Part shown: piece after piece, positions 1 to 64,000 of the stretch
Position numbering within the stretch: position 1 is the stretch's first letter
How the letters are laid out: every line of letters starts with the position of its first letter
Origin: a virus
Taxonomy: Duplodnaviria > Caudoviricetes
Virus record (IMG/VR): IMGVR_UViG_3300031994_000022
Reading direction: 5' to 3' (one strand)
DNA: 64,000 nucleotides
Notes under the pieces: model-generated
The model's database searches: none
The model's input: the letters and a program-made list of their open reading frames with translations, nothing else
Told to the model about the DNA's origin: nothing
Position numbers and translations under genes: made by a program

Positions 1-70
1 GATTACATTCTTCTGGAGTCACCGTATAATTACGGTCTTGTAAAAATCTCTCGATTTCGTGCGAATACAT
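1..70 (-). CDS. partial hypothetical protein (5' end, runs off window)
   Basis: ATG at 70 after AAGGTGG RBS; open to window edge. Confidence 0.5.
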   Translation of the reverse strand, partial: MYSHEIERFLQDRNYTVTPEECN

Positions 71-94
71 TAATACCACCTTCTTATGGTTTAA

Positions 95-592
95 TTACGT
101 ATCCTTTTCCTCATACATATTCAATACACCTTCGCCAATAAGAATCGCATCTGATTCATCATCTGACTTGGGTTTGATATTATATTTGTCCGTAACATAC
201 TTTACAGAAAATTCTTTTTGTTCTTGTCTCTTTATTCCTTTACCGTTTGGAAAATCTGGGATATACTTACGCCACGAACTAGGCATAATACAATGAAACT
301 CTGCATCATGAGTAATACACCATGTATATATAACTCCTTGGATACGATTAAGTTTCTTTTGTACTTCAGGATTACCATGACAATACGTATCCTCAATATA
401 AACAATGGAAGGGTGGTAGTATTCCAATCCCTTCCATAGCTTTAATCCCATTTCTTTTTGCCTCTCTTCAGTATCCTTTATATTACTCATATCTATAATA
501 TGAGATTCTATATACTTTCCATTTTCCCAAAGGGCAAGTCCAGAACATTTGGTTGAACAATCGAGACTTAACAATCTCGTTCTATTCATCAT
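95..592 (-). CDS. ruvC: RuvC-like Holliday junction resolvase
   Basis: LSLDCSTKCSG, IVYIED and DDESDAILIG RuvC catalytic motifs. Confidence 0.85.
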   Translation of the reverse strand: MMNRTRLLSLDCSTKCSGLALWENGKYIESHIIDMSNIKDTEERQKEMGLKLWKGLEYYHPSIVYIEDTYCHGNPEVQKKLNRIQGVIYTWCITHDAEFHCIMPSSWRKYIPDFPNGKGIKRQEQKEFSVKYVTDKYNIKPKSDDESDAILIGEGVLNMYEEKDT

Positions 593-1059
593 CTATCCTC
601 GCTTGTTAGTTTTACAGTCCAAGCACGTTTCTCTAAGAGTTCTTCGTATTTCCTCTTAAGATGATTGATACTTGCCACGGTAATATTATTCTTAAACTCC
701 GGGTGAGTTTCTGTATATAATTCATAACGACAGATATCATCCATAACTTGATCCCACGAATCCTTAGAATGATCTCTTTCTTCCTGTACCTCATCTTCAA
801 ATCTTAAAATACGAACCCTTATTGTTGTTGCTTGGTTCTCATCTACCTTTTTATCAATGGCATCTACTTTATCCCACAACGCTCTAATCCCTAAGAACTT
901 TCCAATTAGTCCTCCTATCCACGACCATGGATTAAATTTAATTGGAGATATCTCAACTGCACTAAGTAGAAAAATAACTAAAGCAGTTTTCGCTCCCGGT
1001 ATAGAAATCAAGGATTTCCACATGTCATAAAACTGTGCAAATGTTGTCGCAAGTATCAT
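589..1059 (-). CDS. membrane protein, holin-associated/holin-like
   Basis: N-terminal hydrophobic segments, coiled-coil tail, overlaps adjacent holin. Confidence 0.5.
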   Translation of the reverse strand: MILATTFAQFYDMWKSLISIPGAKTALVIFLLSAVEISPIKFNPWSWIGGLIGKFLGIRALWDKVDAIDKKVDENQATTIRVRILRFEDEVQEERDHSKDSWDQVMDDICRYELYTETHPEFKNNITVASINHLKRKYEELLEKRAWTVKLTSEDR

Positions 1060-1322
1060 ATCGTGTAATCATTATCCTTAGATAGTTGTTTATATACCTG
1101 ATGGATTGCTACCGCAACTGCACCGCTGGAGATGCCTTGTGCAACGGCGAGATATGATAATCCATTCATAAATATGCCTGAAATTCCTCCTAAAACTAAA
1201 GCTATAATAGGAATGAATTTATCTTTAATAAATCCAGCTTGTTTGATTGCATAACATATACAATATACAACCATGGCAATAACAGGAATACAGTATTCTT
1301 GTATTATTTCAGATATATCCAT
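1056..1322 (-). CDS. phage holin
   Basis: 88 aa, three TM segments, KFIPIIALVLG motif, charged C-terminus. Confidence 0.75.
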   Translation of the reverse strand: MDISEIIQEYCIPVIAMVVYCICYAIKQAGFIKDKFIPIIALVLGGISGIFMNGLSYLAVAQGISSGAVAVAIHQVYKQLSKDNDYTI

Positions 1323-1324
1323 AA

Positions 1325-2497
1325 TTAAACCTCCTCTTTTAAAAATAAAAACAAGTCTGCTATAGAATTATATTTGAATTCATTAGCATATATTAATTTA
1401 TAATTTAAATGATTGTTTTTTAAAATTTGTTCTTTTTTCTTTAGTTTTTCATAATAAGTTATTGTTTCAGTTGTTGTTGGTTTATAATCTTTTGACCACA
1501 ACATACCAACTATTTCAACATACCAATCTTTATTATTGTAATGAATCAAATAATCACAATTCATTGCTCCATTATAATGATTGTATTTATCAAGATTTTT
1601 ATATAATATATTTCTCTCATAATTTATATTATTATCAATTAACCAATTTGAGACCATACACTCATATGACGAATCACATTTCTCACCATTAGACAAATAA
1701 TATTCCGGTTGTCTATTATTAGGTTTATATCCATAATGAATACATGCTTGTCCCCAAGTTCCGAATCTTAATTTATATGCTTTTTCTCCAGGAAGATCAC
1801 TATTTTCTCTAAGTTCTCTAACAGTCGGAACCCTATTGTTTTTATTGACAAAATTCATAAAAGCATTTTCTAAATACTCATCAGTATATATATAATGCCC
1901 TCTAGGTTGATATCCATTTTGTTTTATAAAATTCGTGTATGTATTATAATTACGACAAATACAATGATATAAATCTATTCCATATTTATTATTCAATTCT
2001 TTTATTGTCGGAACTTTTTTATACTCGCTAACATAATTATCTAAAATATTGTCCAATACTTTTTTATCGTCATATTTATTCTTATATTTTCCATTATTTT
2101 CAACAATATAAGTATAGTTACTATTTCCACATAATTCTCGAACCTTATACCAACTTCCAAAATGCTTTCTATATGTCCGAGAACTTGGTAAACCAAATTG
2201 AGAACTATGTGTATCCCAATATTCGCAAGATGGGAAAAATCCATTTTCTTTCTCATACTTTTGAATTATTGCCAGTAGTTCATCATCAGAGTATTTTTTA
2301 CAAAAACTATCTAGAGACTTTGGTAAATTTAATTCGTCCTTCATATTACTCATATTTCCCCAAAGAGTAATAACTGTTTTATATATTTTATTCTCGTATA
2401 ATATTTTTTGTGTAATAATATTGTTCCATCCAATTTCTTCTTGTAACTCTAATAATTTTTCTATACATTCTTCCTTTGTGCATTTTAATTTTCCCAT
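1325..2497 (-). CDS. free-standing homing endonuclease (homing-endonuclease-associated repeats + C-terminal PD-(D/E)xK-like nuclease)
   Basis: repeats LPSSRTYRKHFGSW / LPGEKAYKLRFGTW; C-terminal SSYE...CDYLI...YVEIVG; very AT-rich. Confidence 0.7.
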   Translation of the reverse strand: MGKLKCTKEECIEKLLELQEEIGWNNIITQKILYENKIYKTVITLWGNMSNMKDELNLPKSLDSFCKKYSDDELLAIIQKYEKENGFFPSCEYWDTHSSQFGLPSSRTYRKHFGSWYKVRELCGNSNYTYIVENNGKYKNKYDDKKVLDNILDNYVSEYKKVPTIKELNNKYGIDLYHCICRNYNTYTNFIKQNGYQPRGHYIYTDEYLENAFMNFVNKNNRVPTVRELRENSDLPGEKAYKLRFGTWGQACIHYGYKPNNRQPEYYLSNGEKCDSSYECMVSNWLIDNNINYERNILYKNLDKYNHYNGAMNCDYLIHYNNKDWYVEIVGMLWSKDYKPTTTETITYYEKLKKKEQILKNNHLNYKLIYANEFKYNSIADLFLFLKEEV

Positions 2498-2538
2498 TAT
2501 TATTCCCCTTTCCTACATCTCTCCACAAAAAATAAAAA

Positions 2539-2605
2539 GTGCAGAAGAGTAGCGTGGAAAGGATACTACTCTCATAAAGGTCATGACTCCTTTATGTTTC
2601 TGCAC
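2539..2605 (-). promoter_or_regulatory. three-way-junction leader RNA with anti-RBS loop
   Basis: P1 GTGCAGA/TCTGCAC, P2 CATAAAGG/CCTTTATG, P3 AGAGTAG/CTACTCT; loop CCTTTCC complementary to downstream GGAAAGG. Confidence 0.65.
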
Positions 2606-2643
2606 AAAAATAATAACAACCAATATGGTTGATATTAACTCCT

Positions 2644-3678
2644 TTATATTTCACTTATAGATTTTTGTTTAATTTGTTTTATCCCATTTTCATCAAAATA
2701 TTTTCCTATATTTTCATCTGCTGAAATATCCGTATATAAACTGACCATATCAGCCGATTCCCAATTAACAATATCTTGTATTACATTAGTAGGTATATTA
2801 TTCTTCACTAAAGCAGTTGTAAAATAATGTCTCAAACTGTGCCAATAAAAATCTTTACCTAAGAACTTTGTATAATTAGAACTCCATCCGTCCATAGTAT
2901 CTATAGACATAGGTTTTGAATAATCATTCATATTAGGGAATAACCATTCACTATCAATATTATTTTCTTGTCTATATTCAAGCCAAAGTTTTAAATACGG
3001 ATCAAATGGTTTTTTTAAAACATATAATTGTATTTCTTTACCTCTAGCTCCTCGTCCTTTGGTTTTAACTTTTTCGGGAGTTTTATATAACGAACCGAAT
3101 AAAACATTTTCTTCATTAAAATAAGATACCTTAAATCTAGGTATCTCGGATTTTCTTCTCCCTGAATTAATAGCAAGTGATACACAACAAGCTTGTCTAT
3201 ATTTTTTTTGTTCAACAAGCCATCCAAGAAGACTTTCTATTTCATCTTCGGTAAAAATTGTTTTTTCACGTACAGTTTGATTTACAGGAGATTCTATTTT
3301 TTTAATCACACTTCTATAATTAAAATATTCTTCTTCTTCATCGAGTATATTTTCAATATAATTTGAAAGAGAAGAAAGTGTTGATTTTACTCTTCTTATT
3401 CTTTTAGGACTCCATCCCCATTCACTAATAGCGTGATTTTGAAATCTTGCAAACTCACGCTTTGTGATTTCTGTAAATCTCTTATTGTTGTTATTTTTTA
3501 AATTATAAACAAAGAATATATCAAGATCTGATTTATATTGAGAAATAGTATTAGGTGATCTATCAATTGATTTAAGATAATCTAAAAAATCATTTGATAA
3601 TTCTATGTTTTCCGGAAGAATCTGTGATAGAGATTCTTCGTCTGTGATGTTATTATATACTGTCTTTCTTCCTATCAA
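2644..3678 (-). CDS. tyrosine recombinase (position like SPbeta YomM)
   Basis: SGRRKSE, HSLRH and terminal LY catalytic motifs; N-terminal SAM-like domain. Confidence 0.85.
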   Translation of the reverse strand: MIGRKTVYNNITDEESLSQILPENIELSNDFLDYLKSIDRSPNTISQYKSDLDIFFVYNLKNNNNKRFTEITKREFARFQNHAISEWGWSPKRIRRVKSTLSSLSNYIENILDEEEEYFNYRSVIKKIESPVNQTVREKTIFTEDEIESLLGWLVEQKKYRQACCVSLAINSGRRKSEIPRFKVSYFNEENVLFGSLYKTPEKVKTKGRGARGKEIQLYVLKKPFDPYLKLWLEYRQENNIDSEWLFPNMNDYSKPMSIDTMDGWSSNYTKFLGKDFYWHSLRHYFTTALVKNNIPTNVIQDIVNWESADMVSLYTDISADENIGKYFDENGIKQIKQKSISEI

Positions 3679-3776
3679 ATTCCTCCTATTTTTTTGTAAT
3701 AATGTTTGTAAATATAAACATTAACATTATTTTTGATTAATAACTTATTCTATGTTACTATTCAAAATTTACGTTA

Positions 3777-4886
3777 CTATATCAGTTCCAATATACTTTT
3801 TAATACCTTTACAACATATTCAATATCTTCATATGTGTTCTGATTGCTAAGTGTAAACCGTACACATTCCAATGCTTCTTCGTCACTAAGTCCATACGCT
3901 GTTGCTACATGACTAGGTTTATCCGAATCTGACGAACAAGCTGAACCAGTACCTATATAGATTCCATATTCATTAAGTAAATTCTGTAAACTCATTCCTG
4001 ATACCCCAGGGAATCTTATATATATATTATTTGGCAATCTACTTTCTCGCGAACCCACAAGTATTCCACCCAGCTCTTCGAGATAGCTCAATAAAACATC
4101 TCTTTTATGTTGAAGATCGGAATTGTTATAATCCAATAACTCGAACGCCATCCCAAGACTTGCAATAAGTGGAGTAGGATATGTGCCACCAACTAATCCT
4201 TGTTCACCAAAAATAACAGGAGTTACTTTATCTTGCAGTTCTTGACGCACGTAAAGTAATCCGCTACCTTTTAATCCTCCAATCTTTTGACCAGACATTG
4301 ATAATGCGTCTATACCCATTTTATTAACATTAATGGGATAGTATGGAATATATTGTGTAGCGTCTACATGAAGATATCCACCAAATTTATGAACTAATTT
4401 GGCAATATACTTAATTGGTTGTATAACACCGCTTTCTGAATTAGCCATCTGAATACTGACAAGAAATGGCTTAGATTTTGCTTCACACAGTACTAGAGTT
4501 TCGTATAACGAATCAGTATTAATAATTCCATCTTCATATACGTCCAACATACATTTCGAATATGGAAGCCAATCGTATAATTCCATAATGTCGTTATGTT
4601 CTACGCAACTTGTAATAAACATAATTTCAGGACGTTTGCGCATTACGCCTTGAATTAATATATTATTTGACATTGTTGCCCCAGATGTAAAAAATATTTC
4701 ATCTTGTCTGCACGATAATTTAGATGCAATAATATCTTGTGTATTCGATATTATATTCATAGCATCCAAACCAGGAGAATGAACTGAACTAGGATTTGCA
4801 TAATATATTTCGGCAATTTCTGTAAATTTTGTCAATATATATGGATCAACTTTTGTACTTGCAGCATTGTCTAAATATATCCCCAT
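3777..4886 (-). CDS. iscS: cysteine desulfurase (IscS/NifS family)
   Basis: IYLDNAAST, FTSGAT, HVDATQ, SGQKIGG (PLP Lys), GSACSS (catalytic Cys). Confidence 0.92.
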   Translation of the reverse strand: MGIYLDNAASTKVDPYILTKFTEIAEIYYANPSSVHSPGLDAMNIISNTQDIIASKLSCRQDEIFFTSGATMSNNILIQGVMRKRPEIMFITSCVEHNDIMELYDWLPYSKCMLDVYEDGIINTDSLYETLVLCEAKSKPFLVSIQMANSESGVIQPIKYIAKLVHKFGGYLHVDATQYIPYYPINVNKMGIDALSMSGQKIGGLKGSGLLYVRQELQDKVTPVIFGEQGLVGGTYPTPLIASLGMAFELLDYNNSDLQHKRDVLLSYLEELGGILVGSRESRLPNNIYIRFPGVSGMSLQNLLNEYGIYIGTGSACSSDSDKPSHVATAYGLSDEEALECVRFTLSNQNTYEDIEYVVKVLKSILELI

Positions 4887-4890
4887 AACA

Positions 4891-5091
4891 TCACCGCCTA
4901 TCTAACCATTCTTTATATAATAGATAGGTCTCATCACGTTTAAACAAAAAAACAACAATCGGTTGTTGTGTGTGAGAATCTATACTAGGGTAAATATCTA
5001 CAGGTTCAATCCCTTTGCCCCAATAAAAAGCTGCTTGTTTGGGATTGAGTATAGGTATGTATTTGTCTAAATTTATATTTTTATTATCCAT
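4891..5091 (-). CDS. small hypothetical protein
   Basis: GGAGG RBS; resembles upstream neighbour (PxDIY motif). Confidence 0.7.
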   Translation of the reverse strand: MDNKNINLDKYIPILNPKQAAFYWGKGIEPVDIYPSIDSHTQQPIVVFLFKRDETYLLYKEWLDRR

Positions 5092-5130
5092 TTATTTCCT
5101 CCAATCACTTTCAAACAATAATGACTGTTA

Positions 5131-5310
5131 TTATACAAAAGTAGATTTTTCAAACAGCATTACCAACTTGCCATTTCCATCTACATATATATCACATGGA
5201 TACATTCCAAAGGCTATAAATACTCGTTGTTTATCATTATCCGTTACTCGAATAACTTTAGTAGGATTATATTCATGTGTATTGAAATTTGGTTGTACTA
5301 TCATTTCCAT
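5131..5310 (-). CDS. small hypothetical protein
   Basis: AGGAG RBS before ATG 5310; track start 5451 overlaps the upstream gene. Confidence 0.55.
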   Translation of the reverse strand: MEMIVQPNFNTHEYNPTKVIRVTDNDKQRVFIAFGMYPCDIYVDGNGKLVMLFEKSTFV

Positions 5311-5338
5311 TTTCTCCTTAAAAAAGGAAGAGCCAATA

Positions 5339-5821
5339 CTACTCTTCAGTATTGGCTTCCTCTGTATATTTCTTATGATATCTTCTAGTTCTACGAGGTT
5401 TATACTCTGTTTGAACTGGTTCAGATTCTTCTGCTTGAGTCTCTTCGACAACTGGAGTTTCTACGTCTACCTCCTGATTAGTTGTTTGAGTCTCAACAAT
5501 AACATTCTCTTCAATAACCGGAGTTTCTGTAACAACCGTTTCTTCTTTAACCACTGGTGCAGAAGAGAAGAGTGTATTTAGTTTATTCTGTAATTTCTGA
5601 GAAAACTGTGAGTAATCTGTAATATTATGTTTAATTAAAACCTGCTGAATATCTTCTTTAGTTTTTTTACCAATATTATAACCACCAATAACCTCATATA
5701 AGTCATGGCATTTTTCACTATCAAAATTATACATCCACTTTGGCAGAGAATTATATTCTCCACAATTTGGACAATACTGATATGATTTACCACAGAAAAT
5801 ACAGTTTCTTTCTTTAGCCAT
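5339..5821 (-). CDS. hypothetical protein with N-terminal Zn ribbon
   Basis: CIFCG...CPNC; acidic/Thr-rich tail. Confidence 0.75.
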   Translation of the reverse strand: MAKERNCIFCGKSYQYCPNCGEYNSLPKWMYNFDSEKCHDLYEVIGGYNIGKKTKEDIQQVLIKHNITDYSQFSQKLQNKLNTLFSSAPVVKEETVVTETPVIEENVIVETQTTNQEVDVETPVVEETQAEESEPVQTEYKPRRTRRYHKKYTEEANTEE

Positions 5822-5838
5822 AATAAGTTCCTCCTTAC

Positions 5839-5875
5839 TAAAAAGGGGCTATCTAAAAAAGATAACCCCCTTTAT
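5839..5875 (-). terminator. intrinsic terminator
   Basis: GGGGTTATC/GATAGCCCC stem plus T-run after the tail tube gene. Confidence 0.65.
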
Positions 5876-5891
5876 TCAAAATCAGTTCTTA

Positions 5892-6722
5892 TTAGCCAAT
5901 GAACTGCTTTGTATCATAATCATCTGTATCATCTGCAAGTGCGATGTAATACAGAACCTGATTCTTTGCACAGTAATCCTTGAAAGCTGTAGCTGAGAAA
6001 TTCTGAGTTGACTCAGTATCTACAGTCCAATCGAAGTCCGGACTCATCTGGAACTTCTCGAATACAATGTAAAGAGCAAGAACCTCTTCAGACTCACAAA
6101 GGTCTGAACAAAGTACTCTAAATGTAGCCTTGCACTCCTTAGGGAACTTATCGCCCTGTACATTAACTCTTGCAGCAACGATATCTTGACCCACTTTACG
6201 CTCATACTTAATCTGTACAGTATTTGTTACATCTGTAGGAAGCTTAAGAGTTGTTCCTGAGAGTACATATTTACCTGCTTCTGGCTGAGGATCCTCACCT
6301 TCGGCTGGTACATACTTCTTCTCAACATCAACATTACCATTGTCTGTTGTACCATAAACCTTGAGTGTTCCCGCAATTGGTGCTTCTGGAAGTTCAACAA
6401 TTCCTGTTCCCTTATCTGCGAGGAATATTCTTGGCATTATTACATCAGTACCAGTTACCTTAGATGTACCACCATTCTGAAGTGCGAAAAGGTTAAGTGA
6501 GAATGTAGCATTCTCTCCAGAAACCTCAACAGACTTCGATGTAAAGTATCTCTTAAGAAGTGCTCCCTGAGCATCTGTCTTATCTTTTGTCTCGGAAGTT
6601 GTATTGATTGAGAAATTAGAAATCTGATCAAGAACTGCGAGGATATCGCCAGTTGACTTAGACTCAAACCATCCGTCTACGACTCTATCAATAACAAGAT
6701 TATCAAAACTTGTAATAGCCAT
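5892..6722 (-). CDS. putative major tail (tube) protein
   Basis: position after neck genes, beta-rich sequence, high-expression codon bias, followed by terminator. Confidence 0.6.
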   Translation of the reverse strand: MAITSFDNLVIDRVVDGWFESKSTGDILAVLDQISNFSINTTSETKDKTDAQGALLKRYFTSKSVEVSGENATFSLNLFALQNGGTSKVTGTDVIMPRIFLADKGTGIVELPEAPIAGTLKVYGTTDNGNVDVEKKYVPAEGEDPQPEAGKYVLSGTTLKLPTDVTNTVQIKYERKVGQDIVAARVNVQGDKFPKECKATFRVLCSDLCESEEVLALYIVFEKFQMSPDFDWTVDTESTQNFSATAFKDYCAKNQVLYYIALADDTDDYDTKQFIG

Positions 6723-6758
6723 AATTCTATTCTCCTTTTCTAAAAATTAAAAAAGACA

Positions 6759-7637
6759 CTACTTTTTTGTAGCGTCTTCATTCATAGGCTTTATATTCAA
6801 GCTCTCTCCATTAACCGAGAGAGAATCTTTAAGTGTTTTACCACCACGTTTATTATACTTATCATCACTATACATCCACTGAAAATTGCTAGATGGAATT
6901 TTGGATGTATCGACAAATCCCGACATACTTCCTTGAAACATAGCACAAGCTTGTTTTTTACCTTGAATTTGAATAAGGGATTTAGTAAATTGATATAATG
7001 TAAGAGAATAGGCAGTTTCATATGTATATGGAAATTCTTCAGTATTAACTAAAGATATAATTCCATTATGAAACATTGATTCGTATTTATCATTTTTGTG
7101 CCTAGCACGTTGTCGTCTATCATCCAAGATAAGTATTTTAGCGGTTGCTTTATTAGCGGCTTTCCTACCTTTATGTTGAAAGCCAATCATTTCTCTAACA
7201 TAAGGTATCATTTCTTGATACAATTGTTCAGTAAAAATATATTGCGCGGGTTCATATTTTACACCATTTATTGTTAGTGGTTCTAAATTAACAAGTACAA
7301 TCTGACCTTCAGTATCGTCTTTGTTTTCCTTATAATTCATTGGAGTTAATTTTGAAAAGTCTAAATCTCCAAATATCAACCTAGTATCTTCAACATTAAA
7401 ACTATGTGTGATTTGAATGAAAAATTGCCAATCCGATACAGACATAAAATCTATGCCAGCATCTGCAAAAGTACTTGGCATATCCCATGCACAAGAACAC
7501 ATTAACCATATTGTGTTGGTAAATTTTTCTTCTCCTGCATCTGTAATCTGATCAATAGTTGGTTGATATATGGTCAACAAATCACTAATCTTAATCGGCT
7601 TACCTCTTAGTATCTTTAATTTATCTATTTCAGCCAC
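6759..7637 (-). CDS. virion morphogenesis protein (hypothetical)
   Basis: within the structural operon. Confidence 0.6.
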   Translation of the reverse strand: MAEIDKLKILRGKPIKISDLLTIYQPTIDQITDAGEEKFTNTIWLMCSCAWDMPSTFADAGIDFMSVSDWQFFIQITHSFNVEDTRLIFGDLDFSKLTPMNYKENKDDTEGQIVLVNLEPLTINGVKYEPAQYIFTEQLYQEMIPYVREMIGFQHKGRKAANKATAKILILDDRRQRARHKNDKYESMFHNGIISLVNTEEFPYTYETAYSLTLYQFTKSLIQIQGKKQACAMFQGSMSGFVDTSKIPSSNFQWMYSDDKYNKRGGKTLKDSLSVNGESLNIKPMNEDATKK

Positions 7638-7639
7638 AA

Positions 7640-8209
7640 TTAACGCCTCAGATTAAAAGTTCGTCCGTCAGCCCTAGTTAGTGAATTTGTTGTCTTTTGT
7701 TCAAACACAAGAGTACGAGTAGAATATGAATTATCCGTAACACTTGGTTTATCAGATACGAGTTTTAATTCATTTCCAAAAATATTAGAACCATTGAATT
7801 TATCTATAATTATTCCCGCAATTAAATCTTTTCGAGCTGCTCCGATTTCTTCGACAATACCATTAGCCTCATGACACAAAATATAAAAAATGATTTCTTG
7901 ATATTTGATTGCTGGATTATATCTAGCGTTATCATCAAATGAAACCTCATAACATATAAAATTTTGCACATCGGTTTGTGTCTCTGGAATAATATATTCT
8001 GGACGAATATTTACTCCAAAATACTCATCATTCTCGGATTCAGCATCTTCAAGTTTTTTATTATTTAAAAGCCATATAAGAATGTCATCATCTAAAAGCT
8101 GTTGCTTTATGATTTCTTTATATCTAATATCATCTTCATTTGGCTTTTTCATTAAATCTATAAGATATTGTTTCTGCTCAGGTAAGAGCTTGCGCTTTCT
8201 TTCTTGCAT
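7640..8209 (-). CDS. putative tail completion/terminator protein
   Basis: size and position between neck and tail tube genes. Confidence 0.45.
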   Translation of the reverse strand: MQERKRKLLPEQKQYLIDLMKKPNEDDIRYKEIIKQQLLDDDILIWLLNNKKLEDAESENDEYFGVNIRPEYIIPETQTDVQNFICYEVSFDDNARYNPAIKYQEIIFYILCHEANGIVEEIGAARKDLIAGIIIDKFNGSNIFGNELKLVSDKPSVTDNSYSTRTLVFEQKTTNSLTRADGRTFNLRR

Positions 8210-8220
8210 ACTCCACCTCC

Positions 8221-8867
8221 TTATAGACTAACGATTTGAAGTTGAAGAGTTCCAACTATATCATCTCGTATATTTTTAATTGTTAATACCTTACCTAAGT
8301 AATTTTCATCTCCTAAGAATTTTATTTTAATTATATTAGGAGAATCACTTTCTATAACTTTAATCAATTCCCCAACATTTATATCATCGATCCAATATGA
8401 CCATTCGCCCGGAGTTTGATCTTTTAATATTTCGTTGGAATTATAATAGGTAAGAATTATTTTTTTATAAGAACCATTGACTTTGATATGTGGTTCTGTA
8501 CCAGCATAAGTAATTTCAGCATAGGTACCGTAATCTTCTGAAGATGGGGTAGTAGTATCTTCGGATGGGAGATTAGATTCTTTGTAGTAATCCGCCCACA
8601 TTCCGAGAAGCTTTCCGTTTTCATCACGTTCTATATAATCATGATTTTGGTCAAAAACATCTTGTGCGAATGTGAACATTATATTACCTTTATGAGCTAA
8701 TCCCTCTACTTTTGTAGTACGCCATGTTATTGGCTCCGGAAGATCAGCACTTATTATAGTACGAGTATTATAAAAGAGAGTTTTTGTTATATCATTATAT
8801 GGAAGAATAGCCTTAGTCTGATTTTCAACTACTTCCGTCTTGTATGAAAACCAAACTCCAGAATTAT
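8221..8867 (-). CDS. exon 2 of intron-split virion (neck) protein
   Basis: frame is open upstream of ATG 8679 to 8867; splicing gives ...SQNS-Y-NSGVW... Confidence 0.85.
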
Positions 8868-8891
8868 CAAATATGTTACTTTATTAGTTCG

Positions 8892-9890
8892 TTAATCTAA
8901 TAAAGAATTATTTATATTATAGTAATTGCAAAATCTATCGTATTTACGTTGAAGAAATAAATCTGCATCTTTATATAACCAATCTAAAAATATTTTACAA
9001 ACATTCCTACCACTTATTGTAAAAACTTTAGTAATTCCATTATGACAAGACGCATCATATATTCCAGGATTTATAGAAAGAATGTTTTGACAGTACTTTT
9101 GTAAATCTTTACAGTAATCTTCGGTTGCAGTAATAGTAACAATGATAGGTTTATTATTTTCATTTCTATATGATTGACATATACTACCATCTCCATCAAA
9201 AACCCCTCTGGTATAATGAGATAATAATTTTTCATCAATCCAATTAGGAAAACCTATTTTTAAACTTTTATCAGGAACTATACCTTTATCATTTAACATT
9301 TCACATATATGTTTGCTAAATATATTTAAACGATACTGATTTTTATACAAATATCCAAAATCATGTTTATTTGAATAATCTAAATATTCTAATGGCTTTT
9401 CACTTCCAATTTCTACCCTCACTCTTTCTAAAATATCCCGGTCTTCCTCTTGTAAAGAAATACTTACGGTTGATTTACTAATATTATTAGAACCATCTGA
9501 ATGTAATAATCCCATAATATAAGCTTTATTTGGAGTGTCTATATTATCAAAATATGTTTCGTTTAATTTATATTTACGTGCAAACCTTTTTTGATCCGGT
9601 TTAATTCCCATGTCTCGTAATATTCTCAATATAGGTTTGTGCCCACAATTATACATTTTTCCTATTTCTACACTCGATTTTCCGTTTATATAATTTTGCT
9701 TTATATTTTCTTTTTCAATATCCGTGATATATCTATAATCAAATCCATGATTAATACTATCTGTTTGTTTTAAATATTTATAAACAGTAGTATTAGACAC
9801 ATTGTAATTATTACATATATCATAAACAGACATTCCTTCTTTGTATTTTTGCACAATAGTATTAATTGTATCATCAGATAATTTATACAT
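8892..9890 (-). CDS. intron-encoded LAGLIDADG homing endonuclease with N-terminal HTH repeats
   Basis: KAYIMGLLHSDGS and HYTRGVFDGDGS motifs; GGAGG RBS before ATG 9890. Confidence 0.9.
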   Translation of the reverse strand: MYKLSDDTINTIVQKYKEGMSVYDICNNYNVSNTTVYKYLKQTDSINHGFDYRYITDIEKENIKQNYINGKSSVEIGKMYNCGHKPILRILRDMGIKPDQKRFARKYKLNETYFDNIDTPNKAYIMGLLHSDGSNNISKSTVSISLQEEDRDILERVRVEIGSEKPLEYLDYSNKHDFGYLYKNQYRLNIFSKHICEMLNDKGIVPDKSLKIGFPNWIDEKLLSHYTRGVFDGDGSICQSYRNENNKPIIVTITATEDYCKDLQKYCQNILSINPGIYDASCHNGITKVFTISGRNVCKIFLDWLYKDADLFLQRKYDRFCNYYNINNSLLD

Positions 9891-9923
9891 GTTTTTATTC
9901 CTCCGAAAAATAAACATAATAAA

Positions 9924-9983
9924 AAGACAGTAATCTTCGTATTCGGAGTACGAAGAAAGGGGAGCTACCCCATGTCCTGTCTT
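9924..9983 (-). promoter_or_regulatory. three-way-junction leader RNA with anti-RBS loop
   Basis: P1 AAGACAG/CTGTCTT, P2 GGGG/CCCC, P3 TCTTCGTA/TACGAAGA; loop CTCCGAA complementary to TTCGGAG at the RBS. Confidence 0.7.
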
Positions 9984-10209
9984 AATAACTAATTCTAATA
10001 TAAATAATTTTTCTTCATGTCACCATGAAGTTCAGACCATATCAAACTCCTAATAGGAGTGTCCCCATTTCGAGCACTTGCTCTACGTCTTATGACTGGT
10101 CGTTGAACCTTTTTGCTTACGCAAACTTGGCTGCTGATTGTCTCATTGAGAGTTCCCAGCAATTAGAGGACTTTCGACATATAGTTACCTATATGAAGCG
10201 CATTAATTT

Positions 10210-10750
10210 ACGAATTCTGACTTTGTTCTACTCCCCACATTTCCATTTGCTTACCCTTGTACATCCATTGAAATTTATATCCACAAGGAAGAATCGCCCA
10301 TGTTGGAAAGTCATTATTATACAAACTTGCAGTCGCAACCACAAGCCATCTATTCCATACACCCTTTTCATTTTTGATATCACAATATAATCCCGTAGGA
10401 AATACACTGGATACCACATCTGAAAATTTCTCTTTATAATAAGGTATAGTACATTCGTAAGATGGTTTAAACATAATACGAAGATCAACTTCATCCTTAT
10501 TTAACGACTTATATGCTGATAAAATATATTTTATTTCTACCGGTATTTTTGTTTTAGAACATTCTGGATGAAGATTAGTATTTTTGCCTTTTTCATCATC
10601 ATGTTCGTAATCATAAAAATACGCTATCATACTAGCTGGATCATCATACCAAGTATGCTCAATAATATCTTGAGCCTCATAACTGTGACGTTGTCCATTA
10701 GTATGAACACCACCAACACTAAGACTACGTTTGTAATCATTAAAATTCAT
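10210..10750 (-). CDS. exon 1 of intron-split virion (neck) protein (~395 aa spliced)
   Basis: GGAGGTG RBS before ATG 10750; ends at the group I 5' splice site. Confidence 0.85.
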
Positions 10751-10763
10751 AGCGCAACACCTC

Positions 10764-11141
10764 CTAATCTTGAGGTGCATTTTTTGCACTTTGGATTTTC
10801 ATAATCTCAGCACCAGCATCAAGTATCAGTTTACGATACTTAGCAAAATCAAAGTTTTCGGTTATACTATTTTTGGCTTCTTCTAACAAACTAAGTACCG
10901 TTACTAACTCTGGTGGTTCTCCGAGTAATTCATTAAGACCGGATATTCGCCAAAGTAGAGTAGTATTAGCTTGTTCTAGATTTACTTCCGGAAACTTTTC
11001 TTTAGTTTCCAAATCTTCCGCTACAAGTAGCAAGAAGAATATTCTCTTACGTAACACTTCCTTTATTTCCGAGATTTGCATATCTGCAAACTCGCCATAC
11101 TTATGTGGATACATTAGACGTTGCCTAAATAAGGGTTCCAA
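10764..11141 (-). CDS. hypothetical virion-module protein
   Basis: co-oriented, coupled to neighbours. Confidence 0.7.
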   Translation of the reverse strand: MEPLFRQRLMYPHKYGEFADMQISEIKEVLRKRIFFLLLVAEDLETKEKFPEVNLEQANTTLLWRISGLNELLGEPPELVTVLSLLEEAKNSITENFDFAKYRKLILDAGAEIMKIQSAKNAPQD

Positions 11142-11575
11142 ATATAACCCTTATCCCTTAGCATTGATCTTACTTTGTTTTCGGCATCTTCTAATATTCC
11201 ACGAAGTTCACTAATGTGAGCTGATTGTGAATAGTATTTCTGTTCTTTACTATTAGTAATCATTTGATTAAGTAAAGTAGTAGTCCTAAGTATAGGACTC
11301 AACCATTCACATATCATTTGACAACCAAGCAATTCCTCAACAAAGTTTTTGTCTGTATATTCATTAACGGAAGAAGTAAGAGTGTAATCAATTTCGGCAA
11401 TTTCATCATCTGCCGAAAATGATTCAAATATTCTGATTATGTACGGCTGGCTTAGAGCAGAACGAAGCCATTCTAACATCTGCTCAGTAGCATTAGGTTC
11501 GGGGAGTTCCGCGAACTTGTAGTCCCGTATTTTAATCAGAAATCTTGAATAGATATCATTGTAAGTAGAGGTCAT
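11114..11575 (-). CDS. putative head-tail adaptor
   Basis: helical 153 aa protein (MTSTYNDIYSRFL...YSQSAHI) downstream of capsid. Confidence 0.6.
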   Translation of the reverse strand: MTSTYNDIYSRFLIKIRDYKFAELPEPNATEQMLEWLRSALSQPYIIRIFESFSADDEIAEIDYTLTSSVNEYTDKNFVEELLGCQMICEWLSPILRTTTLLNQMITNSKEQKYYSQSAHISELRGILEDAENKVRSMLRDKGYIWNPYLGNV

Positions 11576-11592
11576 AATACACCTCCCTTAAA

Positions 11593-12150
11593 TTACTGTT
11601 CAGCAAAAAGTTCGCCAACAAGATTGAGATCTGTACCAAATATTTCATCGAGAGCTTTAATCTTTTTTACGCTATCAAGACGACCATTTGCCACTTGAGT
11701 AGAAGCAATTTTCTTAAGAGATTCGATTGCTGTTTTTGGCAATGCATTAATAGCGTCCACCATTTTTGGTGTATCTAAATCAAGAATACCTTTAAGGTCT
11801 TTAATTGATACCTGATCCTCATAAAACTTTTTTATAGCTGGAAACTCAGCTATAAAATCTTCATCGTCTATAATAAAATATGGATTATAGACATATTCAG
11901 ATTTAGTTCTGACGGCAGCCACAAGATCACGATATTCAATCTCAGTTACATCTCCATAATCTAAAAATGAATAAAGCATACCTGTTTTACTACCTTCGTA
12001 AAAAAGACCACCTTGTACTACAGAATGACACAATATACCATCGTTCTGCTGAAATGTCTTTTTAGCTTTTTCTTCTGTTGGTTCAACTTTGTCAGTTACA
12101 GTTCTTTTTTGCATTGTTTTTGTAGCCATCATTCTTCTCCTTTTACTCAT
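11593..12150 (-). CDS. hypothetical head-associated protein
   Basis: immediately downstream of the capsid gene. Confidence 0.65.
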   Translation of the reverse strand: MSKRRRMMATKTMQKRTVTDKVEPTEEKAKKTFQQNDGILCHSVVQGGLFYEGSKTGMLYSFLDYGDVTEIEYRDLVAAVRTKSEYVYNPYFIIDDEDFIAEFPAIKKFYEDQVSIKDLKGILDLDTPKMVDAINALPKTAIESLKKIASTQVANGRLDSVKKIKALDEIFGTDLNLVGELFAEQ

Positions 12151-12190
12151 AAAAATAGGAGAGGACTAAGCCTCTCCATAATCGACGTAA

Positions 12191-13297
12191 TTAAATTGTC
12201 CACTGACCAAACTGATTAGAGATAACTGTTGCAACACCCCAACGTCTCTGAACTTCTTGAGTCATAAGATCGCTCTGGTAATCGCCACGCTCTGTCTTTT
12301 CGAGAATCTCTGTATCACCTTCGTCAACAAATTTAACGAATTTTCCCTCTTCACCAGTAGCCGGAAGAATAAGAAGTACGTTTGAAGCAAATACTTTCTG
12401 CTGAAGAGTTCTATCCTTGAAACGGTTAGGGATAACCATAAGTTTAGCACCCTCATACATTCCAATTGTACCTGTCTCCATAAGAGATGTCTTCATATCA
12501 GCAGCTGCCCACTGAACATCAGCAAGACCACTAAGTTTTGAAAGTGCAGCCTTTGTTCCGAGAATAACTACATCAGAACCATTACCAACTGCAGCTACGT
12601 TATCAACAATAGCGTCAAACTGTGGCTTTGTAGCCTGTGAAAGAATACCAGTTCCAACGAATCCAGTCTGAACAGGAAGCTTTGAAGCTGCTGTAGAAAT
12701 CTCTGCGTATACTTCCTCCTGAATTGCTGCAATATAAGACTCTGTAATCTTAGCAACCATCTTTGACCAATCAAACATTCCTGTGACATATCTGTTGATA
12801 TCTTCACCAATTTTGATTGCGTGAAGGGTAGTCTTTACGCTAAATCTTTCACCAGCTCCGATTCTCTGGATAATATGATCGTGATGAGATGTTCCAGCCT
12901 TTGCTACTGCAAGAAGAGCATCGTTCTCTACATAGAAATCCTGTCTATCATGATATGCAATAGACTTATCCTCCACAAACTGGTTATACCAGTCGCTCTG
13001 CTGAAGTCCTATTACCATAGTCTGGTCGATGACATCTTCTATCACGTCGAACCAAGATCTCTGATTGTCTCTTATAGCTCTACGAACAGCCTTCTTGTCA
13101 TTTATATCTGTTATTCCAAGAACCTGTCTTGAAAAATCAAGTATCTTTGCGTTTGCATCAGCCTTAGAAATCTTCTCACCATCAGCATAAATTTCACGAC
13201 CAAGTGCAACGTCAAGCATGAGATTTGTCATGCCTTCATAATCTGTATCCATAGCTGCAAATACAGCCATTGTATGTTCATTAAAATTCTTAGCCAT
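12191..13297 (-). CDS. major capsid protein
   Basis: 368 aa, strong codon bias, follows protease and decoration genes, terminator-like hairpin downstream. Confidence 0.8.
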   Translation of the reverse strand: MAKNFNEHTMAVFAAMDTDYEGMTNLMLDVALGREIYADGEKISKADANAKILDFSRQVLGITDINDKKAVRRAIRDNQRSWFDVIEDVIDQTMVIGLQQSDWYNQFVEDKSIAYHDRQDFYVENDALLAVAKAGTSHHDHIIQRIGAGERFSVKTTLHAIKIGEDINRYVTGMFDWSKMVAKITESYIAAIQEEVYAEISTAASKLPVQTGFVGTGILSQATKPQFDAIVDNVAAVGNGSDVVILGTKAALSKLSGLADVQWAAADMKTSLMETGTIGMYEGAKLMVIPNRFKDRTLQQKVFASNVLLILPATGEEGKFVKFVDEGDTEILEKTERGDYQSDLMTQEVQRRWGVATVISNQFGQWTI

Positions 13298-13316
13298 TAT
13301 TCTTTCCTCCTTCCTA

Positions 13317-13793
13317 TTAGATTACGTACTTACCATTAGCATAAGTAACAGCAGTACCAGCAGAAGGAGTACCATTAAATCCCTCTGTAGAAACTTCATA
13401 TACATCACCAATCATAAGACGAGCACCCTGACATACATCATCCTTCTCATTTACGAAAAGTCTCTCGTCCTTAAGTTCTCTCTCTACATACTCACTAACT
13501 GCACTGTTGTACATATAAAGAACTTCGTCAGCAGGAAGGTCTGTAACCTCTACATACCAATAACCTGGCTTTGCAGGAACTTCCTCATTAATTATTCCCT
13601 TAAAACCATTAGGTACTGTATCTTGCTCATACTGATCAAAAGATACATAATCGCCACGACCACAAAGCTGACCATTGTCAACTAAATTATCCTGAATAAC
13701 AATGTTGTATACATGTGCATAATTTCCATTCATTGATGCAATCTTAGAAGGAAAAGATGCCATATGCTTATTTGTTGTAACATCAATTTTCAT
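13317..13793 (-). CDS. putative capsid decoration protein
   Basis: 158 aa beta-rich, between protease and capsid. Confidence 0.55.
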   Translation of the reverse strand: MKIDVTTNKHMASFPSKIASMNGNYAHVYNIVIQDNLVDNGQLCGRGDYVSFDQYEQDTVPNGFKGIINEEVPAKPGYWYVEVTDLPADEVLYMYNSAVSEYVERELKDERLFVNEKDDVCQGARLMIGDVYEVSTEGFNGTPSAGTAVTYANGKYVI

Positions 13794-13872
13794 TATTGCC
13801 TTTCTCCTTTCAAATTTTTGACAAAAAAATAAGACCCAAATTTTGAGTCTTTTGATTTACTTTATTATTTTT

Positions 13873-15663
13873 TTACTTTGAAAATATTCCACCATATCTA
13901 GAAGATGACTTAGCAGCCTTCTTAGATGGATTACCAAATAGTTTCATACCAACCTGTTTCTTCTCAGGTTCTTCAGATGAAAACTCAATTTTATTGTGCT
14001 TTGAATACTCAAGCAACATTTTGTCAAGCTTATCAGTTAGCTCATCCGTAGAGAGATCGAAGTAATTCTCTCGCTTTGATAACTCGACAAATTCCTTGGT
14101 TTCTCGAATATTCTTCCAATCCTCTGACTGAAGAATTTCCTTCTTTGCTGGTTCGGACTCGTACTTTGCAAGTTTTTCCTCAATAGCAGAGTAGCTAGTT
14201 TTCATCTGTTCAAGAGCATTCTTCTCATCAGCAGATAAGAACGAAACAAATGTTTCAATTCTATCACCCTTAAGTGAATATACATCTTTCTTTACAGAAT
14301 AAGACTGACGATAGTGCTTATTATTCCACCAATCGTGGAATTCAACTATCTTAGTTTCTTCAATAACATCACAATCATACCATGCACCATCAGACTCACC
14401 GTAAGTATCATTTACAAGAATTGTAAGAGCATTCAGCTTTTCCTTGAGTGATACTGAATAATCTTTCTTTGCACCCTTAACAGACACAGTATAATTTACG
14501 GAATAGTAATTAACATCTTCTGGATCTTCGGTATTATCATCAGGTTCATCAGGTTGTTCTTCTTCCTCAGATTGTACTTCAGGAGTATCGTCTTTATCAT
14601 CAGGATTCTCATCATCGTCCTGATTTTCCTTGTCATCATCATCCTTGTCGCCATCCTCATCGTCATCGTCTTGATCCTCATCGTCAACAATTACCGAATC
14701 ATCATCTTCAGACTTCTTACGCTTTTTCGGACTATCTTCAAAGTTTTCTGTAGAAGGAGTGAAATGCTCTGCAAATACTGCTTCGAGTTCCTCATCTGAA
14801 AGTCCTTCGTACTCAAAATCAATTTCATCAATTGACTTTCCATATTGTTCTAAAAGCTTTTCAAACATTGGTTTTGGATTACCTCCTTCCTCTAGAATTT
14901 CGTTGTTTATATTAAGGTTATCTATTTTCTCGTTAAGAGCAGATAACATCTCAATAACTTTTTCATTCTGTGAGAATATACTATTATTCTCGACACTAAA
15001 GTCGGCAATTGAAATATTGCTTCCAACCATACCAGGCTTTACTTCTTCGCCTGTGTAACGATTCTCTTCAAGTATTGTGACTCCACTAAATCTAAACTTG
15101 TCTATACACAATACTTTCTCTTTAGAGTCATAAGATAATTCATCTACAAATAACTCTACACTCACAGACAATCTCTTTTCTCTTTCTATAATTTCTGCTG
15201 CTTTACTGTATGTTTTCCAAATAATACCAGTACCGTCAACATAAGTCTTATCCATATCTACATCATATACTAATTTAAGATCGGCTGATTCCGGTATACA
15301 GCCAACTGGGATTTCCTCATATACGGTTTCACCATCATCATTAACATACAACTCATGACTAGCAAAAACATCTTTCTCACCATTGTTATATATATATCCT
15401 AAGATTGGCATATTATACGCAGTAGGCAAAGCATTCTCCATAGCCTTTTCAGATATAAAACTTTGGTTGGCATTTTTCTCTGTGTGACAAAGTCTGATAG
15501 GACAATACATATTCAATTCATCATCTTCAGACTGATCATATGTAAACGGTTCATCTATATGAACTACAATGGTAGTGTCATTATCAGCAGAACTGAATTT
15601 TACATTCTTATTCTGAGTTACATAATAATTATATAAATCAGAGAGATATAAGAGTTTTTTCAC
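13873..15663 (-). CDS. prohead protease/scaffold protein
   Basis: LCHTEKNAN, PILGYI, LSVSVEL protease-like N-domain; acidic linker; coiled-coil C-terminus. Confidence 0.75.
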   Translation of the reverse strand: MKKLLYLSDLYNYYVTQNKNVKFSSADNDTTIVVHIDEPFTYDQSEDDELNMYCPIRLCHTEKNANQSFISEKAMENALPTAYNMPILGYIYNNGEKDVFASHELYVNDDGETVYEEIPVGCIPESADLKLVYDVDMDKTYVDGTGIIWKTYSKAAEIIEREKRLSVSVELFVDELSYDSKEKVLCIDKFRFSGVTILEENRYTGEEVKPGMVGSNISIADFSVENNSIFSQNEKVIEMLSALNEKIDNLNINNEILEEGGNPKPMFEKLLEQYGKSIDEIDFEYEGLSDEELEAVFAEHFTPSTENFEDSPKKRKKSEDDDSVIVDDEDQDDDDEDGDKDDDDKENQDDDENPDDKDDTPEVQSEEEEQPDEPDDNTEDPEDVNYYSVNYTVSVKGAKKDYSVSLKEKLNALTILVNDTYGESDGAWYDCDVIEETKIVEFHDWWNNKHYRQSYSVKKDVYSLKGDRIETFVSFLSADEKNALEQMKTSYSAIEEKLAKYESEPAKKEILQSEDWKNIRETKEFVELSKRENYFDLSTDELTDKLDKMLLEYSKHNKIEFSSEEPEKKQVGMKLFGNPSKKAAKSSSRYGGIFSK

Positions 15664-15691
15664 TTCTCCATATTCCTCCTTTCTTTAAAAA

Positions 15692-15730
15692 TAACAAAAC
15701 GCAGAGCAGACCTTTTACAATCTACTCTGC
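15692..15730 (-). terminator. terminator-like hairpin closing the RNA array
   Basis: GCAGAGTAGA/TCTGCTCTGC stem followed by GTTTTGTTATTTTT. Confidence 0.55.
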
Positions 15731-15763
15731 AACCGTAATCAATACGGTTCTCTCCTTATATGT

Positions 15764-15806
15764 GCCTCCATTGGACACTTCATTGAGAGGTGTGGAGGCT
15801 TCTGTC
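15764..15806 (-). ncRNA. abiF-like RNA hairpin, copy B
   Basis: GACAGAA-GCCTCCA-CACCTCTCAATGAAGTGTCCAA-TGGAGGC; covaries with copy A. Confidence 0.6.
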
Positions 15807-15811
15807 AAAAT

Positions 15812-15858
15812 GACCCGACGTGGTACGCATCAAAGTGAGAGGCGTGTCGGGTTCTGTC
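15812..15858 (-). ncRNA. abiF-like RNA hairpin, copy A
   Basis: GACAGAA-CCCGAC-ACGCCTCTCACTTTGATGCGTACCAC-GTCGGG; resembles the abiF motif as recalled. Confidence 0.7.
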
Positions 15859-16353
15859 CAATATAAAAGGAGCTGTGTGTACCAGCTCCAATTCCTCGCA
15901 ATATTGGCAGTAATTACAGTTTACTGCCGATAATTCCTTAGCGAGTCTCGGCGTTTTTCTTTTCAGATATCTGCATCCTAGTCAGGGTAAGACTGCCGCA
16001 GCTTACGGTAGAACCTCCACGTAAGAACCTGACAAACCTTACGCTTCAACGGTTAAACTTAACTAGTGAGTAATATTCTAACCGTTACTCGCGGTACGAA
16101 AATGTCACGAAAACTATATACTATTCGTGACACAATCTCAGCTCCTCCTACCAATAGGATAGGTGAGTAAGTAGATAATGCGTAGTCCCGGTGTTAACAC
16201 ATAACACTTACCACGACGGAGGCAGGATACTACGACTTACAATATCTGTCAGAGCGTACTCCACATGGAAGTCTGACAATCCCATGCTTCACAGCAGATC
16301 CGCCAATACCCAAGGGCGAAGAGTAGTTTAAGTGCTTAACTCAGGCACAAACA

Positions 16354-16396
16354 TTTTCAAACCGACCTTTTATATTGCGGTAATCGGTCTCCGCAT
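16354..16396 (-). ncRNA. CptI-like pseudoknot
   Basis: TGCGG-AGACCGATTA-CCGCA-ATATAAAA-GGTCGG-TTTGAAAA. Confidence 0.7.
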
Positions 16397-16610
16397 GGGT
16401 TCTGTTTATTTTGCAACTTTCATTTGATGGCTTATGGTAAGTTGCCACCTTTATACATCTCCACATTCACCGCATACCATCACGGATTCCGCTTCATAGA
16501 CATCTACACTTAGGCGGTGAACACCATGTATTGGCTCTGTTCTCGCTCCACTCTTGTGTCTTTACCACAGATTTAAAGTCTACACCTACGCTACTGACTA
16601 CCAATATTTT

Positions 16611-16644
16611 GAATCGCTAGAAGTTTTAAGTCGTCCTAAAGACC
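16611..16644 (-). ncRNA. ToxI-like pseudoknot, copy 1
   Basis: GGTC-TTTAGGAC-GACT-TAAAAC-TTCTAG; 30/34 identical to 16911-16944. Confidence 0.65.
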
Positions 16645-16910
16645 ATATGGTTATCCGATATTGCAGTGTTTTACAGATTCGTCATCCAACCATATGAACA
16701 CCTCTGGAAACGTGCCTCCTCGGAATAGGGCTACACCAGTACCATTACGCACCTACGTGTTTAGGTCTTTTCGTTGACCAAATATTAAAGCGACTCGGCG
16801 CGGATCTTCACCGCCATCGTGCTAGTTATAGGGAATTCGCCTCGGTTACCAACCTTAACGCCGCTTATAATAATCCACTTTTTATTTGGAAGCGATGGGA
16901 CACTTCGTTT

Positions 16911-16944
16911 GAATCACTAGGAGTTTTAGGTCATCCTAAAGACC
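16911..16944 (-). ncRNA. ToxI-like pseudoknot, copy 2
   Basis: GGTC-TTTAGGAT-GACC-TAAAAC-TCCTAG. Confidence 0.65.
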
Positions 16945-17361
16945 GCTCGTAATGGGTTTAATGTCTCCATACCGACAAAAAGAACGGCATTGATGCTGGC
17001 ATCGCTACCGCTGAAAAACCTTTGGCTTTTCGTTCATAATCCACCGTTGTAGCATAGGTCGTGGGACACCTACCGCACCGTTCTTGGAATTTCTTTGTTG
17101 TGGGAGTTACCCACTTCATTATTTTTCCTCACACTTCGCCGCCACACTAAATGACTATAAAGGTTCTCACTTGAATTTTAAGGTGGACGAGATATTCCAC
17201 CAGTAGAGTTATTGCGCATTACGGTAACTTCGCTTACCTCGGTACTGTCGGTTAAGGGAGCCGACTCCTATTGGATAGCTGACAACATATCACCTATTGC
17301 CGAGCTTTCATGGTATATTTAACGCCCCCCACTAGGGAAAGAGGTGCTATCCGTTGTCCTC

Positions 17362-17507
17362 TTATATTTTACTGCCCTATCAAAACCATCATAGGACTCT
17401 TCACCCGGTCAATTTTTATTTTACCGACGAGTCAGAACCGTCACTCGTCATCTTCGCTCGGTCAGTTTTTATATTACCGACGAGTCAGAACCGTCACTCG
17501 TCTCATC
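17362..17507 (-). repeat. three tandem 52-53 nt structured repeats
   Basis: hairpins at 17479-17502, 17426-17449, 17374-17397; loop GAYGGTTYTG conserved, stem covaries. Confidence 0.85.
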
Positions 17508-17567
17508 TATTATGGAATTATTTTTTGTTTTATTTGGTTGATTTGGATCATTTGCGTAATACCATTT

Positions 17568-17595
17568 AAAAAAGACGACAAATTAACGTCGTCTT
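17568..17595 (-). terminator. intrinsic terminator after portal
   Basis: AAGACGAC/GTCGTCTT stem plus T-run. Confidence 0.7.
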
Positions 17596-17621
17596 AAAAA
17601 TATTGTTTTATTATCTAAAAG

Positions 17622-19178
17622 TTATCCTTCGCTCCTTGCCCTAGAACGTTCACCTGAATCAGATAAATCTCCTTCATCTACTTGTGGTCTTCCTTGTCCA
17701 ATTTCAGAAGTATATCCATCTTCAGTACCACTTTGGGTATAAGATGAATTTAGAGGACGAAGTTTATCACTAAGACCTAATAATTCTTCTTCTACATAAT
17801 TCATACAGATAGTGTCTTTTTCACTAAATCCATTAAGAGTATTGATAGCTAACTTAGTTGGTAATCCATACTGACCAGACGAAAGTAGCTGTTCTCTATA
17901 GTCTGACTTTGTATATGTTGAAATTGGCATAAAACGTACTTTGCAGTCATCGGCACCCTCATAACTAAGCATCCTCATTACCCAAGATTGTATTTGTGGT
18001 AGAAGAGAAGAGATGGCAAATTCTGTGTTGGCAATGGTAGCCATCTTAAATGCATAAGTATTATTGATGGTAGCACCATTAAGTATTTCAGCACCACCAG
18101 CCGTATTTAGTACTTGCTCTGTAGCTTTAGCAACTTTAGTAGTATCAGTTGCTTTATCATCACCAAAGCTTATTTCATGCAATTGTCCAGGAACAATGGC
18201 AGTAGCTATATAATCCGGAATACTATCATTAAGCTTATCAAAATATGGTAATGAAAGATCCGGGTCGATTTTCCAATCGTCTATTCGCTTCGATCCGGTT
18301 ATGGTTTCTAATTCGTACCACAGAAGCTTGTATACGCTCGCAGCATCCCCCGCTGCTTGAATGTCCTCAAGGTCTGCAAGATTTATAATACTATTAAATA
18401 TACCGCTCCAGGGACTGACTATTACATCCAAATCTTCAATTCTAAACTTCATACAAACTTGATACTTAGAATCTATCAGTTGCCACTTTTCACCAGTGCT
18501 TTGATAATTTTTCCAAACATCTTCAAATACTTCTGGTATATATTCAATAAGTTCTTGTCTATTTCTTAGCCATGAGGCATCAAAAAAATAAGACAGATCA
18601 CCTGTCATAAATTTTCCAGCTATCTTACAATAATCAGCTGGTAATTGCATATGAAATACCCCAGTATCATCATGAATATAGATACCATAATAAATATCTT
18701 GAACAAAACAAGTAAATATTATTGGATAAAATTCCTGCTGTAATCTCATTATTGAAACTGCATCAAGAGTATTTTGATAAGATTTCATTATCTTATCAGC
18801 ATTATTTTCTTTGACTAAATCATATTTAGGAATAATGCTTCGACAATCTAAACAAAACATTTCACTAAAGAAATGAACAATCCTATAAAATACATGAGAC
18901 CTATACAGAAGGTACCAGGCTAACGCTCGCAAATTCTTTTCTTGAGATCCGATATTTTGTAAATATTGTCTTAATCTTTCTTTATCAAAAGTAGTAATTG
19001 TTTTATTATAAGTCTTACCAATATCTCTTAATTGTTTAAGCATCTTATCTTTATTTTCAGTAGCAAAATTTGTAACCATATCTAAACGGTCTTTATTTTT
19101 GCTATACCAATCTTTTATTTCAGCCACTGTCGGCTGTTTAGGTGCATTCGACACCTGTGTAGTCTTTGTTCGTGCCAA
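17622..19178 (-). CDS. portal protein
   Basis: 518 aa directly downstream of terminase; C-terminal SSYTQSG...GRP tail typical of SPbeta-like portals. Confidence 0.75.
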   Translation of the reverse strand: MARTKTTQVSNAPKQPTVAEIKDWYSKNKDRLDMVTNFATENKDKMLKQLRDIGKTYNKTITTFDKERLRQYLQNIGSQEKNLRALAWYLLYRSHVFYRIVHFFSEMFCLDCRSIIPKYDLVKENNADKIMKSYQNTLDAVSIMRLQQEFYPIIFTCFVQDIYYGIYIHDDTGVFHMQLPADYCKIAGKFMTGDLSYFFDASWLRNRQELIEYIPEVFEDVWKNYQSTGEKWQLIDSKYQVCMKFRIEDLDVIVSPWSGIFNSIINLADLEDIQAAGDAASVYKLLWYELETITGSKRIDDWKIDPDLSLPYFDKLNDSIPDYIATAIVPGQLHEISFGDDKATDTTKVAKATEQVLNTAGGAEILNGATINNTYAFKMATIANTEFAISSLLPQIQSWVMRMLSYEGADDCKVRFMPISTYTKSDYREQLLSSGQYGLPTKLAINTLNGFSEKDTICMNYVEEELLGLSDKLRPLNSSYTQSGTEDGYTSEIGQGRPQVDEGDLSDSGERSRARSEG

Positions 19179-19190
19179 GTCGCACCTCCT

Positions 19191-21236
19191 TTATCTGCCC
19201 ACTATTTTTGCTGGGCGAATTGTTAATTTATCTAAAAGATAATTTGAAGATACTTTTGGCTTCTGAAGAAGCAACTTACGTCTTTCCTCAGCCAATGCGT
19301 GTCCAAGCATACAACAAGTATAGGCACGGTCGTCATGCATTTTATTAGCTTTTTCTGGGGTTAACTCAAAAGAGTCCTTACCGGATTCCCTTTTCTTTCT
19401 CACCATATTAACCAATTCTTCTTTCAAAGCATCGATATTTGCTAAAGCAATTTTATCTTTCCAATCCAACTTTATAGTTTTAGTATTAACCGATTGTACC
19501 TTACCTAATTCTTCTTGTAATTTATCTTCAAATTCTTTTTCATTTAGTTTTTTCTTTTTTAATTCTTCAATTATTCTTCCACGTTCTTTGTCTAATTTCT
19601 TCTGGTCAATATCAAATACAGTAAGATATTCTTTATTATCATATGTACTTGTGAAACCAATCTTATCTTGATTAAGCATTTCTATTAGTGCTTCATACAT
19701 CATCGATTTAAATTTAGCCGGTTCCATAAGATGAACCTTGTCCACCGCATTTGGGAATCTACCAACATAATCAGCAGAGTATTCTTTATCTATTAATCCT
19801 CTATGAATAATACCATCAGAAGTTTCCCAATCTGGCATCAAGTAATCGGCTATGTTCACACCGCCTCCTCCCGTACCAGCATCAATCCAAATACCGACAA
19901 TATTTTCATATGCATCAGCACCAGCGTTGTAATCAAGAATCATTTGTTTTAAATATTCAATCTGATCAGGCGTTCTCATAGGACTCTTGATTCGTTTACC
20001 GACATCCAAAAGATTAACACCATTAACAATCTTTGCTCTTTTATCAATGCTTCCATCTACTTGTATAAAATCATAAAACTCAGCCACAAGTATAAATGAG
20101 TTATCCACCTTACGAGCAGGGTCATAAAATAACCCATATTTCTTATCACCAGTTTCATTACAATGAATTGGCTTTCGAGTTTCCTCATTACGAGTAATAA
20201 CACCACGTTTTACAATGGCATCCGAACCAGCTTCTGTTGTAAATTGACAGTAATACTCGCGCCTCGCCTTTTCTGGATTTGTTCTCATTTCAGATTCGAC
20301 AGTAGAGCGAGAGAGTAGTGGAGCAATAACTTCACCATGTAATGTCGGTTTGAATGCGAGTTCACAATCAATGTGAAGAACACAATAATCTGGGTCTCCC
20401 ATAATCTGACGTTTAGCAAAATCTCTATATAAAGAATAAAACTTTGTATCAGTAGAAGATGCACTACTAATATAAAACTTTTGGTTTGGTATATCTGTGG
20501 CAAACGTTCTTTGTCTAATAGGGTCAATAGAACGACCACTTGCATCTTTACCAGTCTTTAAGCTTTTATTTACAATAGCAAACGCCGAATATACATTCAT
20601 CATTTCTTCCGATAAAAAACCGCTTTCATCGAAGATTACGTTTCCTCTCATTCCTCTCTTTTTATCTATATTACTGTTGAGCGTCTGAGTCATCGACCCA
20701 TTATAGACTTCGTAATTGAATCCATTAGAAGAATGACTAAAACCATCGCCAGCTGCATTTTTGATTTTTATTTCATCTTTAAATATTTTTCCTGTAGAAC
20801 CTGCAAAGGTATCTATGTTATCATTTGCAATACGTTCGAGCGTTGTGAAAGTTTGTTCTGCCTGAGAACCAGATCCTGAAGCAATATATGTCCAATAATT
20901 ACAGAAACACATGTCCTTCATCATGGTTTCTAAATCTATAACTGTTGATTTTCCCCAACCTCGAGTCGCAACGATTAATACATTTGGACAATTCCATGAA
21001 CGCTGTACTGCTAAAGCTTGAGAATCCAAAAGTTCAATATTAAACCAAAAATCTATACCAGCTACGGGATTACATTGAAAATATTTCTGCATCATCGCAA
21101 TAGCCTGTAACGCTTCAATTTTTCTCGTAGACATAGGATAATCAATTGGCTTTACAAATATTCCATAATCTTTATAGAAATCTTTATCATATTGCAAATC
21201 ATAATCAAAACTATTCGGTGTCCATATCTGACTCAT
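19191..21236 (-). CDS. terL: terminase large subunit
   Basis: Walker A ATRGWGKS, Walker B VIFDESG, nuclease motifs YDPAR...D, IDAGTGGGG, HDDRAY. Confidence 0.9.
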   Translation of the reverse strand: MSQIWTPNSFDYDLQYDKDFYKDYGIFVKPIDYPMSTRKIEALQAIAMMQKYFQCNPVAGIDFWFNIELLDSQALAVQRSWNCPNVLIVATRGWGKSTVIDLETMMKDMCFCNYWTYIASGSGSQAEQTFTTLERIANDNIDTFAGSTGKIFKDEIKIKNAAGDGFSHSSNGFNYEVYNGSMTQTLNSNIDKKRGMRGNVIFDESGFLSEEMMNVYSAFAIVNKSLKTGKDASGRSIDPIRQRTFATDIPNQKFYISSASSTDTKFYSLYRDFAKRQIMGDPDYCVLHIDCELAFKPTLHGEVIAPLLSRSTVESEMRTNPEKARREYYCQFTTEAGSDAIVKRGVITRNEETRKPIHCNETGDKKYGLFYDPARKVDNSFILVAEFYDFIQVDGSIDKRAKIVNGVNLLDVGKRIKSPMRTPDQIEYLKQMILDYNAGADAYENIVGIWIDAGTGGGGVNIADYLMPDWETSDGIIHRGLIDKEYSADYVGRFPNAVDKVHLMEPAKFKSMMYEALIEMLNQDKIGFTSTYDNKEYLTVFDIDQKKLDKERGRIIEELKKKKLNEKEFEDKLQEELGKVQSVNTKTIKLDWKDKIALANIDALKEELVNMVRKKRESGKDSFELTPEKANKMHDDRAYTCCMLGHALAEERRKLLLQKPKVSSNYLLDKLTIRPAKIVGR

Positions 21237-22560
21237 CTACAGACACCTCCTCTTCTTCAGCAGAGAAAGGAGAGTAAAGTTCTTTTAAATTATGAAGATT
21301 AGTCGTAATATCAATATCTTGCTCCCCTAAATAATCTTTAAGATCAAGATTTTCTCTTAACAATAATCTATTTATTTCTTTAAAAGCATCTCTTTCTTTT
21401 CGTAATGTTTGATTATCAACTCTCATAGTCGCAACAATGTCTGCCCATTCAGATTCATCCAATGCTAATTGTTTCATAATAGAAGCATCAGATATTTCTT
21501 GGACTTGTTGCATACCCCGACATGTGGCAATATCAAAACCATTCACTTGTCCTTCTCGAAGATTTAAATCTTTAATTTTCTGAATTTTACCAGTCCAAGT
21601 ATTTTCACCCTTAATAGAATTCTTGCTATTTTTGAGAGAGATACAGTTTTCGCTTGCAAGTTTAGTAACGCTTAAAGTAATATTCTTTTTCATTTCTTGA
21701 AGAGCTTTAACTGTAGATATATTTTTTTCTGCATTTCTAGTGTCTTGAACTAAATCTGCAATCATATCATCTATCTGATTTATCTGTAGAAAGTTACGAA
21801 CAATACTGATGATAGATGAAGTTCTCATCATATCATCATTACCATTTTCATCAGAATCCAAGAATCCAATAAGCTGAGAATATAAAAATGGTTGGTCGGC
21901 TAACTTTTCCTTTTCAAAAGGAAGATAACCAAGCAACCTCAACGTATCATTTTTATTCTTTTCAAATTGGTCGAGTATCTCTTGATCTTTCGGAAGAGCA
22001 TCCTCAGCCATATCTTCAATGCTAAACATTCCTCCCGTATAATTATCTGACTGTCTATAAGTCAAAGTGTAATACTGAGGCATAGCCGCATTTTTAATAT
22101 AACTCGTCCACACATTAGATTTTGCTTTGCCCGTAGATTGATTAGCGGCTTCAAGCAAAGAAGAATCCCATATGGAATCTAACATTGGTTTGTCGAGAAA
22201 ATAACAAGCATCATCCACAGTTTTCTTTGTGGGTTGTTGCTTTTTTCCATTCACCGTCGGCATAGCAATGTCGGCAGCACATTGCTTGCAACCGTCCGTT
22301 ATTTGACTCGCACAGTTAGGAGCAGTAGAAGAGTAGAAATCGCTTTTCTTCTTAACTTTTCCGCAGTGCTGACAAGTATAATATTTAGAACCAACTCCAA
22401 GTATTTCTAAACATTGTAGTTGGTCTTTATCTTCTAATTTATCAAACAACTTTTGTATTTTATCTATTTGTTCTTTTATATCTTTAAGCCCGGTAATTTT
22501 GTCACTACGAGTATTTGTAGTTGACTTCTGCCCGACTTGTCTCATAGTTTTCGTAGCCAC
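21211..22560 (-). CDS. Zn-finger protein upstream of terminase (possible small terminase)
   Basis: CQHCG...CKQC; overlaps terL start. Confidence 0.55.
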   Translation of the reverse strand: MATKTMRQVGQKSTTNTRSDKITGLKDIKEQIDKIQKLFDKLEDKDQLQCLEILGVGSKYYTCQHCGKVKKKSDFYSSTAPNCASQITDGCKQCAADIAMPTVNGKKQQPTKKTVDDACYFLDKPMLDSIWDSSLLEAANQSTGKAKSNVWTSYIKNAAMPQYYTLTYRQSDNYTGGMFSIEDMAEDALPKDQEILDQFEKNKNDTLRLLGYLPFEKEKLADQPFLYSQLIGFLDSDENGNDDMMRTSSIISIVRNFLQINQIDDMIADLVQDTRNAEKNISTVKALQEMKKNITLSVTKLASENCISLKNSKNSIKGENTWTGKIQKIKDLNLREGQVNGFDIATCRGMQQVQEISDASIMKQLALDESEWADIVATMRVDNQTLRKERDAFKEINRLLLRENLDLKDYLGEQDIDITTNLHNLKELYSPFSAEEEEVSVDESDMDTE

Positions 22561-22787
22561 AAATTCACCTACTTCCTTTTATTCAAAAATTAAAGTGTCA
22601 AATATTGCACGTTAATATCAAGAATCAATATTAACAAGACAAATACGACACTCTACACTTCGTCCTTAACTAATAAGGCTTATATTTTTCGCCTTTCGCA
22701 TTAAGACTTTCGAGACGCATCTCTACTTATCACATATCCGCAAATATCTGTCTTTCACTGTCTCTCCGAAGATAACAGAGGGCATTT

Positions 22788-22859
22788 TAGCAGGGGTAGG
22801 AATTGCACCCACAACCTCCGGAGCATGAATCCGGCAAACGTCTGTCGTTATGCCCTGCG
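22788..22859 (-). tRNA. tRNA-Met(CAT), initiator-like, degenerate D-arm
   Basis: acceptor GCAGGG/CCCTGC with 1:72 mismatch; CCGGA-TTCATGC-TCCGG anticodon arm; GTGCAATTC T-loop. Confidence 0.7.
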
Positions 22860-22866
22860 TTAAAAT

Positions 22867-22963
22867 ATAGAACACATCGGCTCATTACCCCTGTACACTG
22901 GGAACACAACCGACCACTTACGGACAATACAGGTATCATCCTTTTCGCAGGCTCTCGTTCTAT
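22867..22963 (-). ncRNA. unidentified ~97 nt structured RNA between two tRNAs
   Basis: ATAGAAC/GTTCTAT closing stem, CCTGTA/TACAGG stem, TCGGTT/AGCCGA possible pseudoknot. Confidence 0.45.
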
Positions 22964-22994
22964 TTGCGTTTGCATGATTTAATGTGTTTGCTCA

Positions 22995-23065
22995 TTGAAA
23001 ATGTAGGATTCGAACCTCGCCCCTACAGCCCAAGTGTAGTGTGCTACCATTACACCACATTCTCA
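22995..23065 (-). tRNA. tRNA-Pro(TGG)-like, imperfect T-stem
   Basis: GTGTAATGGTAGCAC D-arm; CTACA-CTTGGGC-TGTAG anticodon arm; GGTTCGAATCC. Confidence 0.7.
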
Positions 23066-23155
23066 TTAAAATGGCGTGGGGTATCTAGTATTCCCCACGC
23101 CTTATATATTAACTAGAATTATCCCCACTCTCCCTAGAGGGTGGCAGATTTGTCA

Positions 23156-24091
23156 TTATTCAACTAATGAGCCATCAGGATTAAATACATAATTCTTTAG
23201 TCCAATCCTTACCTTACCAGTTACCATATAACCGGTACTATCAAAGTAATACCACTTGCCATCAACCTTACACCATTCCTTAATCGGATACCATTGAGAT
23301 TCCACACCTTCTAACCAGTATCCTTTATTATTACATTTCCAAGCATAAGTTAATTGATCCCAAGCACCATTCTTATCTACATAATAAAGTTTTCCATCTT
23401 CGGCATAATTCTTCGACTTAATGAATTCATCAGCAGCCATATAACCCGAAGGTTTAAAATAATAATCAACTCCGTCTATAGTCTTCCAAGTGTTGACTGG
23501 ATATGTGCCATTGCTATATACATACCACCATCCATTGTCATCATTCTGCCAACCAGATTTGGATTGATTCAGTTTCTTATTAACTGCCTCACCTATCTGT
23601 CCCATACGACTATACAAATAATCGCCAGGACATGCCTTATTTGCAAAGTCACGATGAACAGTCATATTACAACCATTCTTGTGATTTATTCTATCAGATT
23701 TATTATTAGACCATATCATTTTCTGTATTCCATTTCTCTTACATATGTCTGTACATAATTCAATAAGAGAAGAGTATACAGCTGAATTAACCGCATATGG
23801 ATTTGTAGTATCTGATGCACATTCTATTGTTACAGCACGTTGATCATTTGCTTGATTTGAAGTACACTGAGATGCCTTATTTTCCTCAACATACATAGCA
23901 ATTCTTCCATCTGTACCAATTCCATAATTGGAAGAAGCTCTTGCAGAAGACTTAGAAAATATACTTCCGCAAGTCTCTACAGACAATTGCCCTACCATAC
24001 AGTGGATTGAAATAGTATCAATACTATGATTTCGTTTTCCGTATGTATTAGGAGAGAGTGCTGTGTATTTAACTAACGAACTATTACTCAT
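23156..24091 (-). CDS. N-acetylmuramoyl-L-alanine amidase (endolysin) with cell-wall-binding repeats
   Basis: ISIHC, TIECA, TVHRDFANKACPG; C-terminal GWWY/WYYF repeats. Confidence 0.9.
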   Translation of the reverse strand: MSNSSLVKYTALSPNTYGKRNHSIDTISIHCMVGQLSVETCGSIFSKSSARASSNYGIGTDGRIAMYVEENKASQCTSNQANDQRAVTIECASDTTNPYAVNSAVYSSLIELCTDICKRNGIQKMIWSNNKSDRINHKNGCNMTVHRDFANKACPGDYLYSRMGQIGEAVNKKLNQSKSGWQNDDNGWWYVYSNGTYPVNTWKTIDGVDYYFKPSGYMAADEFIKSKNYAEDGKLYYVDKNGAWDQLTYAWKCNNKGYWLEGVESQWYPIKEWCKVDGKWYYFDSTGYMVTGKVRIGLKNYVFNPDGSLVE

Positions 24092-24116
24092 TGTCTTACC
24101 TCCAAAAAACGTGGAG

Positions 24117-25337
24117 TTATGACAACTCCACGTTATAAATACAATCTATACCATTTTCGTCACAAACCAAAACTGTTTGATTCGGTTTGCCAGATAATCT
24201 CTTTTCTATAGTGTAATCATCTCCGGCACCAGCTATAGAACCACCTTGAATTATCTTAACTCCATTTATGTCTGTACTACTTGGGAAGTGATTATGTCCA
24301 TTCATAATAGCATATGGTATCTTACCGAGCATCATGCTGAGATTGCCAACTCCCGTTTTAGTCAGATTATCAAAGTCTCCGTGTACAGCCACATATTCTT
24401 TTCCATAAAGTTCAAACAATGAAATACCAGAGTCTATGCGATGTTCAGGTTCATCATGAACCTTGATATTATCTATATGCATAGTCATCTGCTTAACAAT
24501 CCAAGTGATAAGATTATCTAGTCTTTCATCATGGACAGCCATTTCTTTATTACTTACAAGTCTGCTGTGATTACCCGCACACTCATATATGTTTACAAAA
24601 CCAAACACATTTGCAAGCTCCACACAAAATGATGATATTACTTCGCTTGCAATCTTAATCTGTTCAATAACATTTTCTCTGTTACTGACTTGAATTGTGT
24701 TATGAATGTTTCCGCTTATTTCGTCACCTAGTAATACTACGTTTACCATTACAGAACCATGTCTGTTTCCAATCTGTATTACTTTATCTAATAGCTGCCC
24801 TAATCTATCTTTTAATATATCAGTATCATATCTGCCAAATGGATTATTAAATGTTTCCCCAGTATGTAAATCTGACAACATTACTATAAGAGAATTATCT
24901 CCATCGTTATAACAAATACTATCCGATACATCAAAATTAGCTCTACCTATTTCTTGAAGTTCTCTTTCAAGATTATCTAATTTTTCTTCTATACGTGCTT
25001 CAACACGATTTTGCTTATTCCAGCCATTACGCTCATCTCTAAATGCAACCTTGGCTCTCTCTAATTCACGCTTCTGATTATTTAGTTTTTCCGTATATTC
25101 ATCTTCGGTAAATTTACTAAACACACCAGCTTCGTAAAATCTTTTAGCTTGCTGATATGGTTTTCTGTAAGCAGAAGAGGAGCGATACTCGTCCTCGTCA
25201 TCTCTGCATTCTTTATTTATATATTCGGCTAATTCGTCCCAATCCATATCTAGAATTCCAGAGTCTTTCATCTGGGCAACTCGCCATATGTATTGTTCTT
25301 CGTTTTCATTCGGATGTCTTTTTAAACTATTCACCAA
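24117..25337 (-). CDS. calcineurin-like metallophosphoesterase (YonJ-like)
   Basis: SDLH, LGD, GNH, VHGD, GHNH motifs. Confidence 0.85.
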   Translation of the reverse strand: MVNSLKRHPNENEEQYIWRVAQMKDSGILDMDWDELAEYINKECRDDEDEYRSSSAYRKPYQQAKRFYEAGVFSKFTEDEYTEKLNNQKRELERAKVAFRDERNGWNKQNRVEARIEEKLDNLERELQEIGRANFDVSDSICYNDGDNSLIVMLSDLHTGETFNNPFGRYDTDILKDRLGQLLDKVIQIGNRHGSVMVNVVLLGDEISGNIHNTIQVSNRENVIEQIKIASEVISSFCVELANVFGFVNIYECAGNHSRLVSNKEMAVHDERLDNLITWIVKQMTMHIDNIKVHDEPEHRIDSGISLFELYGKEYVAVHGDFDNLTKTGVGNLSMMLGKIPYAIMNGHNHFPSSTDINGVKIIQGGSIAGAGDDYTIEKRLSGKPNQTVLVCDENGIDCIYNVELS

Positions 25338-25346
25338 ATCACCACC

Positions 25347-25535
25347 TTACCCATTAAGGTCACGATCGACCTTTGTAGATACTTTTATAGTAAACTGTGT
25401 ACCATCTTTATACGTCTTCTGAAGAAGTTCATATAAATTTACTTCAGCTCCGTCATCATCAAGAAGGGTAGTACCATCCATATAAGCATCTTTAATAGTA
25501 AGTGATTTATTTGTCGTTTCCTTTATTGTTATCAT
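25347..25535 (-). CDS. small protein (YonK-like by size and position)
   Basis: 62 aa upstream of the phosphoesterase. Confidence 0.55.
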   Translation of the reverse strand: MITIKETTNKSLTIKDAYMDGTTLLDDDGAEVNLYELLQKTYKDGTQFTIKVSTKVDRDLNG

Positions 25536-25668
25536 CCCTTTTATCTCCTTATTATACCTTGAGTTAAAAACGTTCCCGTTTCACCCATATGGTTCTCTTT
25601 TAAATTTTTCTCCTTAAATCACTGACGGCTTCTACCGAAGCAGAAGCCGTATTGTAATAAGGAGGTAT

Positions 25669-25926
25669 TTACGAAACAGGAGAGGTTATTTTGAAATATT
25701 TTCCAAAACGTGCTCTCGCAAACTTAACTTCATCTTTGTATGATGCTGGATATACAATAAGTCCCTTCAAAACAACTGTCTCTTTTCCTTCGTTTAGATT
25801 TTGCAAGGTAATCTTACTAGCACTATCCAATACGGCAGATATATCTCTTTTGGCGTATCCGGTATCTTTAGATATCTGCCCCACAAACTCCGGATTATTA
25901 ATCTTTTCTTTTTTCATCCTTTTCAC
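25669..25926 (-). CDS. HU-like DNA-binding protein
   Basis: helix-helix N-terminus, LNEGKETVVLKG, ARFGKYFK; position of SPbeta YonN. Confidence 0.6.
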   Translation of the reverse strand: MKRMKKEKINNPEFVGQISKDTGYAKRDISAVLDSASKITLQNLNEGKETVVLKGLIVYPASYKDEVKFARARFGKYFKITSPVS

Positions 25927-26258
25927 TCCTCGAATATTGTCATTCCTATATTTAGTCCTTTATCAGAAAGAATCTTTATGAAAGGTCTATGATCAACAAC
26001 TTCCGTTCCATCATCTAATTTACGTGTGATCTTTTTGCCTTTACATTTTTCATTCTTACATACCACGACATTAGTGCCGTATACGTATGTAGTAGGTTCT
26101 TTACAATAAGGACAGGTACCCAAAAACTTTTCTCTCTGAGATTCAAGTTTCTGTTTATCATTAGTTACTCGTTTGTACGGTTTAAGTCCAAACATTTCTT
26201 GTCCAATTTCATCGAAAGAGTAGTAGACTTTACCGCCTGTTTTTTTATCCATATCCAT
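25923..26258 (-). CDS. hypothetical Zn-binding protein
   Basis: CPYC...CKNEKC. Confidence 0.7.
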   Translation of the reverse strand: MDMDKKTGGKVYYSFDEIGQEMFGLKPYKRVTNDKQKLESQREKFLGTCPYCKEPTTYVYGTNVVVCKNEKCKGKKITRKLDDGTEVVDHRPFIKILSDKGLNIGMTIFEE

Positions 26259-26358
26259 TTATCTCCTTTAAAATATTGGGGAGAAATTTAATTTTCTCCT
26301 TTGTCTTCATTAGATGATTAAGGAGACCCTAAAAAAATAGGGGATAAAGCCATATTTT

Positions 26359-28980
26359 TTAATCCAATTTTTCGCTTACTGGTACAGTTTTAAAGCATTT
26401 TTTAAAGGTTTTCGGGTTTAAATCATACAATATTTTAAGAAGTATTGGTCTGTTTTTACTAAGTTTTGTGTTAATAATATCTGATTGTCTCTTTACCCCA
26501 GGTGTTATCATAAACGCTCGATTAATCAACCAAGACATTAATCCAATGTATTTACTTGAAAGATTGAGTCTTCTGATATCTTCTATCATCTTGTCGTAAT
26601 CCATACGGAGCAATAACCAATCTTCATAGTCTGTATCAGAATTTTTTATAGTTGAATAATATTTTAAGGAATACTTTTCTATTAGCTCCTCTACTTGTTT
26701 GCATTTTTTCTTATAAGGTTTATCTTCATGATTAACAAAGAAATCTTGTATTGGTATAGATGGACAAGCATATCTCATTCTACCAACCTTTAGTTTGCCT
26801 ACTTCGTTCATTGGGCAAATGATATTTGGATTAATCTTACTTCTGACTTCCGGTTTTATTAACCCAAAGAAAGATGGGTAGCCAAACTCTTTAATATTAA
26901 GCTCGTTACGTATTCTTTGGATTTCCCCATGAATATCCACGTTGAAAGTTTTCTTGGCATTATCTATTGAACACTGCGCTAGTACAGCCAAGATATCAAC
27001 ATACTTTTCAAAATCCTTCCCAAATTCATTATATGTATAACTAAGTCCTACTTGCGCTACATTTGATGATTCTCCAATATCTAATTGGGTTGAAGCTATC
27101 TTGTTGTCTACTATTGCAAAGTTTTTAATATCTCGACCGTATATGTTTTTCTCCATAGGTATATTGTTATCTACGGTAGGATAGTGAGCATAACAATACT
27201 TAGCGTGCTCCACAATATTTTTCTCGTTGGTCACATATACCTGATCTGAGTCCTGGTCGCTACCATTTTCTCTAGCTTGGAAATCCGTACCAATAAGATT
27301 AACGCAGATTATCAACTTCCCTAAATTAAAATATCTATCAAAATATTCATGGTGGTGATTATGAAGATACCCCAAGTTTGCATCTGAATTGTATGGACTA
27401 CGAAATGCGGCAAGATACTCTCCGTCATCGAACCTAGCAGTCCAACATTGTATTGTCCCATCCTCATGGTCTAGTGTGGGATCCTCTAATGGATTTTCAC
27501 CAACTGAATGCATTAACATTCCATAAGGATTACCAACAATAACTAGATTATCTGCATTTTGAATTATATGCCCACTTTTTAAATCTTTTAAATAAGCACT
27601 GATAATCTTAGTACGTCTTTCTCTAAAATAGTCGCAGTTGACAAAATCAGGATTCTGCTTACATAATTCATACAATACTTCGAAATCATTTGAAAAATTC
27701 TTCCACCTTTGGAGATAATCAAAAAAAACATTGTCATCATTCTTTAACTGCTCAATGTATTCAATACTATCAGAAAGCACCTCACCCATAGTATTTATAT
27801 TAAGAGAATTAACCATCTGATAACTCATACGCTGTTTATTTCCGTGCTTACTTTTATGGGCAGTCTTAACTATACCGAACCAACAGCCATTCTCACGAAC
27901 CCTGTCTGACCAATATTCATAGGACACATCAAACTTAAGCCACTTTGTAGCCTGGTCTGTAGTGATCAATTGAATATCTTTAGCTAAATGCTCATTACCC
28001 CACATGTCTATAACAGTGGCGGTCTCATAGTCTTCGCCAAAATAATCCCGAAAGTATTTCTGTATCTTAGTACAGAACGCCGCAGCCTTAAAGAAATGAT
28101 GTCTGAGTAACACATATCCATTTCCCCATTCGGGAAATATAGATTCATCTATCAAAGCTTGTCCGTCAAATATGGTATTCTTTACCTCATAATTATCACG
28201 AGGTATTCCTTGACAATGCCCATTTTCGTCAAGCTCAATACTTAATACTTTTGTTTTGAAAAAAGAGTCCACGTCTTTAAGTATAAGAATATTCTCCGGT
28301 TTTATTTGAACCTTACCTTCAATAGAACTTGCAATAAGAGAGGAGTATGCTCCAATCTCTACTATTGGAGCATTTTTCTTCGGCAGTTTTAATCCCATCC
28401 AAAGAAAGTCGTGAGCTTTCTTCCACAAAGAGGATTTAATAAAGAGAACGGATCCCTTCTTGGCTTTTCCTGTGCTACGATAGAGCATCTTGTAATGTAC
28501 GACCTCGTAGTCGTATTGTTTTGTTTTTTTATTGTACTTCGGATATTTAATATCAACCCCATTAACATAGTGATCGATACGTATATCATCCGCAGATATC
28601 TTTTCGTATTTGTCTTTATTCTCTTCAATAATCTGAATTCGTTTTGCTAAATTATGTTTTCTATCTTCAGCTTCTTGTATTTTATGTTTGATTCCGCGAG
28701 ATTTCGCCACCTTACGTTCTATACGATTTTCTTTTATTTGTTTCCGCACACGTTTTATAGCTTCTTCGTATGAACAGCTTCCATACTTATAATCAATACA
28801 AATAATATCTCTGGTGGATTCTTCTTTCCAAAGCTTAAGCCCATTCTCCATCAAAAAATCTTTAAATAGACTATTGGTTAACATAGCCGGGGTAGTATCA
28901 TATTTAAATCTTACCCCTTGATTTACTTCGCATATAGAACCTGCTGTGTAATTAAATATTTTTATTCCATACTCCGACAT
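26359..28980 (-). CDS. YonO-like single-subunit (two-barrel) RNA polymerase
   Basis: DGQ motif, FRSP motif, catalytic loop NGSDQDSD (DxDxD), SIDNAK; position upstream of late genes. Confidence 0.85.
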   Translation of the reverse strand: MSEYGIKIFNYTAGSICEVNQGVRFKYDTTPAMLTNSLFKDFLMENGLKLWKEESTRDIICIDYKYGSCSYEEAIKRVRKQIKENRIERKVAKSRGIKHKIQEAEDRKHNLAKRIQIIEENKDKYEKISADDIRIDHYVNGVDIKYPKYNKKTKQYDYEVVHYKMLYRSTGKAKKGSVLFIKSSLWKKAHDFLWMGLKLPKKNAPIVEIGAYSSLIASSIEGKVQIKPENILILKDVDSFFKTKVLSIELDENGHCQGIPRDNYEVKNTIFDGQALIDESIFPEWGNGYVLLRHHFFKAAAFCTKIQKYFRDYFGEDYETATVIDMWGNEHLAKDIQLITTDQATKWLKFDVSYEYWSDRVRENGCWFGIVKTAHKSKHGNKQRMSYQMVNSLNINTMGEVLSDSIEYIEQLKNDDNVFFDYLQRWKNFSNDFEVLYELCKQNPDFVNCDYFRERRTKIISAYLKDLKSGHIIQNADNLVIVGNPYGMLMHSVGENPLEDPTLDHEDGTIQCWTARFDDGEYLAAFRSPYNSDANLGYLHNHHHEYFDRYFNLGKLIICVNLIGTDFQARENGSDQDSDQVYVTNEKNIVEHAKYCYAHYPTVDNNIPMEKNIYGRDIKNFAIVDNKIASTQLDIGESSNVAQVGLSYTYNEFGKDFEKYVDILAVLAQCSIDNAKKTFNVDIHGEIQRIRNELNIKEFGYPSFFGLIKPEVRSKINPNIICPMNEVGKLKVGRMRYACPSIPIQDFFVNHEDKPYKKKCKQVEELIEKYSLKYYSTIKNSDTDYEDWLLLRMDYDKMIEDIRRLNLSSKYIGLMSWLINRAFMITPGVKRQSDIINTKLSKNRPILLKILYDLNPKTFKKCFKTVPVSEKLD

Positions 28981-29304
28981 TTAATTCTCTCCCTTGCGTG
29001 TCAGTAAATTATATAAGTCTTCTGCTGTACTAAACGGTATTGGATTACCCTCCGCATCTGTTACATCTCCCAAGTGTGTATTTCTGCCGTAATCACGTTC
29101 ATAGCAAAAATAGCTAATCCATCCATCTGCGTCGCACATTACTTCTTCCAATACAGTGATAAGAGCGTCGCTGCAATCAGGGTACTGCATAATACCCATA
29201 TCTGCGAATGGGGCAGTAGTGTGCAAGAGATCCAATACGCCCCGTTGAAAATCATCAACGGCTTGCAATGAGCGAATAGCCTTGGTGAACAAATCTTTGG
29301 TCAT
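28981..29304 (-). CDS. hypothetical protein
   Basis: coupled to the RNAP gene; WISYFCYERDYG. Confidence 0.75.
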   Translation of the reverse strand: MTKDLFTKAIRSLQAVDDFQRGVLDLLHTTAPFADMGIMQYPDCSDALITVLEEVMCDADGWISYFCYERDYGRNTHLGDVTDAEGNPIPFSTAEDLYNLLTRKGEN

Positions 29305-30192
29305 TTAAATTCCTCCTTTTACCTTGAAGTATCCTATAGTTTCCTGAAGATCATTAATATTATTACCGCCGTAGTATACTCGCGGATTAACTAAATACAT
29401 TCTTACGGACTTTTTGTCAGTAACCATAAGAATAGCTTTTTCACCTCCAACGGTTATTTCAAATAGTTCGTTTAATGTTCTATTACCATTTCTATTACTT
29501 ATATCTAATATTTCTTCCATTTGACCTGTATTAGGTAGTGATAATTTACTAATATCTTTTTCTTTTGTATTAAAGCAAATAATATTATGCCAAATATTAA
29601 TATAGGGTAGTAGTAATATAAATTTTCCTAATAATTTATGTTCTCTGGAATCATTTGATCTTTCATAAAGGTCTTGAATACTGTTATTAAATATACGGGT
29701 ACATTGTTGTTTATATCTTTTATCTTTAATAATATCTCCTCTATAACAGTACTCAGTATTGATTAATAAATATCCATCTTTGTCGGCGTATATTAATTCT
29801 TTTTCAAATAATACCTTTTTAATCTTAGTCATCGTATTTCTGCTGACATTAAAAATATCTATTAAGAAATCAACTTTTATTTTTTTTCCTTTGTATATTA
29901 TGTATCCTGTATCATATTCCATAAATGTACAAAGATATATAAACCGAAAAGCAGTAGCAGTATCATTATTGATCTTATCTAACAAAGCCTGATACCTTGT
30001 ATGAATAAAATTACCATATTCTTCCTGTAATAAAGTCGGTAACGGAAGAATATTATTATTATAATAACCTAATCCTTTTATTTGTCTTCTATGTGATTCT
30101 TCTTTTTTCTGCATTTCTTCTGAAGATGTAAAATCTCCAGCTCCTAATTTCTCTCCGGTATCAAAATCAACCAAGTTTCTATAATAGCCCAT
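29305..30192 (-). CDS. putative winged-HTH replication/DNA-binding protein (RepL-like, duplicated domain)
   Basis: two HTH-like halves ending LINTEYCYRG and LVNPRVYYGG; RBS before ATG 30192. Confidence 0.45.
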   Translation of the reverse strand: MGYYRNLVDFDTGEKLGAGDFTSSEEMQKKEESHRRQIKGLGYYNNNILPLPTLLQEEYGNFIHTRYQALLDKINNDTATAFRFIYLCTFMEYDTGYIIYKGKKIKVDFLIDIFNVSRNTMTKIKKVLFEKELIYADKDGYLLINTEYCYRGDIIKDKRYKQQCTRIFNNSIQDLYERSNDSREHKLLGKFILLLPYINIWHNIICFNTKEKDISKLSLPNTGQMEEILDISNRNGNRTLNELFEITVGGEKAILMVTDKKSVRMYLVNPRVYYGGNNINDLQETIGYFKVKGGI

Positions 30193-30230
30193 AAATAATC
30201 TCCTCTCTGTCAAGTAAAAATACTTTACAA

Positions 30231-30299
30231 ATGTTCGTCATTCTGTGTGCATGTTCGTCATTCTGTGTGCATTTAGACCCAAATCTTCGTCATTCTGTG
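30231..30299. repeat. iteron/operator-like direct repeats
   Basis: ATGTTCGTCATTCTGTGTGC x2 in tandem plus a third TTCGTCATTCTGTG. Confidence 0.85.
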
Positions 30300-30407
30300 A
30301 CACGCCTTTTACCGATTTACCTATGTTTTTTGGGGGTGGTGCCTATATATGTATATGTCCAGCTTTAATTTCAGCCCTAACAAGCCCACAAACAATAACT
30401 CAACTAT

Positions 30408-30436
30408 ATATTAACACATAATACCTATAATGTCAA
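30408..30436 (-). promoter_or_regulatory. sigma-A-like promoter for the Rep-like/RNAP operon
   Basis: TTGACA-N17-TAATAT. Confidence 0.55.
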
Positions 30437-30474
30437 ACAAAAAAAAGGGATAGATACTTCTACCCCCCTTGGTA

Positions 30475-30681
30475 TTACGCAGCTTCAAAGTATACCTCTA
30501 TATCATTATCTCGGTATATAATGATATCCTGACCAATAACACAATGATCTTTATCTAAAAACATTTCCGTATTCCCCGATATTATATTATAACTATCTTC
30601 TAATTCTACGACTTCGTCTATATCTAATACCTCGTAGCAAGTAAACCCCGGTATTGTAATACTAACAATACATCTATCCAT
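30475..30681 (-). CDS. hypothetical protein
   Basis: downstream of repressor, followed by a terminator-like hairpin. Confidence 0.6.
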   Translation of the reverse strand: MDRCIVSITIPGFTCYEVLDIDEVVELEDSYNIISGNTEMFLDKDHCVIGQDIIIYRDNDIEVYFEAA

Positions 30682-30682
30682 A

Positions 30683-31285
30683 CTAATTAACCACCTTTCC
30701 TAATACTTTAAATTCATTTACATCTGATAAATGTATAGGGTAATATTTTTTATTTTCAGATATAAGCATATTTTTCCCCAATTTTTTACAATAACACTGT
30801 CCATCTACGTAGAAGATTCCGACATCTCCAATATTTAATTCCAACGTCTTCTGCACCCATACCAGATCATTGTCCTTGTATAACGGTTCCATACTGTCGC
30901 CATTTATATAAACCCCATAATCTGCTGTGATTGGTACTGAAAGAGGAACTGTCATCATTTCATATGTACTATCATCAACGTATTCTCCTACACCGGCAGA
31001 TACTCCCATTGTATACACCGGTAATTCACGGAACATTCTCGCATACATCACAAGACGATTTAAAGCAGTGTCTTGATCTAGGAATTCCTTATTGATATCT
31101 GGTATATGCAGAACCTCACATATTGTTAAGAACTGATATGCATTAGGTATGGTGAGATTCTTTTCCCAGGATGATATTCCTTTATTAGTAATAGGATACC
31201 CTTTAGCGGTTATCAACTCTGCGAGTGCGGTTTGTGATAGATTACGTTCTTTACGTAGTTGCTGCAGTTTATTACCCAAATCCAT
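30683..31285 (-). CDS. CI/LexA-like repressor (XRE HTH + S24 autopeptidase)
   Basis: LRKERNLSQTALAE...ISSWE; SAG cleavage site, GDSMEP, CKKL. Confidence 0.9.
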   Translation of the reverse strand: MDLGNKLQQLRKERNLSQTALAELITAKGYPITNKGISSWEKNLTIPNAYQFLTICEVLHIPDINKEFLDQDTALNRLVMYARMFRELPVYTMGVSAGVGEYVDDSTYEMMTVPLSVPITADYGVYINGDSMEPLYKDNDLVWVQKTLELNIGDVGIFYVDGQCYCKKLGKNMLISENKKYYPIHLSDVNEFKVLGKVVN

Positions 31286-31462
31286 TTTTTCACCTCCGAG
31301 TACAATTATATACCTTATATCCGATAATTGTAAAGAGATAAATTGTATTTTATTATGCGAAAAATCCTTGAACTAAAGATTTTTGTGTTGATAAGTTGTT
31401 GACAAAATCTTGATATAGGGGATAAACAGTAGACAATTAGTATGATATAATAGATTCAGGAG

Positions 31463-31645
31463 GTGTTGATAATGAAAAATAAAATATGTCCAAGTTGTGG
31501 TCAATTATTATTGTTATTAAAATATCGTATAGGGGTAGGAACTTATAAATGTGATAAATGCAATATTTTTTATTTTAACGGTGATCAGAAGAAAAAAATA
31601 ATCATAAAAAATGGAATTATTTTTTATAATTTAAATAGGGAATAA
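31463..31645 (+). CDS. small Cys-rich hypothetical protein
   Basis: AGGAGG RBS; CPSC...CDKC. Confidence 0.5.
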   Translation: MLIMKNKICPSCGQLLLLLKYRIGVGTYKCDKCNIFYFNGDQKKKIIIKNGIIFYNLNRE

Positions 31646-32549
31646 TTACGATTTCATATGCGACTTATAAAAAATATAAAAAATATAGATAAGACCTTGT
31701 TATTGGGTCTTATTTTTATTGCTGATTTTTCATGGAAGTGTGTGGATAAATCTGCAAGCCTGGTTTAGCCTGCTGCTGACCGGGTTTTTGTGAAAAATAC
31801 CCCTATAAGTACCTAAAATAGTTATTTTACGTATTTTTAAAAATCGCATAAAAGTGTGAGATAATATAATTGAGCAAAGCAAAAAATGCTTATCGCACTT
31901 TGAAAATTCTATAACAACTGACGAAATCGCTCCCATAGTGTCAATCAAGAGGTTGTAGCACCGCAAGGTGTAGCACCTAAAAAGGGCTTGGGTAACGACC
32001 AAGGGCAAGCTTGAAAGACTCACAAAAACAAGGGCTGAGCAACTAATCAATTACAAGCCAAGTTTGAGTAAGACTTGAGAAAAGGGCAAAATGTGAGATG
32101 CGGAGAGTTTAAGAAAGTACTCAAAGTATTATAGATTTATATTGAAACAAGGTAGTGAGAATCTAGCTATATCTACACTTTAGGAGTTAACAAAAAACCC
32201 CTTTGATAAGTAAAGGCTATTATGACTCTATGTAGTCATTTCACAACTATGTTTGTGTTATAGCTGTAGACGAAAACAAGATGGTTGAGAGTCCATCAAT
32301 AAAGATATAGGAGTAAATATTATGTCATACATAATAATAAGAGTTGTTATGTATCTTTTCGCATTTACGATACTTTACGAATTGATACATAACAACCATC
32401 ACAACAACTAATTACTCCCCACTCTATGGTGACAGCATAGAGTGGGTCTTTATTTAAAAATACACTATGTATTGATTAAAGTCAATAAAAAAGTTTGTTG
32501 ATTTTAATAAATATATAGTCGACGGACTTTAAACGAATGGAGGTATTCT

Positions 32550-33191
32550 ATGTATAATTATCTTAAGAATGGCGTAACTGTTAACAATGGTATTATGGCA
32601 ATAGTTGAAGAGTTCAACACAATTGCTCGTGAATTAGCCACAAAGTCTATTGAAGCTAACACAACAAAAAAGGCACTCGAAAAGGCACTTGATGAGGCTA
32701 TCGAGGCTAAGGACGCTGAGAAAACTGAAGAGGCTAAAAAGGCACTTGATGCACACGTTAAAGCTTGGAAGGCTGAGAGCGGAGAGTATAATATAAAGCT
32801 TTATGGTGGCAAAGTTGACGACAAAAAAACAGTAGGCATAGTTGATGGTATAGTTACTAATGAAATGTATAAAGCTTATGTTGAGTATATGAAAGGTGAA
32901 GCTGAGGACGGTAAAGAGGGATACAAAGCTGAGATTAAAAAGTTTATGTGTAAAGTATTCAATGAATATACGACTAAAGATGACATCAAAGCTTCTGTAT
33001 TCAACCATTTCTATACAGACATAGCAACAATGTCTAAAAAGAATAGTAATAAGAATATAGCTGAGGGTTGTGCTTATGTATCAGTAGTTAGCAAGCGTAC
33101 TTATAAATATATGATTTGTGGGGCACTCGCTGATATAGTAGCTAACAACCACACACTTAAGGTTGCAAGACCTAAGAAGAATGGTAAGTAG
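32550..33191 (+). CDS. hypothetical early protein
   Basis: GGAGG RBS; strong codon bias. Confidence 0.8.
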   Translation: MYNYLKNGVTVNNGIMAIVEEFNTIARELATKSIEANTTKKALEKALDEAIEAKDAEKTEEAKKALDAHVKAWKAESGEYNIKLYGGKVDDKKTVGIVDGIVTNEMYKAYVEYMKGEAEDGKEGYKAEIKKFMCKVFNEYTTKDDIKASVFNHFYTDIATMSKKNSNKNIAEGCAYVSVVSKRTYKYMICGALADIVANNHTLKVARPKKNGK

Positions 33192-33205
33192 GTTCAAAAT
33201 ATGGT

Positions 33206-33266
33206 AACTACGTTGGTACGAGGGGTTGTTAAAACCCCTTTTTAGGTTCGATTCCTATTGTAGTTC
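33206..33266 (+). ncRNA. D-armless tRNA-like element / terminator
   Basis: AACTACG/TGTAGTT stem, AGGGGTT/AACCCCT hairpin, TAGG-TTCGATT-CCTA T-arm. Confidence 0.45.
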
Positions 33267-33394
33267 TTGTGTGCTCGATGGTGGGTTTTCCGGAGATTAT
33301 CTGTTGTCGAGTCAACTCGTTAACTCGTCACAAGTGGGCGTGACTTGTGACAATGTGACCACGACATTTTCGTGAGTAGATTGTGAGGTGTGAT

Positions 33395-33496
33395 ATGGTA
33401 ACAGTAAACAATGGTATCATCAAAGTTGATGGTGAAGTGGTTGGCACTCTCCACGAGTACGTGGAGAATGTACGCAAGAATAATGAGGAGGTATAG
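33395..33496 (+). CDS. 33 aa peptide
   Basis: GAGGTG RBS + ATG; MVTVNNGIIKVDGEVVG... Confidence 0.5.
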   Translation: MVTVNNGIIKVDGEVVGTLHEYVENVRKNNEEV

Positions 33497-33500
33497 GATT

Positions 33501-33719
33501 ATGGATTATGTAGTAAAGATGGACGGCGAAAAAGTCCGCAGTTTTAGTAATTGGGACTACGACAAGGTGTGCGAATGGGCAAAGTTACATTGTAGAGGTA
33601 GGGTAAATATTGTCCGCTTGAAGGATTGTGATGGACTACCTAAGGCTTCAAAAATGCGTTTCGCTCCAAAACTCGAAATGCCTGATTTACGATATAAACC
33701 TTTTGTATCATTGACTTAA
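33501..33719 (+). CDS. hypothetical protein
   Basis: GGAGG RBS + ATG. Confidence 0.7.
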   Translation: MDYVVKMDGEKVRSFSNWDYDKVCEWAKLHCRGRVNIVRLKDCDGLPKASKMRFAPKLEMPDLRYKPFVSLT

Positions 33720-33737
33720 AAAGGATAAAATTAAATA

Positions 33738-33767
33738 TTGACAAGTGAAATTCTTTATGATTATATA
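33738..33767 (+). promoter_or_regulatory. sigma-A-like promoter
   Basis: TTGACA followed at ~17 nt by TGATTATATA. Confidence 0.5.
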
Positions 33768-33836
33768 AAGCGTAGAACGAGAAAACGTCCTACGCTTTGC
33801 TATAACCATAAGGAAAAAAGAAAAGGAGGACGCACT

Positions 33837-34022
33837 ATGGCATACGTTATAATTATGGAAAATCCTCGCCATATAGACGGTGAGGAAAGGATAGACATCA
33901 AGGGAACTGTATCCCTTGAAAAGTACACAGATTCCAGGATACTGCGAATCTACCGCAAGGCAAAGCGTATCTATAAATTATACGCAGATAATCACTGCAC
34001 CATATTGAAAGGAGAAAATTAA
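33837..34022 (+). CDS. hypothetical protein
   Basis: AGGAGG RBS + ATG. Confidence 0.7.
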   Translation: MAYVIIMENPRHIDGEERIDIKGTVSLEKYTDSRILRIYRKAKRIYKLYADNHCTILKGEN

Positions 34023-34023
34023 T

Positions 34024-34194
34024 ATGTATAGATACTATAGGGAAAACGGAACTTGGAGTAGTCTTGTAAACAAGGCGTATCTTGAGGATTATTACCGCAA
34101 GAACTGTGCGGACTACGGAAGCGAATTTGAAGATTGGTTGGCAGATATGCTACGTTGCGACTTAATACGCCATATCACAACAGAAAGGAAATAG
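34024..34194 (+). CDS. hypothetical protein (56 aa)
   Basis: AGGAG RBS + ATG. Confidence 0.6.
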   Translation: MYRYYRENGTWSSLVNKAYLEDYYRKNCADYGSEFEDWLADMLRCDLIRHITTERK

Positions 34195-34333
34195 GGAAAT
34201 GAAGAAATACGATTGGTACACGGTCAAGCTTGTAAGCGAAATCATACTATGGGTAATTATTGGTATAACAGTATACATATCCACAAGGGAAATCTTAATG
34301 TGGATATTTTAACAAGAAAGGAGAAAATTAACT

Positions 34334-34564
34334 ATGAAGATTTACGAGTTAGCAAAGAAGGTTGCGAACTTTGTATGGGATTTTGACCCATACAATGCAA
34401 GAGATATTTATGACAGTTTCGGTGAAGCAATAAGCGAAACATATATAGGATTATGTAATAAAGCAGACCGCAAGGGAATTATAGAATACCTTGAATCTAT
34501 TATAAGCGAGAACTACGAAGTATCCTACGCAAGGGAATTGATAAGGGAGGTAACTGCGTTATGA
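34334..34564 (+). CDS. hypothetical protein
   Basis: RBS + ATG, packed operon. Confidence 0.75.
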   Translation: MKIYELAKKVANFVWDFDPYNARDIYDSFGEAISETYIGLCNKADRKGIIEYLESIISENYEVSYARELIREVTAL

Positions 34565-35352
34565 GTAAAGATTGGATTTTTGATAAGTGGACAATAAGAG
34601 ATATTGAATCCGTAACAGAAGAGTGGTGCAAGGATATTGGTTTTGATGTAAGGGAAATCAAGGGACATAACGTATATCTTGTAGACTTCGGCGGATATTT
34701 CAAGAGAAGTTTATTAGTGTTCCGCAACGGAAAGCATATTTATTATGCTAACGATTATGAACTGCATCATCCAACAAAGGCAGAGTGTACCGATGAAGAG
34801 ATCTATGATTATATGCTGAAGAATATGGAACGGAAACTGTTTGCAGATGATGAGTACAGCGAAATTACAGACTACGACGATTATGACCGCAAGGCATATT
34901 ATCTTCATAACTACTATGTAATGCAGACAGAAAGGGAAAGTATATTCGCTATAAATCCAACTGATGAAGAGAAACGAAGTTTCAAAGAGAAGACAAAAGA
35001 TTGGACATATGACCCTGTCGGATTCTGTTATATACCTGATGCCGGTTTTGTGGCAAGGCATATTGAGTTAATGAATCAGCTTAACAAGGCAAAGGAACGT
35101 AAAGCAGATGACTTTGAATATTACAAAGACGCCTTCAAAAGAGAGATGTACAATCACGAATATAGTATCAACTGGGAGGCTGACCACGATACATTATCAG
35201 CTTTTGGAAATATTGGATGGCATGGAGATAATCTAGGTGCTTACTTCAAGGAACTTGGATTTACGGAAACGCAAAAGAAGGCGTATAGGGCTGCAAGAGC
35301 AGAGTATTACAAAGAAGTTAACTATGATTATGAATTAGATTGTGTAGTGTAA
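34561..35352 (+). CDS. hypothetical protein
   Basis: 263 aa, EMYNHEY motif. Confidence 0.8.
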   Translation: MSKDWIFDKWTIRDIESVTEEWCKDIGFDVREIKGHNVYLVDFGGYFKRSLLVFRNGKHIYYANDYELHHPTKAECTDEEIYDYMLKNMERKLFADDEYSEITDYDDYDRKAYYLHNYYVMQTERESIFAINPTDEEKRSFKEKTKDWTYDPVGFCYIPDAGFVARHIELMNQLNKAKERKADDFEYYKDAFKREMYNHEYSINWEADHDTLSAFGNIGWHGDNLGAYFKELGFTETQKKAYRAARAEYYKEVNYDYELDCVV

Positions 35353-35372
35353 GAGAAAGGGAGAAGGGAACT

Positions 35373-35561
35373 ATGATTATAGATATGTGGTACGGAAATA
35401 AGGTAGAAGAGTGTGATGGTATAGACGTATTCTTCTATCCGAATGGTTGTATATACCGAGGAAATATATATCTCAAAGGGAAACCTATTGGAGATTTTAG
35501 CACTACAGACAGTATAGAAATAGAGAAAACATTTAAAGGTAAATTTAGTTGGGAGGGTTAG
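35373..35561 (+). CDS. hypothetical protein
   Basis: RBS + ATG. Confidence 0.7.
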   Translation: MIIDMWYGNKVEECDGIDVFFYPNGCIYRGNIYLKGKPIGDFSTTDSIEIEKTFKGKFSWEG

Positions 35562-35564
35562 ATA

Positions 35565-35810
35565 ATGAAAGAGGATATTAAAAGAATCAAGGGAATCATT
35601 GTTGAAGATGATGGTGAGGAAATTTATTACAGAATAACAGGAGATACCGACAAGTTAAAACAGATAAGACAAATGTTAGATATTGCAGAATACAATGATG
35701 ATACGGAAATAGCTTGTCCTATGTTTGGATTTATGCCGGCTAAGGAAACCATAAGTATGATTGTTGTAGCGAATTATATAGATAATAAGGGATATATGGC
35801 GATAGCATAG
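35565..35810 (+). CDS. hypothetical protein
   Basis: RBS + ATG; GC-rich hairpin downstream. Confidence 0.7.
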   Translation: MKEDIKRIKGIIVEDDGEEIYYRITGDTDKLKQIRQMLDIAEYNDDTEIACPMFGFMPAKETISMIVVANYIDNKGYMAIA

Positions 35811-35900
35811 TTTGTGCCTCCATATAAGGGTGGCAAGGCAAATCAAGTCTTGCCACCCTGAATGTGGGTATAAACGGAAAATAAATAGGAGGTAGATAAA

Positions 35901-36137
35901 ATGTTTAATACAAAAGCAGTTTTACTATATTGCGAACGTTATGGAATATATGAATTATATTCCGAAAAGGGAAACGTAATCACATACTATTCCTACTACG
36001 GAAATGAGGGATTTATAAGAGTAACTAAGAATGTAAAGACTGGAAGAGAAGTGCGGAAACCTTTGAGATATAAAAAGATACCAAAGTTTTTGTTAACAGA
36101 AGATGGATGTACAAAGTACAACTACTTTACGGGTTAG
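35901..36137 (+). CDS. hypothetical protein
   Basis: RBS + ATG. Confidence 0.7.
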   Translation: MFNTKAVLLYCERYGIYELYSEKGNVITYYSYYGNEGFIRVTKNVKTGREVRKPLRYKKIPKFLLTEDGCTKYNYFTG

Positions 36138-36300
36138 GAGGTAAGGCAAATGTGGATAGTGTATTGGCACTCTGACACTTGGCAGTGTGGTTTTGAAGTA
36201 CCAACGGAAAAGGAAGCTGTTGAGTACTGTAAGGAAAACGAAGGATATAGGTATGTATGGGTAGGAAGATAAACACGACTGAAAGGAGTAGGTAAGCGAA

Positions 36301-36534
36301 ATGATAGAGATTAACAGAACTTGTCCAATGTGCGGTGCTATGAAGAGCATTAAGGTAAGCGAAGATGTATTACCTGCCATAATGAGATATGACAACGGTA
36401 TTGGTTATATCCAAGATATACCACTATCGGCAAGCGAAAGGGAGTTTATAAAAACCGGATATTGTATGGAGTGTCAAGAGATACTGTTTGCAAATCCATG
36501 GGATGATGAAGAGGAGGATGAGGATTATGAATAA
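36301..36534 (+). CDS. small Zn-binding protein
   Basis: CPMC...CMEC. Confidence 0.75.
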   Translation: MIEINRTCPMCGAMKSIKVSEDVLPAIMRYDNGIGYIQDIPLSASEREFIKTGYCMECQEILFANPWDDEEEDEDYE

Positions 36535-37147
36535 AATAGCAAAGGAACGCATTATATATAACAACTATGATTTATGGGATGATTATCCAGATGAAGAGAT
36601 TGACACAATCGCAAGGGAATGCGAATGGGTAGATGAAGACGAAGAGATTACAGATGAAATGCGCACACAGTGGAGATATTGGGAAGACGAAGCTAATTGG
36701 GATGCCGAAAAGGAAATGCTTGAAAACTTCTTTAAAGGCAAAACAGTTGGTTTCTTTGGAGAGGTTGGATTGTGGCATGGTACTTATAAAGCTGGCGATA
36801 TAGGAGATTTTTGGACACTGTATTATAAGGCAGTTCAAGATTGCGACTACATAAAGATATATGATGAAAACGGTCATATGTATTTGACTTGTTCACATCA
36901 CGATGGAACTAATCACTTTGAGATAAAGGAACTCACAGATGGTGCCGAAGATTACTACGACAGATGGAGTTACGGAAACGACAATAGAAAAGAATATGAG
37001 GTTATAACGCAGATCTATAAAAGATTTTCTAAGATACCACGTTATGCACAAAATGTGTATGGCTGCAAGGCAAGGGAATATGAACTAATAACCAAAGGCA
37101 GATTGATTGATATGTTAAATAATCAAGCGAAAAGTAATTATGCATAG
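36527..37147 (+). CDS. hypothetical protein
   Basis: RBS + ATG; CSHHDGTN motif. Confidence 0.8.
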   Translation: MNKIAKERIIYNNYDLWDDYPDEEIDTIARECEWVDEDEEITDEMRTQWRYWEDEANWDAEKEMLENFFKGKTVGFFGEVGLWHGTYKAGDIGDFWTLYYKAVQDCDYIKIYDENGHMYLTCSHHDGTNHFEIKELTDGAEDYYDRWSYGNDNRKEYEVITQIYKRFSKIPRYAQNVYGCKAREYELITKGRLIDMLNNQAKSNYA

Positions 37148-37158
37148 GAGGTATAAAT

Positions 37159-37593
37159 ATGAATCCTGGTTTTGTCACAAATCCAAACAAATGGAAAGCA
37201 AAGTATACAGTTGAATATATAGATGACCCAAAGGTGTGGGATCTGTTCTGTAAAGACTACTACGAAAACGGTTGGGAAGCATATAAGGTAAAGGAGTTTG
37301 ATAACGCAAGCGAAGCGATGGAGTTCTTTACAATATGCCGAGTAAATAGAAGTCGTATATATGACTGTAAGTTATGGATGCACATAGAAACACCTGACGG
37401 AAACTGGTATGAGGAATTTATAGATACAATCGGTACATACCGCAACACAATGAATAACCTTGCCAATAGGGAAATGAATCAGAGGATTGATATGTTGGAG
37501 AAAGAAAATGAAAATTTGGTTGAGGTAAATAAAAAGTTAGTGGATTACCTACAAAAATACAATGTAAATATAAACGAGATTCTTAATGGTTAA
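37159..37593 (+). CDS. hypothetical protein
   Basis: RBS + ATG. Confidence 0.75.
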   Translation: MNPGFVTNPNKWKAKYTVEYIDDPKVWDLFCKDYYENGWEAYKVKEFDNASEAMEFFTICRVNRSRIYDCKLWMHIETPDGNWYEEFIDTIGTYRNTMNNLANREMNQRIDMLEKENENLVEVNKKLVDYLQKYNVNINEILNG

Positions 37594-37606
37594 GGGAGGT
37601 GGCGTA

Positions 37607-38149
37607 ATGTTAGTAAGTTTAAGTACAGATATTTGCCCAATCGTAATTCCGGATACATATTGGGCAACGGAATGGTGTCACGAAGTGTCCGAAGAAATGT
37701 GGGAAGATTTCAAGAAGCTATTAGTTGACAAGGCAAAGGGAGCAATCACTTATGCTTTAGACGACTTGGGGATTCCATATACGGAAATCATAATGGGCGG
37801 TTTCCATAGTCCAAGAGAATACAACTTCAGTACTGATTGGATAGAGTTTGAATTAGAGATGCCTGATGATTATGTGGAAACTATAAAGGCAAATGTAAGG
37901 AATGACGAAGATGGATTCTTTCGATTCGCCAAGGAAAAATTCGGTAGTTATGATGGTTTCATAAGTTTTTATCCATACGAAAAAGAAGAGTTTTATGAAA
38001 GCGAAGACACAAGCTTTATAGTTTCAATGTGGATCATGTACAGAATGAACGAAGAGAACGACATAGAAGCATATCAGCGAGAGTATATAGACGATGTAGA
38101 TGAATATGCTAGATGTAACGGATATATGGAGGATTATGAAGATGAATAG
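37607..38149 (+). CDS. hypothetical acidic protein
   Basis: RBS + ATG; SPREYNFSTD motif. Confidence 0.8.
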   Translation: MLVSLSTDICPIVIPDTYWATEWCHEVSEEMWEDFKKLLVDKAKGAITYALDDLGIPYTEIIMGGFHSPREYNFSTDWIEFELEMPDDYVETIKANVRNDEDGFFRFAKEKFGSYDGFISFYPYEKEEFYESEDTSFIVSMWIMYRMNEENDIEAYQREYIDDVDEYARCNGYMEDYEDE

Positions 38150-38354
38150 AGATTTTACATATAAGGGAATTAAATTCCACCTTAATGATAATTGGAACGG
38201 AGCAAACCGTGAATATGAGGGAAAGTATTGGTTGATGTGGTGGAATGAGCCATATGAAAGATGGCAAAGTTTAATAACGGTCAATACTAAAAAGGAAGCA
38301 GAATATGCAGTAAGAGAATTTTATAAAGCAAAATGTAGATGTTATGCATATTAA
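38142..38354 (+). CDS. hypothetical protein
   Basis: RBS + ATG. Confidence 0.7.
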   Translation: MNRDFTYKGIKFHLNDNWNGANREYEGKYWLMWWNEPYERWQSLITVNTKKEAEYAVREFYKAKCRCYAY

Positions 38355-38367
38355 AGGAGGTAGCACT

Positions 38368-38616
38368 ATGACACAAAAATTTATAGCAATCGCAGTTAAA
38401 GGTAAAGAGTTTTTATACAGTAAGCGAAATATGATTGCTGTACCGACAAAGTCAGCACAACGCATAGCAGATATGTTAAACGCCGTTAATTACAAACTAA
38501 AAGATGGACAGTGTTGGTGGGTATATGACAACGATTGGTACACGAATGACTACATAACGGAAGAGATAAAGAAATGTGGCAAAGGCAACCTAAAGCTGTA
38601 TAGATACGAAGGATAA
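38368..38616 (+). CDS. hypothetical protein
   Basis: RBS + ATG. Confidence 0.7.
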   Translation: MTQKFIAIAVKGKEFLYSKRNMIAVPTKSAQRIADMLNAVNYKLKDGQCWWVYDNDWYTNDYITEEIKKCGKGNLKLYRYEG

Positions 38617-38792
38617 GGAGGAAATTAAAATGGCAAGTAAGGTAATAGGCGTGATGCTACGTCACGATGATGGAGATAAGGAATACTATGAACCACAATT
38701 TACTGAGGAAGATATGGAAAGCATTTATAAAATACTCGATAAATATGGAGATAATAACGAGAGCAAGCGAGGAGAATTGGAGGTAATTAAAA

Positions 38793-39053
38793 ATGGAGAA
38801 TAAACAGGAGATACTTAATGCAATATGTGCAGCACTCAGACTTACAGCCAATGCTGGTCGTGGTAATGCACTAAAGGAAATCCGTTATATGGAAGATAAA
38901 GGGATGGAATATGCAGTACCGATTTTTGAAAATGGAACCGGAGAACCTGATGAATATTGCCCACACGGTTACTACGGAGTCAATATTACTGGTGATAGTG
39001 GTACGGCAATATTCAAGGATATTACAAACCGGTTTATAGATTATGTTTGGTAG
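38793..39053 (+). CDS. hypothetical protein
   Basis: RBS + ATG; VNITGDSGTAIFKDI. Confidence 0.75.
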   Translation: MENKQEILNAICAALRLTANAGRGNALKEIRYMEDKGMEYAVPIFENGTGEPDEYCPHGYYGVNITGDSGTAIFKDITNRFIDYVW

Positions 39054-39056
39054 GAG

Positions 39057-39308
39057 GTGAAACAAATGACAATTAACACAGTAGACATTAAAGAGAAAAC
39101 AGTATTTCATATCTGGAGTACGATGAATGAATGGATAGATATGATGATTGAAGTTTATCCAAGAGATTATGACAAGGCAAAGGAAATAGCGAACAAGGCA
39201 CTTGATGATTGGCACGATACAGATGAAGATATAACGGTGTTTGAGTATGTACAGAGAACACTATATGAAAATGAGATTGAAGCAAGTATATATGTATATA
39301 ACGAATAG
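39057..39308 (+). CDS. hypothetical protein
   Basis: packed operon. Confidence 0.7.
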   Translation: MKQMTINTVDIKEKTVFHIWSTMNEWIDMMIEVYPRDYDKAKEIANKALDDWHDTDEDITVFEYVQRTLYENEIEASIYVYNE

Positions 39309-39319
39309 GAGGATTAAAC

Positions 39320-39520
39320 ATGATTATTTCAAGCGAAGATAAATGTGAATTTATAGGACAGATTATAGACATCTTTGAGGACTTCTTGGAAGAGAAAGGC
39401 ATCAACATTCCTAATGAAGACCGCGATGAAAACGGAAGCGAAGCAATTATATATGGAATGGATTACGGACTGTTAAGCGAACAGATCGAAAGTACATTAA
39501 GAGCATGGGATTTGATTTAG
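39320..39520 (+). CDS. hypothetical protein
   Basis: RBS + ATG. Confidence 0.75.
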   Translation: MIISSEDKCEFIGQIIDIFEDFLEEKGINIPNEDRDENGSEAIIYGMDYGLLSEQIESTLRAWDLI

Positions 39521-39537
39521 AATGGAGGTAAATAACT

Positions 39538-39750
39538 ATGGCAATGTTTAAAGCAACCGCAGAAATTACGGTTTCTGTTGAGATAGCAGTTAACGCAGAT
39601 AATATTGAGGAAGCAAAAGAAAAGGTGGAGAGCGTAGAAGATATAGGATTCTACCTTGAGGGAATGCAGTTGAGTAACGGAGTTGAAATTGTAGGATGTG
39701 ACGAACCAAGTTGGTATGTTGAATACGATGGGTATGTGGATAAACATTAA
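39538..39750 (+). CDS. hypothetical protein (DpnD/PcfM-like pattern)
   Basis: VNADNIEEAKEKV. Confidence 0.7.
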   Translation: MAMFKATAEITVSVEIAVNADNIEEAKEKVESVEDIGFYLEGMQLSNGVEIVGCDEPSWYVEYDGYVDKH

Positions 39751-39764
39751 GGGGAGGATTAAAT

Positions 39765-40040
39765 ATGGAAAAGAGATATTATTCAATTGAAATTAACAAG
39801 GATGATCCAACAGCATTGACATATTGCTTAAGGAAATTGGAAAACGCAATTCCTGACTATGAGTACGATTGGCGTATTGTGATAAACGCTGGTGGTATTG
39901 ATTATGGAATATATCTCAATATAGATATTGAGGATAAAGAAATTGAGATATGTAACCAACCAAGATATGGAAATGAAGCAGAAGATATGCTAGATGATGT
40001 AATCGAATTATTCGAAGAAGAAGATGATGATGAAGAATGA
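39765..40040 (+). CDS. hypothetical acidic protein
   Basis: RBS + ATG. Confidence 0.75.
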   Translation: MEKRYYSIEINKDDPTALTYCLRKLENAIPDYEYDWRIVINAGGIDYGIYLNIDIEDKEIEICNQPRYGNEAEDMLDDVIELFEEEDDDEE

Positions 40041-40064
40041 AATGAATGTTTTATAGAAGGGAGA

Positions 40065-40319
40065 ATGAATATGTTTAAGCATAGATTTTTTAATAAGGAA
40101 AACCGAAAGACAGACAAGGAAATAAGGGAGTTTATAACGAATACAAATAAGCCGTTGGTGTACACATATGGTTACGCTTGGAAATCACCAACAACTTATA
40201 GAGTTCCTATGGATAAAGAAGAAGCGTTAAAGGCAATTGAAAAAAATGGTCTTACGGATATAACAGAAGAAGATGACGTTATACACATTAATCAGTTTAG
40301 CGAAAATGATATGTGGTAA
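40065..40319 (+). CDS. hypothetical protein (cassette-like)
   Basis: flanked by boundary sites. Confidence 0.75.
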   Translation: MNMFKHRFFNKENRKTDKEIREFITNTNKPLVYTYGYAWKSPTTYRVPMDKEEALKAIEKNGLTDITEEDDVIHINQFSENDMW

Positions 40320-40355
40320 ATAAAAGAAAGGATTTATTTAAAGGGAGGTAGAAAT

Positions 40356-40688
40356 ATGTATACAGAACTTACAACATTAAAGGAACTTGAGGATTTAGGT
40401 TCAGCACTTACTATTGAAGGACTTGCCGAGGATAGTATCAAAGATTTTATAGAATGGGTTAAGCAGTATACTCCGATGATAAATGAAACGGCATATATCA
40501 TTAAAGGAAAAACAATGAATACAGTATATGGATTAACAGGCAATAATGCATATCCTGATGATTGCAATATTGTTTCAATTAAGTTAGAGGATATGGAAAA
40601 CAGTATGGCTGTTGTAATGCCAAGATTCCAAATAGGAGCAAGGTGGTTTGATGATATTGTTATGAATAACGCAGCAAGGGAGGAGTGA
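40356..40688 (+). CDS. hypothetical protein (cassette-like)
   Basis: RBS + ATG; GARWFDDIV. Confidence 0.75.
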   Translation: MYTELTTLKELEDLGSALTIEGLAEDSIKDFIEWVKQYTPMINETAYIIKGKTMNTVYGLTGNNAYPDDCNIVSIKLEDMENSMAVVMPRFQIGARWFDDIVMNNAAREE

Positions 40689-40879
40689 ATATGTATGACA
40701 AGATAACTATTAACAAAGGAGATATAAATGAATTGTGTGAACACCTGGATATGAATGGATATTGTTTTGAACAGATTGGTCAGAATTTGTATGTATTCTA
40801 TGAGGAAACAGATTATGTTCGGACAATTCTAAAGGAACGTGGTTATGAATATTGGGTAAACGATGAGATAGATATGTAA
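40685..40879 (+). CDS. hypothetical protein
   Basis: coupled to upstream gene. Confidence 0.7.
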   Translation: MNMYDKITINKGDINELCEHLDMNGYCFEQIGQNLYVFYEETDYVRTILKERGYEYWVNDEIDM

Positions 40880-40902
40880 TTAAAATAAGATTTTAAGGAG
40901 AA

Positions 40903-41295
40903 ATGAATATGGGATACGAAAGTAAGTTTTATGCAGTAAAAGAATATAATTTTCCAGAGGGTATACATCATTCAGATATTATAGCTACATTAGATATGTG
41001 CAAGATGGGATATGACGATGATGTACTAACCTTCCGCAAATTGTTTGATACGGAAACGCCGTTCTCTATTTACATGTATGAATATGATCCTGAAACGGAA
41101 GAAGAAAAATATATGGATGTAATCGAAGACAAATATGGAGAGAGGTTAAAATATATTTCAGACAAGAAAAAGGGAATTGAAATGCTAAAGAGAATTATAG
41201 ACAACGATGATTATTGGAGATTTAAGTTGTTATTGGAATTTATGAGGACATTTGCAGATTATGATGATGTGTATATAGTCCACTATGGTTATTGA
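40903..41295 (+). CDS. hypothetical protein (cassette-like)
   Basis: flanked by boundary sites. Confidence 0.75.
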   Translation: MNMGYESKFYAVKEYNFPEGIHHSDIIATLDMCKMGYDDDVLTFRKLFDTETPFSIYMYEYDPETEEEKYMDVIEDKYGERLKYISDKKKGIEMLKRIIDNDDYWRFKLLLEFMRTFADYDDVYIVHYGY

Positions 41296-41325
41296 TAAAA
41301 GTAAGATTTTAAGGAGGTAGAGCAA

Positions 41326-41559
41326 ATGAGAAGTGAAATAGAAATCAGAGAAAAAATTGACAGCCTTATGGAAGCTTTCAGAAAAGCAAAAAAAGCAGAC
41401 ATTGGAGTTGTTAAGAAAGCAAATCTTGTTGAAGATATAGCTGGACAGATAGATATGTTGTTATGGGTAGTAGAAGACGAAAGTGGATATGATCCATTGG
41501 ATGAACGCATTGACGAGATACTGATTAATAAGGATTATTTGATGGAGATGATGATATGA
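41326..41559 (+). CDS. hypothetical protein
   Basis: RBS + ATG. Confidence 0.7.
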   Translation: MRSEIEIREKIDSLMEAFRKAKKADIGVVKKANLVEDIAGQIDMLLWVVEDESGYDPLDERIDEILINKDYLMEMMI

Positions 41560-41696
41560 ATTGTTGGGATTATAAGGTAATGCAAATTTATAACGAAATC
41601 AATGTGTTGTGCGAAAACAATCGTAATGGCAGATATGATAAGCAGATTGCAGAGAAAAGAAGTGAATTGAACGAAGTATTAAAGAAGTGTAAATAA
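41556..41696 (+). CDS. hypothetical protein (46 aa)
   Basis: ATGA overlap; stop lies inside a boundary site. Confidence 0.55.
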   Translation: MNCWDYKVMQIYNEINVLCENNRNGRYDKQIAEKRSELNEVLKKCK

Positions 41697-41724
41697 AAAT
41701 CACATTTTAAGGGAGGTAGTAATT

Positions 41725-41919
41725 ATGGGAAATAGTTTTTTTGATTGTATGATTGTAACAGACGGAAGAAACACTTGTAAGGCAAGTGATTTAGGAACTA
41801 AACGAAATCCATTTAAGTCTTCTCAACGTGAACTTTCACATATAGAACGAACAGAAGCTGAAGTATATGCAACTGATAATAAATGGGCAATAGAAAATTA
41901 TGAGGCAACTCATAAATAA
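41725..41919 (+). CDS. hypothetical protein (cassette-like)
   Basis: flanked by boundary sites. Confidence 0.7.
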   Translation: MGNSFFDCMIVTDGRNTCKASDLGTKRNPFKSSQRELSHIERTEAEVYATDNKWAIENYEATHK

Positions 41920-41952
41920 AAACAACAATTTAAGGAAGGAGGAAATTAAGCT

Positions 41953-42372
41953 ATGGTTACAGTAATATGCTATGGGCAGAAAAAGGAATATGTAAGTAGA
42001 CAAACAGCTATCAATGAATACTTGGAGGGTATGATGTGCTGCGAAGGAAGTGAAAGGGATCGGTACACTAATGTGTATCTCGATCTGATTGAAGGTAAAG
42101 ATGTTTGTACAGATGAATGGGAGGTAAGAGATATGTATAGAAAAGCAACACAAGAAGAGATCAGAAACATTAAGGCAAAGGATTGGTTCTTAGTACGAGA
42201 TGCTTATGATACCGATAAAGTGTGGGAGTTTCAAGCATACCGCAATGCAAGTTGTACGAACGGAAGATGGTATGTGACAATGGAAACATATGGATTAGAT
42301 GGAAGAACAGGAAATCTTATACTGGTTGGATATACATCTTTTGGCGATGACAGAATAGTTATTGAAGAATAA
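41953..42372 (+). CDS. hypothetical protein, apparent two-gene fusion
   Basis: internal GGAGG + ATG at 42132. Confidence 0.7.
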   Translation: MVTVICYGQKKEYVSRQTAINEYLEGMMCCEGSERDRYTNVYLDLIEGKDVCTDEWEVRDMYRKATQEEIRNIKAKDWFLVRDAYDTDKVWEFQAYRNASCTNGRWYVTMETYGLDGRTGNLILVGYTSFGDDRIVIEE

Positions 42373-42398
42373 AACGAATATTTGATGGAGGTGGTTAT

Positions 42399-42647
42399 AT
42401 GGTTGAACCTTTTAAAATCACAAAGGAAATGATTGATAAGAGACAAGAGAAGAAAGACGAAATAATGGAACATATTAATAAGAAGATAGCAGAGGCAGTT
42501 AAACGTGGTTGGAACGAAACAAATTTTGATTGTTACGATGATAATTTATATGACGAAATAAAAAGAGAATATATAAATGCAGGGTATAGAGTGTATCCAA
42601 ACATTTATGCAAGATGTGGTGGTAGAAATGATTTTATAGCATGGTAA
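42399..42647 (+). CDS. hypothetical protein (cassette-like)
   Basis: flanked by boundary sites. Confidence 0.7.
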   Translation: MVEPFKITKEMIDKRQEKKDEIMEHINKKIAEAVKRGWNETNFDCYDDNLYDEIKREYINAGYRVYPNIYARCGGRNDFIAW

Positions 42648-42671
42648 ATAAAACCAAGATTTGAAAGGAGA

Positions 42672-42869
42672 ATGAATATGACTGGTGAAATATTTGCAAG
42701 AATATTAATAAACGAAAAGGAACGCAAAGAAATTGAAAAAGCAATATCTGTTATGAGTAATATTTTTGGAGCTTATGAAGAAACTGGATTGCAAAGCGTT
42801 GAACCGTTGCTTGATACTTTGACAAATGGCGTAGCACTACTTGAAGAAATACTTAAGGAAAATGAATAA
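42672..42869 (+). CDS. hypothetical protein (cassette-like)
   Basis: flanked by boundary sites. Confidence 0.7.
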   Translation: MNMTGEIFARILINEKERKEIEKAISVMSNIFGAYEETGLQSVEPLLDTLTNGVALLEEILKENE

Positions 42870-42909
42870 TGAATACTAAATAAAACAAGGTTTTTAAGGG
42901 AGGTGTAAT

Positions 42910-43101
42910 ATGTGGACAGAAAAAGCAAAGGAATTATACAAAGTGTTAAATGAGTTTATGGACGAAATAGAATTTAGATATGACGAAGATGAGGATGAAT
43001 ATTATATGTTAGGAAAACAGAATTGGGAAGATCGAGATTTTCTCAGTACTCTTGATGCATTAAAGGGAGATTTGGAATATTACATTGGGTTAGGGAGGTA
43101 A
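42910..43101 (+). CDS. hypothetical protein
   Basis: RBS + ATG. Confidence 0.7.
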   Translation: MWTEKAKELYKVLNEFMDEIEFRYDEDEDEYYMLGKQNWEDRDFLSTLDALKGDLEYYIGLGR

Positions 43102-43106
43102 ACAAC

Positions 43107-43334
43107 ATGGCAAAGTACAGAGTTTGTGTAGAAAGTATTGATTATCTTTATATTGACATTGAAGCAGATACACCGGAAGAAGCAAAGGAATTTGCTGACG
43201 AGTATGTAGATGGCGGTGAATTTCATAGCAACGCAACAGATGTTGGTTGGAGATATTCCGAAACAATAAAACTTAAAGATGATGCGATAGTAGATTATAA
43301 CGTAAAGGAGTTTATGAAAGGATTAGAAAGATAA
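43107..43334 (+). CDS. hypothetical protein (DpnD/PcfM-like pattern)
   Basis: MAKYRV...IEADTPEEA. Confidence 0.7.
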   Translation: MAKYRVCVESIDYLYIDIEADTPEEAKEFADEYVDGGEFHSNATDVGWRYSETIKLKDDAIVDYNVKEFMKGLER

Positions 43335-43362
43335 AATAATGTTTTCATAGGAGGTAAAAGCA

Positions 43363-43524
43363 ATGCCATATAGAGAATTTATTTTATACAAATGTAATGA
43401 TGGTATTAGTTATAACATATTTTATAAAAATTCAGATGGAAATGGAGAGCATTTGATTTGTACTGTCGGTTCATTTGAAAAAGCAAAACAATGGGTTGAC
43501 GAATGGTACAAGAGAAATAAATAA
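43363..43524 (+). CDS. hypothetical protein (53 aa, cassette-like)
   Basis: RBS + ATG; stop lies inside a boundary site. Confidence 0.6.
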   Translation: MPYREFILYKCNDGISYNIFYKNSDGNGEHLICTVGSFEKAKQWVDEWYKRNK

Positions 43525-43551
43525 AATAACTTTTTGATAGGAGGTAACAAT

Positions 43552-43929
43552 ATGAACGTATTAGATTATGTATTTGCATATGTAACGGAAGAAGGATACA
43601 GAGGAATAATAAGGGCAGATAGTGAAGAGGAAGCAATAGAACGCCAAAATGATTTTGATCCGAATGACGAAGTGAAATATATAGTTAGATTATCAGATTT
43701 AGATAACGATTATGGTGTTATAGAAGAGTGTAGAATTAATGAAGCCATTGATAATCAAAGATATATAAGACAATACTCATTTGATATTGATGGAGATACA
43801 GACGCAGATGAACTTGCAAGAGTAATAAATAAAGCTGGACTTGGAGTTAAAGTAATAGGGTCAGAATGGAAAGCAACGTGGAAATATGGTGATTATAAAA
43901 AAGGTGAACCACCAATAAGTTCCAACTAA
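43552..43929 (+). CDS. hypothetical protein (cassette-like)
   Basis: RBS + ATG. Confidence 0.7.
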   Translation: MNVLDYVFAYVTEEGYRGIIRADSEEEAIERQNDFDPNDEVKYIVRLSDLDNDYGVIEECRINEAIDNQRYIRQYSFDIDGDTDADELARVINKAGLGVKVIGSEWKATWKYGDYKKGEPPISSN

Positions 43930-44127
43930 TAAAAGCAGAGTTTCATAAGGAGGTAAAACAAATGAGAACACATAGAAAATGTATCAGATGTAATACATAT
44001 GTCAAAAGAGAAACGAGTAAAGGACTCCGCAGAGAGTATCCGTTTTACTGCCCGAAGTGTGACGAGAATATGTATAGATTTGAAACGATAAAAATAAATA
44101 AAAACAGATTTGAAGGGAGATAACAAT

Positions 44128-44328
44128 ATGATTAAAGAAACAATTATAGCACTTGTAAAACCCGGAGATATGGTAGAGATAACACCTATTTCTAACGTTC
44201 CAAATGCTGAACGCAGATTTAAGGTAAACGAAGTTCTTGATAACGGATTTTTATATGGATTATCCACTACTTGTGATGGTTATGTAATACCATTCAGTTG
44301 GATAAAAGATATTAAAATTGTAGCGTAA
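44128..44328 (+). CDS. hypothetical protein (cassette-like)
   Basis: RBS + ATG. Confidence 0.65.
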   Translation: MIKETIIALVKPGDMVEITPISNVPNAERRFKVNEVLDNGFLYGLSTTCDGYVIPFSWIKDIKIVA

Positions 44329-44357
44329 TGAAAGCTGGTTTGAAAGGAGATAATGCT

Positions 44358-44552
44358 ATGAAGTATGTAGTGTTAGCAAGATCAAAAACGGATGATATGA
44401 TACTAAGTAGTTTTGGTGTCTTCAGAAGTAAGAGAAATGCAAATCGACAGAAAGATACAATTACTGAGGAAGACCCTATAGATAATGCATATTATTGTGT
44501 AGAGGATGTTGATCCAACAGGAAGTTTTGCAAACGATAATGTATGGGATTGA
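44358..44552 (+). CDS. hypothetical protein (cassette-like)
   Basis: RBS + ATG. Confidence 0.65.
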   Translation: MKYVVLARSKTDDMILSSFGVFRSKRNANRQKDTITEEDPIDNAYYCVEDVDPTGSFANDNVWD

Positions 44553-44588
44553 ATTATTAAATGAAAGCTGAATTTCATAAGGGAGGCG

Positions 44589-44795
44589 ATGAATATGGAA
44601 AACTATTGGATACAAGTAAACGATTATATGGAACCATTTAAAATAGCATTAACAGAAGAGGAAGCAAACGGAGTAAAAAAAGTTTTAGTGAAATTAGCCC
44701 AGGTTGATGAGGATGCTTTAGTACAAATGACAGATGAAGACGGCGACATTGTATTTGTAGACAATTATAAAAAGTGGATTAAAACACACAGATAA
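44589..44795 (+). CDS. hypothetical protein (cassette-like)
   Basis: flanked by boundary sites. Confidence 0.7.
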   Translation: MNMENYWIQVNDYMEPFKIALTEEEANGVKKVLVKLAQVDEDALVQMTDEDGDIVFVDNYKKWIKTHR

Positions 44796-44822
44796 AAAGT
44801 AAATTTCAAAGGAGATAAAGAT

Positions 44823-45020
44823 ATGAAATTAAAAGAATTTAAAAATACAATGGTGTGGAAAGTTGCGGATTGTGTTGAATATGTTGACGAAGATGGTGTT
44901 GAAATAGAACCGACTACCGAAGTTAAAAGAAGAAAAATGAACAATATGGAAGTTATTAGTCATGGAACAATGATTGATGGTGACATAGCAACACTTGAAG
45001 TTGTTTTAGGTAAACGATAA
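44823..45020 (+). CDS. hypothetical protein (cassette-like)
   Basis: flanked by boundary sites. Confidence 0.7.
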   Translation: MKLKEFKNTMVWKVADCVEYVDEDGVEIEPTTEVKRRKMNNMEVISHGTMIDGDIATLEVVLGKR

Positions 45021-45048
45021 AAGAATACTTTTAAAAGGAGATAAGGAT

Positions 45049-45267
45049 ATGGAAAAAACAAAATACAGATATGCGGTTATTGAAGAGCTGTTGCATGACT
45101 ATAGTATCATACGATATTTTGATGACTTTGAAGAAGCAAAAGATTTCTGTTATAAGTTACGAATTAACAAATATGCAAATCACGATAGACTAAAGGAGAT
45201 TGAATATGAAAAATGTCCGTTTGATAATGGATATAATGTAGTAAAAATATCAGATGAAATATATTAA
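45049..45267 (+). CDS. hypothetical protein
   Basis: RBS + ATG. Confidence 0.7.
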   Translation: MEKTKYRYAVIEELLHDYSIIRYFDDFEEAKDFCYKLRINKYANHDRLKEIEYEKCPFDNGYNVVKISDEIY

Positions 45268-45693
45268 AGGAGAAAATTAAAATGAAAACAATAACAATAT
45301 CAATTAAACCACCGAATTGTTTCGGTAATCAGTCACCAACAAACAAACAGTGTAGTAGTTGTGTATTTTGTTTTGACTGCGCAGAGAAGAGAAATGATCA
45401 ATCATCTCAAAAGAGAGATTGAAATATAAAAGGAGGACACGCTTATGGAGTACAAACTTATTCCTGTTGTAGATGAGTACGGTGTTGTAGAACATTGGGA
45501 AATCTATAAAGGAAAAGAGTTCATTATCAGTTGCGATGATAATGAACTCAATGGAACTCTTGCTAATCTTGGTTAACAACTACAGATTAGCATAAGGCAA
45601 CCGAGTAGTCAAGTAAACCTTGGCTATTCGGCGTTCTCTTATAAAGAAAGGAGAAGAGAGGAATGGGATATAAGAGTAAAGGAGGCGATGTAA

Positions 45694-46266
45694 ATGAAAA
45701 TATTACATGGTGGAGCATTTAGTACTGGCGGTGGTTGTATAGCAGTACTTGGGGAACTTGATAATGGAATGTGGTTTATCTCAGATAATATAGGATGGAG
45801 CGTAACTGATTTTGATACAAGGAAGACTTGTAAAGAAATGGGAGTTGGCGATGGATGTGATGATAATGATCTTGCAGTATTTTGGATTGACTATGACAGT
45901 GGACATTATATAGATGTTGACGAAAGAGAATTAGATAATGCATTTCATGATTTCTGTATAAGATATGATTGTAAAGAACCAGGAATTACAGATGGTTACG
46001 AAAAATTCGATGGTATATGGGGAAATCTGTGTGACTATATTGATTGGAGTCATACAAAAATAGATGAATACAGTAAGCCAATACATTTTAAAAACATTAT
46101 AAACAATAGACTTGATAAAGCAGTAAATGAAATAATATATGATATTCAAGACAGACTTGATATTGAAAATGGAATATATGATTCAAAAAAATTTAAGAAG
46201 GCAAAAGAATTATTAGTAAATGAGATAATTAAATTATTAGAATCCGATAATAAAGAGGAGGAATAA
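45694..46266 (+). CDS. hypothetical protein
   Basis: RBS + ATG; STGGGC motif. Confidence 0.75.
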   Translation: MKILHGGAFSTGGGCIAVLGELDNGMWFISDNIGWSVTDFDTRKTCKEMGVGDGCDDNDLAVFWIDYDSGHYIDVDERELDNAFHDFCIRYDCKEPGITDGYEKFDGIWGNLCDYIDWSHTKIDEYSKPIHFKNIINNRLDKAVNEIIYDIQDRLDIENGIYDSKKFKKAKELLVNEIIKLLESDNKEEE

Positions 46267-46268
46267 AT

Positions 46269-46637
46269 ATGAGTAAAGAATTTATGGAATCTGAATTTAG
46301 ATTTGCAATGTATAGTACGCTTATGAATACACTCGATATTTTCGCACAGTATGGAAAACCAATTAATGACATATGGAAAGCTATGTTTAACGAGATTGAA
46401 ATGGAAGTACTTGGATATGATAAATCTATAGAAGACTCAATCGCAAGTACGGCTGATGCGAACGATTGTGGATATTGTACCACATGGGAAGAACTTATAA
46501 CAGAACTGAGATTAAATATGTTAAGAGGCGAAAGAATATATCATAATAAATGGACAAACGAAACCCACAAGATAGATGTATATAATTGGAAAACTGGAGA
46601 AGTTGTAGAATATAACGAAGAAGAAGAGGAGGAGTAA
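46269..46637 (+). CDS. hypothetical protein
   Basis: RBS + ATG. Confidence 0.75.
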   Translation: MSKEFMESEFRFAMYSTLMNTLDIFAQYGKPINDIWKAMFNEIEMEVLGYDKSIEDSIASTADANDCGYCTTWEELITELRLNMLRGERIYHNKWTNETHKIDVYNWKTGEVVEYNEEEEEE

Positions 46638-46639
46638 AT

Positions 46640-46879
46640 ATGGCAAAGATAACATGTAGTAATTGTAAGAACCGCAGATATGAACATTGGGGTGATTACG
46701 AATATTGTATGGATTATGAAATGAGTAGTGATCACGTAGAAACTGCAAAGGAATGTAGTAGATATGAGTATGATGATGGAGAAGATGATGACTACTATTG
46801 TCCAAGCGCAACACACGGAGATTATAGTCCATCATCGCCATGGAACGCTCCAGGGATGTCGATTTCGGATTTCATATAA
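46640..46879 (+). CDS. hypothetical Cys-rich protein
   Basis: C-terminal GDYSPSSPWNAPGMSISDFI. Confidence 0.75.
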   Translation: MAKITCSNCKNRRYEHWGDYEYCMDYEMSSDHVETAKECSRYEYDDGEDDDYYCPSATHGDYSPSSPWNAPGMSISDFI

Positions 46880-46892
46880 AGGAGGGTAACAT

Positions 46893-47303
46893 ATGAAGTT
46901 TTATATAAACGAAACAGCAAATATGGGATATAACCCATATGATATCTTGCTTGATGATACAAACGAACTTAACTCAATAGCTGACCGCATACAGAAAGCA
47001 AAAGGTTATTTACCATTGTTTGATGATTCATATGAATATGATGATGAAAACTGGTATAACTTCTATCTTGAATGTGATACTGATGGAGTTAAGGGATTGT
47101 GGTTTGAGTACGGAATTGACGGATCTGAGGGAGATAGAATAGAAATTACTGAAGAAGATAAGGCAAATGCATTTAAAGCAGTGTGTGACTTCTTCGGTGG
47201 ACTTGACGAATATAAACATTATATAGATGCATACGAAGGTAGATATGAAGATGCAGTTGAGTATCAAAAAGGATGGGGAATAATTCTACAAACACTAATG
47301 TAA
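46893..47303 (+). CDS. hypothetical acidic protein
   Basis: RBS + ATG. Confidence 0.75.
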   Translation: MKFYINETANMGYNPYDILLDDTNELNSIADRIQKAKGYLPLFDDSYEYDDENWYNFYLECDTDGVKGLWFEYGIDGSEGDRIEITEEDKANAFKAVCDFFGGLDEYKHYIDAYEGRYEDAVEYQKGWGIILQTLM

Positions 47304-47317
47304 AGGAGGAAATTAAT

Positions 47318-47509
47318 ATGAGCCACGGTAAAGGAAGTATCCCTTACCGCAAAGTAGCAAAGATACTTAAGGATAATGGATACAGAGAGGTTAGATTTAA
47401 TGGTCATCACATTTATGAGAATGATAAAGGAAATACGATAGCAATACCGAAAACATGCTGCACATATGTAGTACAGAGGGAATTTAAAAAGAACGGAATA
47501 AAGATGTAA
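47318..47509 (+). CDS. hicA: HicA-family mRNA interferase-like protein
   Basis: KILKDNGYREVRFNGHHIYEN...IAIP pattern. Confidence 0.7.
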   Translation: MSHGKGSIPYRKVAKILKDNGYREVRFNGHHIYENDKGNTIAIPKTCCTYVVQREFKKNGIKM

Positions 47510-47512
47510 TCC

Positions 47513-47540
47513 AAGGCAACTCGACGGAGTTGCTTTTTTA
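47513..47540 (+). terminator. intrinsic terminator
   Basis: AAGGCAACTC/GAGTTGCTTT plus T-run. Confidence 0.7.
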
Positions 47541-47560
47541 ATGGAAAGGAGAAAAGAAAT

Positions 47561-48412
47561 ATGGGAAAGAACACAGTAGAGGAAACACGTAAAAAGTTTA
47601 AGGAGTTAAAGAAGCTAATTCTTAAAAAAGCAAAGATTAAGAAAGGAACGGCTGCTGACAATGTAAAGCTTGGTAATATGGGTTCTTGGGCAATGCTTTT
47701 TGGAAGTTGTGACTGGTATATTCCTGAACTTGATGTAACAGTAAAGGGAACTTGTGGACAGTATTGTCAAGGTTGTTTTAATCCTGATAATCCAAAGTGT
47801 TCGGCTTGTTATGTAGCTAAATCGTATGTAATGCATACAAATAGAAACGAAGACGGAACTATTGGTGATATACAGAAAAATCCTTGTACAGTAAAGCTTG
47901 GACATGCATATAGAACTATAGCAATGACAATGTTTAGAAAAGATCTTCTTCTTTCGTTAGATAAGCAGCTTACAAAGATGAGAGAAAAGCTTGGTGTTGT
48001 AAGAATAAATGAAAGCGGAGAATTTACTTGTTATGAAGATCTGGAACTGTGGTGTGAGTTAGCGAAAAGACATCCGGAGACAATCTTCTATGTATATACA
48101 AAGAATTATAAAGCAGTTAGAAAAGCTTTGATTAACGGAATTGTTCCATCGAATTTCTTCATTAATATATCAGTTTGGCATCAACTTGGTATTGAAGAGT
48201 ATTTGGAAATGAAAGATCATCCGCAGATCAGAGCTTTTGTTTTAGTAGATAATGAATGGACAAGAGAAAAATATTATTCAAAGGGAATTGAAATAACAAG
48301 TATGTGTGGTGCTTACGATGAAAATGGAAAGATGAATCACGCAGTAACTTGTGACAAGTGTAAAAAGTGCTTTAGTAATTGTAGTAAATGCACTGGTTGT
48401 TTTGAACATTAA
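47561..48412 (+). CDS. GP88-family (radical-SAM-like) phage protein
   Basis: GTCGQYC...CYV, VRINESGEF, FYVYTK, CDKCKKC. Confidence 0.75.
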   Translation: MGKNTVEETRKKFKELKKLILKKAKIKKGTAADNVKLGNMGSWAMLFGSCDWYIPELDVTVKGTCGQYCQGCFNPDNPKCSACYVAKSYVMHTNRNEDGTIGDIQKNPCTVKLGHAYRTIAMTMFRKDLLLSLDKQLTKMREKLGVVRINESGEFTCYEDLELWCELAKRHPETIFYVYTKNYKAVRKALINGIVPSNFFINISVWHQLGIEEYLEMKDHPQIRAFVLVDNEWTREKYYSKGIEITSMCGAYDENGKMNHAVTCDKCKKCFSNCSKCTGCFEH

Positions 48413-48430
48413 TAAAGGAGGAAATTAATT

Positions 48431-48958
48431 ATGGCAACAGCTTATAAACTTTTTAGAAAAAAGAAAGATGGTAACCTTTATCCGCTTTATGTTGAAGCAA
48501 ATACACCAATGCCAATAGGAGTTTGGATTGATGCGGTAGAGGGTGAGAGAAGAGAAGACGGCAGAGTAAAGGCAAGTGGTTGTGGCGGATCACTTGCTTA
48601 CCGTCCGGGTCTTCACTTGGGTAAAATTCCAAAAGCAGATTGGATAGGTAAGAAGATGGAAGATGGTACACTTGCACAGAGACCTGATACGGTATGGTGT
48701 GAGGTTGAATATAGTACAGAAATTAATTATCAGCCAGAAGCAAGAGAGAATGGTTGGAAAGCTGGCAAGTGGGCAGCAAAGAGAGCTTGTCTCGACCATC
48801 TTCCGGTTAATGGATACTATCTGTATAAAACGAATAGTAAGCAGATGGATCCTTGGATTATATGTGGATCAATGAAAATTATAAGGGAACTTAGTAACGA
48901 AGAAGTAGCAAGTATATGTAGAGAAAATGGCGTAGAACCACAGAAGATTGCAGAGTAA
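48431..48958 (+). CDS. conserved hypothetical protein
   Basis: AYKLFR...LYPLYV...LAYRPGLH. Confidence 0.8.
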   Translation: MATAYKLFRKKKDGNLYPLYVEANTPMPIGVWIDAVEGERREDGRVKASGCGGSLAYRPGLHLGKIPKADWIGKKMEDGTLAQRPDTVWCEVEYSTEINYQPEARENGWKAGKWAAKRACLDHLPVNGYYLYKTNSKQMDPWIICGSMKIIRELSNEEVASICRENGVEPQKIAE

Positions 48959-49026
48959 GGGAGGATATGTATGGCAACAATAATAATGTTAATAATGATT
49001 GGATTAAAAAAGGAAGAGGTGTGAAG

Positions 49027-49335
49027 ATGAGAGATTATAACGAAATGATTCAGATAATCGCAAACAGTGATAGAACCGTAGAAGAGAGAGGAGAGTTGGT
49101 TGTAAGAGATATGTGCCGGACAATCAACGCTATCCTTGATTATAAGTATACTCTGCAGCATTTTGCTGATAGAGGTACTGCATTAGAAGATAAGCGAAAT
49201 GTAGTTAAAAATAATTTAGCTCTCCTGGAAAATGATTTAGATATTTATAAGCAGATGCTCGGTATTAGCAAGGAAGTATTCGCAGCAAAAGTAAAGAGAG
49301 CTGAAAAAGTTGCTGGCAAGATAGAAGATAGATGA
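49027..49335 (+). CDS. hypothetical helical protein
   Basis: GAGGTG RBS + ATG (track start 48967). Confidence 0.65.
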   Translation: MRDYNEMIQIIANSDRTVEERGELVVRDMCRTINAILDYKYTLQHFADRGTALEDKRNVVKNNLALLENDLDIYKQMLGISKEVFAAKVKRAEKVAGKIEDR

Positions 49336-49356
49336 TATAATAAAAGGAGAATAAAT

Positions 49357-49629
49357 ATGAACATTTGTGATAAACAAAGGATAGCGAAAGCTATCCTTAA
49401 AGATAGTAATATTAAGGTGTGGCAGAAAGATATAGATAAGGTGGTAATTTGCCCCATATATATGATAAGTGATGACGGTGGAAAATTCCCACATAGAGAG
49501 TTATATAGGATAATAATGAAAGATGGAATCATATATGAAGTCACAAGGGAAACAGTCGATGCAGATGGAAAATTTAGTAAAGGATCTGCTAAATATGTCA
49601 CAAAGGAAGTAAGGAGGTATGAATTATGA
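49357..49629 (+). CDS. hypothetical protein
   Basis: RBS + ATG. Confidence 0.7.
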   Translation: MNICDKQRIAKAILKDSNIKVWQKDIDKVVICPIYMISDDGGKFPHRELYRIIMKDGIIYEVTRETVDADGKFSKGSAKYVTKEVRRYEL

Positions 49630-49829
49630 AAATTAGAGGAAGATATGAGGTAGCCAATGGTTTTACTACGGTATTTGCGAACGGTACTATATATACCTTT
49701 GCAAATAATAGTGATGAAGTGGGTAGTGTATCTATAGGTGAAAGAACCGCCTATGGGACAACATTAACCGAAAATGATTATGCTCGAATGGAAGCTGAAT
49801 GTGACCGTGTGGGCACATTTGAGATATAG
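49626..49829 (+). CDS. hypothetical protein
   Basis: ATGA overlap. Confidence 0.7.
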   Translation: MKIRGRYEVANGFTTVFANGTIYTFANNSDEVGSVSIGERTAYGTTLTENDYARMEAECDRVGTFEI

Positions 49830-49883
49830 AAAAGGAGTAAGCGATTGGGAATATAGTGAAATGGAATTTAAGGAGGATAATTA

Positions 49884-50090
49884 ATGTATTATAATTATCA
49901 CGCAAAAGCAAAACAACTTATAGCCGAAGGACATTTAACCGACTACCAAGTAGTACCAAGATGGAATTTAATAAAGCCAGCTTTGGTACTATTTTTTGAT
50001 AATCATAAACCTATGCCGATACGGAAGTATAGATTTGAAGAGTATTGGGATATATTGGATGAATGGGATAACAAGAGAGAGGAGGAATAA
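49884..50090 (+). CDS. conserved small hypothetical protein
   Basis: MYYNYHAKAKQLI...PMPIR. Confidence 0.75.
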   Translation: MYYNYHAKAKQLIAEGHLTDYQVVPRWNLIKPALVLFFDNHKPMPIRKYRFEEYWDILDEWDNKREEE

Positions 50091-50093
50091 GAG

Positions 50094-50834
50094 ATGTTTG
50101 GAATTTTTTATTTGATTTTTAATCGTGCTATATTTGGCGTGGCAAAAATAAAAGAAGAGATAGACAATGAAGATGCGCGAGATAGAGCTTACAAAAATGG
50201 AAATCTAACATATTATAGCACAAAAGGTGAAACGTTGGTATCTAATAATAGACAGGTGTATAGGACGATTGTAAATGGAGATGAAGTATTAAAAGATGTT
50301 TATAATGGAGACGTGTATAAAAATTATTCAGAAGAAAAAAGAAACATTAAAGAGCATAAAGCAAAAGAACAAGGAAAAACTGTTATACCTGTGCATTATG
50401 AAGAGAATCAAGAATATAATAGACTACAGAGATTTAATGCGAAAACAATATCAATTAAACCGACATATCGAGATATAAAAACAAGAAAATTCTACATAAC
50501 AGTCCGCATAAATGGATTAGGTTTTTATATGGATATTATATCAGGAGAGTTAGTTAGATTACAGGATGAGGAAAATATGTGTAAAAAGTGGGGAAAACTC
50601 TCAGTGGAAGATATAATTGAAGTATTTAACCAAAGACAGAAAGCATTAGTTAATATACCTCAAGAAGATCATGACTTTATGTGGTGGGAAGAACATTTTT
50701 ATTTGAAACATGTTGGATTTAATACGTTGTTTATAGATAATGATAAAAATATTATTGAAGGAAACTATAAAAATGATTTAAGAATAAAACAAATAAGAAT
50801 GAGATTAATAGAGGAGGGAAAGGTCAATGAATAA
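50094..50834 (+). CDS. hypothetical protein with N-terminal hydrophobic segment
   Basis: RBS + ATG. Confidence 0.75.
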   Translation: MFGIFYLIFNRAIFGVAKIKEEIDNEDARDRAYKNGNLTYYSTKGETLVSNNRQVYRTIVNGDEVLKDVYNGDVYKNYSEEKRNIKEHKAKEQGKTVIPVHYEENQEYNRLQRFNAKTISIKPTYRDIKTRKFYITVRINGLGFYMDIISGELVRLQDEENMCKKWGKLSVEDIIEVFNQRQKALVNIPQEDHDFMWWEEHFYLKHVGFNTLFIDNDKNIIEGNYKNDLRIKQIRMRLIEEGKVNE

Positions 50835-51054
50835 ATCTAGAAGAAGACGAATTGAAAAAGCATTGTCGTTATTAGAGGAAGCTAAAGATATTATAATGGA
50901 TGCGATGAACGAAGAAGAAAGTGGCTTTAATAATTTATCAGAAGGATTACAACAAACAATGCGCGGGGAACAAATGGAAGAAAATATAAGCGAAATGGAA
51001 GAAGCAGTTGATAATATAGATGAATCTATAGAAAATTTACAAAATATTAACTAG
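50827..51054 (+). CDS. hypothetical coiled-coil protein
   Basis: MNKSRRRRI...NLSEGLQ. Confidence 0.75.
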   Translation: MNKSRRRRIEKALSLLEEAKDIIMDAMNEEESGFNNLSEGLQQTMRGEQMEENISEMEEAVDNIDESIENLQNIN

Positions 51055-51070
51055 AAAGGAGAAAAACTAT

Positions 51071-52063
51071 ATGTGTGCCAGAGATGATGTTGATAAGAAA
51101 AATTATGAAATAATAAAAAGAATTGCGGCTGAATATCCTAATGAATTAATGTTGTATATTAATAGTTTAACAAGAAAAACATCTTATACTAAAATGGTTT
51201 ATGCTAGATATGTATCAAAATTTCTTAATTATATGGAAACAGAACTAAAACTAAATCCATATATTATAAAGAATTATATTAAAATTAAACCAATGAATAT
51301 TGATGGGTATATGGAAAAAATCAAATATAATGAAAACGGAAAAGAGAATTCAGGGATGTATCTTAACGCACAATTGGCGGCAATCAATGGATATTTTGGA
51401 TTTTTATTAAAAAATGAGATAATAAAATCGAATCCATGTGCTAATATAGAAAACCCAAGAGATAATAAGGAACATCGTATAACAACTATTACTGATAATG
51501 ACTTAAATATTATTGTGGATAATATAAAAAAAGGAACTGGTTCTTATAAAGCCAAAGCCACTCAGAAAAAATGGGTAAATAGAGATATAGCGATAATAAC
51601 TCTAGGTATTACAACCGGCTTAAGAATTAGTGCTATAGTAGGGATTGATATTGATGATATAAATTTAAAAGAAAAATATATAATGGTTACAGAAAAAGGA
51701 GATGTTCAAAAAGTTATATATATAGGTGATAAAACTATATTATCTTTAAAAAAATGGATTAATGATCGAAAGCAGATGGTGGACAAAAATGAAAAAGCAT
51801 TATTTATTTGTCAAGGTAATCATAGGATATCGGTTCGAGCTATAGAAAACAGATTTAAAAAGCTTTCAGAAGAAACAGGGAAGAAAATTACACCGCATAA
51901 GATGAGAGCAACTTGTGCAACCAGACTTTATGAGGAAACCGGAGATATATACTTGGTACAACAGCAGCTTGGTCATAAAAATATAGAGAATACTAAGAGA
52001 TACGCAGCAGTTTCCGAGCGTAAAAAGAGAGAGGCAGCAAGCATACTTGATAACTTATACTAA
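51071..52063 (+). CDS. XerC/D-like tyrosine recombinase
   Basis: TGLRISA, EKG, HKMR, LGH, TKRY: complete R-K-H-R-H-Y set. Confidence 0.92.
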   Translation: MCARDDVDKKNYEIIKRIAAEYPNELMLYINSLTRKTSYTKMVYARYVSKFLNYMETELKLNPYIIKNYIKIKPMNIDGYMEKIKYNENGKENSGMYLNAQLAAINGYFGFLLKNEIIKSNPCANIENPRDNKEHRITTITDNDLNIIVDNIKKGTGSYKAKATQKKWVNRDIAIITLGITTGLRISAIVGIDIDDINLKEKYIMVTEKGDVQKVIYIGDKTILSLKKWINDRKQMVDKNEKALFICQGNHRISVRAIENRFKKLSEETGKKITPHKMRATCATRLYEETGDIYLVQQQLGHKNIENTKRYAAVSERKKREAASILDNLY

Positions 52064-52080
52064 AAGGCTAAAATTAAATG

Positions 52081-52109
52081 TTGACAAAAGTGAAATCGTT
52101 TGGTATATT
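52081..52109 (+). promoter_or_regulatory. sigma-A promoter
   Basis: TTGACA-N17-TATATT with extended TG. Confidence 0.65.
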
Positions 52110-52215
52110 GTAATTACAAAAAACAAAAAATCTTACTCATTACAACCAAGCCCCTACGGTAAAAACCATCTACCTCTGACCGTAGGGGTTCTCCATATAA
52201 AGGAAAGGAAGGTAA

Positions 52216-52416
52216 ATGCATATGAATAAATTAAGAATTGGTGATATGGTAGTTGTAGCTGCTGATCTGGCATACCTCACGCATGACAGCAGAAAAAGTC
52301 AAATAGCAGAAGTGGTTGGAATCTATCCACACTTCTTCAACGTAAAGTACGAAGAGGGGTATCAGCAGAGTATTCAGTATAAAGATATAAGCCAAATATC
52401 AAAGCTAAGTATCTAA
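52216..52416 (+). CDS. Veg/Sm-like small protein
   Basis: VVGIYPHFFNVKY...SIQYKD. Confidence 0.55.
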   Translation: MHMNKLRIGDMVVVAADLAYLTHDSRKSQIAEVVGIYPHFFNVKYEEGYQQSIQYKDISQISKLSI

Positions 52417-52433
52417 TAAGGAGAAAACTAAAC

Positions 52434-52742
52434 ATGAAATACGAAGTATGGCAATTGCCTACAAAACATCCAAATAAATTCATGCACCTGGATTGGTGTA
52501 CAAAGCCAGTAGATATACTTGATTATGTATTGGTTTACGCCGGTAAGATAGATAGGGAGATCGAAGATGTAGATGTTTTCTTAGAAGAACTGTTTCAGAT
52601 GTTTAATCTGGATCAACCAGAAGATTATCACGCTGCATCTATATCGGTATCCGACCTTATCTGTCTTATTGGTAGTTGCGAAAAGAGATTTTGGTTCTAT
52701 GTGGACGGTGTTGGATTTAAGGAGGTAGAGATAGGTGGATAA
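52434..52742 (+). CDS. YodL-domain protein
   Basis: LEELFQMFN..PEDY..SISVSD..FYVDGVGF. Confidence 0.8.
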   Translation: MKYEVWQLPTKHPNKFMHLDWCTKPVDILDYVLVYAGKIDREIEDVDVFLEELFQMFNLDQPEDYHAASISVSDLICLIGSCEKRFWFYVDGVGFKEVEIGG

Positions 52743-52757
52743 TAAGGAGAAAATTAA

Positions 52758-52958
52758 ATGATTGGATATTACTACCTTCGAGATTTACTCGGAGACACAA
52801 CAGAAGTGGTATCGGCGGTTAATGACCGCGGTGAAAATGTGCTGACATATAAGGCAAAAGAGAATTGCTATTGCGTCGAAACAATACAAGGAAACGGTAA
52901 AATTCGTAAGAATTATTATTGGAAAGACGGTACAACGGAGGAGATATATGAGTCATAA
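52758..52958 (+). CDS. hypothetical protein
   Basis: RBS + ATG. Confidence 0.7.
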   Translation: MIGYYYLRDLLGDTTEVVSAVNDRGENVLTYKAKENCYCVETIQGNGKIRKNYYWKDGTTEEIYES

Positions 52959-53136
52959 ATTATTATGGGTAAAAGACAATTCACACAATTGGATAACCCC
53001 AGGTGGAGATCCGGTATGGATTTGTCCGGTATGTGGTGGTGGTTGGCATGTGTATGGAATTGAAAATCCTCGCAAGCAGAGCGAATGTAAAGATTGCGGA
53101 GCTAAAATAGAGGGGTATAAATATGGTAATGGATAA
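52948..53136 (+). CDS. small Zn-ribbon protein
   Basis: CPVC...CKDC. Confidence 0.7.
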   Translation: MSHKLLWVKDNSHNWITPGGDPVWICPVCGGGWHVYGIENPRKQSECKDCGAKIEGYKYGNG

Positions 53137-53482
53137 TGTGTTTTTAAATGGAATTAACGTTATTGTAACAACTAAATATGTTCAAGTTCGTAAGCATAAA
53201 AAAAGACGTATTAATAAAAAATGGGCTAAGAAATATGGTTATAAGGAAATCAATACGCAGCAAGATGGTGAAATCTTATTTGATGAAGAGAAACGAGTTA
53301 TTTACTGTACTCATAATGATTTTCAAAAAATAAAAGACTGGGTACCACGAATGGTATTCGATGAATGTTCTACAGATAAAAACCCTTATAGATATGAGCC
53401 TGGAGAAGTAAATTTGGAATATACAATCGATCCATATGTTAATTATTGTAATGATACATATATAGGAAGAGTTAGATGGTAA
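53123..53482 (+). CDS. hypothetical protein
   Basis: RKHKKRRINKKWAKKYG motif. Confidence 0.75.
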   Translation: MVMDNVFLNGINVIVTTKYVQVRKHKKRRINKKWAKKYGYKEINTQQDGEILFDEEKRVIYCTHNDFQKIKDWVPRMVFDECSTDKNPYRYEPGEVNLEYTIDPYVNYCNDTYIGRVRW

Positions 53483-53689
53483 TATCAAATTGTGATTTTA
53501 TAGGAGGATGAATGTGGAAGATATAGTAGAGGAATTACAAAAAATAGTAACGGAACTGAAAGAGTACAGACGAGATGTCTATAACTGCGATATGTGCAAC
53601 AATCACACTACTCTGGCGAGCGAGTATCCGTGCAATGAATGCAAGAGGAGTTATAGAGATTATTTTACACTCAGAACGGAGGATTAATC

Positions 53690-53917
53690 ATGCAAGCAAT
53701 AATAAGAGTAGATGTTCCGGATTGGCAGATTGAGAAGACGGTGTCTGTATATTTTCCAGACACTATGATGATACATAGCGTTTGTGAACAAGCACAACCA
53801 ATAGGGAAATGGATAGGTGGAACTATATGCAGCACTTGTAATTATAAGAAGATGTTCCTGTGGCAGTATAACTACTGTCCAAAATGCGGTACAAGATTGG
53901 AGGTAGAAAAATGTTAA
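53690..53917 (+). CDS. Zn-ribbon protein
   Basis: GKWI..CSTC..YCPKCG. Confidence 0.7.
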   Translation: MQAIIRVDVPDWQIEKTVSVYFPDTMMIHSVCEQAQPIGKWIGGTICSTCNYKKMFLWQYNYCPKCGTRLEVEKC

Positions 53918-54294
53918 TAACTTTAATAGTTTTAGTTTTAATAATCATAGGTCGTTGGATGATGACTAAGAAGAACGATGATATGGAATTTTATGGATCA
54001 ATAATACTCATAATTGGATGTATAGCAATGTTTGTTTGCTTAGTAACCATATTATGCCAACAGACTATGACGACCAGAAAAATAAACAGAAATACGATCA
54101 GATATGAAAGCCTACAAAAGAGATTAGAGATTGTTAATTCCGAGTATGAAGATGTTTCCAAGTCTGATGTAATAAAAGATATAGCAAAATGGAATCAAGA
54201 AGCTTACGACTATAAATATTGGAATAATAATTTATTTACGAACTGGATGCATAGTGATAAAGTTGCAGAATCATATAAGTATATTGAATATTGA
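53911..54294 (+). CDS. membrane protein
   Basis: two TM segments. Confidence 0.7.
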   Translation: MLITLIVLVLIIIGRWMMTKKNDDMEFYGSIILIIGCIAMFVCLVTILCQQTMTTRKINRNTIRYESLQKRLEIVNSEYEDVSKSDVIKDIAKWNQEAYDYKYWNNNLFTNWMHSDKVAESYKYIEY

Positions 54295-54307
54295 AAGTGG
54301 GGTGGTG

Positions 54308-54550
54308 ATGAGAATGACTGATGCAGAATTAGAAAAAGTGATAGCCAAAGCAAAAAAGAAAGTAGGAGAAATGGAACTTAAATCAGCACCATTCGATTGG
54401 AATGATAACTTTTCGGAGATAGCAATCGAGGACTTCAATCTCTTTAAGGATAAACTAAGCTATGGAATTTGCCAGTCAATAGGGTTGGCACTTGCAAAAC
54501 TAGAGATATTAGAGAAACAAGGGTGCAAGGTAGAGGAGGTAGAGGAATGA
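54308..54550 (+). CDS. hypothetical protein
   Basis: packed operon. Confidence 0.6.
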   Translation: MRMTDAELEKVIAKAKKKVGEMELKSAPFDWNDNFSEIAIEDFNLFKDKLSYGICQSIGLALAKLEILEKQGCKVEEVEE

Positions 54551-54720
54551 ATACTTTTCAATTAATTTGTTTTTCAATTCTAGTCTTATTATTTTTATAC
54601 TTTTTCTATATAAGACCGATCGTCGCTATTGGTGACTTGCCGGGTTGCATAGACAGACTTACTAGAGAAGTCGAAGAATTAAAGGAAGTGTTGAAGAATG
54701 AAAATCATCGAACGATTTAA
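54547..54720 (+). CDS. small membrane protein
   Basis: ATGA overlap, one TM. Confidence 0.6.
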   Translation: MNTFQLICFSILVLLFLYFFYIRPIVAIGDLPGCIDRLTREVEELKEVLKNENHRTI

Positions 54721-54867
54721 ACGGAATCCGTGTAAAGAATGCTTATGGTACGTCAAAAAAACAACTTGTGTCAATCAAAGAAGTGTTCGGTACAAGGAGG
54801 AAGTTATCCGTTTGTCACGAAATTAGATAGAATGTTTTGTGAACCATACAAAAGGGAGGAAGAAAGA

Positions 54868-55089
54868 ATGGAAAATGATAACTACTCAGTAAATAAAGTT
54901 GATGCTAATTATATAAAGAAATTGAACGATACAAAGGACAGTCTTGAGTCATTCAAGAAGAAAATCGCATTATTAGAATCAACAACCGAAGCAATAGATT
55001 TTGCTATTGAATTAATAGATAGAGAAATAGACATAATTAAATGGGTCAATGTAGTATCAGGAGATGAGGAGGGTGCTGATGACGAATGA
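54868..55089 (+). CDS. hypothetical protein
   Basis: RBS + ATG. Confidence 0.65.
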   Translation: MENDNYSVNKVDANYIKKLNDTKDSLESFKKKIALLESTTEAIDFAIELIDREIDIIKWVNVVSGDEEGADDE

Positions 55090-55822
55090 AGAAATGATTA
55101 AAGATTTAAGTCGAATAATGGATTTGCTCGATATGCATATTGACCTTAATCAATCATTAAATATAACTCAAATGGAAGTTGCATACTTAAGTCTTAAGTG
55201 TATTGTAAGGGCATTAGGGCAACAGACTTGCGATGGTATGCGTGATGCTACAGAAGAAGAACGTAAATCAACTAAAGCTTACATAGATTCCATAAGTAAG
55301 CCGACAGGACTACAATTTGATGATATATATGAGGAACTTGACTTTGTTCAACCACACAAAAAACTATCTGTGAAGCTTCAGCTTTGCGAAGATTGTATTA
55401 GTAGAGAAGCACTTTTGGAAGAATTAGGAGAAGAGCCATTTAATTGGAATGATTCGCCGGAAGCATTCCAAGAAGTGAGAGATTATCAATGGTTTAGATC
55501 ACTTATTGAAGATGCTCCATCTATCACACCGAGTTATAACTCAATTACAACCGAGTTAAAACCATCTGAGGATTGTATCAGCAGAGCAGCGGTTATTGGA
55601 CTTGTTGAGCAATATTCATACATTATTGAAAACAGATATAGCGCATTTATTACTAAAATTAAACATTTGCCATCAGTAACACCACAGCCGAAGGTAGGGA
55701 AGTGGATAGATACAGGAAGTGGTCAAGAGTGTTCTGAATGTGGTGAGATACAGTATGGTTATGATAGTTTCAGGAAGTATTGCCCTAACTGTGGTGCAGA
55801 TATGCGAGGTGACGAAGAATGA
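55079..55822 (+). CDS. mosaic protein with repeated EDCISR modules and C-terminal Zn ribbon
   Basis: EDCISREA/EDCISRAA, PSITP/PSVTP, CSECG...YCPNCG. Confidence 0.75.
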   Translation: MTNEEMIKDLSRIMDLLDMHIDLNQSLNITQMEVAYLSLKCIVRALGQQTCDGMRDATEEERKSTKAYIDSISKPTGLQFDDIYEELDFVQPHKKLSVKLQLCEDCISREALLEELGEEPFNWNDSPEAFQEVRDYQWFRSLIEDAPSITPSYNSITTELKPSEDCISRAAVIGLVEQYSYIIENRYSAFITKIKHLPSVTPQPKVGKWIDTGSGQECSECGEIQYGYDSFRKYCPNCGADMRGDEE

Positions 55823-56091
55823 ATGACTTATGGATTGAATTATTTATATTCTTTTTAGTTGTAGATAGACCGGAATCGGTTATGGATCTAATCAACTCTG
55901 AGGATTGTGAATATGAGTTTGAGAAGATAATGAAGGATGCTGAATGTATAGAGTCTGAAGAATTTAAAAGTAAAATCTTGGAATATCTGAATGATAAGAA
56001 AGATAAAATTCTTGAATTGAACGACATTTATAAAAAACATTCGGTTGGGTGGAGTGTAAAAGAAGATGGAAAAGTAGAAAGTGAGGAATAA
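55819..56091 (+). CDS. hypothetical protein
   Basis: ATGA overlap. Confidence 0.7.
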   Translation: MNDLWIELFIFFLVVDRPESVMDLINSEDCEYEFEKIMKDAECIESEEFKSKILEYLNDKKDKILELNDIYKKHSVGWSVKEDGKVESEE

Positions 56092-56358
56092 ATGAGGTAC
56101 GTTACTTTTTACTATGATTTATTGAGAGAAAATGTTTCTGATTTAAAAGTACATGAAAATAAAGAAAAAGCATTAGAGCATTTTAACTCACAATGTCATA
56201 GCTGGTTTGAGTTAAACATAAAATTTAAAGCAGATAAACTACCCGCAACTTATGGTTACCCATTTCGCAAATATTATGGAGTATCAGCAAGAACTTTTAA
56301 AAAGATGTTTGATATTTCAATTGATGAAGCTATGGAGATTGCACAAGGTAGAAAGTGA
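56092..56358 (+). CDS. hypothetical protein
   Basis: abuts upstream stop. Confidence 0.7.
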   Translation: MRYVTFYYDLLRENVSDLKVHENKEKALEHFNSQCHSWFELNIKFKADKLPATYGYPFRKYYGVSARTFKKMFDISIDEAMEIAQGRK

Positions 56359-56361
56359 GGG

Positions 56362-56610
56362 GTGATAATGAAACTCACAGAGTTTATAGATGAACGATAT
56401 GAGAATCGGACGGATAAAGATAATATATTTGGTGTCGGTGTATCTGATGCAGAATTTAGACGATTTATAATTGATTATCTATTAGGCGAAAATTGGTATG
56501 TAGTTGATCCATTAGGACAAACACAAATAAATGAAATCGCCTTGTATGAAATTTTAGAAAAATATTCTAAACGATACAGAAAAGAATGTAAAGACAGAAA
56601 GCGAGAGTAA
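56362..56610 (+). CDS. hypothetical protein
   Basis: YLLGENWYVVDPL motif. Confidence 0.7.
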   Translation: MIMKLTEFIDERYENRTDKDNIFGVGVSDAEFRRFIIDYLLGENWYVVDPLGQTQINEIALYEILEKYSKRYRKECKDRKRE

Positions 56611-56613
56611 TGC

Positions 56614-56961
56614 ATGAACGCAAGACAGAAGGCGAAAAAACTAAAAAAGAAAATAAACACTCTTAAATCTGATAACAATTTGATGCGAAGAATTATTGCA
56701 GACAGTCCTACCATGCAAGAGCTTTATGATGCATATAATAAACCAAAGTTTGCAACATATACCACAATGCAATTTCAAGAATTAACAGCAAAGAGAATAA
56801 TTCCTGTATATATGGCAGATATTGAGGGAGTTATTGAACGTGCGAAACAAGCAGTTGCAGAAGATTTGTTCGAGAGCGTTAAAGAAAATATAACTTATGA
56901 AGTTGATGATAAAGATAGAACACCAACGATCACAGCGAGTATTTTTATTGGCAGAAAATGA
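56614..56961 (+). CDS. hypothetical protein
   Basis: MNARQKAKK. Confidence 0.7.
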   Translation: MNARQKAKKLKKKINTLKSDNNLMRRIIADSPTMQELYDAYNKPKFATYTTMQFQELTAKRIIPVYMADIEGVIERAKQAVAEDLFESVKENITYEVDDKDRTPTITASIFIGRK

Positions 56962-56970
56962 GGAATAAAA

Positions 56971-57159
56971 ATGAAAATAAAAGAACTAATAAAACAATTA
57001 GAGGATATGCAGTTACTTTATGGTGACAAAATAATATTAACAGTAACAGATGGAGAATTAGATTATTATATTAGGGATATAAAAGGAATTAGTTGTGCCA
57101 AGTATTTCGAGCCTTCCGATAATGTAGCTGAGGTTATCATTGCTATTAGTAGAAAGTGA
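56971..57159 (+). CDS. hypothetical protein
   Basis: MKIKELIKQL. Confidence 0.7.
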   Translation: MKIKELIKQLEDMQLLYGDKIILTVTDGELDYYIRDIKGISCAKYFEPSDNVAEVIIAISRK

Positions 57160-57335
57160 GGAATGAATATGACAGCAGAAGAAATCATAGCTGATGAAAG
57201 ATATCATACTTGCGGAAGATGCAAGCATGGAGATACACCTTCTGATGATTATCCTTGTAATGAATGTGTGCATGGGTTTGATAACAGGCGAGACTTTTGG
57301 GAATTGGCAGAAAGTTGCAAGGTGGGTGAAAGCGA

Positions 57336-57563
57336 ATGATAGAAGATTTAAAAACATGTCCATTTTGCGGACAATCTGTGGAAATTAAATATTTCGTAGT
57401 TAATTATCCTTTTACTTTTACAAGTAATGGTTATCAAATTACTTGTCCTTTATGCGGTATTGGTTTTAAAGAAAACATTTCAAGACTTCCAGAATTTTGT
57501 CCTGATGAAGTTGCAAAAGCGAAAAGAAAGTTGATCAATAAATGGAATAGACGAGGGGGGTGA
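57336..57563 (+). CDS. Lar-family (restriction alleviation-like) Zn-finger protein
   Basis: LKTCPFCG...CPLCG...KWNRR. Confidence 0.7.
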   Translation: MIEDLKTCPFCGQSVEIKYFVVNYPFTFTSNGYQITCPLCGIGFKENISRLPEFCPDEVAKAKRKLINKWNRRGG

Positions 57564-57569
57564 GAGCGA

Positions 57570-57941
57570 ATGACATTCGAACTTGACGAAGCAATTAAGC
57601 ATTGCGAGGAAGCAGCAGAAGAAAAAGAGAACAATGCTAAGAGCTATCCTAGACCTGATAAGAATGTAAAGGGTGGTGGAAGAAAGTATAACGCTTGTAT
57701 TAAATGTGCCAAAGAATACCGACAACTTGCAGAGTGGCTGAGAGAGTTAAAGTTTTATAAAGACCGTCAATACCTAATCAACAATAGCTGGCAGGAGTCA
57801 ATCAGATACAAAGAAGGGATTGAAAAAATAAAGATGCGCAGCCAGGCATACCGAGAGCGTGGCGAAACTATATTAGCAAGTGGTATGGAACAAGCATTGG
57901 ATATATTGAAGGAGGTAAACGCTGATGACCGTAACTTGTGA
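57570..57941 (+). CDS. hypothetical protein
   Basis: LDEAIKHC...CAKEYRQLAEWLREL. Confidence 0.75.
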   Translation: MTFELDEAIKHCEEAAEEKENNAKSYPRPDKNVKGGGRKYNACIKCAKEYRQLAEWLRELKFYKDRQYLINNSWQESIRYKEGIEKIKMRSQAYRERGETILASGMEQALDILKEVNADDRNL

Positions 57942-58110
57942 AATAAATGATTATTCTAATCCATCACAACCAAAAATCAAAGTACATAATGCGTGGTGTT
58001 ATTCTGATACAATGGTGGAATTAGAAATTGAAGGAAAACGATATACAGTAAAGGGGTCTGAATTGATAGGAGCAATAAATAAGTGCTTATTAAGTTATGG
58101 AGAACAGTGA
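57925..58110 (+). CDS. hypothetical protein
   Basis: RBS + ATG. Confidence 0.7.
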   Translation: MTVTCEINDYSNPSQPKIKVHNAWCYSDTMVELEIEGKRYTVKGSELIGAINKCLLSYGEQ

Positions 58111-58115
58111 GGTAA

Positions 58116-58424
58116 ATGCTTATGACACTTGATGAGACAATTGAGCATTTTGAGGGAATAGCCGAACGATTGGTAGTTACTGATTGCCAAGAATGTGCTG
58201 TCGATTACCACCAGATTGCAGAGTGGTTAAAAGAGTTGAAAGAATCTAGGATAGTTCTGGATATATTGGGACAATTTCTTGTTGATACAGATATAGATGT
58301 TTGTTGTGAAGATTTGATTATGACAGATGACTATTGTGAGAAATATTGTGATAACAAAAAACCATTATGTTGGTATAGATGGGCGAAGTTAAAAGCAAGG
58401 GAGGTAAACGCTGATGAAGATTAA
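58116..58424 (+). CDS. hypothetical protein, N-terminus paralogous to 57570..57941
   Basis: LDETIEH...CAVDYHQIAEWLKEL. Confidence 0.75.
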   Translation: MLMTLDETIEHFEGIAERLVVTDCQECAVDYHQIAEWLKELKESRIVLDILGQFLVDTDIDVCCEDLIMTDDYCEKYCDNKKPLCWYRWAKLKAREVNADED

Positions 58425-58674
58425 ACATGAGTTTGATTACAAAGCCGATTGGGATGAGATAGCTGATGAATTTACTGCTAATGATTCAGCTTATCAAGCA
58501 CAAATACTTGAGAGGATTGGACAAACTTTTAGAAAATGGTCTAAAGATAAAACGAGAACGGCAACATATATTCAGCTTATGGAGATAGCGGAAGGTTTAG
58601 ATAATGACGGTAAGTGGTTTATTGATACTTTACATGATTATATTCAGGAGGTAAATGCTGATGAGGATAGTTAA
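58414..58674 (+). CDS. hypothetical protein
   Basis: RBS + ATG. Confidence 0.7.
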   Translation: MKIKHEFDYKADWDEIADEFTANDSAYQAQILERIGQTFRKWSKDKTRTATYIQLMEIAEGLDNDGKWFIDTLHDYIQEVNADEDS

Positions 58675-58960
58675 AGATGATATATATATGGAGTATGATA
58701 TCATTGTTGACGATAAAAAAGTAGGGACAGTTGAGTTGTGTCCTGGGCGTATGGAGATCTCAAGACTTGTAATCTTTGAACCGTATCAGAATATGGGATA
58801 TGGAACTGAAGCGGTTAAAACACTTGTAAAAGATGGTTATAACTCTTTGTGGGTGAGGTCGGATAATCCGAGAGCAATCCATGTATACGAGAAATGTGGA
58901 TTTAAGAGAGCAGAGACACAGATGTTTGAAATGAGGTGGGAAGATGGAGATAGTAATTAA
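58661..58960 (+). CDS. GNAT-family N-acetyltransferase
   Basis: YQNMGYG acetyl-CoA motif; NPRAIHVYEKCGF. Confidence 0.85.
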   Translation: MRIVKDDIYMEYDIIVDDKKVGTVELCPGRMEISRLVIFEPYQNMGYGTEAVKTLVKDGYNSLWVRSDNPRAIHVYEKCGFKRAETQMFEMRWEDGDSN

Positions 58961-59192
58961 GATACCAGATGAAATTTATAAGAAGTATATGGACGATAGA
59001 ACCCATGTTACAGATGTGCTTCACGCTGTTCGTCATGGTACGCCGCTCCCTAAACATCACGGAAGAATCATCGATGAAAGCAAAATAAACGAGGTTTATG
59101 CATATACAGAAGCAAATATAATTAACAATATAAAAATTTTAAGAACAACAATCACACATACTGATGCACCAACCATAATTAAAGGAGAATAA
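58944..59192 (+). CDS. hypothetical protein
   Basis: GTPLPKHHGRIID...APTII. Confidence 0.7.
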   Translation: MEIVIKIPDEIYKKYMDDRTHVTDVLHAVRHGTPLPKHHGRIIDESKINEVYAYTEANIINNIKILRTTITHTDAPTIIKGE

Positions 59193-59194
59193 CT

Positions 59195-59584
59195 ATGAGT
59201 AATTGGACACACGTAGCAGGAATTATAAGAGTTGATGGTATAGCAGATTTAGATTTTGATAAAGAGATCGGTAAAGAATGTTTATGGGAGTCACCTAGCG
59301 AGATATGGGAGGATGCCGAAGCAAATCCGGATAAATACCTACCTATGGGTAGCGAAGGTAGTCTTCAGAAAAGTATATGGATAAATCCAAATGGTAACTG
59401 TTTAGCTCGTTACACAATCTCTATATTTGGAGATCTACGAGATCACCACAGCACCTCTGAGATTATAGAATGGTTTAAAGGGAAGTGTGAACCACTCTGG
59501 GTGAGAAACGCAGTGATTACTGTAAGCAATGAGTGGTATGGTACGGAAACATATACATATGTAGAAAATGAAGGAGAAAATTAA
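59195..59584 (+). CDS. conserved hypothetical protein
   Basis: MSNWTHV...GSEG...GDLRD. Confidence 0.75.
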   Translation: MSNWTHVAGIIRVDGIADLDFDKEIGKECLWESPSEIWEDAEANPDKYLPMGSEGSLQKSIWINPNGNCLARYTISIFGDLRDHHSTSEIIEWFKGKCEPLWVRNAVITVSNEWYGTETYTYVENEGEN

Positions 59585-59637
59585 AAGTTGACAAAAATAT
59601 CGCGTTATGATATCGTGACAATAAAGGAGGAAATTAA

Positions 59638-59871
59638 ATGATTAACTATAGACGTAATGATGTAGTTCAGTTTACTGAAAATCATAAGTGGGCAGCTTGT
59701 TTGGGAATTATAAATGAAGTAAAGAAACTTGATGATGATGTGAGATATATGATTGGAATACCAATACCTGAACGTGGTACGGCATATATATATTCAATGG
59801 AAAGTGATAAGGAATTTGAGCTGGTAGGTATCGCGGTATTGGGGTATGCAGATAAGGATGGTGAAGAATGA
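59638..59871 (+). CDS. hypothetical SH3-like protein
   Basis: RBS + ATG; TTGACA promoter at 59588. Confidence 0.7.
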   Translation: MINYRRNDVVQFTENHKWAACLGIINEVKKLDDDVRYMIGIPIPERGTAYIYSMESDKEFELVGIAVLGYADKDGEE

Positions 59872-60791
59872 AACACTTTATGGATATATCAAGGATAATA
59901 GAAAATGAGGGTTCTGAATTGACAATGAGTAATACCGAGGCATTTAAACCCGGAGACATTATACAAATTTCCGAAAAGGTTGATGGCGCAAATGCGTCTA
60001 TAGCTTTAGACGATAACGGAAATCTTGTCGCTTACTCACGAAAGAATGAACTTAATTATCAAAATACCCTTCGTGGTTTTTGGAATTATGTGCAGACTTT
60101 GGATAGAGAAAAGTTTCGGGATTTAGGAAAACGTGTATGTTTTGGCGAATGGTTGGTATCACATACTGTCAAGTATAACGCAGATGCTTATGACAAGTGG
60201 TATGTGTATGATATGTATGATACGGAAACAGAAGAATGGCTGCCACAGAGTGTTGTAAAGGAATTTGCAGAGACTCACGGACTTGAATATATACATGTTT
60301 TATATGAGGGAGAATTTATTTCTTGGGATCATTGTCGTACATTTCTTAACAGTCCGGCTTATGGAGATAGTCAGGAAGGTATTGTGGTAAAGAATCAATC
60401 TAAACTTAATTGTCCAGATATAAGGCGACCATTTTACCTCAAGATAGTTAATGATTCTTTTATGGAAACCAAAGCCCATAATCATATTAAAAAGGTGCTT
60501 GATCCACAGCATCAGGAGGAAAAGAATCAAGCGGAAGAGATAGCCAATGAAGTAGTTACTAAGGCAAGAGTACAAAAAGAAATTCATAAGATGATTGATG
60601 AGGGTATTCTTCCTGAGAAACTTCAACCTAAAGATATGAGTGTGGTTGCAAGAAATTTACCGAAGAGGATATATGATGACATAGTTAAAGAAGAACTAGA
60701 ACGTATTTCAGATACTATTGGCAATCATTATTTTGGTAAAGCGGTTAATGCAGTAACTATGAATTATGCGAAAGATATAATATTAGGATAA
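59868..60791 (+). CDS. RNA ligase (Rnl2-like)
   Basis: motif I EKVDGAN, FGEW, EGIVVK, LKIV. Confidence 0.85.
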   Translation: MKHFMDISRIIENEGSELTMSNTEAFKPGDIIQISEKVDGANASIALDDNGNLVAYSRKNELNYQNTLRGFWNYVQTLDREKFRDLGKRVCFGEWLVSHTVKYNADAYDKWYVYDMYDTETEEWLPQSVVKEFAETHGLEYIHVLYEGEFISWDHCRTFLNSPAYGDSQEGIVVKNQSKLNCPDIRRPFYLKIVNDSFMETKAHNHIKKVLDPQHQEEKNQAEEIANEVVTKARVQKEIHKMIDEGILPEKLQPKDMSVVARNLPKRIYDDIVKEELERISDTIGNHYFGKAVNAVTMNYAKDIILG

Positions 60792-60820
60792 AATGAGTCT
60801 TTTAAAGGAGGTAATTAAAT

Positions 60821-62884
60821 ATGTTGGATTTTAAAGTTGTAAAAATTGGATTAGAGAATCATTTTAAAAAGATGTCGGAAGAGAATGAACGTCTATTTGT
60901 AGTTGATGTAGATAAAGATGAGATGTGGAATCTGTATTTAGACAGTATACCATCAGAAGATAACAAAATCTTTAGGCAAAGAAGAGAATATGACTGCTCT
61001 TGTTGTAGACATTTTATTAAATCCATTGGAAATGTTGTGTCAATTAAAGATGGAGTTGTTACATCAATATGGGATTTCGAAACCACTGAACCAAAATGGA
61101 ACATGGTTGTAAAGAAGCTTTCTGAATATATAAAGTCTAAGACAATATCAGATATATTTATTTCAAAGTTCGCAGACATAGGTACAGACTACAATATGGA
61201 GCAGAGCGAAGATGGAAAGCTTATTAAGTGGGAACATTTTTATTGTAAGCTTCCGGATAAGTTTGTTTTTAGATCCAGATATGACACGATTGATACTGAA
61301 CGTAGTCAGTATAGAGATGTCAGAAATGTTTTTAAGCGTTCACTTGATGAACTTTCCATGGATGCGGTTGACACCGTACTCGATCTGATTAATCAGGGTA
61401 GCTTGTATAAAGGTGACGAATACAAGAGAGTTGTGCAGAATTTTAGAGCATTAAAGAAAGAATATGACTCACTTTCAGATTATCAGAAAGAGCTATTTGC
61501 TTGGGAGAAGTCGGTTGTTACCGATGTTGCAACTGCAAAAATCCGTAATACTGCGATAGGAACATTACTTATAGATATTTCCGAAAATCTTGATTTGGAA
61601 GTGGCAGTTAAGAAGTATGAAGCGGTTACAGCTCCAGCAAATTACAAGAGATCAAAGCCGATTTTTACTAAGCAGATGCTTGAGGATGCACAGAAGACTA
61701 TAACAGAACTTGGATATTTAGATTCATTAGAGAGAAGATATGCAAATGCAGATGATATTACCGTAAATAATATAATCTTTAGCAATAAAGATACAGCAAA
61801 ACGTGTGCAGGGTGGTAGTTCATTGTTTGATGAATTAAGCAAAGAGGTTAAATCTTCTCCGAAGAAATTCGACAGAGTAGAAGAAATTGGAATTGAAAAA
61901 TTTATTAATGATGTGGTTCCAACGGCAACCGAAATAGAAGCATATGTAGAAGGAAAACATAGTCAAAATTTTGTGTCGCTGATAGCTCCGGTAAACAAGG
62001 ACTCAAAGACAATGTTTAAATGGAATAATAATTTTTCCTGGGCATATACGGGCAATGTTACTGACTCGATGGTCAAACAGAATGTAAAGAATGCTGGTGG
62101 TAAAGTAGATGGAGTACTTCGATTCAGTATTCAGTGGAATGATTTAGGAGAATATGATGGTAATGATCTTGATGCTCATTGTATCGAACCTAATCTAAAT
62201 GAAATCTTTTACAGTAACTGTAGGAAACCTAGTTATTCAAGATTGGGTGGACAGCTTGATATAGATATTATAAATCCTAGTAGAGATACTCCAGCAGTTG
62301 AAAATATTACATGGGGAGATATTTCGAAAATGCAGGATGGTGTTTATAAGTTTTTTGTTCATTGTTACACTAACAGAGGTGGACATTCAGGATTTAGAGC
62401 TGAGATAGAATTTAATGGACAGATATATTCTTATGATTACACAAAGGATCTTCGTCAGGGTGAAAAAGTTCAAGTAGCTGAAGTTACATTAAAGAATGGA
62501 CAGTTTACTATAGAGGAAAAGCTCACATCTAATTGTTCTAGTAGAGAAGTTTGGGGTATAAAAACAAACGAATTTACCCCAGTTTCAGTTATATGTTATT
62601 CGCCAAATTATTGGGATGAACAGAATGGAATAGGAAACAAACATTATTTCTTTATGCTTAAGGATTGTGTTAATCCAGAACTTCCAAATGCTTATTATAA
62701 TGAGTTCCTTAATGGAGAGTTATATCCTAAGCATCGTAAAGTAATGGAAGCGTTGGCTTCAAAGGCTCACGTTCAAGATGCAGATGATCAGTTGTCTGGT
62801 ATAGGATTTAGTTCGACATTAAGAAATGAACTTGTTGTAAAGGTTAAGGGTGCTACCGAAAGAATACTTAAAATAAAATTTTAA
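60821..62884 (+). CDS. conserved phage protein with C-terminal YfaP/TerD-like beta domain
   Basis: YDCSCCRHF; RFSIQW..DLDAHC..LDID..VENITW. Confidence 0.65.
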   Translation: MLDFKVVKIGLENHFKKMSEENERLFVVDVDKDEMWNLYLDSIPSEDNKIFRQRREYDCSCCRHFIKSIGNVVSIKDGVVTSIWDFETTEPKWNMVVKKLSEYIKSKTISDIFISKFADIGTDYNMEQSEDGKLIKWEHFYCKLPDKFVFRSRYDTIDTERSQYRDVRNVFKRSLDELSMDAVDTVLDLINQGSLYKGDEYKRVVQNFRALKKEYDSLSDYQKELFAWEKSVVTDVATAKIRNTAIGTLLIDISENLDLEVAVKKYEAVTAPANYKRSKPIFTKQMLEDAQKTITELGYLDSLERRYANADDITVNNIIFSNKDTAKRVQGGSSLFDELSKEVKSSPKKFDRVEEIGIEKFINDVVPTATEIEAYVEGKHSQNFVSLIAPVNKDSKTMFKWNNNFSWAYTGNVTDSMVKQNVKNAGGKVDGVLRFSIQWNDLGEYDGNDLDAHCIEPNLNEIFYSNCRKPSYSRLGGQLDIDIINPSRDTPAVENITWGDISKMQDGVYKFFVHCYTNRGGHSGFRAEIEFNGQIYSYDYTKDLRQGEKVQVAEVTLKNGQFTIEEKLTSNCSSREVWGIKTNEFTPVSVICYSPNYWDEQNGIGNKHYFFMLKDCVNPELPNAYYNEFLNGELYPKHRKVMEALASKAHVQDADDQLSGIGFSSTLRNELVVKVKGATERILKIKF

Positions 62885-62907
62885 TATAAATAAAGGAGAA
62901 AATTAAT

Positions 62908-63303
62908 ATGGCAGATTTATTCAAGATTGCAACAAAGAAAAAGTATAGATTTAACTATAAGGGTCAGGCTACAGTGGAGGATTTATGGGATTTATCAGTA
63001 GAAGAACTTGATAAGATTTATAAAAATCTCAAGTCTCTACAGAAGAACGCATCAGAGGAATCTCTGCTGCAGACTGTAACAAAAGAAGATAAGGAACTTA
63101 ATAATAAGATTGAAATTATTAAGACTATTGTAACTGATAAGTTAGCAGCAAAGGATCGTGCTATGAAGGCGGCATCGCAGAGAGCGCAGAATCAGCGTAT
63201 CCTTGAGATTATGGCTGATAAGCAGGATGCTGCTCTTAAGGAAAAATCTATAGAAGAACTACAGAACATGTTAATTACAGAAGATATTAATGATGAGGAA
63301 TAA
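62908..63303 (+). CDS. conserved coiled-coil phage protein
   Basis: YRF..KG..VEDLWDL. Confidence 0.75.
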   Translation: MADLFKIATKKKYRFNYKGQATVEDLWDLSVEELDKIYKNLKSLQKNASEESLLQTVTKEDKELNNKIEIIKTIVTDKLAAKDRAMKAASQRAQNQRILEIMADKQDAALKEKSIEELQNMLITEDINDEE

Positions 63304-63314
63304 ATAAAATTTAC

Positions 63315-63416
63315 GATGAGGTGGCGGAAAAGGTAGACGCAGTGAGAGGACTGATGCTTATAATGAAGGACTTACTGATGGAGCATCATGTAAGGTGCAA
63401 ATCCTTACCCTCATCA
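63315..63416 (+). tRNA. tRNA-Leu-type scaffold with 24 nt anticodon loop (tRNA-like RNA)
   Basis: GATGAGG/CCTCATC acceptor, GCG-GAAAAGGTAGA-CGC D-arm, TGATG/CATCA variable arm, GTAAGG-TGCAAAT-CCTTAC T-arm. Confidence 0.6.
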
Positions 63417-63418
63417 AA

Positions 63419-63512
63419 CTACCATATCCCTCACGCCTGGGGCGGTGGAATGGAGCCTTATGGTGGATCGGTTCGAATCCGGTACTGTCCTTGGTGGGCT
63501 AGGGTATGGTGG
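63419..63512 (+). ncRNA. tRNA-like element inside a long closing stem
   Basis: ACCATATCCCT/AGGGTATGGT; GGGCGGT/ACTGTCC; ATCGG-TTCGAAT-CCGGT. Confidence 0.5.
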
Positions 63513-63555
63513 TAAACCATTATATAAAAAATAATTTTTAAAGGCGGAAATTAAA

Positions 63556-63807
63556 ATGAAAAAGATTGTTTGCGGTTGCTTTGGAAACATATATTACGCA
63601 ACGATATTAAAAGATGGTTTAATGTCGGATGTTAACAGAGTAGATGTTACAGACGATGCTATTGATGCGGTACTCCAACATATAATTTCGATGGATAAAT
63701 TTGATAAAGAAGGTTTTGCTGGATACGTTTTTCGTAAGACGAAAACTGATGGACATATATGTCTATGCGTATTTGATAAGGATAAATACGAACTAAAAAA
63801 GAAATAA
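63556..63807 (+). CDS. hypothetical protein
   Basis: IYYA..DVTDDAIDAV. Confidence 0.7.
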   Translation: MKKIVCGCFGNIYYATILKDGLMSDVNRVDVTDDAIDAVLQHIISMDKFDKEGFAGYVFRKTKTDGHICLCVFDKDKYELKKK

Positions 63808-63965
63808 TAGTTATTACCGCAGGGGTGGCAGTGGTACCAATCTTAGCGGATTATCCCTCCTGATGAAGAGGTTTCGCTGCGGTATATAAATGAATATGTG
63901 CCCATGGTTATGTGGTAGTACCCTCATGTAACCTATAAAACTGAATTTTTATTGGAGGGTAAAAA

Positions 63966-64000
63966 ATGGAAAATTTGCAAATATATGGTGAGATGCAACT
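63966..64000 (+). CDS. partial CDS
   Basis: GGAGG RBS + ATG, runs off window. Confidence 0.5.
   Translation, partial: MENLQIYGEMQ

Follow-up and report, generated by a model that had tools for sequence, protein, structure and literature searches.

A two-armed gene-junction motif keeps its order while single genes change in the accessory arrays of a large rumen phage

The 64,000-nt stretch of DNA analysed here (the window) belongs to a large rumen phage with a genomic G+C of 33%. Between positions 40071 and 45267 it carries 22 small ORFs on the + strand, which encode 46-139 aa and have no known function; the anti-defence role first envisaged for them is conjectural. Comparison of these array ORFs with each other found no paralogy, bearing out an initial annotation that had called them unrelated. 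For ORF 40909-41295, gut and rumen metagenomes yield at least 40 clusters of homologues. A single operon over the array is supported by two observations: no internal excess of promoter-like matches was found near or in the array (68 matches, below the shuffle expectation of 87), and a terminator-like hairpin with a 13-bp stem (45601..45631, +) marks the end of the array-bearing operon.

The small genes are joined through a two-armed motif, (stop)AT[A/G]AAA-N6-TTTNA[A/T]-SD, which occurs as 18-bp copies (individual sites measure 17-19 bp) with mirror-image arms between one stop codon and the next Shine-Dalgarno sequence (SD). Scanning both strands of the window strictly for ATRAAA-N6-TTTNAW gives 29 matches, compared with 2.15 +/- 1.52 expected from 100 dinucleotide-preserving shuffles, the largest of which contained 8 and none of which reached 29. 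The motif is thus enriched over background, as the reading in the initial annotation requires. Allowing a spacer of 5-6 nt yields 20 matches on the + strand of the window, 14 of them inside 40037-45034. Three further sites there (40320, 40880 and 41916) deviate by a 7-nt spacer or by TTAAAA as the left arm and bring the array total to 17, the number first proposed. The spacers had been described as 6 nt long, or 5 nt in three copies, and different in every copy; the three short spacers and the uniqueness of all 17 sequences hold, with 12 spacers at 6 nt, but two spacers are 7 nt long.

The placement of the sites is regular. All 17 lie at gene junctions, on the gene strand and within one long early operon. 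The upstream stop codon falls within the left arm at 8 sites and touches it at 6, and the SD begins 1-5 nt 3' of the right arm, so the described arrangement of a stop in or against the left arm with a ribosome-binding site close behind is upheld at 14 of 17 sites. The ATG follows 10-18 nt 3' of the site, and the stop-to-ATG gap is a uniform 26-40 nt. Every non-overlapping gene junction between 40040 and 45049 carries a site; at the three site-free junctions (40685, 41556 and 43107) the genes overlap or nearly abut. Across the whole genome, SD-followed sites number 29 on the gene strand versus 3 on the opposite strand and form two clusters, one at 40.0-45.1 kb of the window and one at 63.9-73.9 kb; the feature therefore reaches past the coordinates first given for it. 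The second array lies largely outside the window, and its first site (63935..63952, +) has a core in common with the relative L123. Lone + strand sites are found at 53484..53501 (ATCAAA-TTGTGA-TTTTAT), 5' of the SD of ORF 53514, and at 60788..60805, 5' of a conserved gene of 687 aa.

The individual copies, all on the + strand, illustrate this combination of constant arms and private spacers. The array opens at 40037..40054 (site 1, ATGAAA-TGAATG-TTTTAT), where the left arm holds a TGA stop. Site 2 (40320..40338, ATAAAA-GAAAGGA-TTTATT) has a 7-nt spacer, and its core GAAAGG recurs beside different ORFs in L156, L157, L164 and L167. Site 3 (40880..40896, TTAAAA-TAAGA-TTTTAA; 5-nt spacer) and its near-copy site 4 (41295..41312, ATAAAA-GTAAGA-TTTTAA) flank ORF 40909-41295. 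Next come site 5 (41693..41710, ATAAAA-ATCACA-TTTTAA), site 6 (41916..41934, ATAAAA-ACAACAA-TTTAAG; 7-nt spacer) and site 7 (42369..42386, ATAAAA-CGAATA-TTTGAT), whose core recurs in L157 and L167, flanked on either side by three different ORFs. A run of four cores is then common to L157, namely site 8 (42648..42665, ATAAAA-CCAAGA-TTTGAA), site 9 (42880..42897, ATAAAA-CAAGGT-TTTTAA), site 10 (43331..43348, ATAAAA-TAATGT-TTTCAT) and site 11 (43521..43538, ATAAAA-TAACTT-TTTGAT), those of sites 9 and 11 also to L168. Site 12 (43929..43946) reads ATAAAA-GCAGAG-TTTCAT, and at site 13 (44098..44114, ATAAAA-ACAGA-TTTGAA; 5-nt spacer) the upstream ORF continues through the site. Site 14 (44328..44344, ATGAAA-GCTGG-TTTGAA; 5-nt spacer) and its near-copy site 15 (44561..44578, ATGAAA-GCTGAA-TTTCAT), the core of which is common to L157, flank ORF 44358-44552. 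The array closes with site 16 (44792..44809, ATAAAA-AGTAAA-TTTCAA) and site 17 (45017..45034, ATAAAA-GAATAC-TTTTAA).

Comparison with relatives demonstrates that the inner core, which runs from AAA through a unique 5-7 nt spacer to TTT, keeps its order while unrelated ORFs fill the slots. The first array and L157 have 8 spacers in common with order kept, the second array and L123 have 5-6, and non-matching pairs of arrays have 0-1. No similarity is detectable between ORFs occupying the slots between shared cores, and a single core (GAAAGG or CGAATA) is found with 3-4 different ORFs on either side among relatives. Single ORFs are gained, lost, replaced and reordered with breakpoints at the sites, in line with the earlier view that the sites delimit gene units, and the ORF families F1, F2 and F3 sit in different slots. 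The expected coincidence of synteny breakpoints with sites is borne out in that, of the 30 homology-block ends between the two arrays and seven relatives, 23 fall in stop-to-ATG intervals, which make up 14.3% of the sequence, although the spacers themselves stay intact and in order. Contigs from four other gut metagenomes join position 40895 to 41708, 44108 to 40337, 42383 to 40676 and 40336 to 40907, and all four joints lie in or beside motif sites. Because motif order is kept while the intervening genes swap, the motifs mark where single genes get exchanged.

The breakpoints do not fall where the initial annotation had placed them, in the 6-nt spacer. Joints are found instead where arm and spacer meet, along the right arm and SD linker, or at the ATG, in some cases about 20 nt away from the core. 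In relatives the spacers are intact and no crossover was observed within the site centre; this count of zero spacer changes is biased, because matching cores were identified partly via their spacers. The linker TTTTAAGGGTGATGATATG accompanies core GAAAGG ahead of three different ORFs, and right arm and SD come in flavours that differ between genomes, L157 having ATGGAAAGGAG. Matching cores have identical tracts of just 12-16 nt in common, and all shared words of at least 14 nt outside one common gene lie in junction elements. Within the first array, spacers resemble their neighbours more than they do after shuffling of the order (P = 0.0005), which points to duplication of a site upon gene insertion.

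The element is also abundant in some other large Firmicutes phages and prophages, reaching about 65 copies in one genome, with 15-70 sites per genome at gene junctions, and it is enriched in Bacillus phage SPbeta. Other relatives, including some of similar G+C, have the motif at background counts. The present genome confines it to two accessory arrays, whereas G004 has 62 sites over a 78-kb early region.

Four tyrosine recombinases are encoded in the genome, all with intact catalytic residues. The YomM-like R1 (2644..3678, -) belongs to a clade that keeps the catalytic R, K, HxxR, H/W and Y. The Xer-like R2 (51071..52063, +), in the early region 6 kb downstream of the array, is the recombinase nearest to it, and its clade is present in motif-poor phages too. 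Tyrosine recombinases occur in 12 of 12 motif-rich genomes versus 3 of 9 motif-poor ones. Among 539 proteins profiled, R1 best splits the two groups (10/11 vs 0/7), a result that alone is not significant once corrected for 539 tests. R1 homologues are also encoded by Lactococcus phage 949 (4 sites vs 2.8 expected) and Staphylococcus phage SEP9 (5 vs 3.8), which are not motif-enriched, so the co-occurrence may only reflect lineage. R1 tracks the motif better than any other genomic feature, a suggestive but non-exclusive link to a recombinase that may act at the sites.

Several known systems resemble the arrays in part. In the promoter-early stem-loop (PeSL) cassettes of T4-type phages, units of 50-70 bp with a strong sigma-70 promoter and a terminator recombine by homology; as here, small non-essential ORFs of hyperplastic regions are bordered by short conserved motifs (PMC2839356, PMC4122927). 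Insertions, deletions and replacements between close relatives end in PeSL motifs, much as 23 of 30 homology ends fall in junctions here, but the present element is 18 bp long, lies inside an operon without a promoter-like signal or stable hairpin, and has a copy-specific spacer that is kept between relatives. The pdif/dif modules of Acinetobacter plasmids likewise have many Xer-type-like cores, with two arms and a 6-bp centre, bounding accessory modules; these are shuffled between replicons by host XerCD, and their 11-bp XerC and XerD arms alternate in orientation (PMC6449649, PMC13141974). In the present phage the arms are alike and span 6-8 bp, each module is a single ORF within an operon, and the recombinases, one of which is a candidate for the enzyme, are encoded by the phage replicon itself. 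In Cluster K mycobacteriophages, some genes are preceded by SAS/ESAS, variable-spacer inverted repeats that share one orientation and lie directly 5' of a conserved SD-containing sequence and the start codon. The arms of an ESAS span 17 bp, and each site accompanies its gene family between genomes (PMC3203893). By contrast, the 6-8 bp arms here are tied to the upstream stop codon and stay while genes change, with families F1-F3 changing slots.

The composition of the arms suggests that the element is read as DNA. In G004 each half-site reads AT[A 70-75%/G 25-30%]AAA, both arms, each read on its own strand, make the same A/G choice, and no covariation links the paired variable positions (A,T 32; A,C 13; G,T 8; G,C 6). 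A logo of the 62 G004 sites and the 17 array sites gives ATRAAA-N6-TTTYAT, with equal half-sites in inverted arms around a 6-bp centre and a conserved arm length of just 6-8 bp. Since the arms are equivalent and RNA-type covariation is lacking, the element is probably a protein-binding DNA site with two equivalent half-sites. It is very unlikely that the element acts only as RNA, as an A-rich/U-rich hairpin or unstructured intercistronic spacer with a role in translational coupling, ribosome standby or RNase processing, conserved as a passive landmark. Such a role would suit the position of the stop codon at 14 of 17 sites, the SD 1-5 nt beyond, the uniform stop-to-ATG gap, the sense orientation of all sites and the absence of the element between overlapping, coupled genes. 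However, forced 6-bp stems fold at a marginal +1.1 to -2.7 kcal/mol with no T run following, no Rfam family matches the element, A.C mismatches (13) exceed G.U pairs (8) at the variable pair, a common A/G choice on opposite strands is a DNA property, and the distance from site to SD in G004 varies from 0 to about 20 nt. That there is no element at all, but a chance product of AT-rich stop contexts and extended Shine-Dalgarno sequences, is scarcely credible. A left arm containing TAA or TGA, the low G+C and a right arm whose last bases can lengthen the SD (AAAGGAGG) would favour chance; on the other hand, some junctions of the same operon lack the element despite having stops and SDs, and the right arm stands apart from the SD in L157 and G004. 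The shuffles (29 vs 2.2 expected) and the background counts in motif-poor relatives of similar G+C led to its rejection. A true integron, in which attC-type cassettes would be captured at attI by an IntI-type integrase, is equally hard to credit. As in attC arrays, tandem promoterless small ORFs are each followed, at or after the stop, by an imperfect inverted repeat, and tyrosine recombinases are present in the genome. However, no recombinase gene accompanied by an attI and a promoter facing outward adjoins the array, R2 resembles Xer proteins (E = 1e-17) much more closely than IntI4 (E = 3e-5, in a match of about 70 residues), and sites of 17-19 bp, as against 57-141 bp for attC, form a conserved scaffold past which genes move. 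Of the integron-like cassette array first envisaged, exchange of single genes at sites survives; the IntI/attI/Pc platform and travelling sites do not, and the arms span only 6-8 bp.

The best explanation, whose chance falls somewhat short of even, is that the elements are fixed sockets, bound by a protein at two half-sites, where single ORFs are inserted, deleted and exchanged. A protein would read the DNA through the equivalent half-sites, and related phages would trade single ORFs there. Matching sockets on co-infecting phages or on prophages may recombine through their identical core, and occasional exchange between unlike sockets would give deletions and permutations. An arm-binding phage tyrosine recombinase, for which R1 is the best candidate, may catalyse or stimulate the reaction, and short homology in the SD linker and ATG could explain the remaining breakpoints. 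Two equivalent arms around a 6-bp centre are compatible with a tyrosine-recombinase core, and on geometry, together with four intact recombinases, the original comparison stands. Xer/dif-type cores have arms of 10-11 bp bound by Xer recombinases, with cleavage at the borders of arm and centre. The arms of difH and difSL likewise end in GAAAA beside a short central region (PMC5357621). Against this, ATG breakpoints some 20 nt from the core are not predicted by a strict site-specific mechanism, the arms are shorter than the 10-13 bp of known tyrosine-recombinase sites, and a fixed place by stop codon and SD is also consistent with a role in expression. Alternatively, and this is possible if doubtful, the element is a regulatory operator for a dimeric phage regulator, such as a stoperator-type or SPBRE/MrpR-type repressor, possibly of recombinase fold, that silences or tunes each small gene. 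Recombination would then be a by-product: junctions are the sole sequence shared by diverged arrays, so homologous or microhomology recombination would resolve there, much as in T4-type PeSLs or the linker sequences of lambdoid phages. Symmetry of the arms at the DNA level, 15-70 junction sites per genome and breakpoints scattered over arm edges, SD linker and ATG all agree with an operator, and flavours such as ATGGAAAGGAG fit homogenisation or shared constraint. Stoperators of Cluster A mycobacteriophages (13-bp asymmetric sites) and SPBREs are also dispersed in many copies at gene starts or junctions of temperate phage genomes (PMC10516654, PMC9283540). Operators of this type are occupied by the immunity repressor and have copies throughout the lytic operons. 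The SPBRE of SPbeta is likewise two-armed (ATACA-N7-TGTAT), directly adjoins the SD at yopM and yopV, and has as its binder a repressor with a tyrosine-recombinase fold (PMC10516654). However, the sequence of SPBRE is fixed and its copies, about 10, lie at promoters, whereas the present element, distinct from SPBRE in SPbeta itself, has variable spacers within operons. ChAP-seq of MrpR in SPbeta gave only ten peaks, all SPBRE (PMC10516654), and this known recombinase-fold repressor is therefore probably not the binder of the element there. Other observations that disfavour an operator are the confinement of the sites in this genome to two accessory-ORF arrays, with none elsewhere in the same operon or in other lytic operons, the shortness of 12-16 nt identical tracts for homologous recombination, the retention of spacers that should drift freely if arms alone matter, and the catalytic residues kept in all four recombinases.

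The socket explanation can be taken further, to a speculative and on balance unlikely form in which the arrays are natural recombinase-mediated cassette exchange systems, each socket a minimal tyrosine-recombinase core whose unique 6-bp centre is its address. If so, an active phage recombinase (R1 or another) would act only on sockets that match, in co-infecting phages or resident prophages, and single ORFs would be swapped in register without deletion of the array. Unlike sockets would recombine only rarely, and such events would insert, delete or permute genes and give rise to duplicate cores.

The motif ATRAAA-N6-TTTNAW occurs 29 times in the window, compared with 2.15 ± 1.52 times in shuffles of the window, which upholds the observation of the initial annotation. 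Array 1 comprises 14 strict and 3 variant sites at 40037-45034. Each site belongs to a gene junction of the form (stop)AT[A/G]AAA-N6-TTTNA[A/T]-SD, where SD is the Shine-Dalgarno sequence; the stop codon of the upstream ORF lies within the left arm at 8 sites and abuts it at 6, the SD starts 1-5 nt past the right arm, and the stop-to-ATG gap is 26-40 nt. Junctions between overlapping genes lack a site, as do the junctions at 33-40 kb of the same plus-strand unit. A second array occupies 63.9-73.9 kb, mostly beyond the window. The 22 array ORFs are not related to one another, and searches with them returned no match of known function. One or more of them are genuine conserved genes: ORF 40909-41295 has at least 40 homologue clusters in gut and rumen metagenomes. 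By contrast with no other array ORF in view, exact-protein look-ups with two array ORFs returned the same phage only.

The element is real and occurs widely. Viral contigs were scanned for the pattern and then re-scanned locally, and many large ones contain arrays; the re-scan was needed because a looser motif scan yields mostly single chance matches, and a very strict one yields zero. Whole-record counts reach 65/68 in relative G004 and 49/50 in G002, versus 2/1 and 5/3 in backward-read controls, and are 27/36 in G003 and 37/27 in G006. The 687-aa protein is shared by nine further relatives, whose counts are at background level. Bacillus phage SPbeta has 15 matches at 60-100 kb (locus L166, 60001-100000) versus 1.6 ± 1.3 expected, located at yoq and yop stop codons, with ATAAAA-N6-TTTTAA sites at junctions such as yoqC/yoqD, yoqG/yoqH, and yoqY/yoqZ; some of these copies had previously been annotated merely as stem-loops. 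The motif is not enriched in Lactococcus phage 949 or Staphylococcus phage SEP9 and is absent from the distant (30%) relatives of ORF 40903. No relatives were found via the 190-aa ORF at 45694, and isolated phages gave zero megablast matches to the array or to three motif-rich loci. An apparent conserved site right behind the 687-aa gene (62867-62884) was discarded, as it is the coding C-terminus LKIKF* with its stop codon and not a junction element. This mimic reads AAAAT-N5-ATTTT and is seen in many relatives, including those of high G+C content; the resemblance arises by coincidence in coding sequence and can lead motif scans astray.

Unexpectedly, the sites are more stable than the genes between them. 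Relative L157 and the window have one gene in common (86% nucleotide identity), and L157 retains eight window spacers in unchanged order. No similarity was found at the DNA or protein level between the ORFs that lie between these common spacers, and outside the common gene all shared words of at least 14 nt fall inside junction elements. The same pattern of kept cores (AAA, spacer, and TTT) is observed between the second array and L123, and likewise for cores 9-12 in L168, while array comparisons that do not match have 0-1 spacers in common. Core GAAAGG is found in five genomes with four different ORFs on each side, and core CGAATA has three different ORFs on each side. ORF families F1, F2, and F3 occupy differing slots in differing genomes. 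Neighbouring spacers are more similar to each other than in shuffled order (array 1, P = 0.0005), and several ORFs lie between cores that are near-copies of each other (sites 3/4, sites 14/15, and 72615/72859). Such near-copies are the trace that insertion by recombination within a core would leave.

Comparisons of relatives place gene loss and reordering at the sites, in keeping with the shuffling that the initial annotation inferred. Contigs of four other gut metagenomes, aligned to 37-48 kb, contain many joints, and the ends of most of them fall at the start of the left arm, in the right arm, in the SD linker, or at the ATG. For example, a joint from 40895 to 41708 deletes three genes with zero extra bases. 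Seven sequenced relatives (L123, L156, L157, L164, L167, L168, and L171) have only scattered genes in common with the arrays, and 23 of 30 homology-block ends lie inside stop-to-ATG intervals, which make up 14.3% of the sequence. ORF 40909-41295 is found in five contexts, with homology running from its ATG to the left arm or past the spacer; L164 has this ORF and the pair 40356-40879 in reversed order. No weight was given to window stretches that contigs of the other metagenomes leave uncovered, or to small shares of words in sequencing runs. The element is tied to the exchange of single genes.

The evidence favours recognition by a protein that would bind two like half-sites on double-stranded DNA. 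When 62 G004 sites are aligned by gene direction, the logo reads C-R-ATRAAA-N5-A-TTTYAT, and the variable base shows the same A or G frequency in the left arm and on the complement of the right arm. Base choice at the paired variable positions shows no covariation (A,T 32; A,C 13; G,T 8; G,C 6). An RNA hairpin was dropped as the main reading, given that forced 6-bp stems reach only +1.1 to -2.7 kcal/mol. That the right arm is more than a piece of the SD follows from G004 and L157, where up to about 20 nt separate the two. A promoter was also rejected, because the SD begins 1-5 nt past the site and promoter-like signals are not in excess. The ComK AT-box (AAAA-N5-TTTT), the CodY box, and the IHF site resemble the element but differ in spacing or polarity.

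These data make the cores recombination joints. One possibility is that a site-specific enzyme, a tyrosine recombinase, acts at the sites. Their geometry, two like arms around a 6-bp centre, resembles that of single-recombinase Xer sites, whose arms end in GAAAA (PMC5357621). The phage encodes four tyrosine recombinases that keep the catalytic R, HxxR, H/W/N, and Y: the YomM-like R1 (2644-3678, minus strand), the Xer-like R2 (51071-52063, plus strand), and two beyond the window (in window coordinates, 103509-104693, plus strand, and 106761-107741, minus strand). Tyrosine recombinases are present in 12 of 12 motif-rich genomes versus 3 of 9 motif-poor ones, and in a profile of 539 proteins across 18 genomes R1 is the best discriminator (10/11 versus 0/7). 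R1 is 31% identical to SPbeta YomM, its clade retains the catalytic residues, and yomM went unmentioned in the literature searched. R2 was rejected as the motif-specific enzyme, since members of its clade are also found in the motif-poor G011 and G012. Relatives L168 (10459-11475) and L170 (3607-4623) carry, 3 kb downstream of their homologue of ORF 40909-41295, a RadC gene and a 338-aa Xer-like recombinase with 31% identity to R2. A GP88-family gene sits immediately upstream of that homologue, and the position of the early-region recombinase is thus syntenic.

Three observations speak against a site-specific enzyme: the conserved arms are short; R1 homologues occur in 949 and SEP9, neither of which is motif-enriched, so that R1 is not a sufficient marker; and some breakpoints fall at the ATG instead of the core, which fits recombination through any short stretch that the junctions have in common. 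The two-armed geometry, the four intact recombinases, and the discriminating power of R1 argue the other way. R1-type homologues are widespread in large Firmicutes siphoviruses, and their presence in many virulent ones (949, SEP9, and phages of Enterococcus and Lactobacillus) suggests a function distinct from integration. Alternatively, a regulator may read the element as an operator, which has a precedent in the SPbeta group: SPBRE, the two-armed binding site of the recombinase-fold repressor MrpR, can abut an SD. However, the SPBRE sequence differs from the element, and ChAP-seq of MrpR gave SPBRE peaks only (PMC10516654).

Long runs of small genes of unknown function with fast turnover are carried by large gut and rumen phages, and how this turnover leaves genes intact is an old question of phage mosaicism. 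Here the joints are visible: the boundary element is fixed and the intervening genes are replaced, a pattern that recurs in many uncultured phages and prophages. The arrays work most like modular shuffling mediated by PeSLs (PMC2839356, PMC4122927) and like pdif modules (PMC6449649, PMC13141974), and the element is a variation on the junction-motif theme. The integron-like reading of the initial annotation is partly supported: single genes are exchanged at the sites, but the arrays fail as integrons, as there is no platform and the sites stay put rather than travelling with genes. Unlike PeSLs, the arrays have no promoter or terminator, and unlike ESAS (PMC3203893), the site is not linked to any gene family. 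Their distinguishing feature is the combination of conserved, ordered sites with unique centres and turnover of the intervening ORFs. Should a recombinase read the sites, they would represent a new kind of gene-exchange system and offer engineers a ready set of recombination sites that are mutually exclusive; should a regulator do so, they would form a new dispersed-operator system of SPbeta-like phages. SPbeta is a genetically tractable model phage in which the element is enriched, and binding, cleavage, and exchange are therefore directly testable.

The source record, from a sheep gut metagenome, is 141,835 bp and 95% complete; the window is part of it and differs from it by one base at 5717. 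The portal protein is 24-29% identical to portals of large siphoviruses of the SPbeta-like, Sundance, Tsamsa, and Lactococcus 949 types. Genes lie on the minus strand at 1-31 kb (terminase, portal) and on the plus strand from 31.4 kb on. An 873-aa protein (phrog_8308; 26359-28980, minus strand), whose gene heads the late genes, has a weak match to the single-subunit RNA polymerase YonO of SPbeta (21% over 453 aa, E = 1e-4). Array 1 lies in the distal part of a plus-strand unit that begins after a divergent promoter region (31.3-31.5 kb) and a terminator-like hairpin at 33220, and ends at a terminator-like hairpin with a 13-bp stem (45601-45631). The sole match in tRNA and Rfam scans is a tRNA-Pro at 22995. 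A stretch of about 1.8 kb (15700-17510, minus strand) that separates the portal gene from the next large late gene has no credible ORF. The same is true of a block of about 450 bp at 63516-63965 (plus strand), where 63812-63929 is 92% identical to L123 and is followed immediately by a junction site; a conserved regulatory element or non-coding RNA may lie here.
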